64,000 nucleotides of DNA from Tubulanus polymorphus. Taxonomy: Eukaryota > Animalia > Nemertea. Where the stretch lies: contig NC_134033.1 of the NCBI RefSeq assembly GCF_964204645.1, forward strand, positions 3,554,131 to 3,618,130, written 5' to 3'. The notes under the pieces are model-generated. The model was given only the letters and a program-made list of their open reading frames with translations, did no database searches and was not told where the DNA came from. Numbering within the stretch: position 1 is the stretch's first letter; every line of letters starts with the position of its first letter. This document shows positions 1 through 64,000 of the stretch, piece after piece. The position numbers and the translations under genes were made by a program.

Positions 1-1925
1 CCCCGGACATAATCCTCGTATCCAGCTGATTTCCGGTATTTCACAGGCCTTGGATCCTCCATTGATACCTCGCGTTTCTTTGATTTTGATAGAGGTAAGT
101 CACCAGCCTTGACAGGGGAACCTGTTAAGAAGTGACGGGTAAATTTAAACAAGGTCACAGCCGAGCTAAAAATTGAAAACCAAGTACATTATGTAAAACA
201 TTGCCATTACATCAGAATTTATAAAAAATAAGATATATAGGGTACGAATTTGCTGAATGGTGGCGATGTAACCAAACAACTTACCAGTATAAACAGACTT
301 GGGCTTATGGAATGTTTGTAGATTTTCCGTACACGATTTAAGTATTTCGGGAGCGTTAGGCCCATCTGATGACACAAAATTAGCAAACATCAAAAGTACA
401 GCCGCGACATGCTTACAGGTCCCATTAGGACCCTTACCGGCAGGGCACTCACAATGGCTGTTTCTGAATTCACCAGTTGTTTGAGACAATGATATCTGGT
501 ACGAGTATGAGATCTGCAATGAAATATAAAAATAAACTAATCAACAATGTTTGCTACATTACAACCTTTTAAGAATACAGTTGTATTGCAGATTTATGTG
601 GATTTAAAGGAGGGAATATTGTGTTATTTTGATGAAATATAAAACTGGCCTACCTTTTTTTTCATAGCAGCACCAACTAATCCAGTCAGATAAACAATTC
701 CGCTTTTGATGAGAATACTGCAGGCTTGAACACGTTGCGATTCTATGAGCTGCTGACCCTTCTCAATAGCTTTAATGTCTTTGGTACAGTGGTTGTCCAT
801 TGCCATTCTATACGTGAAATATGCAGTTACTGTGTCAATATTGAATTTTGGCAATACAATCTTATGATCATTTGTAAGCTGTTTGAAACCGCATGTGGGC
901 CATTCCGGAACTGTTTCTTGTGGTAATGTTATGGCCGGTCCCCTAAAATCGTTGTTACGGCCGTATGCTTCTAATCTGCAATGAACACGAAATAATCATG
1001 AAATATAAACATCTAATGTCAAAAATCATTCAATCAACTAACAGAAAGTTGACCCAGAGTTGAAATGTTACATCGAAATGATTACTCCAAGCATGGACGT
1101 CTATACGTCCATGGTCATACAGATTTGTATTTAACTCAACTGTGTTGTGGTAAGAAGGTATATAAGTAAGGTATTCAGTTTACCGTCACCTCAAGTTGAT
1201 CAGGGTTCTGACTATAATTCCAATAACATATAAAAATTCAATAGAGACTAGACACAGCAGCAGACATGTCCAATGATTTATGGATACATTGGCAGTAAAA
1301 TTTGGCATCAGCTTCAATTCATGTTCGATAGATGGCGCCAGTGGTAACTCAGCTGTTGCGATGGTTAGCTGACAAGGCGTCCTACATCCCGATAATAATC
1401 CCTACATTTCAAGATATAAACATTGCCATCTAAACTTCTCAAGGCAATCATAATATCAAATAGTGATTTAAAAAACGTTTTATCGATGACTTTTATGTGC
1501 ATTATGTTTATTTTCCGGACATGAAAACCGAAAAATAATGAAAGATATCGCGGGACGGGACGCGTGGGACCGGCCATAGCCATCCTCGCAGCCCGGGCTG
1601 GTGACGGTAAACTTGTACTATACCCTGACCCACAACCCACTGAGGTTTAGCTTTCATCTCTGGATCTATTAAAACACGTTCATTTCACTTGAGCATAGGT
1701 CTAGAATCATCGATGATTTTGGCAAAAAATCACTGTTGATTCCATGATCATTGCAACATTTTTGCGCAGACTAAACGACTGAACACCATCAACCGCATGG
1801 AAATATGATCGACATTTAAATTACCTTTCAATTAGGTTGATTTTCCTCCCATAGGTTACCGCACCTCGTCGGCTTAACTCTTGTTTCAGCTTCGGTACAG
1901 TCCATGACCCGTAATTCTCTGACAT
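1..1925 (-). CDS. SAP-domain + SWIM zinc-finger protein (transposon accessory ORF), 3' partial
   Basis: Exons 1925-1825, 975-654, 513-285, 121-<1, all GT..AG with matching phases (2,0,1). Reads MSENYGSWTVPKLKQELSRRGAVTYGRKINLIERL (SAP-like) ... HCECPAGKGPNGTCKHVAAVL (SWIM CxCx(n)CxH) ... DPRPVKYRKSAGYEDYVR. Confidence 0.85.
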
Positions 1926-2033
1926 TATTACAATTTAAAAGTAGGAAATCGAGCGCGGAAGTGAGCGGAAGTCGATACGCGATGGCTACTAACGCACACA
2001 CGCCACCTGGTGTCCATAGCGACGGCGAGCCCC
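1..2033 (-). mobile_element. ISL2EU-like (PHIS group) DNA transposon, one end only; continues beyond position 1
   Basis: On the minus strand the host LDLa coding sequence breaks at ...GAA CTT AAT|GGGGCTCGCC. The terminus is GGGG preceded by AT (2034-2035). The element carries a spliced SAP+SWIM gene of the kind found as the second (YqaJ-exonuclease) ORF of ISL2EU. The other TIR and the transposase are not in the window. Confidence 0.6.
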
Positions 2034-5000
2034 ATTAAGTTCATCTTCACCGTGTTGACAGTCGTGTCTGGTATCACATACGCGATGGTCGCTGATACAT
2101 CTTTGATCGTTACATTCAAACTGCCACGATTTACAACCGCTTCCAGAAGCTAACTCTTCACCAGTTACATTATAGTTACACAACACGGAATGCACTTTAT
2201 CTTTTGTATCATCGAAAGGTTTCAATAACCATTTAACTGATTGAGTATAAGTAATTTCATTTCTGGTCACTAGTGGTTTGATAATTTTAGATCCGTCGCG
2301 GTCCATGGTCAGTATAGCGCCATATTGATGTCGATATTGAAATACGCTGATAACCCTGTTCATATCGTTTTCTGTATTTAAGGAGATACTTACTATGTCG
2401 GCGCGAATGCTGTGACACATTTGTCTAGCACTCCGAATATTCAAACCTCGATTGTTTTTCCAGTCGGTTAGTATTTGATAACATTGTCCAAAAATAGTTA
2501 CCCAACCTCTTGGACAGGTTGAATTAATTAAAGTAACATCGGGAATCATTTGATCTATGGTTTTTTTTAAGTCTGTATTTGTTGAATTGTTCGCATCGTT
2601 TATCGTTGAATCATGTTTGATTTTGATGTCGATTCTCTCAGATTCACAAATGAATGTCGCATGCGTCTCGTCGATTTGACACGGGAATCGAACCCAGTTC
2701 GCTGATCCTCGTGGATTATTCAGTATCATCGCCGTACACGGCATATTGACGTCATTTTTTGGCTGTTTTCCTAGCGGAGATATCAATCCTCGAATAACTT
2801 CTGGTATCGTTTCATTAATAACAGGTTTATACCACTCTGTGTAGCTCATTGGTTTACCGTCAGTCCACGTGTAATAACCATCATTCTGTTTCGTGAAAAA
2901 ATGAAATATATCATTTCTTTAAAAGCCTTTCTATTTCATATTTGTAGACATTAGTCTTACCTGCCATTTCAATCCAATCATCATTATGAGCGCTTTTAAT
3001 GAGTACGCCATTTGGAGAAGTTCTGTAGCGAATAATCTTTTGATGGAAATCATTTCCTGTTCTGAGTTGATACTGAGTAGATGTCCCGCGTACTTCTGTC
3101 TACAGTATATTTCAGCGTTCTCCCAATTCAGACGTTCATCTCTGATGAATTTGATGCAGGAAATTCCGGAATTCAGAAATCCTTGTTCACAGTAGAAATC
3201 ACCGAAATCTTTAATCGGTAACGACTCGTGTAAAGTGTATTGTATTTGAAAGGTGGGGACTTTATTGTTTACTTCAAAATAAAGATGGCTATTTATCAAG
3301 CTATATAATATAAGTCCACGAACCGCGTTATTATCACATATTTTTGTTTCATGTGGGGTTTTTGTATATTCTGATATCCTTTGGATAAAAATTATTGCAT
3401 CATCCACATTTATATTTCCTGTTTGGCATGAAACTGATCCAATAGATTTCACAATAAATCTGTAATATTGAAATTTCTCAGGTATCGGGTTGAAAAATGT
3501 GTAGAGAATAGGTTTAGATGCAATACCTGCCCGACTTGGGTAGTTCGGTGACTGCACGAGTCCACATCTATCTTCGGTTGTAATTGATCGAAAGGTGCTG
3601 CTTACATCCTTAAAGTTTTCTGAATCTTTTGTGTCAGTTTCTTTCACTCCTAGACATTTACGACGTAGTTTAACTATTAGTGGTTCCCACCAGAATTCAA
3701 ACTCATCTGTGAAATCTACAGTGTTTAATACGAGACTGTTATTAAGAAACTGATTACTCAAACTCAGAAACTCATCACATGACCATGACATCTTGAGAAA
3801 ACATCGGTCAATATGATATTCGTGTTCTGATAATATGTGAATATTTTTCAAGCGAAGGCGTCGATTTTCAGGTGTAATCACGAGACAGTGTGACGTCATA
3901 TTGATCTGACGTTCTTCTTCTTGTAGAACATAACCATCACAATCAGTAGTAGTAAATATGAGGTATGGCAAGTCAGGACGACCAACTGTTAACTGATTGT
4001 TATAGTAATAAGCGTATGCTACTACAGTAACCGGTCCACCTGATGTAATCAGACTGACGACAGATCGACCGTAGTATCCAAAACCACCAGCAGGACAATA
4101 CGGACCATAGCGTCTAGCTCTGAAATTACTACCATCAAATATATAAAAACCAGCTCGATCACAGTTTTCTGATAGCACTGTTAGTTCCAAATGTTCTGAT
4201 TCATAGATGTTCACTTTCCAGTTTATTCGTACTGTAACTACACGATACAATGTATTCGATCTCGGGAACAATAGATTGGCTGATATTGACGTCACGTCCA
4301 GGCCATCCTGAAATATAAGAGAATTGATTACAGCAAGTTTTACAATACGACAAATTCAAACTCCTTACAACCTAAAATAGAAAAAGATACTCGATATTAT
4401 CGATATTATCCGATATTAGTTCGAGATGTTGCAATCCAAACTTACGTAATTCAAATTCTAAACACCCATCATAATTAGTCCGTGTAAACAACATGTGCTT
4501 TGGGTCACATTACGTTATTATTCCAAGTTTCTTAGTAAAGTTTCACTGGTCAAAATCGCCATAGAAAATATAGATTATTACAATGATTCTTTTATACGAA
4601 TATACAAATCATTGTAATAAACTTACCAACATACTGATTTTGTTGACGTAGACGTCTGATATTGTCATTGATTTCACTTCAAATTCTATTTTTAAATGCG
4701 ATCTTAAAAAATCCCATGTCGTTAAAACGCACAGAATCACGAGAAATCCGTCTGATTTTACACTCAGGGATTTAAGTTGGTTAAAACTGAGTAAAATATC
4801 AGTTCTCACAATACGTAACCCTTCCTGTTTATATACACCAGCGACACCTGGTGACGTGACGAGATCACGTGATCAGTTGAAGACGACGTACTGCAGAACA
4901 TCGACTGTGATAGACCAGGGGCCGGTTCCATAGTCATGGCTTAGACTTAAGACCAGTCTAAAACTATCTTAGTTCTATAGCCAATCTAACAATTTAAGAC

Positions 5001-6656
5001 CAGTCTTAAGATTTAAGACCACTTTCGGGCTTAAGTCTCGACTATGGAACTGGCCTCAGCAGTATAAGTGTTTAGACTGAGTTACTATATGTGGTATTCC
5101 ATCAATTGTAGTGAGCAGTCCTGATTTATTATAGACTTGAATTAACGGGTTAGAGATGTTCCAATCGGATATTTTGTTAACACGAGGAACTGAGACTGAA
5201 AAAATGGTTGTCCATTTGAAATAAATTCTAGACGTGCTTTATTAGTTTTAGTATAATACGATAAAGGTGGATGTCCGGTTTATTCTCGTATAAGAGCTAC
5301 ATGTTCACTGGTGCTGTTCCATCCATCATTTCTCGATTGTTTCAGTTCAAACCAAGCGTTAGATTCATCAAAATCATAGATTATCAAAACATTTTTTTCC
5401 ATACTAAATTGATTGACAAATCATTGTAATGAACTTACCATTATCCATGGCCTGGAGACGTCTGATATTGTCATCGATTTCACTTCAAATTCTATTTTCA
5501 TTTTTGATTTAGAAACATCCGATCTCGTTAGAACGCACAGATTCACGAGAAATCCGTCTGATTTTACACTCAGAGATTTAAGATGGTTAAAACTGAGTAA
5601 AATATCAGTTCTCACAATACGTAACCCTTCCTGTTTATATACACCAACGACACCTGGTGACGAGACGAGATCACGTGTCCAGTTGAAGACGACGTACTGC
5701 AGAACATCGACTGTGATAGACCAGCAGTATAAGTGTTTAGACTGAGTTACTATATGTGGTATTCCATCCATTGTAGTGAGCAGTCCTGATTTATTATAGA
5801 CTTGAATTAACGGGTTAGAGACGTTCCAATCTGATATTTTGTAAACTTGCACGAGTAACTGCGACTTAAACCAATTCCAGCTTTCAAATTCAATGCGGGC
5901 TTTATTAGTTTCAGTATAAAACGATGAAGATGGATGTCCGGTTTGTTCTCGTATAAGAGCTATAGGTTCACTGGTGCTGTTCCATCCGTCGTAAATTTGA
6001 GGACGAGTTTTCATCGGATCCTCACCTGGTCTTAATCTGAAATCTATCTGTATAAACGTTAAATTCATTGCAAACCCGTCTGGCATCCCGATCCATTCTA
6101 ACAACAATTTACATCGCCGGGTAGAAATCATGAATTCATAACCTGTTTGAGTTGGTAATTCTTTTACTGCACGTTTGAGACATTTACGTACGATTTTCAA
6201 GCGACTCTGTTCTTCAAAACGATATATGATATAAACCCGACTACCTCGCGCTCCATCGACGTTACTCCTAAACAACAACGAAATCAAATCGTTACTGCGG
6301 ATATCTAATTGCTTTCTTCCGGTAGCGCAGAGTTTGTTGTCAGACTCACCGACGAGAAGATAGTTTTCGTTACAGAATATCGACGGCTCGATGTCGTAGT
6401 AAACTTGAACGAGAAAATTTCCCGATGAAGAGCTGTTGACGAACCAACGACATTCAACACCGCGCACTAACGACGGATAGTTCGGTGAAACGATGTAACC
6501 GGACGTAGAATCGACGGAGTATTGAGTGTTGTTACAAGATGAACTGACTGTAACAGACGCGGCTTCCTCGACAGAGTTTGCGCGATCAGCCCGCGTTAAT
6601 ATACAGTCTCCGCAAGCGATCAGTAAAACTACGAACAACGCTTTCATTCGCTGCAT
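2034..6656 (-). CDS. CUB / C-type lectin / LDLa multidomain receptor-like protein, interrupted by the transposon at 2033
   Basis: Exons 6656-5439, 4307-2961, 2885-2034 (both introns phase 0, GTAAG..CAG). Signal peptide MKALFVVLLIACG; CUB-like SGYIVSPNYP and CGLVQSPNYP; CTL motifs LNWENAEIYC..GHLLSINSEQE..IGL..WTDGKPMSYTEW; LDLa CKSWQFECNDQRCISDHRVCDTRHDCQHGEDELN lacking its last Cys. Confidence 0.85.
4604..5328 (-). pseudogene. Decayed tandem copy of the 3' part of exon 1 (about 5416-5990), inside intron 1
   Basis: High identity to 5416-5990 including the splice donor; carries TGG>TGA near 4872, indels and a MITE insertion. Confidence 0.9.
4919..5056. mobile_element. PIF/Harbinger-type MITE (138 bp)
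   Basis: Ends GGGCCGGTTCCATAGTC..GACTATGGAACTGGCCT; 3-bp TSD CAG (4916-4918, 5057-5059), confirmed by the empty site tagacCAGcagtat in the paralogous exon near 5720. Confidence 0.85.
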
Positions 6657-7925
6657 ATTGATAATTCACGCTCCAAAAAACAAACACATTCCTTCCTATC
6701 TCCAAGTTTGCGCGATATTTCTCAAAAGAGTGGCTGCAAAGTAATGACGAATTCGGAAAAGTTGACGAATGGATTAGAATCTAATTATTTTGTTAAGAAA
6801 AATCCGCCCATCAACCTCGCGCCAGAGTCGTTTTTGTGAAACTTTCATCTGTTCTCGGTTTCGCTGTAATTACCGCGGTTTCTAAATTTAGACGTGTTCA
6901 ACATATCGTGTTTAAAATCGTGTGCAATTATTTCGCTAAAAATATATCTACTGCCGCTCCCGAACTGCGTTCAGTTTCTGATAATATCCGATAACGTTTT
7001 CACTATCTTTACTTCAAAAAATGCGAAATGTGTCCGATTTACTATAGTTAACACTTTCTGGCGTAACGGTCACATTGCGACGCGTCGCAGCATCGAAGCA
7101 TACAAAGCGTTTAGTTGATTTCAGTTTAAAACTTTCTGGTGCCGTGGTCACATTTTCCAATTAAGTTCGAAATATTCTGCGGTATCGTAAACGAATTCGC
7201 ACCTAAAACAATTCACTTTCGATTCGCTTTATGTTTACAGTAAGCTCTGAATTGAAAGTTTGCATAACCGAATCCGAACACAGTCGATTTTACACCATCA
7301 GACCTGGCCTGGTTCGATCACGCTTAGACCGAAATAAAATCGACTCATTCTGAGTGCTTAGTCAGGCCTGTAGTTAGGATGTTCAAGTTCATCGAGGAAG
7401 GTCTATCCTGATGCCGGCATTGAGAACATTTTTGGATCGATTTCAAATGATTCACTTGTTAGCGACGCCTTTTCGTCAAAATCGGCGCATACTTTCAAAA
7501 TCAGTGGATTCGAGACCAAATTGCGTGGAATGAAATAACTTTTCTTCCATTTTCATCCCTATCTCACATGTTGCGAAATAACTCCTTTTCGCTCCTTATT
7601 TTCTAATTTTCTGCTCGGCAACCACCTACTAAAACTATACGCGCCTTTTGTGTGTTTACCTATAAAAAGTCCACATTCCAGATAATCGAATCCCCCCTTC
7701 CTCCAAATACATGGAGGGGTTCGGGCCTGTTATTAGTTTCATAATGCTTAGCGTCAGCAAAATTCACCAAGTTGAGGAAGTTCTTGCCAAGCTGATACAT
7801 CATCTTCTTGTAAGTTTTCCTATCGAGAAAGAATTCGAATTTCAATCTTCATCAATGGATATTCAATTATCATTCTACTGTCTTCTACCGCCTTTGAATG
7901 TCTATCATTGTCGTATGGAGATTTG

Positions 7926-8612
7926 GCGATCAGTTTTTAAAAGTGCGCTGATATGTCTGATGTTTGTAGTTCATTTTCATTAAGAAATGTCTCAGGTGAA
8001 GCACTGAACACATGTGAAGTGTGGACGATCGGTTTTTGAAAGTGTGCTGATAAAATGTCTTATGTCTGGTTTTTTTAGTTCATTTTCAATTAAAAATGTC
8101 TCGGGTGAAGTTCTGAACACATGTGAAGTGTGGACGATCAGTTTTTGAAAGTGTGCTTATAAAATGTCTAATGTCTGATGTTTGTAGTTCATTTTCATTA
8201 AGAAATGACTCAGGTGAAGTACTGAACACATGTGAAGTGTGGACGATCAGTTTTTGAAAGTGAGCTGATAAAATGTCTTATGTCTGGTGTTTATATAGTT
8301 CATTTTCAATTAAAAATGTCTCGGGTGAAGTTCTGAACACAATGTGAAGTGTGGATGATCAGTTTTTGAAAGTGTGCTGATAAAATGTCTTATGTCTGGT
8401 GTTTATATAGTTCATTTTCAATTAAAAATGTCTCGGGTGAAGTTCTGAACACAATGTGAAGTGTGGATGATCAGTTTTTGAAAGTGTGCTGATAAAATGT
8501 CTTATGTCTGGTGTTTGTAGTTCATTTTCAATTAAAAATGTCTCAGGTGAAGTACAGAACACATTCGAAGTGAGGAAGATCAGTTTTTGAAAGTGCGCTG
8601 ATAAAATGTCTA
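7926..8612. repeat. Minisatellite, about 110-bp unit, about 6 copies
   Basis: GAAGTGTGGACGATCAGTTTTTGAAAGTGTGCTGATAAAATGTC recurs at about 110-bp spacing. Confidence 0.95.
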
Positions 8613-8659
8613 AGAAATTGCAAAATGGCGTTTTCAGGCCACCACTCACCACCACACGT

Positions 8660-10539
8660 AATTTTTTCTATATAAATGGGACATTCTTGGCATCGATAAA
8701 TAACAGAATAAAACCATCAAAAAAGAATATGAAATAAGAAATTAGTTGATGTATCACAGGAAATTTAACATAAAATAATTAGTTATTGCAGCGCAAATAC
8801 AACACGTGAATTTAAAGTATTTTTACCCGATAAATGGAATACATTGAATAATGACGATTTAAAAGCTTTCGAAGGATTCAAGATGATTAATCATGGAAAA
8901 GATGAAGATGGTCATTATGAATTAGAAATCATTGAATACATATTTAAAGTAACATTAAGAATATTTTCTCAATCAAAAAATTTTTCAAAAAAGATTGATA
9001 GGAATCAATCTTTTTTTTGTGCCTTTTTCACACTTGAAAACGAGGAGTAAAAATATTAATTATTTGGAAATTAAAAACGAGGAGTAAAAATGTTAATGAT
9101 TTGGAAATTAAAAACGAGGACAAAATTAAGAGTAAAAATGTAAATGATTTTCAAACTTAAAAAAGAGGACAAAATAAGGAGTAAAAATATGAATGATTTT
9201 CAAAATTAAAAACGCGGACAAGATGAGGCGTAAAAATATTAATGACTTTCAAAAATTAAAAACGAGGACAAAATGAGGAGTAAAAATATGAATGATTTTC
9301 AAAATTAAAAACGAGGACAAAATGAGGAGTAAAATATTAATGACTTTCAAAATTAAAAACGAGGACAAAACGAGGAGTAAAAATATTAATGACTTTCAAA
9401 ACTAAAAACGAGGAGTAATGAATTGTGATTTTTTTCTTTTATAACTAAAATTTTTGCTTAATAAATGGAAACAATTCAAACAATGACCTATCAAATTAAT
9501 AGATATAAATTAAAAAGTTTTTTTAAGATTTAATGGATCCAAACATAATATTCCTTTTAATGAGTTGGAATTTAAGAAATGTTTATATGATAAACGACAT
9601 AAAAGATTTAATATTAGAAGGTGAAATATTTAGAGTTATTGAATTAAGTGATGAGAATAATGACAAAATATTCAATACGTTATCAACTGATTCATTAGAA
9701 ATTAGTGAATTGATTAATGAAATCAAACAAGTATCTCGTTTTTAACGAAATGAGACTGATATTTTCGTAGAGATTTGAATGAACTAATTATTCAAACTCA
9801 AAATAACAAACCTTAAATCTATTATTTAAACAATTATTTAGATAGCGAAACTTATGAAGATAAAATCGATACAATGCGATTTAGAAAAAGGTATTCAATT
9901 TGATTTTGATGATGAAATTAATAAATTGAGAAATTATAATTCTGATGAAATAGTTAACTGCAGTTGTGATAGAAAATATACTTTAAACAATAAGTCACGC
10001 CATTTTGATTCAAAGTATCATAAATAATCTATTCAAATCAAATAATTATCAATTTCACTTAAATGATCTATTTTAAAGATAGTTGAACAAATAATTCATT
10101 TAAATCAAATAATTGTTAAATTAAATGTTTAATATTTAAGAAGTTTATCATAACAATTATAACTATTATCAGATCGGCAATTGTTAATGCATTAGCTTTC
10201 AACAGGTCGTGGATATCTTTTTAACCATATTGATAAAATGGTTCATTAACAGAACAAACAAGACATAATTTAGCATTAGAAAAGTATAAAAAATCATTTG
10301 ATGAAACTATGAATTTATATAATTCATTAACGCAATATGATAAATTACATGTAAATAAACCTAAATTATCGGATTATTATACACCAAGAAAGCACCCAGT
10401 CAATCGGGATTTATTAGACCGAACCGATTGACCTGGTGCAAATTGGGTCAAACACCCGACACAACACTGCGGTAACAGATAACACAGTACACGCGCGCAC
10501 TAATTATACGCCATCTACAGCCAACTTCTGGAATCTACT
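8660..10539 (+). mobile_element. Possible decayed Polinton/Maverick or viral-like terminal segment
   Basis: Very AT-rich, intronless, frameshifted short ORFs; several ATAAATG starts; a 57-aa ORF 9854-10027 ends in CSCDRKYTLNNKSRHFDSKYH; the segment ends ...GAATCTACT (AGTAGA on minus). No polymerase, integrase or capsid gene is present. Confidence 0.35.
9036..9418. repeat. A-rich minisatellite, about 50-bp unit
   Basis: AAAAACGAGGACAAAATGAGGAGTAAAAATATGAATGATTTTCAAAATT and shorter variants in tandem. Confidence 0.9.
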
Positions 10540-10726
10540 GGGATTTGGGGGATTTAAATTGGGGTGAAATTAGACCCGGAATCAAAATGAAATTGTTACC
10601 TTTACTATAGGAAACCATTCCTCTGTGTACATGCCAAGGTTCATTACCAAACAACGAATAGACTTCGCGCACACTGGCAGTTCCCATTTATAGTATAGAT
10701 ATTGCGGTGAACAGTATAAGGCCAAA

Positions 10727-10768
10727 TGTATGTATATATGTATGTATGTATGTATATATATATATGTA

Positions 10769-10799
<31 letters not shown>

Positions 10800-10887
10800 G
10801 CGTGTGCGTGTGCGTGTGCGTGCGTGCGTGCGTCATGTATGTATGAGTGTATATACATATACATATACATATATACATAAACACGCA

Positions 10888-10919
<32 letters not shown>

Positions 10920-10922
10920 CAC
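10727..10922. repeat. Compound microsatellite (TATG/TG/CGTG ... CATA/CACG/CA)
   Basis: Directly visible; the two halves are roughly reverse complements. Confidence 0.95.
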
Positions 10923-11213
10923 TGCGTTTAATTATCAAAATTCAAAATTCAATTGCGCAACTCGAGAATTCATTGTTACAGTCATTTTATCCGGGCGACG
11001 GGTTATCAATACACTACTAAAACTGACGACTTCTTTCTGTTACTCTATATGTTCAAACGCTGTATACGGTTTCCATGTAGCTCAGCAGAGATCAGTGCCA
11101 TTCATTGACACCGACGGAATACAACAGTCAACAGACAGGTTGAAACACATAATAGAAATACTCGTTATCAATTAGCTACGTAGCTAATTCTCTCAAAAAA
11201 CATCTGACATACG

Positions 11214-12494
11214 GCAAAAGGTAGAAAGTTTCTAATGTCCGATCGACAGTACCGGTAGCGCCGCTACTTAGCAATAATAAGAACTAATGTTATTGACGAT
11301 GTTTTGTTAAGTGGAAAGACGCCGAGTACCAGTATATATCCGATAGGTTCGAATCCCCAATTTCTTCGGGATGATTTGATTTTAAAATAGCGATCGTTTT
11401 AATAGATTTGGTGTACCTTATTAAACTTACCCACCGTCAACACACCTGCCGGATGTGAAACAGGGGACGTCCTATTCCAATGACGCTAAAGATTTTGTGT
11501 GAATTTTATGGTACTGTAACGGCGGTATGAATTAAATTCAGCTTAGACTGAGAGTAAAGTATTTTAAGGCAAACTCTAATGGGCTAACTGCACATCGTCG
11601 AAAGACTTCTCATCCATCGATACTTGATAAAAATGAAATAAAACATCTAGTTCCAATTATCTCATGTAAGCATAACATTTATTTTGAAAATCTCAACCAT
11701 ACATCAAAACATTTTAAAGCCTTCTATATCAAATGCAATCTTTTGCTAACATAAACAATAGACAAATGGCCATATCTCTATCATATTAATTATATCACGA
11801 ATGCTAAATATTGCGATATTAATTGAAATCGTTCAACCAACAAATGAATTTAGTTAACATAATATCATCACAAACCATTCATATCCTTGGCAAAGGACTT
11901 ATAAGCTTTTAGAATATCCAAACAGGAAAACTTTAGTCTCATTTCCATGCGAGTAGAAATACATTATCATTATCTTTGCATTATATATAACATCCATATC
12001 TGTGCATTATATATATGTTTATAATGTCATATCTCTTAATAATAATCAATCCAATAATTAGATTAATAATACTAATTTATTTATAAATTAATAATTGGTA
12101 ATTAAACTATCAACTCTGCTATAATTGAGTTACACATGAGGTAAAAAAATTATGACATAAAAACTCCTGTCAGAGTAATAGAAGTAACTGTCTAATACAT
12201 GAAATAACACATTTTATACAATGAACTGAGCTCTGAATCTGATGAAAATATTCAATCTGAGATCTTACGAATGATTAGCCCTCTACTTCTGAAAACTGAA
12301 TAGCGCGCTGTGAACTTCAACTTCAAAACAAATTTGTTGAACAGCAGTGTATCGAAAAACTGTACGTACAGTGTACCGCGAACTGAACGCGGCGTCTTCT
12401 CACTTTAGAAAATTATCGACTTGACAGATTAGTTCGATTTTCGACCGCAGCGGCGCTATACGACATTGGACAAAAGAAACTTTCTACCTTTTGC
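11214..12494. mobile_element. Non-autonomous Mutator-like (MULE) element, 1281 bp
   Basis: Perfect 20-bp TIR GCAAAAGGTAGAAAGTTTCT / AGAAACTTTCTACCTTTTGC; exact 9-bp TSD TGACATACG at 11205-11213 and 12495-12503; no ORF. Confidence 0.85.
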
Positions 12495-12710
12495 TGACAT
12501 ACGTCAACAAAACTTCCTGACTACACTTCCGCCCCTCCAGGTGGCAGCACGTTACGGCACCTATCATAAAGAACCTAACATTCATTGTGAAATTTGAAAT
12601 CACGAAAATAGAAAAAAACGCATCGCGGTGACGCGTAGTGAAAGCTATAGCGCCGCGTTAGAGAGCTGCACAAGACTTATTCATCTCTGAGTTGTCTGTC
12701 AGAAACTAAG

Positions 12711-15700
12711 ATGTTCGGTCTAAGCATAATCGTGTCGTCCGCTTTGCTTTGCGTGGGACATTCTCTGCCAATAGGTAAGATTTCTTATCAAAAATCTTTT
12801 TTATTTCCGATCGAAAATATTGCACATATTTTTCTTACAAAACATTATTCAATACGTTTTTCGGACCCGTTTGTTAGAGAACTTTTTACTTCGATATTAT
12901 CATAATTATATATTTTTCTACTTCGCTATTGTTATAATCAGACTCCTTTGTGTTCCTACAAATATAAAGAGCTTAACTACTAAAAGTTGAATTATTTGAA
13001 GGAACAGATTTCCAGGTCTCCTACAGGTTCCACTCTATATAGAACTATCAGTTATAACTTTGACGAAGCTATTTTCGGTCCTATTCGTGAAAAACGTTCG
13101 ACGTCGGAAATCCGGAACAGAGCGAAGAGAGTGATACTTAACTAACAGCTTGGAATACCCAAAACTGGACTAACTTTATTTTACACGAAAACTATTTAAT
13201 ATATACATTGAGATACGAGACAGGCGTTGACATGTAAAAAGATACAAAAACATAGGTGACGAGTAGTGACATGTCAGTGAGACAAACACAATTAACGCAT
13301 TAGACACAGATCAACTGTCTCAAGAAACAACGAGCTATTACACGTAGACATTTAAAGATTAAAGAAATATACAATATAGATTTTCAGATTACAGATTTTC
13401 TGGTCTCCAGAAGTTCGTCGTAACGAGGTTCCGCTCTATATAGAACTGTCGGTTTAAACAAACACACTTTCTGATACCAGAAGTTCGTTGTAACGAGGTT
13501 TCGCGGTATATAGGACTATCGGTTACAACGAATGGATTTTATTCTGATCCCCATCACAAGGGCCCACGGTCGCGCAGTTATGAGTCGAGCCCATCAAGTA
13601 GGCTTTAATATGTTCTTTATTGTATCATAATGTTTATCAAAAGTATCATAATATTGACTACTCTAAACCCAGGTTATAGTAGTCAGTATATTGGTTATAG
13701 AAGCAGCTAAATAAGATTGGACTGAATCGATTAAGAGTCCATAATTGGTTATATGAGTTTAAACTGGTCTTAAGTTGTTAAATTAGCTATCGAACCAAAA
13801 TGAGCTTAGACTGATCTGACGTTGTTGTTAGATTTCCATGGAATCAAAAAGAGTTGACACTGGGCCCAGTTTCACGAAAAAGTTAAAGCTTAAAACGGTT
13901 AAGTTTGAATTGTTGTCCTCATTGAAAACATGAAGTAACCAATAGCAATTACACCAAAAAATTGACTTAAACTCTTAAGTGAAACTGGGCCCAGGTCTTA
14001 AAATCGAAGCCATGACTGTGTAAGAGGCCGCTCTCTGATGAAGCTCATTGTTTAATAGATCACATCTCATCCACAGATACGGCATGCGCCTCAGGAGGCC
14101 GGCTGAAGTGGAACATCATCCCTGGTTTTGCTCTTGCCGGCTTCAACGATGACTATATCGGTCGAATGAGTGAACTCGAATGTCTGAAATCTTGCGCCAA
14201 TTTCACTAAATTCCTATGTCGTTCTGCCGACTACGACATGCGATATCGGGAATGTTGGATCCAATCAGAAAGTCGATTTACTTTTCCTGAGAAATACCAG
14301 AATTTCACCGGACTAAACATGATCGACTGGCAATGTGAAACGATCAACTCATTGTGTAAGTAAAGTGTGGGTCACGGATCACCCCTCCCAACAGGGATTC
14401 GAACCTGATGACAACCCTGCCATGCTTGATCGGGTGCGCAGGTACATGCGTAGGTTTGCCGCGAGGCACCAATCAGATTGCCCGTTGTGTAATCGCTGAG
14501 GCAAATCTCAGGGAAGAACTATAAATTGGAAAACCCGAGCTAAAATAAAATATGATTTCTGAGAAGCTTAACAGGAAATTATTAGATTTAATGCTTCTAT
14601 AACTTGTAATATAAATGAAGAAATCCCACACTTCGAATTAAATTATACCGATAGAATTTATTATTATGAAACCACAACGTTTCGGCTGTTGACTTACAGC
14701 CATCATCAGGTGGAATGACCAGAAAAACAAGTGACAAAGTACATGAACTCGCAGGAACGAAAATAGAAGCAACGTGTCAGAACTAAAGATGAACAAACCA
14801 AGCAATAAAAACATCAAGGGGTACCGTGGAAACCACAGCAATTCTAAACAGTTCACAGTAAATACAATTTATGTGACTAAGTGAAGTGGTCTGAAGAGGA
14901 TGGAGATAACAGAGTGACGCATAGTGACATTAACCAAAATCTAATTGAGAGTTGATGTGTCTAGATAATAACTGGTTATGTGGAGAAAAAAACCAGTATT
15001 TAAGTTAGTAGATAAATTGGATTTTGAAAGTTTGCATACCAAAAAGCCTGAGAGTGGGATAGTCTTTACAACCAATCACCAATTTGACAGAATTCGAAAC
15101 TTATTTATCCTTGCAAATACATTCATAAGAGACACATAGTAGAATCAGCCCTAATATGTAAAGTTTCAACTTTCCAATATATCTACTATAACTTGAATAC
15201 TGGTTTTTCTCCACATAACCAGTTATTATCTAGACAAATCAACGCTTTCTTAGATTTTGGTTAATGTCACTATGAGTCGCTTTGATATCTCCATCCTCTT
15301 CCAGTCCACTTCACGGAAGTTACATAAATTGTATTTACTGTGAACTGTTTAGAATTGCTGTGGTTTCTACGGTACCCGTTTTTATTGCTTGTTCGTCTTT
15401 AGCTCTGACACATTGCTTCTATTTTCGATCCTGCGAGTTCATATACTTTGTCACTTGTTTTTCTGGTCATTCCACCTGACGATGGCTGTCAGTTAACAGC
15501 CGAAACGTTGTAATTTCAAAATAATAAATTCTATCAGTACAATACAATTCGATGTGTGGGATTTCTTCATTTATCTACAGTGTACACGGATCACGACTAA
15601 CTTGTAATATATCCACTAGACTCTCTATTCGCCATCTTTGATTAAGCCACACGTGCCGTAATATTAAAGAGATATGAAATTCTTTTGTCCAGTTAAAAAA

Positions 15701-17233
15701 TCTTGTAACGATTAAGAGAAATGACCGTGAAGTGTCCAATTACGCGCACTCCCCGGGGATCGAACCCGGGTCTCGTACGCGCAGAAAGACCACTACATCT
15801 AGTCCGCTTGGCCAGTGGTTATACAGCTTGCCATTAATGCGTAACTATTTCACGTCGTTTAATGGATTTTTTCACGTTTAATTACATTAAGAACTCTACT
15901 TAATTATTCAGAAAAAATAAAAGGCTAATCCGTTCAGAAGGTACAACCACTTAGACAGAAATAGACGCGCTCGCGGTCTTTGAAGTGATTGCATTAAAAA
16001 TGTGGCTTTTTCTATACAAGGACATCTTACGGGGGCACGGATCGTGATTATACCGGTTTATCGGGGGCTATTGTCATCAGTTACAAGGCAAAATAAAAAT
16101 GATCCGTTTTCAGAAAAAAAAACCCTGGCCGCGGTTTTATCGACCGGTACGTGTTACCTTTACTTAACCCGGGGGCTAACTAAATTGAAATAAGTTAGCC
16201 CCGGGTAAAAGGTAATACCAGTCTGTAAAATTAGCCCCTAGTGTTAACTGGGGCCGGGAGGATGGCGGTATATCGGGGTTTGGTTGTATTTTCTGAGATA
16301 CTCCATTGAGACTTAGATTGGCTATAGAACTAAAATGGTCGACGGGAGGCGGATCCAGGAGGATTTGTGAGACGTTTACCAGTCCATGAAATGTTTTTTG
16401 AGTGCCCATTTTCAATTTGTCAATAAGTTTTTGGAAGTCAAAGTGTTTTTTTGGGTGTGACAAGTTCTTAAATATTGGCCTCTAGATCCACCCCTGCACC
16501 TAAGTGCACAGTAGTGACCAGGGGCCAGTTGCACAGTCGGGACTTATATCCAAAAATGGCCTTAACTCTTAAGACTGGTCTCAGGTTGTTAGATTGGCTA
16601 TAGAACTAAGTTGGTCTAAGACTGGTCCTAAGTCTAAGCCATGACTATGGAACCGGCCCCTGAGTCCAAAAGTGGTCTTAAATCATAAGACTGGTCTTAA
16701 GTTGTTATATTGACTATGGAACTTTGGTCTTAGACCGGTCTCAGTTCTAAGCCATGTGCAACCGGCCCCTGGTGTAAGACTGACTCAAGGGGTCGGTTGC
16801 ATAGTCATGGCTTATACTTAAAACCAGTCTAAGACCAACTTAGTTCTATAGCCAATCTAACAAGTTAAGACCAGTCTTAAGATTTAAGACCATATTTGGA
16901 CTTAAGTCTATGGAACCGGCCCCAGGGCCTTAAACAGCCTCAAAAATATAGAAATTCTTTTTTCCATTTTCTGTAGATTTCAACGAGCATCAAGTTAGGC
17001 AAATTCCATCGCCAGATGTCGCTGAAGTCGGGCCTATGACGTCAGGCACTGAATTAGAATGCGCGTTGGCGTGTCTGGCCAATCTGAGATGCGATCTGAT
17101 CGTCTTCAAACCGATATCGTCGGCTGCTGGGGGAAACTGTCGTCTGTACAACAGCATCATGATATCAGCTACAGAATGGCAGCCGGCAACAGACGAACTC
17201 GTCTTCAAGGACGAATCTAGAATCAACTTCTAA
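12711..17233 (+). CDS. Secreted protein with two PAN/apple-like domains (199 aa)
   Basis: Exons 12711-12774 (signal peptide), 14077-14355, 16977-17233; both introns phase 1 GTAAG..AG. Motifs ECLKSC..FLCRSADY..ECWIQSESR and ECALACLANLRC..NCRLY. Confidence 0.8.
13862..13992. mobile_element. Harbinger-like MITE (second family)
   Basis: TIR GGGCCCAGTTTCAC / GTGAAACTGGGCCC. Confidence 0.7.
14380..14550. repeat. Partial copy of the tRNA-like-armed repeat also at 24436 and 59257
   Basis: Shares CAGGGATTCGAACCTGATG..GGCACCAATCAGATTG..GGAAGAACTATAAA..ACCCGAGCTAAAAT. Confidence 0.8.
14672..14713 (-). ncRNA. Minimal type I hammerhead ribozyme motif
   Basis: CCAC-CTGATGA-TGGCTGT(aagtca)ACAGCC-GAAACGTT-GTGG: intact core boxes, stem II and stem I CCAC/GTGG. 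Confidence 0.75.
15472..15513 (+). ncRNA. Minimal type I hammerhead ribozyme motif (weakened stem I)
   Basis: CCAC-CTGACGA-TGGCTGT(cagtta)ACAGCC-GAAACGTT-GTAA. Confidence 0.7.
15745..15820 (-). repeat. tRNA-derived SINE head or tRNA pseudogene
   Basis: A-box-like TGGCCAAGCGG; B-box/T-arm CCGGGTTCGATCCCCGG; no clean anticodon arm. Confidence 0.55.
16522..16922. mobile_element. Cluster of three copies of the 138-bp Harbinger-type MITE
   Basis: Copies at about 16522-16659, 16663-16768 (partial) and 16788-16922 (opposite orientation); same internal sequence as 4919-5056. Confidence 0.85.
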
Positions 17234-18194
17234 ATAGGCAGCTTCTAAATCAGGGGAATACAGATTTATTTTTCTCTGTGTCGAAAATCAGGGAATGCTC
17301 TTTTAAAATCATATTTCAAATTAATCAGGGTAAAGTCTGGGAATTTGGTAAGAAGGTCTGATATTACAGGGAGCGGTCTCTTTTTGTTGTAATTTGTGTA
17401 GTGCATCACATATCAGTAAACATAATAAGTAATCACCGAATAAGTTAAAACTTAAACCCTACACATATGCATGTGTTTATTTTTATAATGGTTGGTCCTA
17501 TTTTTAATTGTGAAAATGCCAATGACCATAAAGAATTGATAGCCTTTAAATTGTTTACAACACGCTTTAAAAGATGGGATGATTGTAAATTTGGGAAATT
17601 AGTTCCTTGAATGTAATGAGTTTGCCATAGTCCTTCAATTAGTTGATATTGTAAGTTATACCCCAGGTAAATATTCCCTGTTAAAACCTACGAGGTATAA
17701 ATCGCTCCACCCCTTGGGAAAAGGTGAAATATCCGAATCGGATCAAACTCACAGTAATTAATACAAATGTGCACAAAAACAAAGAACACAATGGGGTACC
17801 CACAAAACCAGCTTTCCCGCCAGATGGCGTGACAAGCAGTCACACATTTAAACTGCACGGACGTACTTTCGGCGCGCTCCTGAGAATATCAATCGACGAG
17901 GTAAATTTTCAGATTCTAATTGAAAAAATCATAAAACAAGGAAACTTTCTAACCTTGTGATAATATACTGAGATATAATATAGTTATAACTGTTGTTCTG
18001 AGAATTTGCTACCGATCCGTCAGCTGATAACCGACACGACTTTTGAACACCGCGCGTAGCCACCGTAGATTACATTAATTGTGACTTAGCTCCAACCTTT
18101 GCCGCCAGATAAATTTCAAATACTTGAACATTCACATATTCCTTTCTTTTTTTACTTCCAAATACAAAATCCGTACCTGTGAGAACTGGAGAAA

Positions 18195-19028
18195 ATGGCT
18201 GGCAGGCAGAGCACTTCACCCCCGAGGAAACAACCTAAAACCAGTGGAACATCAAGAACGAATCAGAATCGGCAGCCGCAGCTAATACCAATCTCGGACA
18301 AGCAGCTACAACAAATTCTGGAACAGAAGATACCGACGGAGAAAACGGCATCGCGCGAGGACAGTGGAATATCAACGAAACTTGACGCGATTCTGTCTCA
18401 ACTCGGGAAATTAGAACTCTTAGACGATTTACAGAAAGATATGAGCGAAGTTAAGCAGTCGCTAGAGTTCTGCCACCAAGACGTTCTGCAATTGAAAAGC
18501 GAAAACACGGTGCTTAAGAATAGAGTGAAAGAACTAGAGCAAATCGTAGCGAACCAGGAGACCATCGTCAAATCAGACCACGAACTCTTGCTCGACCAGC
18601 AATGGCGCAGTATGCGGGATAATTTGATTTTTTACGGCGTTGGAGAATCCGATGGTGAAGATACAGAAAATATGGTGCGAGAATTCTGTATTCACGATCT
18701 AAAGCTAGCAAAAGAATCTGTCGAGGCTATCGAGTTTGCGCGTGTCCACCGTTTAGGAAAAAGAAAGAGCGATCAAAAAAAACCGCGTGCGATAGTGGCG
18801 AAGTTCGAACATTTTAAGGACAGAGAATTAGTGCGCTCTGTCGCGAGGAATCTAGCCGGTACTTCGTTAGGCTTGAGCGAGCAAGTTCCAGAAGAGTGGG
18901 CCGCACGTAGACGCGACCTGTTACCGGAACTGAGGGCTGCGAAAGCCAGCGGAAAACACGCGTTTTTCGCCAGGGACAAACTTGTTATCCGAGATCGCCG
19001 GGAACGTGCTGCCATGGATAGCAGCTAG
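18195..19028 (+). CDS. LINE ORF1 (coiled coil + L1-ORF1/Transposase_22-like RRM)
   Basis: Heptad-rich region, then RSMRDNLIFYGVGE..IEFARVHRLG..PRAIVAKF..RR.L.P.LR.AK..GK.A.F..DKL.I. Confidence 0.9.
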   Translation: MAGRQSTSPPRKQPKTSGTSRTNQNRQPQLIPISDKQLQQILEQKIPTEKTASREDSGISTKLDAILSQLGKLELLDDLQKDMSEVKQSLEFCHQDVLQLKSENTVLKNRVKELEQIVANQETIVKSDHELLLDQQWRSMRDNLIFYGVGESDGEDTENMVREFCIHDLKLAKESVEAIEFARVHRLGKRKSDQKKPRAIVAKFEHFKDRELVRSVARNLAGTSLGLSEQVPEEWAARRRDLLPELRAAKASGKHAFFARDKLVIRDRRERAAMDSS

Positions 19029-19073
19029 GATGCAGCGGAGGGTTTTATACGTGTTGAGTATATCGATCGGACG

Positions 19074-22000
19074 GTGATTTTTGCGAAGGGTCGATGCTAT
19101 GCGCTAGACTTTGTGAATAGTTTTGCTCTTTTTGGCAACAATCCTGATGTAAATAGCAAAAATGACGAGTTAAATAATGAAATAAGCGAGTCTGTTGTAA
19201 ATAATGGAAGAATAGAGTTTGATGTATATAATGAAAGGTGCAGTTTTGATGTAAATAACGAAAGAAGAGAGTTTGATGTAAATAATGAAATGAGCAGTTT
19301 TGATGTATATGATGGAGTAAATAAAAATGTTGTCCCTGTTGTAAATATAAAAAAAACTAATTTGGATACTGATAACCTTAATTTTAATGAAGACAATGAA
19401 GTAGGCGTAGGTGATGAACAGTCGATTAAAGATATTAAATTTGTAAGTCTCAATATTTGCGGTATTAATAGTAAACTCGGTGTCCCTGAATTTGATGATT
19501 TTATTAGTAGCTATGATTTTGTATGTTTAACTGAAACCCACCTCGACGATGTCGATGGAAATCTAACCAATGATTTACCCGGTTCGTATGTGTCACATTT
19601 TAAAAACAGGAAAATAATTTCGAAAAGGAGTTCAGGTGGAATCGGTATAATTTATAAGAGTTGTTTAGATAGTAAGATTGAACCATTATCAACTGATTGC
19701 CCTTTTGTATCCTGGTACTGCTTAGATAAAAGTTTGTTTAACTTCGACAAAAATGTACTCTTAGGTGTAGTTTATATTCCCCCTGAAACAAGTAAATATT
19801 ATTCGAATAGAGCAATTAATGAAATAGAGTTAGAATTATTACAGCTAAAGATTGAAAATGATTTTAATGTACTAATTACGGGTGACTTTAATGCTCACAC
19901 TTCGTGTATACCAGATTTTATAGAGCCTGATAATCAGATAATAGACGATAATTTACACCCCACTGTTGATTCACAGCTTTTATTTAGCTTAGACATTCCG
20001 ACTGTAAGAAATAATCAGGACAAAAGAACGAATAACACAGGCTATCAGTTAATTGATTTCTGTAAGAATCATTCATTAATTATACTCAATGGCAGATGTG
20101 GCGGGGACCAGTCTGGTGATTATACTTTTAAGGGAACTAGTGTTATTGATTACTTTGTATGCGATATTGACCTGTTTGAATATGTTTGCGACTTTCAGAT
20201 AATGCCTTTTGAACCGCTATTGTCTGATGGACATAACTCTCTTAGGCTTTGTTTAAGCAGAAATTCTAGGGACACTATTATTGCTGATAATGCTAACAAT
20301 GAGCAGGTAAATGGAAAGCCATCAATTAGATGGGACAATAGTAGATCAGATCAGTTTTTCGCGACAGTAGAATCAAGATTATATGACATTGGCCTCAATG
20401 ATTCACTTATGGATGGATTGCAGGACCCAGGTAGTCAGTCTCTAAACAAAGTAAACGAACTCACTGATAGATTTGTATCTTCCCTGGTGTTAAGTGCCGA
20501 AGAATGTAACTTGGTGCTCAATAGGAAAAATAGAAGACGTAGAAGCCCGGTTCATAACAAGTGGTTCAATCGTAGCTGTAGGGATGCGCGTAAAGATTAT
20601 AATTATAATAAAAACAGATATAGAGGCTGCCCCACCCCTTCTAACTTTGATGCTTTCAAGAACTCGTCAAAGAAATATAAAAAAATCATCCGGGAAAGTA
20701 AGAGAAAACAGAAGGAAACTTTTATTAAAGAACTACGAGATTGTGAAGTCAATAACCCGAAAAAGTATTGGGCTATGCTTAATTCTGCAACTTATGCAAA
20801 AACTAAGGACGCTAATATTGATATTGATATCTTTCTTGAACACTTTATGCAATTAAATGACTTAAATGGTGTAAACGAAGGGAACGATAATATTGAACAA
20901 CAGAATGATGATCCTCCTGTATATGACAACCATATTTTAAACTGCGACATAACAGCTGATGAAGTAATGAAAGCTATCTCATTGCTTAAGAACAATAAGG
21001 CACCTGGTATAGATGGAATCATTAATGAGTTATTAAAATTTAGTCGGTATCCGTGCTTAGTTAATATATTACGAAACCTGTTTAATTTAGTTCTTAAGAC
21101 TGGACATGTTCCGGAGACGTGGTCTATAGGGATAATTAAACCTGTTTTTAAAAAGAAAGGCGATCCCACTAATCCTGATAATTATAGAGGTATAACACTA
21201 GTTAGCTGTCTTGGTAAATTATTCACAAGTATCCTTAACCAAAGGCTGTCAACTTTTCTCGATTCAAACAATATAATTAGTGAAGCACAGGCCGGATTTA
21301 GACCAAAATATTCTACTACTGACCATATTTACGCGTTGAAAACAATCGTCGAATTGTACTTATGTCAAGGAAGAAGACTTTTTTGCGCCTTTGTAGATTT
21401 TAAGAAGGCTTTCGACTCGGTTTGCCGGGTTACATTATGGAGAAAATTGATAGAGAGTAGCATTACGGGGAATTTTTTGAACGTAGTTAAAAATATCTAT
21501 AATTCGGTGAAATCATGTGTTCAATTTAACGGAAACACATCACAGTATTTTGCTGCTGATAGAGGTTTAAGACAAGGTGAAAATTTATCACCTATCCTAT
21601 TTTCCTTATTCTTAAACGATATTGAAGACTTTTTTGCTACGCGCGGTAAACCAACTTTGTCGTATATTGAAAAGCTTAATGTGAATTGTGACCCAGAACT
21701 AGGGACTTTACTTAACTTATTCATTATCCTTTATGCGGATGACACAGTCATTCTTGCTGAAGATGAGGAATCTCTCCAGTCACATTTGGATACATTATTT
21801 GAATATTGCGCCGACAACGGCCTCACGGTGAATGTTGATAAAACTAAAATATTAGTCTTCGCTCGAAGTAAAAGTAGGATTAAGCGTATTTCGAAATTCA
21901 TGTTCGGTAATCAGGAGTTAGAGTTAGTTGAGGATTATGTGTATCTCGGAGTGAAATTCAATTGGAACGGTAGTTTCGCTAAAGCAAAAAAATTTCTCTA

Positions 22001-22889
22001 TGATAAAGCTATGAAAGCTATGTATTCTATTATTCAAAAGGGCAGACGTTTGAAACTTCCAGTAGATGTAATGTTTAAACTATTTGACATGTGCGTCGCT
22101 CCTATCGCGTTGTACGGTTGCGAAATCTGGGGATATGAAAACCTTGACTTATTAGAAAACCTCCACTGTTTATTTTGTAAAATTATCATGAAAGTTACAA
22201 AATATTCCCATAACCTTCAAGTATTAGCAGAGTTAGGACGTTATCCTATGTATATAAGCGTAAAGCGTAGAATGATTAATTTTTGGGTCAAAACGATAGA
22301 GTGCAAACAAAGTAAACTTAGTTCAATTCTCTATAAGATATCTTATAATTTATATCTGAATGATAGGTTTAAGAGCCCCTGGCTGTTATTTATTAAGAAG
22401 ACTTTTGATGACTGTGGCCTTTCGTATATATGGACACAACAATCTATGGTAAACTCTAGGACTTCTCCAAAACAATTACACCGTTTACTCCGTGATCAGC
22501 ATGTGCAAGAGACAGAATTTAGGCTAAATAATAACCCGTTATACATTAATTTTAGACAATATAAGAAGGATATCAAATTTGAAAACTATATAAATCGGCT
22601 TGATGACGACTTAGTGACCAGCTTATTCCAGTTCAGGATTGGTTCTTATCTCCTACCTGTAAATAAATTGTCAAATCTCCATCTACCGAGAACCGATAGA
22701 TTATGCCCCACCTGTAACGTTTTAGGCGACGAACTACATTTCATTTTTGACTGTAAATTACTTACCGTATTCCGTGAAAGCTACCTAAATTCAAATACCT
22801 TTCGGAATCTTGATGTTTTAAAAAATCCAACTTTTAAACTTGCTAAATTTATCAAATTAGGTCTGGATGTATATAGATCCCTCCGGTAG
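19074..22889 (+). CDS. LINE ORF2: AP endonuclease, reverse transcriptase, C-terminal Cys/His finger; start uncertain
   Basis: SLNICG, LTETH, GDFNAH, SVIDY, SDGH (APE); NYRGITL, FVDFKKAFDSV, GLRQGENLSP, LYADD, YLGV (RT); RLCPTC..DELHFIFDC. Confidence 0.97.
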   Translation: MIFAKGRCYALDFVNSFALFGNNPDVNSKNDELNNEISESVVNNGRIEFDVYNERCSFDVNNERREFDVNNEMSSFDVYDGVNKNVVPVVNIKKTNLDTDNLNFNEDNEVGVGDEQSIKDIKFVSLNICGINSKLGVPEFDDFISSYDFVCLTETHLDDVDGNLTNDLPGSYVSHFKNRKIISKRSSGGIGIIYKSCLDSKIEPLSTDCPFVSWYCLDKSLFNFDKNVLLGVVYIPPETSKYYSNRAINEIELELLQLKIENDFNVLITGDFNAHTSCIPDFIEPDNQIIDDNLHPTVDSQLLFSLDIPTVRNNQDKRTNNTGYQLIDFCKNHSLIILNGRCGGDQSGDYTFKGTSVIDYFVCDIDLFEYVCDFQIMPFEPLLSDGHNSLRLCLSRNSRDTIIADNANNEQVNGKPSIRWDNSRSDQFFATVESRLYDIGLNDSLMDGLQDPGSQSLNKVNELTDRFVSSLVLSAEECNLVLNRKNRRRRSPVHNKWFNRSCRDARKDYNYNKNRYRGCPTPSNFDAFKNSSKKYKKIIRESKRKQKETFIKELRDCEVNNPKKYWAMLNSATYAKTKDANIDIDIFLEHFMQLNDLNGVNEGNDNIEQQNDDPPVYDNHILNCDITADEVMKAISLLKNNKAPGIDGIINELLKFSRYPCLVNILRNLFNLVLKTGHVPETWSIGIIKPVFKKKGDPTNPDNYRGITLVSCLGKLFTSILNQRLSTFLDSNNIISEAQAGFRPKYSTTDHIYALKTIVELYLCQGRRLFCAFVDFKKAFDSVCRVTLWRKLIESSITGNFLNVVKNIYNSVKSCVQFNGNTSQYFAADRGLRQGENLSPILFSLFLNDIEDFFATRGKPTLSYIEKLNVNCDPELGTLLNLFIILYADDTVILAEDEESLQSHLDTLFEYCADNGLTVNVDKTKILVFARSKSRIKRISKFMFGNQELELVEDYVYLGVKFNWNGSFAKAKKFLYDKAMKAMYSIIQKGRRLKLPVDVMFKLFDMCVAPIALYGCEIWGYENLDLLENLHCLFCKIIMKVTKYSHNLQVLAELGRYPMYISVKRRMINFWVKTIECKQSKLSSILYKISYNLYLNDRFKSPWLLFIKKTFDDCGLSYIWTQQSMVNSRTSPKQLHRLLRDQHVQETEFRLNNNPLYINFRQYKKDIKFENYINRLDDDLVTSLFQFRIGSYLLPVNKLSNLHLPRTDRLCPTCNVLGDELHFIFDCKLLTVFRESYLNSNTFRNLDVLKNPTFKLAKFIKLGLDVYRSLR

Positions 22890-24435
22890 TGTGTGTAAAT
22901 AGTATGTTGTAAATAACGTTTGTTATGTTTCAAAGTGTTTTTATCTACTGTTTTTGTAAATAATTGTAAATACTGTTTCTTTTCCTCCATATACCATGGA
23001 AATGGTTGGAGTGTAATAAATATTCGTATTCGTATTCGTATTCGTATTCGCCCGTTGTAGCTCATGTTCAATGACATTTGAACTGGATTTAAGACTGCGG
23101 GATCCATATATTATCACAGCACCAGATAAACAATACTTTCATTGTTCTACTCAGATATCGGTATAGTTTGCAGAAATAATTGATTCATTTAAGTTAAGAC
23201 GAAAGTTCATTCAGATTTAATTGAAATCGAACATGGACGACCAACTAGCTACAAGCAAACTTGGCGACTCCTCGCCTGGCGTAAGTGGAATCCTCGATTG
23301 CCACAGTAGCACTGCGGGTACCCCATTGCACTCCCCTTTTCAACAATATCTCCACACAAACCGTTAATATTATATTGTTATGAGACGCACCATACGACCT
23401 TGAGAAATCAGCACCAGCACCGTACGCGATGCACTTGCCACAGCTGGATCGCGACCGTCAAATAATGAACGGTCGTTCAATGTACGCATAATATAGGCAT
23501 GTATAAGACGGTACTACACTCCATTTAATCAAAGATCTGTACGCTTTCCGCCCTTTTGTGGGCACGTTTTGAATGACCCCCATATAATGTGTATTAACAG
23601 ATTTTTGCTGAAATAATAAACATCATTTTTGTCGTTGTACGATATTTCTTGTTGATGATATTTTCCACCCGTCCGTTACTTCTAGGATACTCGTTCAAAT
23701 TCCGTCCTCGTCTACGAAGACGTTCGAGTCCCCCAGCCCAAATCATGCGTGGAGTGGTTTACTTTGTTCTTATAGTTATTGTTTTTTTTCGGTATTTGTT
23801 TCAAATTACGCTCGTCTTTATTCCCATTTCAAGTTTTTAATCACTCACCCAGTTCCTCCTTTCGATTTCCTGTATAAATATCTTTGTTATATTTCTCAGA
23901 ACGCCCGATGATGGCTAATAGTCTTTAGGGACCGAAAGATGCTCATCCAAGAATTCTCTCTTTGGTTGGATTGTTGCACTACTAAGAATATACAATCAAC
24001 TCTCGTGTATATGTAATACGTAGGTGGTGGCGTGTGTGTTGATACTTTGAGGTGTATGTTCGGTTTTTAGGAAGAATTTTGGTGCGAGCTGCGTCGTCTC
24101 TCATGGTAGAAACCGTTGCGTTGAGGTTTATTTTATTCATTTTTTTTTCTAATTTTTAGGTTTATTCTATTTTGCCCTAACCAAACATTGGTTTATAGAG
24201 GTTACAAGAATTTATACAATAAAATTTACAATTTACAAAACTTAAATACAAGAAAACACAAATACGCATAGAATAGAATGATAGTAGAGATAACAGATAT
24301 GTATACATGAATTTTACTCACATGAATTTTACTTACATGAATCGATTTTGCAATTTGAAGAAACAGCGAAACAGCGAACCTCGAGTGACAGAAATATTGT
24401 CATACAGTCGACCTTCGTTCGTACGATGTCTTTTA

Positions 24436-24700
24436 TCCTCCCTCGGCATGCCATTCGAACCTGATGGCATCGCTACAATCAGCCACGGCACGAACGCCTG
24501 CCACAGTAGACCGGGTGCGCAGGTACATGAGCAGCTTTGCCGCACAAAAACTTGCGGCACCAATCAGATTGCTCGTTGTATAATTGCTGAGGTAAATTTC
24601 ACGGAAGAACTATAAATGGGAAAAACCCGGGCTAAAATGAAAGGGCATATCTGATTGGCTAATAATGACATCATCTAAGCTGCGCGTGTAGCTGCGTGTA
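24436..24700. repeat. Copy of the tRNA-like-armed repeat (right arm missing)
   Basis: Colinear with 59257-59515. Confidence 0.8.
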
Positions 24701-25571
24701 GGCGTCGTTGAATCCGGCGCTTTCTGCAAAACAATTCAACCAAACCATTTGAATTATTTTCGTTATTCACCAATTTCAATAATATCGATACAATATCTTT
24801 ACAGATCGGTCATTCCCAGAAATCAGGAGTTTTGAAGGAGAAAATTTCGAATTCGAGGAAGCGTCTGTATCACTTTCATATCTCAATTGCAGTAGAATCA
24901 GAATTGTTTATCTTGTTTGGTAAACCGTTAATTCGGTGATGTCTATAGTTTCATCCTTTACACTATTGAACTCGGTAACAGTCTATTTGGGTAAAAACAA
25001 ATCCTGGTCCCAACTGTACTGATTTTGGCGTAATTTACCGCTTTGCAACTGCAAACATTTCTTATTGTCTATTCCCCCAAATCTGGAAACGTAGGTGATT
25101 TTTGTGAAGTGTTCGGCTTTGCGAAAAAAAGACACGCAACAAGAGGATTTAGCAAGAATGCAAAATCTGCATGAAGAAAATGTCGTTTTTCATTGACGAT
25201 GCAACCCCTGCTAGAGACATTTACCAAACATACGGCCTTATCGAATCTCAACATCTCAACGATATATGAGCCAATATCCGAGTTGGAACTTGCTTAAGAT
25301 GAACAAGAAAATATGCATATATAGTTTTGAAAATAACAAGCTTCATATTGCATACAGTTCAGAAGCGTTTGCTGTATAATTTAGAATAGGCCTGCGATCA
25401 ACTCGTGCCTCTGGGTGACAAAATATAACATCACACAATCAGTCGTCTAACAAATTTCTATCTGCTACTGAAAATAGGCGGGTATACTGACTGACGTCGG
25501 CAAGTTTATGCGGGTATGAGATATTTCAGAGAGTAAATTTGCAATGGGCGCGAGGAGCTGCTAGACAACCG

Positions 25572-26663
25572 ATGGCTGACTCAAACACCACCGTTCTGTC
25601 GACTATTACCACAAAACGAGTCTATCTCGGAGTTTGCGATAAGGCCCGAGCTGAACTGCCCATCCGTTTAGAGTATAAAATCAGCGTTTATCTGTACATC
25701 TTTTTCTACGGACCGGCCACGATATCGGGCGTCGTTTTGAACGTCACGACGATTCTGGTCTTGAAAAAGATGAACAAAGATATCTACTATCTACTGAAAG
25801 TTCTCGCGATTTTCGACATATGTTACTCGTCGAGCGTGTTCGTCATGTATCCTCTACGCGCGATTCACCTCTACGTGCATCTAGGCGACACCGTTTTGCG
25901 TATAGACGACTGGTTTTTCGGCTCGGAATTCACGCAGGTCGCTTTAGGACCGTTTTACATGTTCCAACTGATCAGAAACTGGTGCGTTATTCTCATCAGT
26001 TTGGAACGACTCGTTATTACGCTTTTCCCGTTGAAATCGCGAGTGTTCTGGACGCGGAAAGTTATATTCTTGTTGACCGTGTTCAGTTTTTTGTGTTTCT
26101 TTCCGTCGTTTATTTTGGACCGCGCACTCGTGCCGCAGCGATGTATTCACTATTCCCCTACTCTCGGGCAAGGCAGATTTTTCCCTTTTTTCGATCGCAT
26201 TTTCGGTCACTGGAAAGGTAGCATGGAGGGCTGGCAGGGCACCGTAATCAACATCATCGCTCCGATGATCGCGCTGTTCGCCGTCAACGCCGTTTTGATC
26301 GTCGCTTTGATCGTGAACAAGTTTTCAGGAATCGGTAAAAGTCGTTCGGCGATAAAGAATCAAACTTCCAACACGTTAGAGTTGCGCGCGTTGAGAATGT
26401 CGTTCGCTCTCGTCGCAGTATTCGTCGGTTGTGAATCGTTGCTGTTCATCGGACGAATGCAGCGCGCGGGTTTCGCCATACCGGCCACACCTATAGCTGA
26501 TCTAAACCCGTACGAGACGCGGATGGTTCAGCGGAAAATCGCCATCGGTCTGACCGTGGTCGATTCGTGTATGAACTTTCTAGTCTATTGTATGTCTAAC
26601 AGTAAATTCAGACTCAGCGCCGTTCAGTTAACGACGCAGAAATGTAATTCCTGCCGCGCTTGA
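25572..26663 (+). CDS. Rhodopsin-family (class A) GPCR, FMRFamide/peptide-receptor-like; single coding exon
   Basis: Seven hydrophobic segments; GVVLN, LAIFD, ISLERL..TLFPLK, DSCMNFLVYC. ATG at 25572; acceptor-like tttcag at 25529 suggests a 5' UTR intron. Confidence 0.9.
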   Translation: MADSNTTVLSTITTKRVYLGVCDKARAELPIRLEYKISVYLYIFFYGPATISGVVLNVTTILVLKKMNKDIYYLLKVLAIFDICYSSSVFVMYPLRAIHLYVHLGDTVLRIDDWFFGSEFTQVALGPFYMFQLIRNWCVILISLERLVITLFPLKSRVFWTRKVIFLLTVFSFLCFFPSFILDRALVPQRCIHYSPTLGQGRFFPFFDRIFGHWKGSMEGWQGTVINIIAPMIALFAVNAVLIVALIVNKFSGIGKSRSAIKNQTSNTLELRALRMSFALVAVFVGCESLLFIGRMQRAGFAIPATPIADLNPYETRMVQRKIAIGLTVVDSCMNFLVYCMSNSKFRLSAVQLTTQKCNSCRA

Positions 26664-27649
26664 AAAACATACGCGGACACTCACCTTCCACAGGGGACGC
26701 ACGAACCGGGCGCCACGTTCGAGGTACATTGAAAGTTCGCAAAAACCGATACAGACAGCACTGATATTTTTTTTTTGTCAACACGAGAAAACTTATTTCA
26801 TAGAATTTTTTATAGACCTAGGCCAAACCGTGAGTCACGAAGTAGGAAAGTGTGGAGAAAGGAGAAGAGAAAATGGAGCAAGATTCGAAACCGGGCCGGC
26901 TTTTTCTTAGCGCGGCGTCTTCCCGCTAGACCACCGAGGCTTTTTGAATTCTACAGAATGTTTAACCTCATATAGCACTCTATCTAAAACTGGGATGAGA
27001 TGCAAGATTCTGAAATGTTTACATTTTTTTCACATTGTCATTTGCCACTTCTTTCGCATTTCTTCACACAAAAGAAACCCCAGGATTCTACATATTTTTT
27101 TTTTCATACAAAAAACAGAATTTGTCATTGTTTTTTTTTCACACAAGATTTTTTAAAAGGGAAAAAATAGGCCTATACCTGTTGCGATTTCTACATTTTC
27201 GACGAGGTTTAACGCAAGATTTGCTTAACTTAAACACGTTTAAGAGACCGTAACAAATTTGACCCGTAAGTAGAGTATATACAAATCAAGAGATAGTATA
27301 ACAAAACAGTTTATATAAAAACTACATAAACATTTTGTGACAAGAATTTTCGAAAACATTTCATGTTGTATATATTTCACAAACAAAAATATACCTTTTT
27401 CGAAATTTTCATGTTTTTTTTAAAACATTTTTCACATGCAACTTATCCCCGCCGCATTCTGACCCTATGGAACCCCTAGAAACCGTATTCTGTTGAATAC
27501 TTTGTTTTTGACGAAATCTAGGTAAATTCGCCACGGCAACATATTAGAACCTATCAAAATCTATATAAAAGAAACAGCCGCGACAACCCTCTCTCCCGGT
27601 TTTAGCTTAATTAGTGGGTTCGAATCACCTCCCGGGTGAAGGTGTAAAT

Positions 27650-27995
27650 GGGGTACCCACAGTGCTGCTGTGGCAATCGAGGATTCCACTCATGGCAGGC
27701 GAGGATCCGCCAGGTTCACTAGTTAGTTGGTCGTCCGCGTTCGAATTTCTTCTACATTTCAATGAAATCCGAATGAACTTTTCTCTTAAATTAATCAATT
27801 ATCTATGAAAAATAAATCGATATCTGATTAGAAGAATGAAATCATTTCATATTTGGCGAGTCCTGTGATAGTATATGGATTCGGGAGTCTAAAAATCCAG
27901 CTCAAAGTTCATTGAAAATGAACTAAAATTTTGAAAACGAGTAACCTACTGCTCGTCGCGCCATCTGACGGGATAGCTGGTTTTGCGGGTACCCC
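27650..27995. mobile_element. AT-flanked GGGGTACCC MITE (346 bp), uninterrupted copy
   Basis: AT|GGGGTACCCACA ... TGCGGGTACCCC|AT. Confidence 0.8.
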
Positions 27996-28699
27996 ATCAC
28001 TAACACAGACAACAGTATCAATCTACCTATACCGAATGTCTGAATGAATTCAACAATTGTTTCTACGAACAGACTTTGGTATATATCACTATTTTGCAAT
28101 TTGAAGAAACAGCGAAGAGCGCCCTTTGAGCGACAGAATCATTGTCAGACAGTCGACCTTCGTTCGTACGATGTCCTTGGGAAAATGAAACAAGACAATT
28201 AATTTCAATAAATTATTTGACGCCTGCGAAAGAAAATGTAGAATTTTTGGGATAAGCTAATGTGGAATTGCAAATTTGAAATCGAAGTTTTAAGAAATTC
28301 GGGGAATTGTGCATCTTCACCTGTCAAGGGATTCGAACCCACTACGCTATAGCTGTTCCCCGAATCCCTTGACCTCACGAGTCGTTGGAGTCGTTACTAG
28401 CCGACCAGAATCCGGTCGTACCAATCACAGCGCTTGTAACAAACCGTCAGTAGACCTCTGTTGGTTTTCCCGTTAAATTGACCAATCAGCGAACGTTTTA
28501 CCGAACAAGGAAATATTTCGCAAATCGATATATGACGTCACGCGCGACAGCGCCAGTAATGAAATCACGCTTCGCGATGCCAGGGGGCTGGTGGAAGCGA
28601 GTTCGGGAGTGATACCTGACCTGGCAAGCGAGGATGGGAATTGTGAGATTTGGCGATTGGGTGAGGTGACGCAGGTCATCGACTCAGTAGTGGTTTGAT

Positions 28700-29072
28700 A
28701 GTTTTATTGAAAATTGTCAATAATTAATTGCTTCCATGGTTAAGGAAAGAGCTCATCTGATGTCTGCTTCTTCATGACTCTTGGAGCATATCGTGTGGCA
28801 GGCCCTAGCCAGCCGGCGGGCCCGCGTCGGGCGGCTGTCACTCTATATCCTCTTGAGTCTGGGTTGAATCAGGGAGGTCACTCTCCCACCTCCCTGGTTG
28901 AATAGACGATGTCATTATTTTTGTGTCATTATTTTTATTACTTGTTTATGTTATTCTGTATGAATTACGTATGTGTTTTTTATGTTTTATTTTCTTATTT
29001 CAATATTTGTAACTTTATTGAATTTGTGAATTTTATATGTAATAAGGATCAATAAAGAATTGAATTGAATTG
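28700..29072 (+). mobile_element. 3' fragment of a non-LTR retroelement
   Basis: GC-rich stem-loop block, T-rich tract, AATAAA and (GAATT)n tail; 5' limit approximate. Confidence 0.5.
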
Positions 29073-29245
29073 TTACTTAATACACATGTCATCAGTGGAC
29101 GCGGAGCCGTATATGAGGGGTATGCAGGTATCGTGAGATTAGCAATGTATAATAGCATAGCTGTCATATACGGCTCCGCGTCCACTGATGACATGTGTAT
29201 TAAGTAACAATTCAATTCAATTCTTTATTGATCCTTATTACATAT
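29035..29245. repeat. Perfect 82-bp inverted repeat with 47-bp spacer
   Basis: 29035-29116 is the exact reverse complement of 29164-29245. Confidence 0.95.
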
Positions 29246-30124
29246 GAAAATATCGAACATATTTTCTAAAACATAAGAATATTGAAATTATATGTTTACA
29301 CATTTTTATATTGACCGCTTGTAGCCGCCGATGAAATTTACGCCGGCCCTACACAGATCGTAGATAGCTTCGTCATTCCACCAGCATCCCCCGTCAGGGT
29401 CCTACTTTTATATCAGACTTCCAAATCGTGTATACATCCGCCATTTAACCGAATAATCCGATTTACTTATCATTTCTATTCATGCCTGCCGCTTCTGATA
29501 TCATCATACGTCCATTAATATTACAATACGTCTTCTAATGATATTCAATGCAATATAACATTTCGACGTTCAAATAGAGCTCATTATATAATCACAGGAA
29601 GACATTCTACATCTTTGTCAATAATATTTTGCCAAATAGCGTGTATGTGTACACACAGACCTGTGACGTTTTGCACATCGATTTACGGTTGTCGTTCGTA
29701 AAATGACGCTGAATGGTTAACATTGTTTAGGTTTCAGAATGGTAACGTTTTATAAGGCGTCAAAAAATCACCGTACACACTAACCGAATTTCGTAATAAC
29801 CATTTGGTAAAAAATAGAATAAAAAATCATCGTATTAACCGAATTTCGTATAATTAACCATTTGATAAATACAAATCCATAACTACCTCAATATATTAAC
29901 ACACAACACGTGGAGAATATTATTGCACGAACCTTAAAATTGTTTTTTCCCGCAAAAAATCAATGAATTCGAGTCAAGAATGAGTCTCGCGACGGATCGA
30001 CATAAAAATCATTAACAAATTGCCCGATTAAGTTAGTTCGAAATAATAGCTTCGCCGATGCGAAATTGTCGAGAAAATTGGAATCCCGGACTTAAGATCG
30101 AATAATGACAAGGTATCGACGAGA

Positions 30125-31171
30125 ATGAGACGTGAAATATCGACAATAGCCGTTTCACCCAGTCATCAGCAGGTCTCTCTAAAAACATCGATCACGCGAA
30201 TGAATGCTACTGTTTACCCGCATCCTATCGGTTACACGAAGACGATCCTGCACCCGGTCATCGTCTCCAAATATCCGATCTACAGATGGTTCTATTACGC
30301 CTATCAGTTCACGGTTCTGTCTCTGGGTTCGGTCGGCAACGTGTTGATCGTTTTCGTAATGTCCACGCGTAAACTACGCCGTCTGTCGTACAGTCGTTTT
30401 TTCATCGCGCTCGCGATTTCCGATTTTATATTCCTGACGACTCACATGTGGACGTTAGTGAACACGTTGTGTTTCCATATCAACGGCTCGATTTGTATAC
30501 CCGTGAACTCCTGGTTCCTCTGCGCGGGTCAACAGTTCTACAACAACACCACCTCTTGCTACGGACCCAGTCTCCTGATTATGATCGGGGTCGAGCGTCT
30601 TTGTATCATCCGATTTCCGTTTTCGGGTCCAAGTTTTTGGACGCCGACTAAGACTTCGTTAACGGCGTTTCTAACGTTCGTCATCTGCGCCGGTATAAGT
30701 CTGTTTCTATTGACCGTTAACAGTTACGACGATATACACGGTTGTTACCTCAGCGATCCCACTCTAATGACGGTCACCTATCTATTCATCGTCACGATAC
30801 AAGGTTTCAACCCGACCTTAAGCCTTATTTTCATCACGGCTTGTATTTTCTATAGTATGAATCAGATGAAGAAAAAAGTCGAGAACAGTAAATCGAACTC
30901 GAGCGCCAATCAAGCCACGATAATGGTGGCTTCGGTCTGCGTGTTCTTTATCGTGACTTCAATCCCGCTATGCGTCATACTGGTCCTGATTTATCTAATA
31001 CCCGGTGTAAATCAGACTCTAGATTTCCCATATCAGTTAAGCGCGCTCATACAGTCACTGAATTACTCGATGAATTTTTATCTGTATATTTATTTCGGAC
31101 GCGAAATTCGGAGACAGTTTCTTGTTATGTGTGGCGGTGTTTGCGCTTCAGCTTGTTGCGCCGCGAAATAG
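30125..31171 (+). CDS. Rhodopsin-family (class A) GPCR, orphan peptide-receptor-like; single coding exon
   Basis: GSVGNVL, LAISD, IGVERL..IRFP, FFIVTSIP, NYSMNFYLY, C-terminal Cys cluster; the start could be the ATG at 30200. Confidence 0.92.
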   Translation: MRREISTIAVSPSHQQVSLKTSITRMNATVYPHPIGYTKTILHPVIVSKYPIYRWFYYAYQFTVLSLGSVGNVLIVFVMSTRKLRRLSYSRFFIALAISDFIFLTTHMWTLVNTLCFHINGSICIPVNSWFLCAGQQFYNNTTSCYGPSLLIMIGVERLCIIRFPFSGPSFWTPTKTSLTAFLTFVICAGISLFLLTVNSYDDIHGCYLSDPTLMTVTYLFIVTIQGFNPTLSLIFITACIFYSMNQMKKKVENSKSNSSANQATIMVASVCVFFIVTSIPLCVILVLIYLIPGVNQTLDFPYQLSALIQSLNYSMNFYLYIYFGREIRRQFLVMCGGVCASACCAAK

Positions 31172-31304
31172 AGATCTCCCGCAACGGAGCATAACAACTA
31201 TATTTACCATCAGGGGCGGATCCAGAGCCCTGGCTCGATGGTGTTCGAAAATTAAAGTATGGGCACTCGATATGATGGATTTCTGTATCCACGCCTCGGT
31301 GTGA

Positions 31305-31585
31305 ACCGCGGAGCGGTTACAGCGTTTGGCTGATCAGGGAAGCCAGGTCGTGGGTTCGAACCCCGTACATTACCGCAGTGTCCTCGGGCAAGACACTTAT
31401 CCTCATTGCCTCTCTCCACCCAGGAGAAAATGTGTACCCGGCCTGATAGATGACTCCGGTTATTTCTCCCCAGGAAGAGATGACTGATACATGTGAGGGT
31501 ATTAAAATGGTTGGGGTATTAATACGAAAAAAGTGTCAAGCGCTCTGAGCTAGATTTAGCGCTATATAAGACACATATTATTATT
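31305..31585 (+). mobile_element. tRNA-derived SINE with CORE/Nin-like central domain
   Basis: B box GGGTTCGAACCC; core GTGTCCTCGGGCAAGACACTT..CTCTCCACCCAGG; tail AGCGCTATATAAG..(ATT)n. Confidence 0.7.
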
Positions 31586-31740
31586 CTCATCATTAAATAG
31601 GATATCGCTGTTATTATGCCTCGCGAACAGCCTGTCATATCTGTAAACATAATTACAGGTTACGATATCTAACCGTATAAGATGGCAAAAGTCGTTCTAC
31701 TCGATCTCATTTACGAGTTGCCAATCGAGTTGTGTTTGAG

Positions 31741-34700
31741 ATGTCGCGCCAATCCTTCGTAAATCGATTTCTTCTACTGATCGTCTGCACCGGTAGGTCA
31801 AAAACTATTTCGTTAGTTTCTTGCGCGGAAAGTTTACGATTTAGAGATTCGCATATATCAGCCGTGTTCACACTGTGTTACTTAATTTTACTCCGTAAGA
31901 ATTTAGTCCGTGTAAATCTAGTCCGTAAGAATTTAGAACGGACCGAGGGTGCACAACTTGCGAATGGCTCGTTCTAAATTGGCCCATTCTTTTTCAAAAC
32001 TGACGTATTTAGACCAACCAAAAGCTATGGTGGCTGATTCGGACCATACTTATGCCTACTCTGTGTACGGCTAGAGCAACGATAAAAAAGTTTTCACATT
32101 GGCCCGTTTTTTTTTTTGGTTTGATCGCGCGAGAATTCAAAAAGTTTGGTTTTCTCGCTTTTTGAAGTTTTGATATCTCACGCGACAAATGAAAAAAACG
32201 TAAAATATCTTTATCGTTCATCTAGCCGTACAGAAACATTTTTACAATAGCCCGTATCAGCCAAAATAAATAACCGTATTTTAGATTACTGACAGACGAA
32301 ACAAAACACTGATCCAGTTCTAAGTTTTCGATCGGACAGAGTTAGCTGTTAAGTCAGATTCAACTATTCTTAACGAAAACATTTTTCACTTAGAAATCAA
32401 AATATTGTATCGCCTCGTGTTTGCACAAGTAGAACTGCTATTTAAACGATTATTTCTTACGATATGTTGGGGCCTTATAATTGGATTAAGGGTTGTTTTT
32501 TTAAACAAATGGGATAAACAGTGAGATAAAAACCCTCTATGTACAGATTGAAAGTGTTTTAAAATTCAGGAATTTATCTAAACAAATAATTAAAAGCAGA
32601 AATAAGTTTCGATCTGGCCCTCGCTAGAGATCATCGCCAGGTGTCTGAACGCCTGGCGATGATCTCTAGGGCGAGATCGAAACGTCGCGTTCTTTTGATT
32701 TCTTGATTAAATAAATTCCCGATTTTTAAAACACCGAAGGAATACAGGGAAAGATTGAGAAATAAAGGATTTTGTATTTGAGGCGTTTCATTATACAAAT
32801 GGGAGGAACGAATGATAAGAAAATGTTAAGAAAAATCTAAAAGGGGTAAATTATTGTCATGAATTGAACCAAACGAACGAAAATAATAACTTTTTTGCAA
32901 GTCGCTTGATCTGAAATTACGAACGAAATATCCAGAAAAATGTTTTTTTCTGAAAAATTATCTTTAAAACAGAGAAAACCTAGTTCTTTTTGAAGGCTCA
33001 AAGTTTAATCTTTGTTTGTTAGATCGTTTCTGAGATCGATATTTCGCTTGTAATCTTGTTGTAATCTTTTGAATGCAAATGAATAAACAATCGTTCTGAA
33101 AAACCACTTTACAACGAATTGAAGGATTGCGGGATTGGTAACAGGGGTTCCTGCGGATCTAGGGAAATCGGGGAATTCAGGATTTAAAATTCCCCGCCGG
33201 AAAATCAGGGAATCTTTGCAGTTTCTCACGGCGATCAGGGCGTTCTGAAGGGTCTTGATTTTAATTGAAACTATCAATTTCATGCATTATTATTTCATAA
33301 ATCAGTAACACGTGTATATCACAGTGCAATAGGCCACACCTCATGTGATAACTTTGAATTGTTATAATTTGTCGTTTTTCAATTGTGGAAGATGTATTTA
33401 CGTTCATCCTCAGTTAAGTGAAATATAATAACACCCTTGCAAATGCGCAAAATGAAATCAATTTCTCAATTCCAGCTACATAATCAAATTATTTCCATCC
33501 TCTGCGATAACCTTTAACTTTTAAAACTGTTCCTAAATCATTTACATTCAAAATAAGATAATTATTTATCAAGCTATATAATATAAGTCCACGAACCGTG
33601 TTATTTTCAAATATTTTTGTTTCACGTTGGGTTTTGGTATATTCTGATACCCGTTGGATAAAAATGATTGCATCATCCGCGTTCCTATTGCCTGTTTGGC
33701 ATGAAACTGATCCAATAGATTTCACAATAAATCTGTATTTGTGAAATATATTCTGTTGTATCCTCGTTTTTGTATATGCGTTTTATCCTAACATAAAAAC
33801 ATAACACCCTTGCAATTGCGAAAAATGAAATGAAATTCTCAATTCCAGCTAATCGAATTCCCATCCTCTGCGATAACCTTTAACTTTTACACCTGTTCCC
33901 AAATCACTTACATTTTCAACCTCCTGATCATCTTCATTGTCTTTTCTACTCGTCTCTTGTTTCATTCGGTTAAAAGCAATTTTCGAGGTTAATTCCGAGT
34001 TTATATGTCGGAATAAACTAGTTTAATTTCTCAATTAAATGTGTGATTTCGTTTATTCCGGGTTAAAAACTCGGAATTAACCTAAAAAAAATTAACTGAG
34101 AAAATATATTTTATTCCCAGTTACAAACTAGGAACTAACCTCGAAATGTTTTTGCTTGGCCCTCATAGACTCATCCTTCTCTCTTTTTATATTTGTGCTT
34201 GTTGAAAAATGGTTTGTTTCTTTTTTTCTCTCAATAAGCCTGTCGTGTGCTTTCCGTAAAATAAATCTGAACTTGAACTTTGATTTTAACATCTGACCTT
34301 CATGTTTCATATGTATGCCTATGTTATGTATCATTTTTCATCTGAAAAATTGTATCCACATGGCAGAAGATCGCCGTCTTGCAACGTTTCTCGTGCCCAA
34401 AAAAGGTCATCTTTGGTGTGGATTCTGAGGCTTGAAGCTTCTTGCGATTAATAGAAACATCCACACGGGAACCCTTACATTCACTAAAAAGCCTGATATT
34501 CGCGGCTCAAGTCCTTTATCACGGGTTTACGGAATCGTAATTTCTTTGAATTTTAAGTAAGATTTGGCAAATTCGTTTTGGCAAAGTTTTTTCCGAACGA
34601 AAAACGCTTGTGTGATCGCGGCTGAAGTGGCAAGGGGCAGGGAGAAAAAGAGGGTCCACTTAAGTGGTTTATGGAAAGAAAACTAAATGCTGCCTAATCA

Positions 34701-37321
34701 TTTCAGATCATTTCATCGCGTCCCAACGATTTCCCGAATCTGGAATGACGAGTAGACGGTTCCCCGAATCTGGGATAACGGGTAACTCACGTGGGATGCC
34801 TGGCCGTAAAATTCCCGGAAGCGGCGACATCAAAAACAACCAAATGATCAGAGATTACGAAGTGGCATCAGGGAAAATAGATGAACATGGAGATTTAGTT
34901 CGAGTTTGTCCAGCCACAGGTTGTTTGGCAGATTTATGTACTTGCGGACTGTTTAACAACTGTTGTGACCTGATTGGAAAGTGCGTCATGAGAAGCGACG
35001 CGGACGAATTGAGGCGTAACAAAACGATACAACAAGTTCAGTGGACCGACTGTATATACGGAATCGGAATCGAGACGTATCAGTCAAAGGGTTTTATAGC
35101 GATCAGTCGATGCCCGAGTGATTTCGACTTGAATTCAGACGTGCGTCGCTATTGCGAATCGCCGTCCAGTAATCTAGCTACGACGATTCCCGTCTACATC
35201 GACGACTGGCTTCCCTTTAAGAATATGTATTGCGCAATGTGTCACGGGTTCAACGACAGTCAATACAAACCGGCTGGTCTGGTACTGCAGTGCACTAACA
35301 CCACACGAATCGATGACGTCATCACGAGCGTGCACAACAAGTCTTTAAGCGACGATACCGCGAAGGTTCGGCTGCCAGAAGATTGTCGTTTATCCTACGT
35401 GCATCACGGGCAAGTTCGCATGGTATTACAGCCGTGCATGCGCAGTAACCTACCCGTGACGTCACACTACTGCGACGAGTCAGCAGATCAAGACCTTAGA
35501 TCTAAATGCAGACGGGTTTTTAACCCGATATCAGCTGTAGTCGGTGGACGGGTGAAAATATATCGTAATTATTACTGTATGAAATGTGAACTGAGTGACA
35601 GCGCTTTAAACGAATCGACCTTAGTTTGTAACTATGATCAAACCGGCCAAAAAACATTCGGTTTGAACATCTTACTCGATTTCAGTCTCGCGAATGGCGT
35701 TGAATTTCGAACTGCGGGAATGCCCGTCATCTCGTGGGCGACGAAAGAGTTTCTCTGCTCTGAAACGAACGAAATATTCGACCAGGAGACGCGTAGATGT
35801 CGCAGATACGGCTGTTTAAGGGGACACCGACTTCTTGATACCGGCGAAGACAACGCCGTCTGTCGGCTTGTTGAGAACGAATGGCCTAGAATATCCGTAC
35901 GCGTGTATTTCTCTTTCTTTATTTCGTTTAACGAAACTCAGCGATTTGTTATGAAAAACTTCGGGTTTGAATTGATGTATTTCAAAGTGAATGGCTGCGG
36001 CGATGTCGATAAATCAAAGATTATAGAAATAGGAAGTTTATCATCTTTACTCAACGATTCATCATCCTACAGACGCGACTTCACGCTGACCAATCACGGA
36101 GAGTTTCTCGGTGACGTCACTATGGAATCAATCTTGAGCGAATACGAGGCGATGATCACGTGTCAATTCGGTAAAGATGGCAGTCTGGTGACCATTTCCG
36201 GTTACGAGTTGTCGACTACGAGTTTGACTAAGAATACTCGCTGTGACGTCATCGATACAGAGCCAGACGTAGCAAATGATATGACCAAAACTGGAAGTAG
36301 CTTATTTCTAGCCCAGTCCAACCCGTCGTTCAAATATTACAGAATTTTTCAAATTACCAGCGACGACGGGAAAACGCAAATAGTGAAATCTAGTAAATGT
36401 TCCACTAAAATCACCGACTGCGTGCGAGTGTATTCTAGTGAAGGAGTCATGGTTTGCAGACGAGAAAACGATTCAAAATTCAAAATAACGGTCAGTTCGT
36501 TATTTTCCGATCGCGATTTCCTGATTACGTTCACCTGTAGCTGTCTGTCCGTCGTCAGTATCGTGATAACGGTCGTAATCTACTTGAATATTCCCGATCT
36601 GCGAACTCTTCCCGGTAAACTCATCGTCAATCTCTGTATAACTCTCGCCGTGGCTCAAACTCTTCATATTTCCAGCCTGATCGGCGTTGATAATCGATTA
36701 CTTTGCGTGTCGATGGCCGCTGTTAAACACTATATTTGGATGGTTGTATTCGCGTCTATGGCCGCTGTTTCTATCCACATGTTCCTTACATTTTCCACTA
36801 TTCGTAAACTGATCGATTCTCCTAAGACGTTACTGTACTATCTACTATCAGTTTGGTTTTCTCCATTCCTCATTGTCGGACCCTGTATCGTCCTACACAA
36901 CACCGATACCACTCAGTACTCCGGTGCGGTTTACGGAAGCCCCGTTACTTGTTGGTTTAGTTCCAGTTTCTCCCTATTGATGGCGTTCGTTCTACCGATC
37001 GGTATTATCGATCTGGTCAGTATAATTCTATTCGTAGCTACAGTTTACTGCATTCACCGGTCATTTGCCGCGATGTCCACTTCTTCATCTAACGCCAAAC
37101 AGAAGAGAACGACCGCGTTCATTTTCTACCGGATGGCTTTAGTGACCGGGGTCACGTGGGTGGTCGGGTTCGTAGCGTCGTTCGTAAATAACGATTATCT
37201 CTGGTATTTCTTCAATTTGTTGAACTCGTCTCAAGGTTGTCTGGTTTTCTTGGCTTTCATCGTCAACAAACGAGTGTTCGATATGTGTCGAGCGAAATTC
37301 AAACTGGGTCAAACCCCTTAA
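31741..37321 (+). CDS. Methuselah/adhesion-like family-B 7TM receptor, copy A
   Basis: Exon 1 31741-31792 (MSRQSFVNRFLLLIVCT, phase 1) + exon 2 34707-37321. Cys-rich ectodomain (CTCGLFNNCC, FKNMYCAMC, YRNYYCMKC); 7TM with LRTLPGK, HYIW, YGSPVTCW, TGVTW..GF, LNSSQG..VF. Confidence 0.9.
32554..32734. ncRNA. Inverted pair of Penelope-type hammerhead-like motifs (second family)
   Basis: Plus arm AACGC-CTGGCGA-TGATCTC(tagggc)GAGATC-GAAACGTC-GCGTT (one core mismatch); a mirrored, more decayed arm on minus; outer ends GTGTTTTAAAA/TTTTAAAACAC. Confidence 0.6.
33545..33740 (-). pseudogene. Fragment of the CUB/CTL gene exon 2 (about 3270-3465) or of a paralog
   Basis: KSIGSVSCQTGN.N.DDAIIFIQR.SEYTKT..ETKI..NN.VRGLILYSLIN is shared. 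Confidence 0.9.
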
Positions 37322-37463
37322 AGGTTCCAAAACAGCGAGCGAATAAGCGAAAATAATCGAGAATCAGATACAGTAGGTGGGTTTAGGCATAGAACTATAA
37401 GCAAAATGGAAGGCCTACTCCGTGACGTCACTATACATTTGCCTTTGCTAATTTCGAAATTGA

Positions 37464-37574
37464 TCAGCGCCCTCACCGGTGGCGATAAACAATAAAACGC
37501 TAGATTAAGAATAGAGACCAGCAACCAATCTACAACATACATCTATTGTTTATCGTCACCGGTGAGGGCGCTGA
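37464..37574. repeat. Small fold-back element downstream of copy A (also about 45988-46094)
   Basis: TCAGCGCCCTCACCGGTGGCGATAAACAATA / TATTGTTTATCGTCACCGGTGAGGGCGCTGA. Confidence 0.85.
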
Positions 37575-37944
37575 ACAAAACACAATGTTACTAGCGGTGT
37601 CTAGCGGATTTTGATGAGTCGGTCTTCCCTTTCGTTTATACTTCTATGGTTTAGGTCGACTGCGACGTGACGTCATTAACGCCGTGCAACTAGTCGCAAA
37701 CGACTGACGTCACTTGGTTAGTGGGTTGACGGGTCTCTCAGTCGTCGGCAGAAGTTGAGCAGTATATCGCTCGATACAGAGCTTCGAAACAAATTGATAC
37801 AGCGCAGTCGTTTAGTCATTGTGGTCAAATATAGATATATCATAAATAGACGTTAGTCGTTCCCGATAGTAGTGTAATAACCAAATATATATTCATATTG
37901 ATATATAGATGTAGTCAAATAGATATAGTTGTCTTATATATATA

Positions 37945-38311
37945 CAGTCAACCCCGATATACCGCCTACATCGGTGGAGAACGATTTGGTGGTATAGGGA
38001 GTATGGTGGCATATCGGGTGTGTTTTACTATATGTATTTGTATCGAGATGTACATTGAGAAAACCCGGCGGTCGGTGGGGTGGCGGTAAATGGGAGGGGG
38101 TGTATATCAGGGGTTGGCTGTATACAGTAAAAGCCCTTTAAGATGCCTGTGTTGGGACCGATGGATAACATGTCGATATAACGAAATCGTCGTTGAATAT
38201 AATGGTTTTATCATTTGAATGAGATCGGGCAAATGTGTTCTTTGACAAAAATGTTGGCTTTGAGCGAGCAATGGTGATTCAAAATGATGGCATCATAACG
38301 GGCTTTGACTG
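37945..38311. mobile_element. Two adjacent TA-flanked Tc1/mariner-type MITEs (37945-38120, 38125-38311); repeated in the second gene copy
   Basis: TA|CAGTCAACCCCGATATA..TATATCAGGGGTTGGCTG|TA and TA|CAGTAAAAGCCC..GGGCTTTGACTG|TA. Confidence 0.7.
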
Positions 38312-38522
38312 TAGTAGACCTGGTTAGAAGTCTTATAGTCAAATATAGATATATTCATATTCATACATAGATATAGTCAAGTAGATATAGTAGTCCGCGG
38401 TAGTAGTCCGATGTGTTCATATGTAGTCATATACTGTGGATATGGTAGCATTATAAACTATATTAACTGTGTTCATTATTGAAATAGACATTAATCATCA
38501 AATGAATGAATTCCATTAGCAC

Positions 38523-38645
38523 GCAAGCTGCCCGTATCCGCCCTGCCTATAACTCCGCAAGCTGCCCGTATCCGCCCTGCCTATAACTCCGCAAGCTGCC
38601 CGTATCCGCCCTGCCTTAAACTCCTCAAGCCGCCCGAATCCACCT
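38523..38645. repeat. 34-bp GC-rich tandem repeat
   Basis: GCAAGCTGCCCGTATCCGCCCTGCCTATAACTCC; one fewer unit at about 47041-47130. Confidence 0.9.
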
Positions 38646-41039
38646 TGACACTTTTTTTCGTACGCCGCACAAAAACGGTTACAGTCGGATTCGAACCCAA
38701 TAGCTTATGGTGAACTGGACATGAAAGCCTTGACTATTTACTACAAAATAACGTGAAGTTGTAATGCATAACAATAAACAGCAAATGAGCTATAATTCTG
38801 TATCGTGATTAACTTCGATTTTGCCTTGAATTTTCCGAGGAGTAATTGACACTACATAGCGAAAGTCCATTCCACGGTGGGTTTTTCCATTCTAAATAGA
38901 TATTAGTAACATTTCATTCATATGCGTATCGTATACACAATCGCCCTTTACCCCCCTCCCCCCAATCTTAACAGATCTGTACGCATTTGAAATAAACCCC
39001 ACCCGCCATTTTGTGTGTTCACGTATAGAATGACCCCATATATCTATGTGTATCGAAAGATATTTGTTGAAATAATAAACTTTGTTTTTTGTTGTACAAT
39101 TTTTCTTGTTGATATTTTCGAACCGTCCTCTAATCCTGTAGGATACTCGTGAAATTGATTTAGATTTCTCATATATGAAGACATCCGAATCGCCGCCAAA
39201 ACAATGCGTACTTTTAGTGAAAGTAAGACCAGGAGCGGTCGACGTTAGTCCCAAGTATATGAAAACGAAATACGAAAATACGAAAGTACAGGTGTTGCAG
39301 GTGTAGTAGAAATATCTATAAATAGGAATTTAGAGAAAAAAAGCATTGAATGAAATTTACATTCACATTTTCACAAAAAGGACATGGCCAAACAAGAAGG
39401 AAATGGAGCTTTCTGTGAGGACGAAGCGAAGCCTTGTGGCCGCTGTCGCAAGCACCAACGCATTTCATGGAGTCAGCCATTTGTGGAAATACAGCTACCG
39501 TGCTCAATCCCGTTGTCCATTTTTCCGGACAATAGTTTCGACTAAATGACATTCGGTTTCGCTTCGGTTTATCAACCGAAGTTCATCCTTTTAGGTAGCA
39601 CCCTCGCTTGCCAGGGTTTCCATCGGTGTGAGAGCTCTGGCGGGTGGGGAGGCAACTCTGGCAAGCGTGGATGGCAAGGATCGGGGTGGAAGAAGTGACT
39701 CGGCCATTTTTCGCTATATCGCAAAAATGACCTCGCTCGGAAAGTTGAACGTCAAAAACGCACAAATCGCATGGAAAAGCACATTTCGGCCTTGAAGTGT
39801 CGTTCAGGGCGAGAAATCATTTCTCGACAATTTTCCGCTATATCGGAAAAATGATGAGGTTGATAATCAAAGACGCTGAAAACGCCAGGAAAAGCACATT
39901 TCGGGCCGGAAGCGTCGTTCAGCGCAAGAAAACGCTATATCGCACACAAGTGCTTTCCGTTCTTTATATCCACTACGACGCATTATGCTTGGTTGCCCTG
40001 TAGTAGATCGAGGACCTTTATCAACGCACTTGGTTTTTATTATCATTAAATAGTTTAAAACACGCTACAATGTCGTTACAAATTCTCAATTCAAAGCGTG
40101 TTTGATTCCCGGTCATCATCCACAATGTTTCCGGTGCAAGTCCTGCATAATTTAAGCAGTGACTTTATATACGAGTACTCGTTTAGACAATTGCTTAAGG
40201 AAACACTTTTTTGTTGATAAAAGTTTATATTTTCATTCAGATGCTACGATGTATTGCCTGATAAATTAGTAAATGTTTGTTCCCCCGCCGGACTTGAACA
40301 CATCAAGAACAAACCAAGATCATTTGATCTAAATCGGTGTTCAAACTCGTTTGAAAGAAGTGGTTTAGGGATAAGAATTGATCTTTTAAAATGGAGCAAA
40401 AACAAGCCAATTGGGCACTTACTGACTTGGCGGTAATATCGTAGGATTGTATCCAGGTGCTTGTATCTTCGTGTTGACAATAAGTTGACTGGGAATTTTT
40501 ATTCAAGAATATTTTGTACTGGTATGCGGTTTTGTAATGTCTAGTTCATATTGACGAATGGCGTGTCTGAAGAGAAACGAAATTGTAAGTTTAAATTGTG
40601 AATATATGTAACCATATTGCTGAGAAATTAATTGCCGAGATATGAAATGTGTTTCTATTTTGTTACAGCTAATTATCATGATAAGATTTGAAACTTTGAA
40701 TACTCCGACTAAAACAACTGCAGTTTCACGATCTCCGGAAAAGGATTTTCCATGGACTCATGGCGGGGTACGACGACGTCAAATACAATGACACGTAATC
40801 CAAGATCCAAATCGCCAGCAGCTTTTTGTTCTTCGGTAAGTAACCGTCGGAATAATCGAGCTATTTCTCAAATCTTTTATTAACAGCCCCACCGATTATA
40901 CAATTCTGAATTTAAACCTGTATGCTTCCCGCGTAATGTCGTAACTGTCGATTGTAACGACGAAGTTTACTCATCAACTAGTTCATTAATGGAGTCCTTG
41001 TTATGAGCTACATTTATGGCATTATTTAGTAAAAATATT

Positions 41040-41142
41040 GTGGTGGTGGTGCTGCTGCTGCTGCCGCTGCCGCTGCCGCTGCCTCTGTCGCTGCTTCCGC
41101 CGCTGCTGCCGCCGCTGCTGCCGCCGCTGCTGCCACTGCTGG
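41040..41142. repeat. (GCT/GCC)n trinucleotide tract
   Basis: Directly visible. Confidence 0.9.
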
Positions 41143-41668
41143 TCATCGTGTGACCCCAGATATTGCTTGAAGTTCGACTTATTTTCCAAATTCATTTTCA
41201 GACTCATTTTCTCAAGGTCCGAAAATGACTCTGATCATATTAAAGCCCGAAAGTACATAATTAATAACACTTTTACCTTTCGGCTGGCGGAAAGTGTATT
41301 TGCCACATTTTTTGTCGTCGTGAGATCTGCCTTTTAGTATTAGTAAATCAAAACCCATACAAATATTCATGAGGTTTCGCACTGCTTAATTAGCTCTTAC
41401 TATTGAATCTTGTGAAATTCTATCCGGATTAATGTTACACCTGTCAAGTATGTTCATATAGATGAGAATTGAGCGCATTTCAACGTTTGTGTATAAAAGC
41501 TAATTAAAATCACACACGTCCATTGAAACTACCAACCGTTTTTGATTCACGCAATCAGCTTCTTGTTTCATCCAAACACGATCAATCTAACTTTTATTAA
41601 GTTGGGAATCGTTCAGCTCAATTTCATTTACGATTCGCAGTCGAGTCTTTTCTGTGCATCGGTTTGAG

Positions 41669-44600
41669 ATGTGGCGCCAATCCTTCGTAAGTCGATTTCT
41701 TCTTCTGATCGTCTGCAGCGGTAAGTTGAATTAAACTATTCGTTAATTTCAATTCATTTCATAAGAAAGTACGTTAAGAATGTTTACAAATAGAACAAAA
41801 ATAAAATTGAGAACGTTTTTTACTACGGTCAAGCAAAGGCCAAAGGCAACGCACCCTTGAAAGGAAATTATGGGAGAAACAAGAATAATCGAAAACATAT
41901 TTTTTGCTCTCTTGGCAATCTCTTGTTCTTTCTTTCTTAGTCTCTTGCTCTTTGTTCATTTTTATAGAAGCCTCGATACTAGCAGCGTGGTTATCATGGT
42001 TGTAGATATTCGAGTCTATTTTAAGTCTGGATTGTAGTTATTTCACCCACAATCTCACTTTCGAAGAATTCTCTGAATATGGGTGGAAGTAATATCCTGC
42101 CGAAACGTCAGAACAAAATAATAACAAATGTTGTTTTTTTTATTTACGTAGACGAAATAACTATATTTAGCAGCTTTTCACACTGAACTATTCAGAGCAC
42201 ATGTCCACTGTTGTTAGATAGAGTTAGCTTAGAGTTATAATCAGTTCAATTTCAATGTTTTAACTTAAGAGTCGAATTAATTTTAGAACTCTGGAACTGG
42301 ATACAGAACATTCGTTTGGAGATTTATTCCGTGATCAAATAGAACGGACCAAGCGTTCACACAATTCTTAACGAAGATCAAATAAGATCCGTTCTAAAAT
42401 TTCGAATTGGTCATTTCTCATTGTGTAAATTATAGGAATGGCTTGTCGGTTGGTCTAATTCAATAATCATTTTGTATCTTACAGGGAAATGTTAAACATC
42501 CAAAGATTTATATATTGTATTCTCTCATGATAATACGAGTACAAACTCTTTTAAACCGTCCGTAAAGAAAAGACGTATGGTCAATTTCGGATTCGTATAA
42601 GCCTTTTTGATAACTGGAATAAATATTCTTTAACGCACAATGGAAGATTTATAAATGGGAGGGAAGAAGGGAAAATAGTTTCCTAAAAGATTGTTTATTA
42701 GAGGCGAAAAGAAATGAAACAGGGGAAAATATAAATAATACATAAATTTTTTTCCAAAATTGAAAAATATAAGGCAGTAAATATGTTGTTGAATTGACTT
42801 GAAATGATTGCAGAAATCAAGGAACCTAACTTTGAAGCTAGGGCTGCAAATCCTTAGATTGAAACTTATGAGGGAAAAATTTTTTTTCATGTTGAAAAAT
42901 TAAGTGAAGATGAAGAGAAAAATAGAAAAAAAATCCCAGTAACTAAAGAAGCCTGATTATTACGTGCGGTTCATGCCATTCAACATGTCGTCATTTGGGA
43001 GCACGCGGTTACAAGAAATTGTAATTTCATCGAATTTTTAGTTAGATTTTGCAAATTTGCCCGAAATTTGTTTGCACTGAATGGCGTCATATTGGACTTT
43101 ATCTGTGCATAAATTGCGTTTGAGCTACAGTTTAGGATCATTTATTGACGAGGGTATATAGTTGGCAGGGAGAAAACTGGAGTTCGTTATATGTTTATAT
43201 GTTATATGAAAGGTAACTATAGCCCGATTATTTCAGATCGTTTCATCGCGTCTCAACGTTTTCCCGAATCTGGAATGTCGAATCCTGAATCTGGGATAAC
43301 GGGTATCACACGTGGGATGCCTGACCGTAAAAATCCCGGAAGGAGTGATTTCAAAAACAACCAACTGATCGAAGCTTACAGAGTGGCATCAGAGGGAATA
43401 GACACGGATGGTGATTTGGTTCGGGTTTGTCCAGCCGCGGGTTGTTCGACTAATTCATGTACTTGCGGATTGTTTAACAATTGTTGCAACCTGATTGGAA
43501 AGTGCGACGCGACAAGCGACGCGGGAGAACTAATGCGAAACAAAACGATGCGACTAGTTCAGCAATGGACCGACTGTATATACGGAATCGGAATCGAGAC
43601 GTATCAGTCAAAGGGTTTTATAGCGATCAGTCGGTGCCCGAGTGATTTCGACTTGAATTCAGACGTGAAACGCTATTGCGAATCGCCGTCCAGTAATCTA
43701 GCTACGACGATTCCTGTCTACATCGACGACTGGCTTCCCTTTAAGAATATGTATTGCGCGATGTGTCACGGGTTCAACGATACTCAATACAAACCGGCTA
43801 GTCTCGTCCTGCAGTGCACTAACACCACACGAATCGATGACGTCATCACGAGCGTGCGCAACAAGTCTTTAAGCGACGATACCGCGAAAGTTCGGCTGCC
43901 AGAAGATTGTCGTTTATCCTACGAGCATCAGAGGATAGTTCGAATGGTATTACAGCCGTGCATGCGCAGTAACCTACAAGTGACGTCACACTGCGCCGAG
44001 TCAGCAGATCAAAACCTAAGGTCTAAATGCAGACGGGTTTTTAACCCGATATCAGCTGTAGTCGGTGGACGGGTGAAAATATATCGTAATTATTACTGCA
44101 TGAAATGTGAACTGAGTGACAGCGTTTTAAACGAATCGACCTTAGTTTGTAACTATGATGATCTAACCGGCCAAAAAACATTCGGTTTGAACATCTTACT
44201 CGATTTCAGTCTCGCGAATGGCGTTGAATTTCGAACTGCGGGAATGCCCGTCATCTCGTGGGCGCCGAAAGAGTTTCTCTGCTCGGAAACGAACGAAATA
44301 TTCGACCAGGAGACGCGTAGATGTCGCAGATACGGCTGTTTACGGGGACACCGACTTCTTGATACCGGCGAAGACAACACCGTCTGTCGGCTTGTTGAGA
44401 ACGAATGGCCTAGAATATCCGTACGCGTGTATTTCTCTTTCTTTATTTCGTTTAACGAAACTCAGCGATTTGTTATGAAAAACTTCGGGTTTGAATTGAT
44501 GTATTTCAAAGTGAACGGCTGCGGCGATGTCCATAAATCAAAGATTACAGAAATAGGAAGTTTATCATCTTTACTCAACGATTCATCATCCTACAGACGC

Positions 44601-45845
44601 GACTTCACGCTGACCAATCACGAAGAGTTTCTCGGTGACGTCACTATGGAATCAATCTTGAGCGAATACGAGGCGATGATCACGTGTCAATTCGGTAAAG
44701 ATGGCAGTCTGGTGACCATTTCCGGTTACGAGTTGTCGACTACGAGTTTGACTAAGAATACTCGCTGTGACGTCATCGATACAGAGCCAGACGTAGCAAA
44801 TGATATGACCAAAACTGGAAGTAGCTTATTTCTAGCCCAGTCCAACCCGTCGTTCAAATATTACAGAATTTTTCAAATTACCAGCGACGACGGGAAAACG
44901 CAAATAGTAAAATCTAGTAAATGTTCCACTAAAATCACCGACTGCGTGCGAGTGTATTCTAGTGAAGGAGTCATGGTTTGCAGACGAGAAAACGATTCAA
45001 AATTCAAAATAACGGTCAGTTCGTTATTTTCCGATCGCGATTTCCTGATTACGTTCACCTGTAGCTGTCTGTCCGTCGTCAGCCTCGTGATAACGGTCGT
45101 AATCTACTTGAATATTCCCGATCTGCGAACTCTTCCCGGTAAACTCATCATCAATCTCTGTATAACTCTCGCCGTGGCTCAAACTCTTCATATTTCCAGC
45201 CTGATCGGCGTTGATAATCGATTACTTTGCGTGTCGATGGCCGCTGTTAAACACTATATTTGGATGGTTGTTTTCGCGTCTATGGCCGCTGTTTCTATCC
45301 ACATGTTCCTTACATTTTCCACTATTCGTAAACTGGTCGATTCTCCTAAGATGTTACTGTACTATCTACTATCAGTTTGGCTTTCTCCATTCCTCATTGT
45401 CGGACCCTGTATCGTCCTACACAACACCGATACCACTCAGTACTCCGGTGCGGTTTACGGAAGCCCCGTTACTTGTTGGTTTAGTTCCAGTTTCTCCCTA
45501 TTGATGGCGTTCGTTCTACCGATCGGTATTATCGATCTGGTCAGTATGATTCTATTCGTAGCTACAGTTTACTGCATTCACCGGTCATTCGCCGCGATGT
45601 CCACTTCTTCATCTAACGCCAAACAGAAGAGAACGACCGCGTTCATTTTCTACCGGATGGCTTTAGTGACCGGGGTCACGTGGGTGGTCGGGTTCGTAGC
45701 GTCGTTCGTAAATAACGAATATCTTTGGTATTTCTTCAATTTGTTGAACTCGTCTCAAGGTTGTCTGGTTTTCTTGGCTTTTATCGTCAACAAACGAGTG
45801 TTCGATATGTGCCGAGCGAAGTTCAAACTGCGTCAAACCCCTTAA
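41669..45845 (+). CDS. Methuselah/adhesion-like family-B 7TM receptor, copy B
   Basis: Exon 1 41669-41720 (MWRQSFVSRFLLLIVCS, phase 1, GTAAGT) + exon 2 43237-45845; near-identical to copy A after the first about 110 codons of exon 2. Confidence 0.9.
42069..42113 (+). ncRNA. Degenerate Penelope-type hammerhead motif
   Basis: TTCT-CTGAATA-(imperfect stem II)-GAAACGTC-AGAA. Confidence 0.45.
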
Positions 45846-48240
45846 AGGTTCCAAGACAGCGAGCGAATAAGCGAAAATAATCGAGAATCAGATACAGTAG
45901 GTGGGTTTAGGCGTAGAACTATAAGCGAAAGGGAAGGCCAACTCCGTGACGTCACTATACATTTGCCTTTGCTAATTTCGAAATTGATCAGCGCCCTCAC
46001 CGGTGGCGATAAACAATAAAACGCTAGATTAAGAATAGAGACCGGCAACCAATCTACAACATCTATTGTTTATCGTCACCGGTGAGGGCGCTGAACAAAA
46101 CACAATGTTACTAGCGGTGCCTAGCGGATTTTGATGAGTCGGTCTTCCCTTTCGTTTATACTTCTATGGTTTAGGTCGACTGCGACGTGACGTCATTAAC
46201 GCCGTGCAACTAGTCGCAAACGACTGACGTCACTTGGTTAGTGGGTTGACGGGTCTCAGTCGTCGGCAGAAGTTGAGCAGTATATCGCTCGATACAGAGC
46301 TTCGAAACAAATTGATACAGCGCAGTCGTTTAGTCATTGTGGTCAAATATAGATATATCATAAATAGACGTTAGTCGTTCCCGATAGTAGTGTAATAACC
46401 AAATATATATTCATATTGATATATAGATGTAGTCAAATAGATATAGTTGTCTTATATATATACAGTCAACCCCGATATACCGCCTACATCGGTGGAGAAC
46501 GATTTGGTGGTATAGGGAGTATGGTGGCATATCGGGTGTGTTTTACTATATGTATTTGTATCGAGATGTGTATTGAGAAAACCCGGCGGTCGGTGGGGTG
46601 GCGGTAAATGGGAGGGGGTGTATATCTGGGGTTGACTGTATACAGTAAAAGCCCTTTAAGGTGCCTGTGTTGGGACCGATGGATAACATGTCGATATAAC
46701 GAAATCGTCGTTGAATATAATGGTTTTTTTCATTTGAATGAGATCGGGCAAATGTGTTCTTTGACAAAAATGTTGGCTTTGAGCGAGCAATGGTGATTCA
46801 AAATGATGGCATCATAACGGGCTTTGACTGTAGTAGACCTGGGTAGAAGTCTTATAGTCAAATATAGATATATTCATATTCATACATAGATATAGTCAAG
46901 TTGATACAGTAGTCCGCGGTAGTAGTCCGATGTGTTCATATGTAGTCATATACTGTGGATATGGTAGCATTATAAACTATATTAACTGTGTTCATTATTG
47001 AAATAGACATTAATCATCAAATGAATGAATTCCATTAGCACGCAAGCTGCCCGTATCCGCCCTGCCTATTACTCCGCAAGCTGCCCGTATCCGCCCTGGC
47101 TTAAACTCCTCAAGCCGCCCGAATCCACCTTGACACTTTTTTTCGTACGCCGCACAAAAACGGTTACAGTCGGATTCGAACCCAATAGCTTATGGTAAAC
47201 TGGAAATGAAAGCCTTGACTATTTACTACAAAATAACGTGAAGTTGTAATGCATAACAATAAACAGCGAATGAGCTTTAATTCTGTATCGTGATTAACTT
47301 CGATTTTGCCTTGAATTTTCCGAGGAGTAATTGACACTACATAGCGAAAGTCCATTCCACGGTGGGTTTTTCCATTCTAAATAGATATTAGTAACATTTC
47401 ATTCATATGCGTATCGTATACATAATCGCCCTTTACCCCCCTCCCCCCAATCTTAACAGATCTGTACGCATTTGAAATAAACCCAACCCGCCCTTTCGTG
47501 TGCACATATAGAATGACCCCATACATCTATGTGTATCGAAAGATATTTGTTGAAATAATAAACATTGTTTTTTGTTGTACAATTTTTCTTGTTGATATTT
47601 TCGAACCGTCCTCTAATCCTGTAAGGATACTCGTGAAATTTATTTAGATTTCTCATCTATGAAGACATCCGAATCGCCGCCAAAACAATGCGTACTTTTA
47701 GTGAAAGTAAGACCAAGAGCGGTCGACGTTAGACCCAAGACTGAGTTTCTCTAAGCCCTGTGTCGATGACGTCAAATGAAATATGAAAACGAAAGTTGAG
47801 GTGTTGCAGGTGTAGTAGAAATATCTATAGATAGGAATTTAGAGAGGAAAGCATTGAATGAAATTTACATTTACATTTTCACAAAAAGGACATGGCCAAA
47901 CGAGAAGAAAATGGAGCTTTCTGTGAGGACAATGCAAAGCCTTGTGGCCGCTGTCGCAAGCACCAGCGGCAAACTTCGGTTTTAGCGGTCGAAGCTTATA
48001 ACCTAACGAACTATACGTAGTTCGACCTCAACGCATTTCATAGAGTCAGCCCATCTTTTGGGAACTACAGGTCCCAACTACCGACCTCAATCCCGTGGTC
48101 CATTTTGACATTCGGTTTCACTTTCACTTCGGTTTATCAACCGAAGTTCATCCTATTAAGAAGCACCCTCGCTCGCCAGGGTTTCCATTGGTGTGAGAGC
48201 TCTGGCGGGTGGGGAGGTAACTCTGGCAAGCGAGGATGGC
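43565..48240 (+). repeat. Near-identical duplicate of about 35040-39680
   Basis: Coding and 3' flank (MITEs, minisatellite) are colinear; identity drops after about 47740. Confidence 0.92.
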
Positions 48241-50203
48241 AAGGAGGCGAAAGAGAGAAAAATCAAAATAAAACGACAAAGAAGCGAGAATACGAATTTC
48301 GTAGATCGATGAGAGTGTATGGGTAAGCCAGAAATTCCACAAAAGGATCGACCAGTTAACAAACAACACCCACCGATTTGACTGGTATAGATTGATATAT
48401 TCTCTGGCAGGACTTTTTGATATGCAGTTAGAGTGTATATGGGCTAATGTACGTGCAACCAATAACGCTGAATGCGTCACATATTTCACCGTATATTCTA
48501 TTGAGATACAAAAAGTAAAACTGGTTTCCGACAAGGAAGAAAATTATAAAAAAAAAACATATATGAATATTATGCGCGCACTGCGTAATTAGAAGCTCAT
48601 TGAGTAGTAGTTTCTGTGCAGGACGTATTGACTTGCCGCGCAGTATTTACGGATTTATCACACAAACGAGGTATGTTAACTAGATGCCTTGATTTTAAAT
48701 TTCAGTGGTAAAATTGTAGTCATTTTCAGGGATTCTGGAATTGTGGAAACCGAAAGTGATCCTGATTAGGGGAGGGGGGGGGGGGGTGTTTTGATAAAAA
48801 TACCTACAGACAGAATGAGACGGGTTTAAATTATAAGGGTTTAAAGGAACCTGTATTCTTAGTTGAATATCTAAACCATATTTTGAAGGCCACACCGGCT
48901 TGTGTTTTGATTCCTAAATTGTATGACTTTCTGAAGAAACAATTCGGAAAGTTTTGAGGGTCATGAAGGGCTGTCCGTCAGCGAGTGGCTTCTATCAGTT
49001 TTACTCGGTAATATGTTGTCCCCATCAGGTGTTCGCGGACTGATTTGTTCAAAAGTAGTTCTTGAACAATTCTCTTTCGTGGGGGATTTTAGAAAAATAA
49101 ATTTTTCGAGATTTGGGAAATTTTCGGCGATTTAAAAAAAAGAATAATTCTCTAAAAGTGTCGCCGCCTATCAGTGTTTGGGCATTTCAACGACTGTAAG
49201 ACAGCTGTAGAGTCAGAGCGGCTAACTTCGACTAGTTCGCCATCTAGCGGACAGTTAGGTCAGTGGAACAGTCACCAATGAGGCGACCACGCCATAATCT
49301 ATATAGGACTTCATCGTCACTCCACATGTGACGACGCCAGCGAAAGTTGACTATTTCGAAATGAACTGCGCAGTTCGTGGTTTACACTGAATGGGAGCGG
49401 ATCAGAATGATTATCATCAAGCGGGGTTTGAAGTTCATTGTGAGATCCTGTGTGAACAGCGTTACCGAGCCTTTTTTAATAGCTTGGTTTACCGGGTAGA
49501 CCTTTTAGAAAACAATTCCCTTGAGATAAAATCGCTTTTTGGTGGAAGAGCTAGTGAACTGTCGATAGGGCAATAAACGTATGTCCAAACAAATGATTCT
49601 TGGTAAGTTCGAATCCAAGCACGCTGCGATCAAAAAAGAACCTCGCGTTTTTCAATTTTTCTATTCATTTGTTTGCTCATTTTTTTCACTGAATTTGTTC
49701 CACGGACGGCAAGGAAAAAATTTTATTTCTATTTGACATTTCTTCAAATTTCGGAGGCGGTTCCCGTTTACCAAACTATCAAGAAAGGCCTATGGGTTTG
49801 TTAACCGGCACTCTCGCGATATGTGCCGTAATAAACATATATATCTTATATACACGATAACATTACAAGTGTAGAAATGCACTTATGTAACCGGCTGGTC
49901 GTTGTATCGGCAGGCTGGCTTGGGAACAATTATCCCTTTACACCAGCGGTACAGGATTTTATCCATCAGGAACAATAAGGCAGTTAAACCTTTTATGTGC
50001 AATATTAAATGCATCCCGGAATGAGAATGATTATCTTAGTTTTACATAGTCTTTATATACAGAATCATGAGTATCATGTGAGAACTAGTTGTCAGACAAG
50101 TTGTAGACATCAGGACTCACAAACTAACACCTAGTGACATGTTTGATAGACATTAATTAATTAATTATTGATGAGACCGACTAGAGCTAATTACAATGAA
50201 TAC

Positions 50204-50927
50204 GGTTAGCGGTAAAAATCCCTTAGGTAAAATTCCCCTCGGTAAAATTCCCCAATTCTTCAAAGTAAGTAAAACCCCCCTCCGTCTGAATGTAGTGTTA
50301 GTAGATACAATCTTAAGGTCACTTAATTCATATTATTGATACATATCCAATTCATTCATTTTTTACTGTGGAACACCATAAGGATATCGTGAGCATACAA
50401 ACTATAGTAAATACTATTTGAATTAAAACATACTACAAATTAACAGTTCATTAATACTAAATTAGCACCGTACTTAAAATTATCGCAGTTAAAATGAAAG
50501 GGTTCATCGCACATTTCAAATACACTAGCTTGAATCTAAAATATTTCAAATTAAAAGTTCATTATTGCTTATAATTCATGCATGGCATCGCACAGCTCAA
50601 ATAATACCACAAGTTCACAGTTCAAAAATATTCCAGTTCGAATTTTAAGGCCCTATTTACAAATAAAAAGTTCATTATTCTTATTAATTCTAACAATTTA
50701 TTCTATTCTAAGAGTACTTAAAAATTTATCGCAACGAATGATTTCATTGCGCAGTTCAAACATATTTCAGCCTCATTGCAAATAAATAAAATTGAAGAAT
50801 CATTTTGCTTGAAATGTTCTTGAAAATCACCAAGTGGGGATATTTACCTACTTTGAATATTTGGGGATTTTTACCCAGTGGATATTTACCTAAAGGATTT
50901 TTACCCAGGGGATTTTTACCTACAACC
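50204..50927. mobile_element. Non-autonomous TIR element (MULE-like ends with subterminal GGTAAAAATCCC repeats), 724 bp
   Basis: GGTTAGCGGTAAAAATCCC.. / ..GGGATTTTTACCTACAACC; 8-bp TSD ATGAATAC at 50196-50203 and 50928-50935. Confidence 0.8.
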
Positions 50928-51278
50928 ATGAATACATATATTGAGTATATAGTCTATTTAGTTATATCACATCATTATTATCATTTAATTGATTGTTATT
51001 AAGTATATCCTTCAGTAATTAGATGTTAATTTATGAACGTTTCGATATGAAATTGTATGACGGTGACACTTTTAACCGAAATACGTTCAATCGAAATCTA
51101 TTCTATAGATGAATAATGTAAACAGCGGGTTCAATAGAATCACCATGCGAAACCAGTGACTTAATATGAGTAGGCTTAATTGTGAAAAGACTGGACAAAA
51201 AAGATTTGTCGGGGTAAATGTCTGCACTTTTGAGATGAAATGACTGAATTCTAAACTCTGTTTTTCAGTACATCTACT

Positions 51279-51902
51279 ATGGCGGAGACTAATCCGGAAA
51301 TAAATGTAGAAAATGCTGAAATAGTTCAAATCGGTGACAAAATGGCGGAGAGTAATCCAGGAATAAATGCAGAAAATGCTGAAATAGGTCAAATCGGTGA
51401 CAAGATGGCGGAGAGTAATCCGGAAATAAATGTAGAAAATGCTGAAATAGTTCTAATCGGTGACAAAATGGCGGAGAGTAATCCAGGAATAAATGCAGAA
51501 AATGCTGAAAAAGGTCAAATCGGTGACAAAATGGCGGAGAGTATTTCGGAGATAAATGCAGAAAATGCTGAAATAGGTCAAATCGGTGACAAGATGGGGG
51601 AGAGTAATCCAGGAATAAATGCAGAAAATGCTGAAATAGTTCAAATCGGTGACAAGATGGCGGAGAGTAATCCAGGAATAAATGCAGAAAATGCTGAAAT
51701 AGTTCAAATCGGTGACAAGATGGCGGAGAGTAATCCAGGAATAAATGTAGAAAATACTGAAATAGTTCAAATCGGTGACAAGATGGCGGAGAGTAATCCA
51801 GGAATAAATGCAGAAAATGCTGAAATAGTTCAAATCGGTGACAAGATGGCGGAGAGTAATCCAGGGATAAATGTAGAAAATGCTGAAATAGCTCAAATCG
51901 GT
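51279..51902 (+). repeat. Coding minisatellite, 63-bp unit x10
   Basis: MAESNPGINAENAEIVQIGDK repeated with no frameshift or stop. Confidence 0.97.
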
Positions 51903-54900
51903 GCGACTAATACAATAAATTATACAACAATAAATCAGTGCTGCCACCAAGATAAGCAAGGCATCGACAGACCTCCTCAGAATCTAGGTAATTATAGATT
52001 TCATGCATTTAAATTTTGGGCTCAGTTTTAGGGATGTGAATCGAGTCCGAATGTCATTTTAAATCATAAGACTGGTGTCTGACGCAATTGAGATTACTTG
52101 TCTCTCAAGATTCTGAAGTCCGAAATGAACCGGCACCCGATTCTTTTAAATATTAAAAGGAAAATCTTTTAGATTTAACCTGCAATGTAGCCTATGATTG
52201 TATTTTTATTTGGAAAATGAAATATGAAATCAGCATTTATCTGAAGTCGTAAATTCATTTCATTTTACAGATGTTACTCAAGTTCGGGAGTGTCTGGAAG
52301 AAACGTACAAACAAATGATCGATGTTGAATATTACAAAGAGGTTTGGTGGAGCGATAAATTCATAAATTTCCACGACTTCTTCACCAGAGAACACGTGAA
52401 AATTCGACCCCGAAAACGAAATCCGCTGAGATATGAAGAAAGCGAGGAACAATCAGTGATTTTACCCGATGATTTCAAGGAGCTTTTCGCTTATGATCAG
52501 CGCACTATGAAACGCGTATGCCTTGTAGGTGAGCCCGGTATGGGTAAAACAACCCAGATAATAAATCTGGTTTTAAGCTGGACGAGCTCACCGACGGAGT
52601 TTCTAAAGGGGTTTCCTATGTTGTTTTATATACCGTTAAATGATCTTCCCGCTGATAACGCGTGTATTTATAAGTATATTTTCGAAAATCTTTTGAATAA
52701 GAAAATCACAAAGAATCTGCCGGTTGATAGTTTTGAAAACTTCGTACACGACAATGCAGATAAAGCGATATTCTTGCTAGACGGCTTCGACGAGTTGAAA
52801 AACGACGAAGCGAAGAAAGACATCGTGAGTGTGACCAATGAATTAGCGGGAGCGCATATAGTCATAACAACACGTGAGTCCGGGGGCAGCATGATCGTCA
52901 CCAATTCTAAATTTACCATTGCATCGATATCCGGCTTCAAAAGGAAAGAGGTCATCGATATAATGAAGAGGAAATTCCCCCAGCGCGATGCACATCAGCT
53001 ATTCGACCTACTTAGAAGTAAAGCGTCACCTTTATTTCAAAGTAACTACTACAACCCGTTGATACTATACATGTTTTGTTTTCTCTATATGGACGAGGAA
53101 GAAATTACGGTCCCGTCCAAACTCACCGATATCTACATCGATTTGACATGTTTTCTGATCAGTAAACGCGAGGGCATTGATTTGTCATCTGGATGTTTTT
53201 TCGACGACATCGAAAATTCCGAAGCACTTAAACAAATTTGTAAGGTTGCGTACGAGACGCTCATCTCACATCAAAACAGCTTCAGTGAAAATCGTCTCAA
53301 ACCCTACGAATCGAAGTTGACGGCTTTGACGTGCAAAGAGATGTCGCCACGACAGAAATCAGACCGCTCCGTCCAGCTACGATTCATTAACAAATCTGTG
53401 CAAGAATTTCTGGCGGCGGTAGACTCAGTAGTACAATTCAATGAAAGTGGTGAAACACCCTGGAAAAAATGCGCGTTTGATCAACTACCGGACGAACTAG
53501 AAAAATATGGTGAATTATACCCGAGATTCATGGCAGGGCTGCTGCATCGTTACAAGCATAACCGCGGCCTCGGTGAACTTTTCAAGACTTTGATAGATGG
53601 AAATTTAAAAGCATTTACAATATGTGAGGGAGAATACTTGCGTGAATTGGCTTATAGAAATAGTTTCCTAATAGCGCTCGTCCCCGATTACGAACACTTC
53701 ATCGAACTCCAATCCGAAAGCTACGTATTATCTTATGAGTTATCGATCTACCTGAATGAAGCCGACTGGCCGGACGACGCCATCGCCGAAATATTTCAGC
53801 ACATGGGTAAAATGTTAATCGTAGATACATTTAGCAGATTGCAAATAAAAATGCTCGAAAAGATACTCGAACACAAACAATGCCCGATCGAGGTAGTTCA
53901 TATAAGAGATATGGCGAACGAACTGAAACCCGGCGGTTTTTCCGATGGTGAATACCGCACACTAGTAACAGCCATAACGAGAAACACAAGTGTTCAGGGT
54001 ATGATATTCGAGTCGTCGGACAAATATGATCCGTACTTGACGTTGTGCAAGGAGAGCAAGAGTGCTAACTGGTTTGTGTACCTAGATAGAAACAACATTG
54101 GTGTATGTTACAAGAAACTCGAATGTGGATGGTCTAGAACGAGTCGAGTGATAACAACTAAAGATCAGCTGACCAGACTTACCACACAAAATGTAGAAAG
54201 TCTGTTTATTAAAATTTCGAAGTACGGGACGAGATTTTTGGATGATGTTCTGGAACCTCATTCATTTGATTGTGGTTTTGATGAAAAGGGTCGATTGATT
54301 AAACCTGTTGATGAAGATCAGTCTTCCAGATGTGAAGGTGTGGATAGGCTGATCACTAAATGCGGTAGAGTAGCGTTTATTGAAATGACGACGAGATATC
54401 ATCCGATGCATGATGATTTTGATTCCGATTTTTTTGGGAAAAGACTATCGGTTTTATCTGATGATGAAGATCAGTCTTCCAGTAGTGAAAGTCTGGATAG
54501 GATGAGAATTTTTCACGATGATCAGACATCTTATCCATCCCTAAAGCATATCTCTTTTTCGATATCTACCGATAGTCACACATTGGTAAAGATGATTTGG
54601 GTGATGGTAAGGATATTGTCGAACATCGATGTCGAAACAGTTCTGCTCGATCTGGACACACTTACGACAAATCAATCGATAGAATTTAGCGATAGCGTCG
54701 GTTTAATGCCGAAACAAGATCTTTCTTGGTTAGGTCGCGACATTAGCGAATGTCTTAACCACATGTCGAAACTTAAGCACCTTGTCGTAAGAGGATTTGG
54801 TTTATGGTCCTATCAATTTCGGTGGCTGACTGTATTATCAATAGATTTGCGTTCAGAAGCTAATGGCGACGTGCTTGTTAGGTATCTAGAATCAGATGCG

Positions 54901-55224
54901 TCAAATGAACTGCGAGAAGTCGGTATTAGAAACTATTTTGTTGGAACGGAACAGCTCATTGTCATCTTACGACGACTTAAAAACGTTTCATCGCTTCGTA
55001 GGTTAGAGTTGGACGGTTTTTTTCATAGAGCGAGGCCTGATACACAGGACGGTATCGACGAAAACGTCAGAGCAATCGTCGACTTAATCGTCGGATTACT
55101 CTTTAATCTTCCTCAACTATATCACGTGTTTATCGGTTGCCAAAGTGCTATGATTAAAGACTTCGTCAAATCAAAACTTAAGGAAACAGACACACACAGA
55201 ATGAACGTTCATTTAGCGATTTAG
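51279..55224 (+). CDS. NLR-type NACHT protein with N-terminal array of ten RHIM-like repeats and degenerate LRR-like C-terminus (about 1220 aa)
   Basis: Exon 51279-51987 (donor G|GTAATT, phase 1) joins exon 52271-55224 (acceptor ttttacag) in frame: PQNL-D-VTQVRECLEETYKQM. Walker A GEPGMGKTT, Walker B IFLLDGFDE, VITTR, ISGF, NPLIL, FINKSVQEFLAA; C-terminal LKHIS/LKHLVV/LRRLEL motifs. Confidence 0.9.
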
Positions 55225-55865
55225 TTTCCCTGAACGAACAAACAACGAGGGATCCTCTGGACAGAGCAGAGCAGCGCTGATATCAAACTGTAATTCTCAA
55301 TAACCGGGCATGAAACTACACTAAACTTATTTCAGGTTCAACTTTCTAAGTTTATTTCGATGATACTAAGTTTAAACAAATATGTGTTTCATACATTTTT
55401 TTGATACCGTAAGTTTAAGCATTTACATGTCGAGAAAAATAATTGTAGGATGCCACGAGTTATGGATTATGCGAAAAGTTAATTTTCTGAAAGAAAATTC
55501 AACGAAAATCCTCCAGAAAAAATCTTATGGATAATGTATAGCTGCAAAGTAGCGATAACGGGTTTTCTGCAGCGGGCTGTGTAATTATCTAAGATTAGAC
55601 TTTGACTGTCGTATTTGTGTGTGTTCGTATTATAGAAGAATACGCGAATAAACGGAATCAAACTTAACGTTTTAAACCACATACAATAACTCATTGATAT
55701 GTTCATACCTTCTATTCTTTTCAAAATCCTACTTGTCTAACTTAGCATTTATGTAAATTGCTTTTCATGTCAAATATGGGTCATGGTTTCTCTTTCGACT
55801 ATAGTGACACCCAACACTGACTCTGGGTGTTTGTCCTGTTAACGAATTGTAACCATCTTAGCTCT

Positions 55866-56440
55866 GTAACCAATAACAACTTAAGATCAGTCTAAGCTCA
55901 TTTTGGTTCTATAACCAATCTAAAATCTTAAGACCAGTCTAAGCTCACGTTGGTTCCATAACCAATCTAACAACTTAAGATCAGCCTAAGCTCATTTTGG
56001 TTCTATAACCAATCTAAAATCTTAAGACCAGTCTAAGCTCATTTCAGTTCTATAGCCAATCTAACAGCTTCAAACGAGTCTAAGCTCATTTCGGTTCTAT
56101 AACCAATCTAAGCTACTTAAGATCAGCCTAAGCTCACGTTGGTTCTATAACCAATAACAACTTAAGATCAGCCCAAGCTCACGTTGGTTCTATAACCAAT
56201 CTAACAACTTAAGACCAGTCTAAGCTCATTTTGGTTCTATAACCAATCTAACAACTTAAGACCAGTCAAAGTTCATTTTGGTTCTATAACCAATCTAACA
56301 ACTTAAGATCAGCCAAAGCTCACGTTGGTTCTATAACCAATCAAACAACTTAAGACCAGTCTAAGCTCATTTTGGTTCTATAACCAATCTAACAACTTAA
56401 GATCAGTCTAAGCTCACGTTGGTTCTATAACCAATCTAAC
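55866..56440. repeat. 47-bp satellite, about 12 copies, related to the interior of the Harbinger MITE
   Basis: TTAAGACCAGTCTAAGCTCATTTTGGTTCTATAACCAATCTAACAAC. Confidence 0.92.
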
Positions 56441-58231
56441 GATATATCCATTGAAAAATATACATTTTATTCTTTTCAAAATCGTACTTGCCTAACTTAG
56501 TTATAGCATTTGTGTAAATTGCTTTTCTTGTCAAATATGGTTCAAGGTTTCTATTTCGACTAGTGACACTCTGAGCGTTTGTACTCTTAAAGAATTGTAA
56601 CTTTGATAAATCACTAGAAAAATCATTTTATGTATATAAATCTATTAATGTAAATGTCTAGAATCTTTTAGTCATTGAAAAAAACTGCTCAGTCGATACA
56701 TGTAACGAGCTTTTAATTACCTTAGCTTTTTGTGCAGCAAACACCTAGCAAACCTGGTCCGGGAATGCGGGGTCTAAACCATCGAATAGTCCGGTCAAAT
56801 AGGCTTACCGGGAAACTAAGATTTACGGCTCGACGAAGTGAACATGGAAATATTTTGTATCTACGTTTTTCTTGCTCATTGCATGAATGATGGCTATAAA
56901 TACATATAACAGTAAACCTCACCCACTCGGACTTTTGACTAACTCGAACAAAATCGTTTTTTTTTTTACTTCCTATAGTGTGCTTCCTATAGTGTGTTTT
57001 CTTAACTCGCACGTCGCCTATTCCAGATCAATTTTTGCAGCGTCCCAATCCGTGCGAGTTACGCGAGGTTGATATAGTACGTTACATTTCATGTAAAGTT
57101 TACCGAATTATCTACTTGTAAATTGTTAAATGTTCATATCTAAACCTAGCGATAACCTTCCTAGTGAACTTTAATGTAATTGAATCTATACTATTCTATA
57201 TCCACAGAGATGTTGACAAAAACGATATATATTACATTTTATGTTATAATCAAGAATGACGATTACTACTACAAGCTGAAAATGTTCTAATCAGATTTTG
57301 TATATATTAGAATACGAATACAATAAACACGTTTCAATTGCTTATATCATCCTATTTCCGTTGCCATTCATTACCAGAATATTCAGTTTCGCTGGCTCGT
57401 CGCTTCCGACCATCTGAATCCAGTTCCACAGATTTGAGTATGGGTTAACTCCGAGCTTAAACTAGATGATTTAAAATGACTTAACTATTAGTCAAATCTT
57501 AACTCATAACTCTGACTCTGGAACTGCGGGTTTCATGACTAATTAGAACCCCCCTCACCAATCGATACGATACAAAACGTGTTTAACAACACAATTAACT
57601 TTAAAATTTTATTAATGCCTTGAAAAAAAGTAACACACATCACAGGATGTCAGTAACTTGCCTCATAGGAAGATGAGGAGCAAAGCCAGAGGAGCAGCAA
57701 AATGAGAGCAGGGGAAGAGGATCAGCAGGAGCAGGAGGAGATGAACAAGGGGAAGAGGAGAGGAGCAGGGGGAGGAGCACGAGCAGGATCGAATTACAAA
57801 CGTGGGGTGATTCGAAATTATTTTTTAAGTCTCAAGAACCCATACCACCATTTTCGCTAATCCCCTCAGATGAGGTATAACTGCCAAAATCTTTCCGAGA
57901 GTAGAATTCGAATGACGGATAATACAGTCGAAGACCCATTCTTCTTGAGAAAAAAAAAGATATGGCAAATCTCACCCAAACTCAATGAAAATACGACGCC
58001 AAATTCGTTCATTTCAATTTTCAAGCAATCAAATCTAATCGACGGTCAAGAGTTTAACCAACCTTTGAGCAACCGAGATTGAATACTCTTTATCATTGGT
58101 TACAAAGTCGTCTAGGATACTCCTCGTAGGTGGAACGGCTATTGAGGTTGCTTCATGAGGGCTAGTTGCCTCATGTGATTTAAAAGCCCGTACTGCATCG
58201 GTTAACTTTTATAAAGTGCATATTTCAATTG

Positions 58232-58517
<286 letters not shown>

Positions 58518-58592
58518 GGTTAAATCACCAGATAAGCCTTCGCATTACTAAAGATTTTCACTATTTTTGTGTCCTAATTTGTTTTTCCGTTC

Positions 58593-58941
58593 ACTGAGGA
58601 CCTGACGCTCTTGTGGAAATCGAGGATTCCACGTGCGGCAAGCGAGGGTCCTCCAGGTTCGCTAGTGTGCATTCAGACAACAACTCCCGGATTTTTTCTC
58701 AGATTCAATTAAAATGTATCCATAATTTCGTCAATTCTATGAATGGTGCATAAAAATCGTTTTATATATGAATCGTAATGATCAATCCGAGTTTATCAAG
58801 AGGAGTGATTTGCATAATTTCTGATGAAGGAGGCTAAAAATCTAGATGAAAGTTCATCGAAAATGAACTAGATTTTGACAGGGTTGTCGCACTGCAATAC
58901 ACCGCCAACTAGCGGGATAGCTGGTGGCACGAAATCCTCAT
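58593..58941. mobile_element. Diverged relative of the GGGGTACCC MITE (another partial copy at about 63763-64000)
   Basis: GTGG.AATCGAGGATTCCAC..GCGAGG.TCC.CCAGGTTC.CTAG ... GAAAATGAACTA ... CGGGATAGCTGG shared with 27650-27995. Confidence 0.65.
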
Positions 58942-59256
58942 TTTCAAGACATAAGTCAACGACATAATGATCGTCCAAGCTATGACGACTTACGCACGTT
59001 TTACTGTAATCCGATTTTAACCGAACTCCTTTGGTACAAAGTAAAAGGAAAGAAACAACAAAAACTCAAGAAATATTTCTAAGAATCTGATTTTATATGA
59101 TCTGTGATGTTAACACAAGCAGCACATATCAATAGAATGAGAATAACAATATAATTAAGATTAGTTCTTGGTGGATGGAAAATAATTAGTCATAACATAG
59201 TTAATTATATGATTTGAATACAAAATGTACAAACAAACAATTGAGACACATTATAC

Positions 59257-59589
59257 CATCCCCCTTCGGCAGGGATTCGAACCTGATGGCATCGATGCAC
59301 TCAGCCACGGCACGAACCCCTGCCACAGTAGACCGGGTGCGCCGCTACATACAGGTTTACAACAATAAAATTTGCGGCACCAATCAGATTGCTCGTTGTA
59401 AAATCGCTGAGGCAAATTTCACGGAAGAACTATAAATGGGAAAACCCGAGCTAAAATAAAACGGGATATCTGATTGGCTAATAATGACATCATCTCTGCT
59501 GCGCATGTAGCTGCGCACTCGGTCTAGTGTGGCAGGGTTTCGTGGCAATCTCGACGCCATCAGGTTCGAACTCCTGCCGGGGGAGGATG
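59257..59589. mobile_element. Element with about 80-bp inverted arms resembling tRNA/SINE heads
   Basis: Right arm GCGCACTCGGTCTAGTGTGGCAGG..CATCAGGTTCGAACTCCTGCCG; the left arm is its diverged reverse complement. Confidence 0.65.
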
Positions 59590-59904
59590 CATTTTACAGA
59601 CCCCTAGCCATATGACTACTAAACGGTGAGTAGCTCACTAAAAAGTATAGCAATTCTGGAATATTTTAAAAATTTCCGAAGCTGCTTATACGGCTAGTCA
59701 TTGAACACGTTTTGCATTGAACCATGAAAACATGTGCCTTCAAAATGTAGAATAGAAAAATATTTACTTTTACAAAAATAAAACCGATATCACAGACGCT
59801 TTAACAATGGTTGAATAATTATAAGAATACATCGTTAAATTGAATAAGATATTTAGATATAAGTAGTTATGATTTCCGACTTTTAAGACTCTGATTATGT
59901 ACGA

Positions 59905-62878
59905 TCAACATCTTCGATCCATTGTCATCGCTTCGAAATCCGCAACCGGCTGATTTATCTTCGCGGCCAGTTTTTGTTTTTGGCGCATTTTGTGCACGCA
60001 GCAACCGATCGCGATAAGAGTTATCAACGCCGATATACCTCCCAACGAGGTTATCACCGTAATAAGCAGTTCGTATTGATTTGCGGCTCGAGTTGGAGGT
60101 TTGGCGAGAAGTGGAGTAGTTTTTCTGGAAGGTTGGTCGGTTGAAGACGATCCAGTACCGGTAGTTGTAGCGGGTTGATTAGTTGAAGTCGGTTGCGTAG
60201 CCGATGGTTGAGCTGTGAATTGAGTAGTTGGTCGCGTCCTTGATTTAACGGACTGCTTTGATGTAGGAGCTGGTTTAGTTGTAGGAGCTGGTGTAGTTGT
60301 AGGAGCTGGTGTAGTTGTAGGAGCTGGTGTAGTTGTAGGAGCTGGTGTAGTTGTAGGAGCTGGTGTAGTTGTAGGAGCTGGTGTAGTTGAAGGAGCTGGT
60401 GTAGTTGTAGGAGCTGGTGTAGTTGTAGGAGCTGGTGTAGTTGTAGGAGCTGGTGTAGTTGTAGGAGCTGGTGTAGTTGTAGGAGCTGATGTAGTTGTAG
60501 GAGCTGGTGTAGTTGTAGGAGCTGGTGTAGTTGTAGGAGCTGGTGTAGTTGTAGGAGCTGGTGTAGTTGTAGGAGCTGGTGTAGTTGTAGGAGCTGGTGT
60601 AGTTGTAGGAGCTGGTGTAGTTGAAGGAGCTGGTGTAGTTGTAGGAGCTGGTGTAGTTGTAGGAGCTGGTGTGGTGCCAGCTTTAAGCGATTGATCGACG
60701 CTTTGCGCTTTGAAATCGTATTTAACGACGCACGGTTTCGGAGTGCCTTCGTCCGACGCTTCCACATAAATGATAAACCCTCCGGACGGAATTCCCCTCG
60801 TGACGGTTATCGATCCGTCTGAGGCGTTTATATTCAAACTAGACGCGTGCATCGTATTACCGGATATAGAATAGACGACCGTGCCGTTATTCCCAGAATC
60901 CTCATCGGTCGACGTCACTTGGACGATCGGGGCAGACGGAATCTCGTTCGCGGCGAAACTCACCGGCGCTGGAATCGGCGAGAATTCAGGACAATTGTCG
61001 TTTTCGTCTAGGATATCGACGGTCAGGGTCGCCGTGGTGCTTTTAGGAGGGAAGCCTTTATCCATAGCAGTAACGCTGATTAGGACACGGCCGCCGGACG
61101 CGAGGTAACGTTCGCGGTCGATCATCCCGATCGTGGAGATCGCTCCGTCTTTCGAATCGATGCCGAATGACGGGTTCGATCCAGTCGTCGATATCGAGTA
61201 GAAGATTTCCGCGTTCGGTCCGGATCCGTCGTCGTCGGTGGCCGTCGCGTTAAATACCGACGTTCCCAGACGACAGTTTTCGATCAGCGGAACGACTGCC
61301 CATGGAATCCCGGTAAAAACTGGATTGTTGTCGTTCGAGCTGGTCGTCTGACTGCAGTCGTTACCGTAAAAGCCGGTTTTACACTCGCACGTATTTTCAT
61401 CGACGCAGACGCCCGAATGCTGACACGGAGTCGAACACGTGGCCACGTCACATTTCAACGATGAGTTCCACCTGCTGTCGCAGGCGCAAACATCGAAACC
61501 CGTGCAAATTCCGTGTCCTAGAAAACATTAGAAATAGAGGGAATATATTAGTAAACAAGTAACTTGTAAAATCTTCTGAATTTAAGGGACCTGCTTTGAA
61601 GATCTGTGTTTAGAAGACCGAGGCCTGATTAGAGAACGAATGTGCAGTTCTTAGGAACTGGGAGGAGCCATGGAGGTCAGGGTTCCAGTTGAGGAGAAAA
61701 GATCTCAGTTTAGGAAACCAAGGCCAGGCTCGAAGAATCAGAGCAAGTTTGTGAGAACCAGGAGCAGGACCAGTTTAGCGGACTAGGGCAGAGTTTAGAT
61801 TAACAGGACCCGGTTTGAGTAAAGGAACCAGTTTCGAGGGCCAGGAATAACTTATCTAACCAGACTAAACGTTACCTGAACATTTCTGTATCGATTCGCA
61901 GCTGAAGCCGTCGCAGATCGTTCCGTTAAAACCGACGAAACAGTCGCACAGATTCGCTTCTTTACATCGACCGTGACCGGAACAATTTTTAACTTTATCA
62001 CACCTCGCGAATTCACACCGCGTTCCGTAGTAACCCGTGTAACAACTGTAAGAAGAAAAGCGAGACTCGAAATGAATTCGCAGTTTGGGATCTTCCACTT
62101 GGAAGGTACGCTTAAAAATTTGAATTTTCAACCCCTTTCGATTCCAAACTAGGTATCTTCGATTTAGTTTTCAACAAAATTATAGAAATTTGACTTCTAA
62201 AATAGTAGTTTGATTGAATTTAAAGACTATTTTGGGAGTATTTTGATATTTTGGAGAAATAGAGCTCTTTTAGTGGTTACTCTCAAGTTGTAGTTCAGGT
62301 TTGCTATTCTTTCCAATTCTTTGAGCATTATTGTGCGCATGTGCACTAACTCAGGGTGGTTACAATACAATTTAATTTGCTCTACCCCTGACTATTTAAG
62401 TCTCATTCTATCGACTAGAATCTCAATCTATGAACACAGACGAATACGTGAAACTATTAGCGTTCTTTACAAAATTCTTTTTTCAAGAGGAAATAATTCC
62501 TCCACTTTCCCTGTTTTCCAGATAAGTATAATCTATCCCATACCACCATTTTCGCTAATCCCCTCCTTCGCCCCACCGTAAGTGAACGTTTTAACCCGTT
62601 TGTAAATATTGTACGCGCGCACCTGCAGCTGGATTCTGAGGTCGTTTCGTTTTTCAAACAGATGCCACGGTTACTGCAGTCGTTGTTGTTCGGGCAGAGC
62701 GCCATCTGGCTGCAGTCGAGCGAGGTATAGCCGTCGTTGCAGGTACAGTTGTTCGGCGTGTTGCACGACCCGTGTTGGGAACAGTCATTCAGAGCGGAGC
62801 AGTCCGGCGTGGAGCACGCCGTACCCGTCCAATCCGGATAACAGTGACACACGTCGAAACCGATACACACACCCCGAC
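59905..62878 (-). CDS. Type I membrane protein: tenascin-like EGF repeats, two cadherin domains, PAPTTT mucin stalk, TM, short tail (5' partial)
   Basis: Exons 62878-62623, 62045-61876, 61517-59905 with consistent phases (1,2,1). CSGHGxC EGF repeats; cadherin motifs NDNNPVF, ATDDD, IDRE, AMDKGFPP, DENDNCPEF; TM LLITVITSLGGISALITLIAIGCCV. Confidence 0.9.
60262..60672 (-). repeat. Coding 18-bp minisatellite (PAPTTT) about 23 copies
   Basis: GGAGCTGGTGTAGTTGTA repeated on the plus strand. Confidence 0.97.
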
Positions 62879-64000
62879 CTGAAAACAACCAAACAGTTTT
62901 CATTATAAACACGAACGAAAAAAAACATGGCTAACTGATCGAATCACCCTATGACATCATCAATTTCCTTATTGATACATCCATAAACAGACGAAGGCTG
63001 CCTTCATAAATCCCTCTACGAAATATTCATCAAATTGTCAAATAACATTGATAAACTTCACAGAATAGATTCTCCTTAAAAACATAATTAAATCGATAAT
63101 TATAGAGTGACCTCTTCCCGAGTCCCCCTTTGATATTATCAGTTTGCCTGTAATTTCTATCTATAAACCGTACCGGAAAAGATGACCACCTTGTCTAAAT
63201 AAACCTATATGACATCATAAGATTTATCAGATCATTCCAGGAAAGATTGATGCTCCATAAATACCCCTATGACATCACAGATTGAATCGCCTACTGGTGA
63301 TTTATTGACACTGCCAAATATCCCAAAGAATCAAAGAATCCCCCAATAATTTCATTTTATAAATGACAATGCCTTGTAATTAGATCTAATGCCCTTTTCA
63401 GATACATGTAAAACACCAATAAACCACCATATGACATCATCAAATAGCATTGCAATTCATTCAATCATCTATAAACATTTCTATCATCAACAGACATGCC
63501 CCATCAATCCCATATGACATCAATTAACAATTTACTCAAACCTACCGGAACAGTAGTTCATTTTTTCACATGTAGGGGTCGCGCAGTTAGATCCCGCCCA
63601 ACCCGTGAAACAGCGGCAGACATCGAAATCGACGCAATCTCCGTGACCCGAACAGGACGATACATTTCCGCAAGTGACCGCTACGCTACAATCAGCACCT
63701 TATAAAAACAAAGCTTTAATGTTAATCAGATAATTATTGTTTTCCTTCCAAGCATTTTTCAAAGGGGAACCTGTAACACTACTCTGGCAAGTGAGGATCC
63801 ACAGTGACTAAGTAAAGCGATTTCTTTTCTGAATGTCGATTAAATTGAATGAACTCTCCTTATCTTTAAGTACACAATCATCAATGAAAACTATACCCAA
63901 CATGGGGAGCCAAATAGTGAATCTTATATCTCATTTGTTAAATTTCGGACTCGGAGTTCTAAAATTTCAGATCAAAGATCATAGAAATTGAGATTACGAT

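Follow-up and report, generated by a model that had tools for sequence, protein, structure and literature searches.

A gene on the + strand of a 64-kb stretch of Tubulanus polymorphus DNA (the window; all coordinates are positions within it) raises the question of whether animal NLRs signal via cross-β assembly. The initial annotation had read an NLR there in which a tandem array of ten RHIM-like repeats stands in place of a death-fold effector domain. The answer depends on (i) whether the exons form one gene, (ii) whether the repeat is a RHIM, and (iii) what the array and its possible partners may do.

Gene structure and domain architecture

The features to which the text refers are the following.

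51261..51268, + strand: acceptor-like relic, a polypyrimidine tract plus AG, 10 nt before the first ATG
51279..51908, + strand: ten tandem 63-bp units (Tandem Repeats Finder), each a 21-aa half-module starting with ATG, consensus MAESNPGINAENAEIVQIGDK
51846..51987, + strand: tail of the first exon with unit 10, the only complete module of the gene (..INVENAEIAQIGATNTINY.. ..RPPQNL), ending at a phase-1 donor
51988..52270, + strand: intron of 283 bp, GT..AG, phase 1, from the sequence and the junction used in P0001
52271..55224, + strand: coding exon 2, with linker, NACHT, helical domains, LRR-like C-terminal half and stop; open frame throughout
52513..52980, + strand: NACHT NTPase domain (Pfam PF05729, 58.1 bits, E 1.3e-15)
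52528-52551, + strand: Walker A, GEPGMGKT, a motif in the sequence
52774-52794, + strand: Walker B, LLDGFDE, a motif in the sequence
53668..55221, + strand: predicted C-terminal alternating strand/helix repeats, LRR-like, of ribonuclease-inhibitor type (AlphaFold2 and Foldseek)

Two + strand open reading frames, 51279..52031 (250 aa) and 52315..55224 (969 aa, with the NACHT domain), had been proposed to join through a 283-bp phase-1 GT-AG intron into a frame of 3663 nt, and the ORFs, the intron (5′ end GTAATTAT, 3′ end TTTTACAG) and the RefSeq junction all agree with this proposal. When the exons were joined by script for the frame count, the resulting 3663 nt contained a terminal stop only; database searches took each exon separately, or the RefSeq protein for a full-length query. 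RefSeq models the gene as LOC141910914, labelled "uncharacterized", and its protein P0001 (1157 aa) is 100% identical to exon 2 and matches the 51987/52271 junction exactly (...RPPQNL/DVTQVRE...). P0001 takes the Met of unit 4 as its start and thus has seven units. LOC141910914 is an intact gene.

The 51987/52271 junction is thus used by the RefSeq model, but the sole spliced read contig belongs to a paralogue. This single contig (run X2), which skips exactly these 283 nt, carries at 51928, the sole diagnostic site shown covered, the G of the gene at G000:C9:3484291, and neighbouring contigs of intron and exon likewise have paralogue letters (A at 51866, T at 52202, A at 52213 and C at 52365), where LOC141910914 has G at 51866, C at 51928 and A at 52365; the spliced contig therefore shows splicing of the sister gene and not of the LOC141910914 copy. 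Exact-match contigs cover LOC141910914 only over 53886-55800, and the read runs are not recorded as RNA.

Upstream of the array, the relic at 51261..51268 corresponds to the same TTTTTCAG that paralogues use as an acceptor, 11 nt before the module ATG and in phase 1 (V-x-x-T-M); the spacing of 10 nt here puts it out of frame for phase-1 use. Because the relic is out of frame and an in-frame TAA lies upstream of the array at 51252-51254, the array exon is the first coding exon. RefSeq models of LOC141910914 and its nearest paralogues likewise begin within or at the module. The stated absence of a conventional effector domain was upheld: no CARD, PYD, DD or DED family of Pfam matched the protein or any of nine + strand ORFs in the preceding 5.4 kb (45.9-51.3 kb). 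A death-fold exon among these ORFs was considered as a candidate and rejected, as the nine gave zero Pfam matches.

The NACHT domain named in the initial annotation passes the Pfam scan and contains both Walker motifs. For the C-terminal half, the Pfam scan found no LRR family in the protein, and AlphaFold2 predicted a regular strand–helix pattern at pLDDT 65-85 within a full model whose mean pLDDT of 48 is poor. With the full model as query, the best Foldseek matches were NLRC4 and NLRP2/3/7/9/14, aligned across about 1000 columns (E about 1e-11). An NLR-type (NACHT-LRR) protein is supported, its LRR part being predicted from these models.

Descent of the repeat from a RHIM-type module

The RHIM identity proposed for the repeat holds for its descent, in that paralogous modules pass Pfam, but not for the window's own units, which are half-motifs below the cut-off. 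On the 250-aa ORF, the Pfam RHIM model (PF12721; 22 positions, curated cut-off 20 bits) scores 12.0 bits (E 0.16) and aligns over profile positions 3-16 only. A six-frame scan of all 268 Mb of the genome with this model gave five matches above the cut-off, three of them NLR module exons (22.3, 22.3 and 21.9 bits), and the scan of 14 control genomes gave 0 matches; paralogue N-termini scanned singly as protein pieces scored 7.9 bits or less. In BLASTP, unit 10 with its tail matches the Pfam-RHIM-positive module L015 at E 2e-13 (49% identity). Against the RHIM of a TRIF-like protein (L048), unit 10 with its tail gives E 1e-3 and module L015 gives E 6e-5. Three of the four PDB matches to this TRIF-like RHIM are human RIPK3 RHIM fibril chains (7dac, 7da4 and 12kl), and PDB searches with the module profiles A2 and A3 returned no RIPK or other RHIM chain.

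Could the I-x-QIG likeness have arisen by chance in a short, low-information motif, the N-terminus being an acidic disordered extension? The sub-threshold score of the window's protein, the mere 22 positions of the Pfam model and the PDB profile searches that found no RIPK chain would fit such a reading. However, three of the five matches over the cut-off in the 268-Mb genome come from a set of about 35 small exons, which chance cannot explain; moreover, the window's module is homologous to these Pfam-positive modules, and the modules align with a genuine TIR+RHIM protein precisely over its RHIM. A non-RHIM origin is thus largely refuted on sequence grounds, and we regard it as highly improbable. 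Descent of the repeat from a RHIM-type module is supported by the same kind of comparison.

A family of NLR genes and one expanded array

LOC141910914 belongs to a lineage-specific family of about 20 NLR genes; about 22 NACHT loci and about 35 module exons are clustered, with modules directly upstream of NACHT exons. In place of a death-fold domain, the N-termini of the family are made up of phase-1 mini-exons of about 41-47 aa, duplicated to between one and four per gene, with a RHIM-type motif (..INV-x-x-S-x-MVQIGDNNTMN..RPAENL); one full paralogous module lies at G000:C56:25387-25509. Several members are pseudogenes. Searched against 1.84 billion representative proteins, the module profile found zero relatives outside T. 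polymorphus; its sole foreign match, P0023, is a repeat protein that looks spurious and was set aside. The nearest paralogue (84% identity in NACHT, 121 kb distant) has 2 units, and more than 2 are found in no other family member.

Tandem Repeats Finder delimits the array of LOC141910914 at 51279-51903 (period 63, 9.9 copies, 93% matches, 0% indels, score 1073). The array is young, the first 63 bp of a module, from its start Met as far as the second residue beyond the core tetrad, having lately been amplified to ten head-to-tail copies. Units 7 and 9 are identical, and the per-unit comparison also pairs 1 with 3 and 2 with 4, a pairing that suggests a 126-bp duplication step. Checked unit by unit, the earlier assignment of core tetrads proved correct: VQIG in units 1 and 6-9, which agrees with the RHIM tetrad [IV]-Q-[IVLC]-G, and GQIG (units 2, 4 and 5), VLIG (unit 3) and AQIG (unit 10) in the other five. 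The claim that every unit contains INxENAEIxQIG has to be withdrawn, since unit 4 reads ENAEKGQIG, unit 8 reads ENTEIVQIG and unit 3 has VLIG. Core changes within the array are V16G in three units and Q17L and I15K once each. As had also been noted, unit 10 alone keeps the second half of the motif (G-A-T-N-T-I); units 1-9 lack G-x-x-N-x-[ML/I], which full paralogous modules have as G-D-N-N-T-M, and pass from G-D-K to the Met of the next unit. Relative to the consensus, the units show 8 synonymous and 22 non-synonymous changes (dN/dS about 0.67), and the array is weakly constrained. Its net charge is -32 and its pI 4.05, with four acidic residues per unit inside the putative strands.

Candidate partners and a proposed model for signalling

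The initial annotation saw no RHIM partner in the window, and motif-bearing non-NLR genes are indeed absent from the 64 kb; the genome-wide search it had suggested revealed candidates elsewhere. These include the TRIF-like TIR+RHIM protein (G000:C3:26755833), with a RHIM of 21.7-26.2 bits and a structure at TM 0.65-0.69 to TRIF clusters, and a sub-threshold RHIM-like exon that adjoins a Death-domain exon (Death 50.7 bits; gene at G000:C7:3977744). A further candidate, the NYN + MARF1-RRM protein P0021, has two N-terminal NLR-type modules of a subtype that differs from the window's; its gene (G000:C9:4828010), placed by tblastn, is on the same contig as LOC141910914 and about 1.2 Mb from it. 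The window's own module subtype occurs elsewhere only on other NLRs and on a 119-aa module-only protein with three gene copies in the same genome, with no other partner bearing it.

We favour, at a probability of about 0.5, a model in which RHIM-type modules form the NLR N-terminus, unit 10 is competent, and crowding leads to a cross-β assembly that recruits RHIM proteins. Specifically, ligand-driven oligomerisation of NACHT would crowd the N-terminal modules, the crowded modules would form a RHIM-type cross-β assembly, and this assembly would recruit further proteins with a RHIM encoded in the genome. The TRIF-like TIR+RHIM protein, the RHIM-like+Death-domain adaptor and module-bearing proteins such as the NYN RNase are candidates for such recruitment. 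In LOC141910914 the complete unit 10 would be the competent motif, and the nine half-units ahead of it may add valency, tune a threshold, or be near-neutral passengers of a young, length-unstable coding minisatellite. The motif is real by descent; signalling by the ten-fold array itself is hypothetical.

Several observations count against this mechanism: the 12-bit Pfam score, the module profiles without a RIPK chain in the PDB, the variation of the core and the dN/dS of about 0.67; the charge of -32, as in-register stacking would superpose like charges; and the assignment of the spliced contig to a paralogue, together with the restriction of the gene's own module subtype to NLRs and the 119-aa protein.

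Alternative roles for the array

The initial annotation had also envisaged the repeats as a pre-formed seed or β-solenoid, which one AlphaFold2 model draws and another run does not. From the single sequence, the best model is a regular solenoid to which each unit contributes two strands (positions 7-9 and 15-18; pLDDT 79.5, pTM 0.75), but the other four models reach only 55-66, and the full-length run with an alignment turns the same residues into low-confidence helices (pLDDT 20-45); the predicted pictures of the array contradict each other. AlphaFold2 draws solenoids for many perfect repeats, a tendency that weakens the solenoid model, and Foldseek matched this model in the PDB to generic solenoids and LRRs only, at E 0.04 or worse. 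Were the model correct, the ten units would stack as a β-solenoid or β-arcade within one chain, one rung per 21 aa, which is the rung length of HET-s, and would provide RHIM partners with a genetically encoded template (or cap) for amyloid whose length could be adjusted, the copy number of the minisatellite setting the signalling threshold. Such stacking would agree with the view of Kajava et al. that covalent linkage of RHIMs should promote seed formation, although the same authors have same-charge stacking avoided by non-identical coils (PMC4262963), and identical rungs would here stack three to four acidic ladders. A stacked array, which would be the first natural single-chain RHIM solenoid, is in our judgement distinctly unlikely.

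At the opposite extreme, the array may have no function, being a neutral or decaying minisatellite that expanded by slippage or unequal crossover in the first exon of a fast-evolving paralogue, while the protein works or fails through the remains of its last module or is translated from a downstream ATG. The 93% identity of the units, two of which are identical to each other, the non-conservative changes in the core tetrad and the dN/dS given above would all be expected from such a history, as would the ATG that opens every unit, the RefSeq start at unit 4, the confinement of more than two units to this one family member and the presence of pseudogenes among the others. Nevertheless, the frame is open through the 630-bp array and the 2954-bp exon, the period divides exactly by three and indels are at 0%, and two or more diverged lineages (P0002 and the C8 small protein) have retained a two-unit version. 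We consider this reading unlikely. A third possibility takes Drosophila Pirk/Rudra as its model, a protein with several copies of an 18-residue half-RHIM-like repeat (PMC4262963), which inhibits signalling in the IMD pathway, an immune pathway that uses RHIM-like amyloids. By analogy, acidic half-RHIM repeats may raise the threshold for activation by binding or capping RHIM assemblies, whether in cis or in trans. Such a role would suit units that are highly charged and stop after the N-terminal half of the module, and the 119-aa module-only protein could act likewise. In contrast to Pirk/Rudra, however, it is the N-terminal half that is repeated here, and the array forms one chain with the receptor; a brake of this kind seems quite improbable.

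Relation to known systems

Amyloid templating from NLR to effector has been demonstrated by experiment in fungi and proposed in bacteria. The RHIM amyloids of animals are those of kinases and adaptors, and published profile comparisons link the RHIM with HET-s, PP and BASS3 motifs. Like fungal NWD2/HET-S and bacterial BASS, the T. polymorphus receptors bear a short amyloid-type motif at the N-terminus of a NACHT or NB-ARC receptor, and a candidate for the separate effector-domain protein that shares the motif is the NYN RNase, whose NLR-type modules are of another subtype. Unlike in those systems, the genes of the candidate partners lie apart from the NLR gene and the partner motif is N-terminal rather than C-terminal; templating would be an analogy. 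With RIPK1, RIPK3, ZBP1 and TRIF, the full paralogous modules share [IV]-Q-[IVL]-G, preceded by an N and followed by G-x-x-N-x-[ML], and the genome also encodes a TRIF-like TIR+RHIM protein. The motif of the vertebrate proteins is, however, on a kinase, Z-DNA sensor or TIR adaptor and not on an NLR, and the units in the window are without the second half and score under the Pfam cut-off.

An animal NLR with a RHIM replacing the death-fold domain, as read in the initial annotation, has a precedent in amphioxus. The RHIM-NACHT proteins described there in 2014 (e.g. Branchiostoma BF82280; Kajava et al., PMC4262963), a prediction from sequence analysis only, likewise carry an N-terminal RHIM where a death-fold domain usually sits in an animal NACHT protein. 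Two to three tandem RHIMs occur in some proteins of amphioxus and other invertebrates (PMC4262963), whereas the nemertean modules are separate, shuffled phase-1 mini-exons and LOC141910914 carries ten units without intervening linkers, of which nine are truncated half-motifs. Published surveys reported no RHIM (PMC9835746) and no NLR (PMC11508797) in nemerteans; the T. polymorphus family corrects both, and RHIM-NLR proteins are new for this phylum.

The family offers a compact test of the 2014 prediction, since about 20 NLRs, interchangeable RHIM mini-exons and RHIM-bearing TIR, Death-domain and RNase proteins are found together in one genome. Within it, LOC141910914 is one natural allele with ten half-motifs, which bears on how the number of motifs affects nucleation.

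Gene structure and splicing

The array and the NACHT region of the gene lie in separate open reading frames:

Window 51279..52031, + strand: 250-aa ORF (ORF listing)
Window 52315..55224, + strand: 969-aa ORF with the NACHT (ORF listing)
Window 51988-52270, + strand: interval absent from the joined frame, starting GTAATTAT and ending TTTTACAG

Excision of 51988-52270 leaves a single 3663-nt frame whose sole stop is terminal (frame count by script), in agreement with the initial annotation, which had joined the two ORFs through a 283-bp intron. The joined frame served for frame counting only; exons individually, or the RefSeq protein, were the queries in homology searches. The NACHT ORF is 100% identical to the RefSeq ‘uncharacterized protein LOC141910914’ (P0001, 1157 aa) of the palaeonemertean ribbon worm Tubulanus polymorphus, and the P0001 exon junction (...RPPQNL|DVTQVRE...) is the one proposed. 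Because RefSeq models the same junction, the gene is already annotated, with an N-terminus given no interpretation there; the RefSeq model takes its first Met from unit 4 and so has seven units. Directly 5′ of the first ATG of the array is TTTTTCAG, the acceptor in use in paralogues where the module, the RHIM-type motif encoded by N-terminal mini-exons of this NLR family, is an internal exon. The acceptor-to-ATG distance is 11 nt in those paralogues, giving phase 1; in the window gene it is 10 nt and an in-frame TAA precedes the ATG, so the array exon is the first coding exon.

None of the read runs is listed as RNA. In run X2, whose depth is zero across the intron bin, one contig joins 51987 to 52271 by omitting exactly the same 283 nt (ends GT..AG), but this contig carries a paralogue's letter at 51928. 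Neighbouring intron and exon contigs likewise have paralogue letters (51866 A, 52202 T, 52213 A and 52365 C) and small insertions at 52204 and 52207, as in the paralogue. Since these diagnostic letters match the sister gene LOC141911268 (G000:C9:3484291, in the T. polymorphus genome), the reads show homologous-site splicing in that gene and not in the window copy, whose exact-match contigs span 53886-55800 only.

An NLR-type protein without a death fold

The window gene encodes an NLR-type protein without a death-fold domain, as first read. The protein matches Pfam NACHT at 58 bits and has both Walker A and Walker B motifs, and the top PDB matches of its full-length AlphaFold2 model are NLRC4 and NLRP2/3/7/9/14 (E about 1e-11). 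That model is poor overall (mean pLDDT 48), with residues 640-1157 forming a regular strand-helix repeat at pLDDT 65-85; Pfam matched no LRR family in the protein. Death-fold families were likewise missing from the Pfam results for the protein and for nine + strand ORFs over 5.4 kb upstream.

About 22 loci of this NACHT type occur in the 268 Mb genome, 18 with open frames. Genome-wide there are ~35 copies of a 41-47-aa mini-exon, one to four in series upstream of NACHT loci; each copy opens with ..MA-x-SNPGIN.. and closes with ..RPAENL, where it has a phase-1 donor. Mini-exon number differs among the RefSeq proteins of the family. Some module subtypes read ..INVNQSKMVQIGDNNTMNVY.. or ..VNVNESMVQMGGNNTMNFY.., drift has changed others (SIIGDNNT, RIGGNNN), and in further subtypes the core is wholly lost. 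Paralogues elsewhere in the genome retain the NACHT-LRR body behind other fronts: in P0005 a 330-aa helical domain without a Pfam match replaces the modules, and in P0008 and P0011 the front is an Ig-like ectodomain with a membrane anchor. At a separate locus (G000:C1:19744861-19749144) an orphan module has been duplicated in tandem: three identical module exons are spaced by exactly 2079 bp, and no NACHT of the family lies within 20 kb.

RHIM identity of the modules

RHIM identity was assessed by an unbiased six-frame scan of the whole genome with the Pfam RHIM model (cut-off 20 bits). Five places exceeded the cut-off, two of them in non-NLR proteins and three in NLR module exons:

G000 C6:17608530: RHIM-positive NLR module exon, 22.3 bits
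G000 C6:18094833: RHIM-positive NLR module exon, 22.3 bits
G000 C56:25435: RHIM-positive NLR module exon, 21.9 bits

None of 14 control genomes gave a match in the Pfam RHIM scan. A Pfam-positive NLR module (L015) matches the RHIM of a TIR protein at C3:26755833 with E 6e-5, and three of the four PDB matches of the latter are fibril chains of the human RIPK3 RHIM, with PLVNIYNCSGVQVGDNNYLTM as the aligned stretch; module profiles searched directly against the PDB gave no match. Judged on sequence, the module family thus qualifies as RHIM by the Pfam criterion. The RHIM call first made for the window units holds by descent, unit 10 plus tail matching L015 (E 2e-13, 49% identity) and the RHIM of the TIR protein (E 1e-3), but the units themselves fall below that criterion: the window protein scores 12 bits against the cut-off of 20, over the first two-thirds of the model only.

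The ten-unit array

Tandem Repeats Finder places the array at 51279-51903, with a period of 63, 9.9 copies, 93% matches and no indels; the unit consensus is MAESNPGINAENAEIVQIGDK. Per-unit comparison bore out the core tetrads originally reported (VQIG in units 1 and 6-9, GQIG in 2, 4 and 5, VLIG in 3, AQIG in 10), but the longer pattern reported with them is absent from some units. The amplified piece comprises the module's first 21 codons only, ending two residues beyond the tetrad, and the second half (QIGATNTINY) is in unit 10 only. Because the nearest paralogue and a small protein on C8 each have two units, the two-unit state is older and ten units are specific to the window gene. The array itself is young: unit 7 is identical to unit 9, unit 1 pairs with unit 3, and unit 2 with unit 4.

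Candidate partners elsewhere in the genome

No RHIM partner had been seen in the window; a genome-wide search found four kinds of candidates elsewhere. The loci concerned are as follows, the last two together making up the fourth kind, proteins that carry the NLR-type module itself:

G000:C3:26755833 (L048:1087-2388, L061:8420-9721), − strand: TIR+RHIM protein, 434-aa single-exon open frame
G000 C8:4552388: proline-rich protein with RHIM, 22.2 bits in the genome scan, 19.4 as protein
G000:C7:3977744 (L059:9140-9370 and L059:8319-8543), − strand: RHIM-like exon and Death-domain exon (PF00531, 50.7 bits)
G000:C8:2386154-2387675, 3589904-3596087 and 3807174-3808648 (L037-L039): two-exon gene in three segmental copies, encoding P0020, a 119-aa module-only protein (three units)
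G000:C9:4828010 (L041:2011-3494), + strand: exons of P0021, ~1.2 Mb from the window

The C3 protein is a TRIF-like TIR+RHIM adaptor in a nemertean. It comprises a TIR-like N-terminal domain, a coiled-coil stretch, a RHIM above the Pfam cut-off (..VINIYHAKGVQLGNSNTMTV.., 26.2 bits in the genome scan and 21.7 as protein) and an acidic repeat tail. Its N-terminal 200 residues are TIR-like by language-model match (TICAM2, 0.91) and by structure search (TM 0.65-0.69 to TRIF clusters, themselves RHIM-bearing). The C7 locus looks like an IMD/RIPK1-like RHIM+DD adaptor: its RHIM-like exon (16-17.9 bits, sub-threshold) lies ~600 bp upstream of the Death-domain exon, and a hydrophobic stretch precedes the RHIM-like exon, the product possibly being membrane-anchored.

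When the module profile was run against 1.84 billion representative proteins, all matches came from Tubulanus polymorphus, the non-NLR ones being P0020, which could be an adaptor, decoy or gene fragment, and P0021. The latter has two NLR-type modules (its first two exons, of a subtype other than the window's), then an NYN RNase domain (E 2.3e-17) and a MARF1-type RRM. Together with the module NLRs it resembles the fungal/bacterial arrangement, in which receptor and effector have a short motif in common, although here module NLR and candidate partner genes are not adjacent. The P0021 intron after the module exons contains an element that resembles a Maverick/Polinton and has a DNA polymerase B gene as one of its ORFs; related copies occur at two other loci, L042 and L046.

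Other features of the window

Window 18195-22889, + strand: adjacent long ORFs of 277 aa and 1271 aa, the second endonuclease- and reverse-transcriptase-like; apparently an intact non-LTR retrotransposon
Window 34664-37321 and 43191-45845, + strand: two ORFs in tandem, 885 and 884 aa and nearly identical, both combining a cysteine-rich N-terminal part with a multi-pass membrane C-terminus (adhesion-GPCR-like); a gene recently duplicated in tandem, shortly upstream of the NLR
Window 59905-61458, − strand: ORF with cadherin-like repeats, then a long TPAPTTT mucin-like repeat and a membrane anchor

Interpretation

The evidence best supports an NLR with RHIM modules, the first half of whose motif has been multiplied here by a young coding minisatellite. 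Among possible roles for the array, we rank added valency or tuning highest, followed by a neutral passenger. Relative to the consensus, the units carry 8 synonymous changes for 12.3 such sites and 22 non-synonymous changes for 50.7, a ratio of ~0.67 from counts that are small and partly shared by descent; changes in or beside the tetrad include V-to-G, Q-to-L and I-to-K. With four acidic residues against one basic in every unit, the array has a net charge of -32 and a pI of 4.05, compared with about neutral for the equivalent stretch of a Pfam-positive module.

A seed formed in cis by a solenoid ranks third. Structure prediction returned the beta-solenoid initially envisaged, with two strands per unit, when AlphaFold2 was given the array as a single sequence (pLDDT 79.5 for the best model and 55-66 for the remaining four), but with the full length and a paralogue alignment the same residues became helical at pLDDT 20-45; Foldseek with the solenoid model gave no specific match. 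A Pirk-like brake is the least favoured of the four roles; half-RHIM repeats are known in Pirk (Kajava et al., PMC4262963).

The same study described animal RHIM-NACHT proteins, in amphioxus, as well as a RHIM occupying the position of a death-fold domain and RHIM tandem arrays of two or three (Kajava et al., PMC4262963). Published surveys found no RHIM in the nemerteans Lineus and Notospermus (PMC9835746), and NLRs were likewise reported missing from Nemertea (PMC11508797). What the present gene family adds is the phylum, the organisation of the mini-exons as cassettes, an NYN RNase bearing the modules and an array of ten half-motif units. This RHIM-module NLR is inferred to signal by RHIM-type cross-beta assembly once its NACHT has oligomerised, on the grounds of the family's motif, of where that motif sits and of the other genes in the genome that bear a RHIM.
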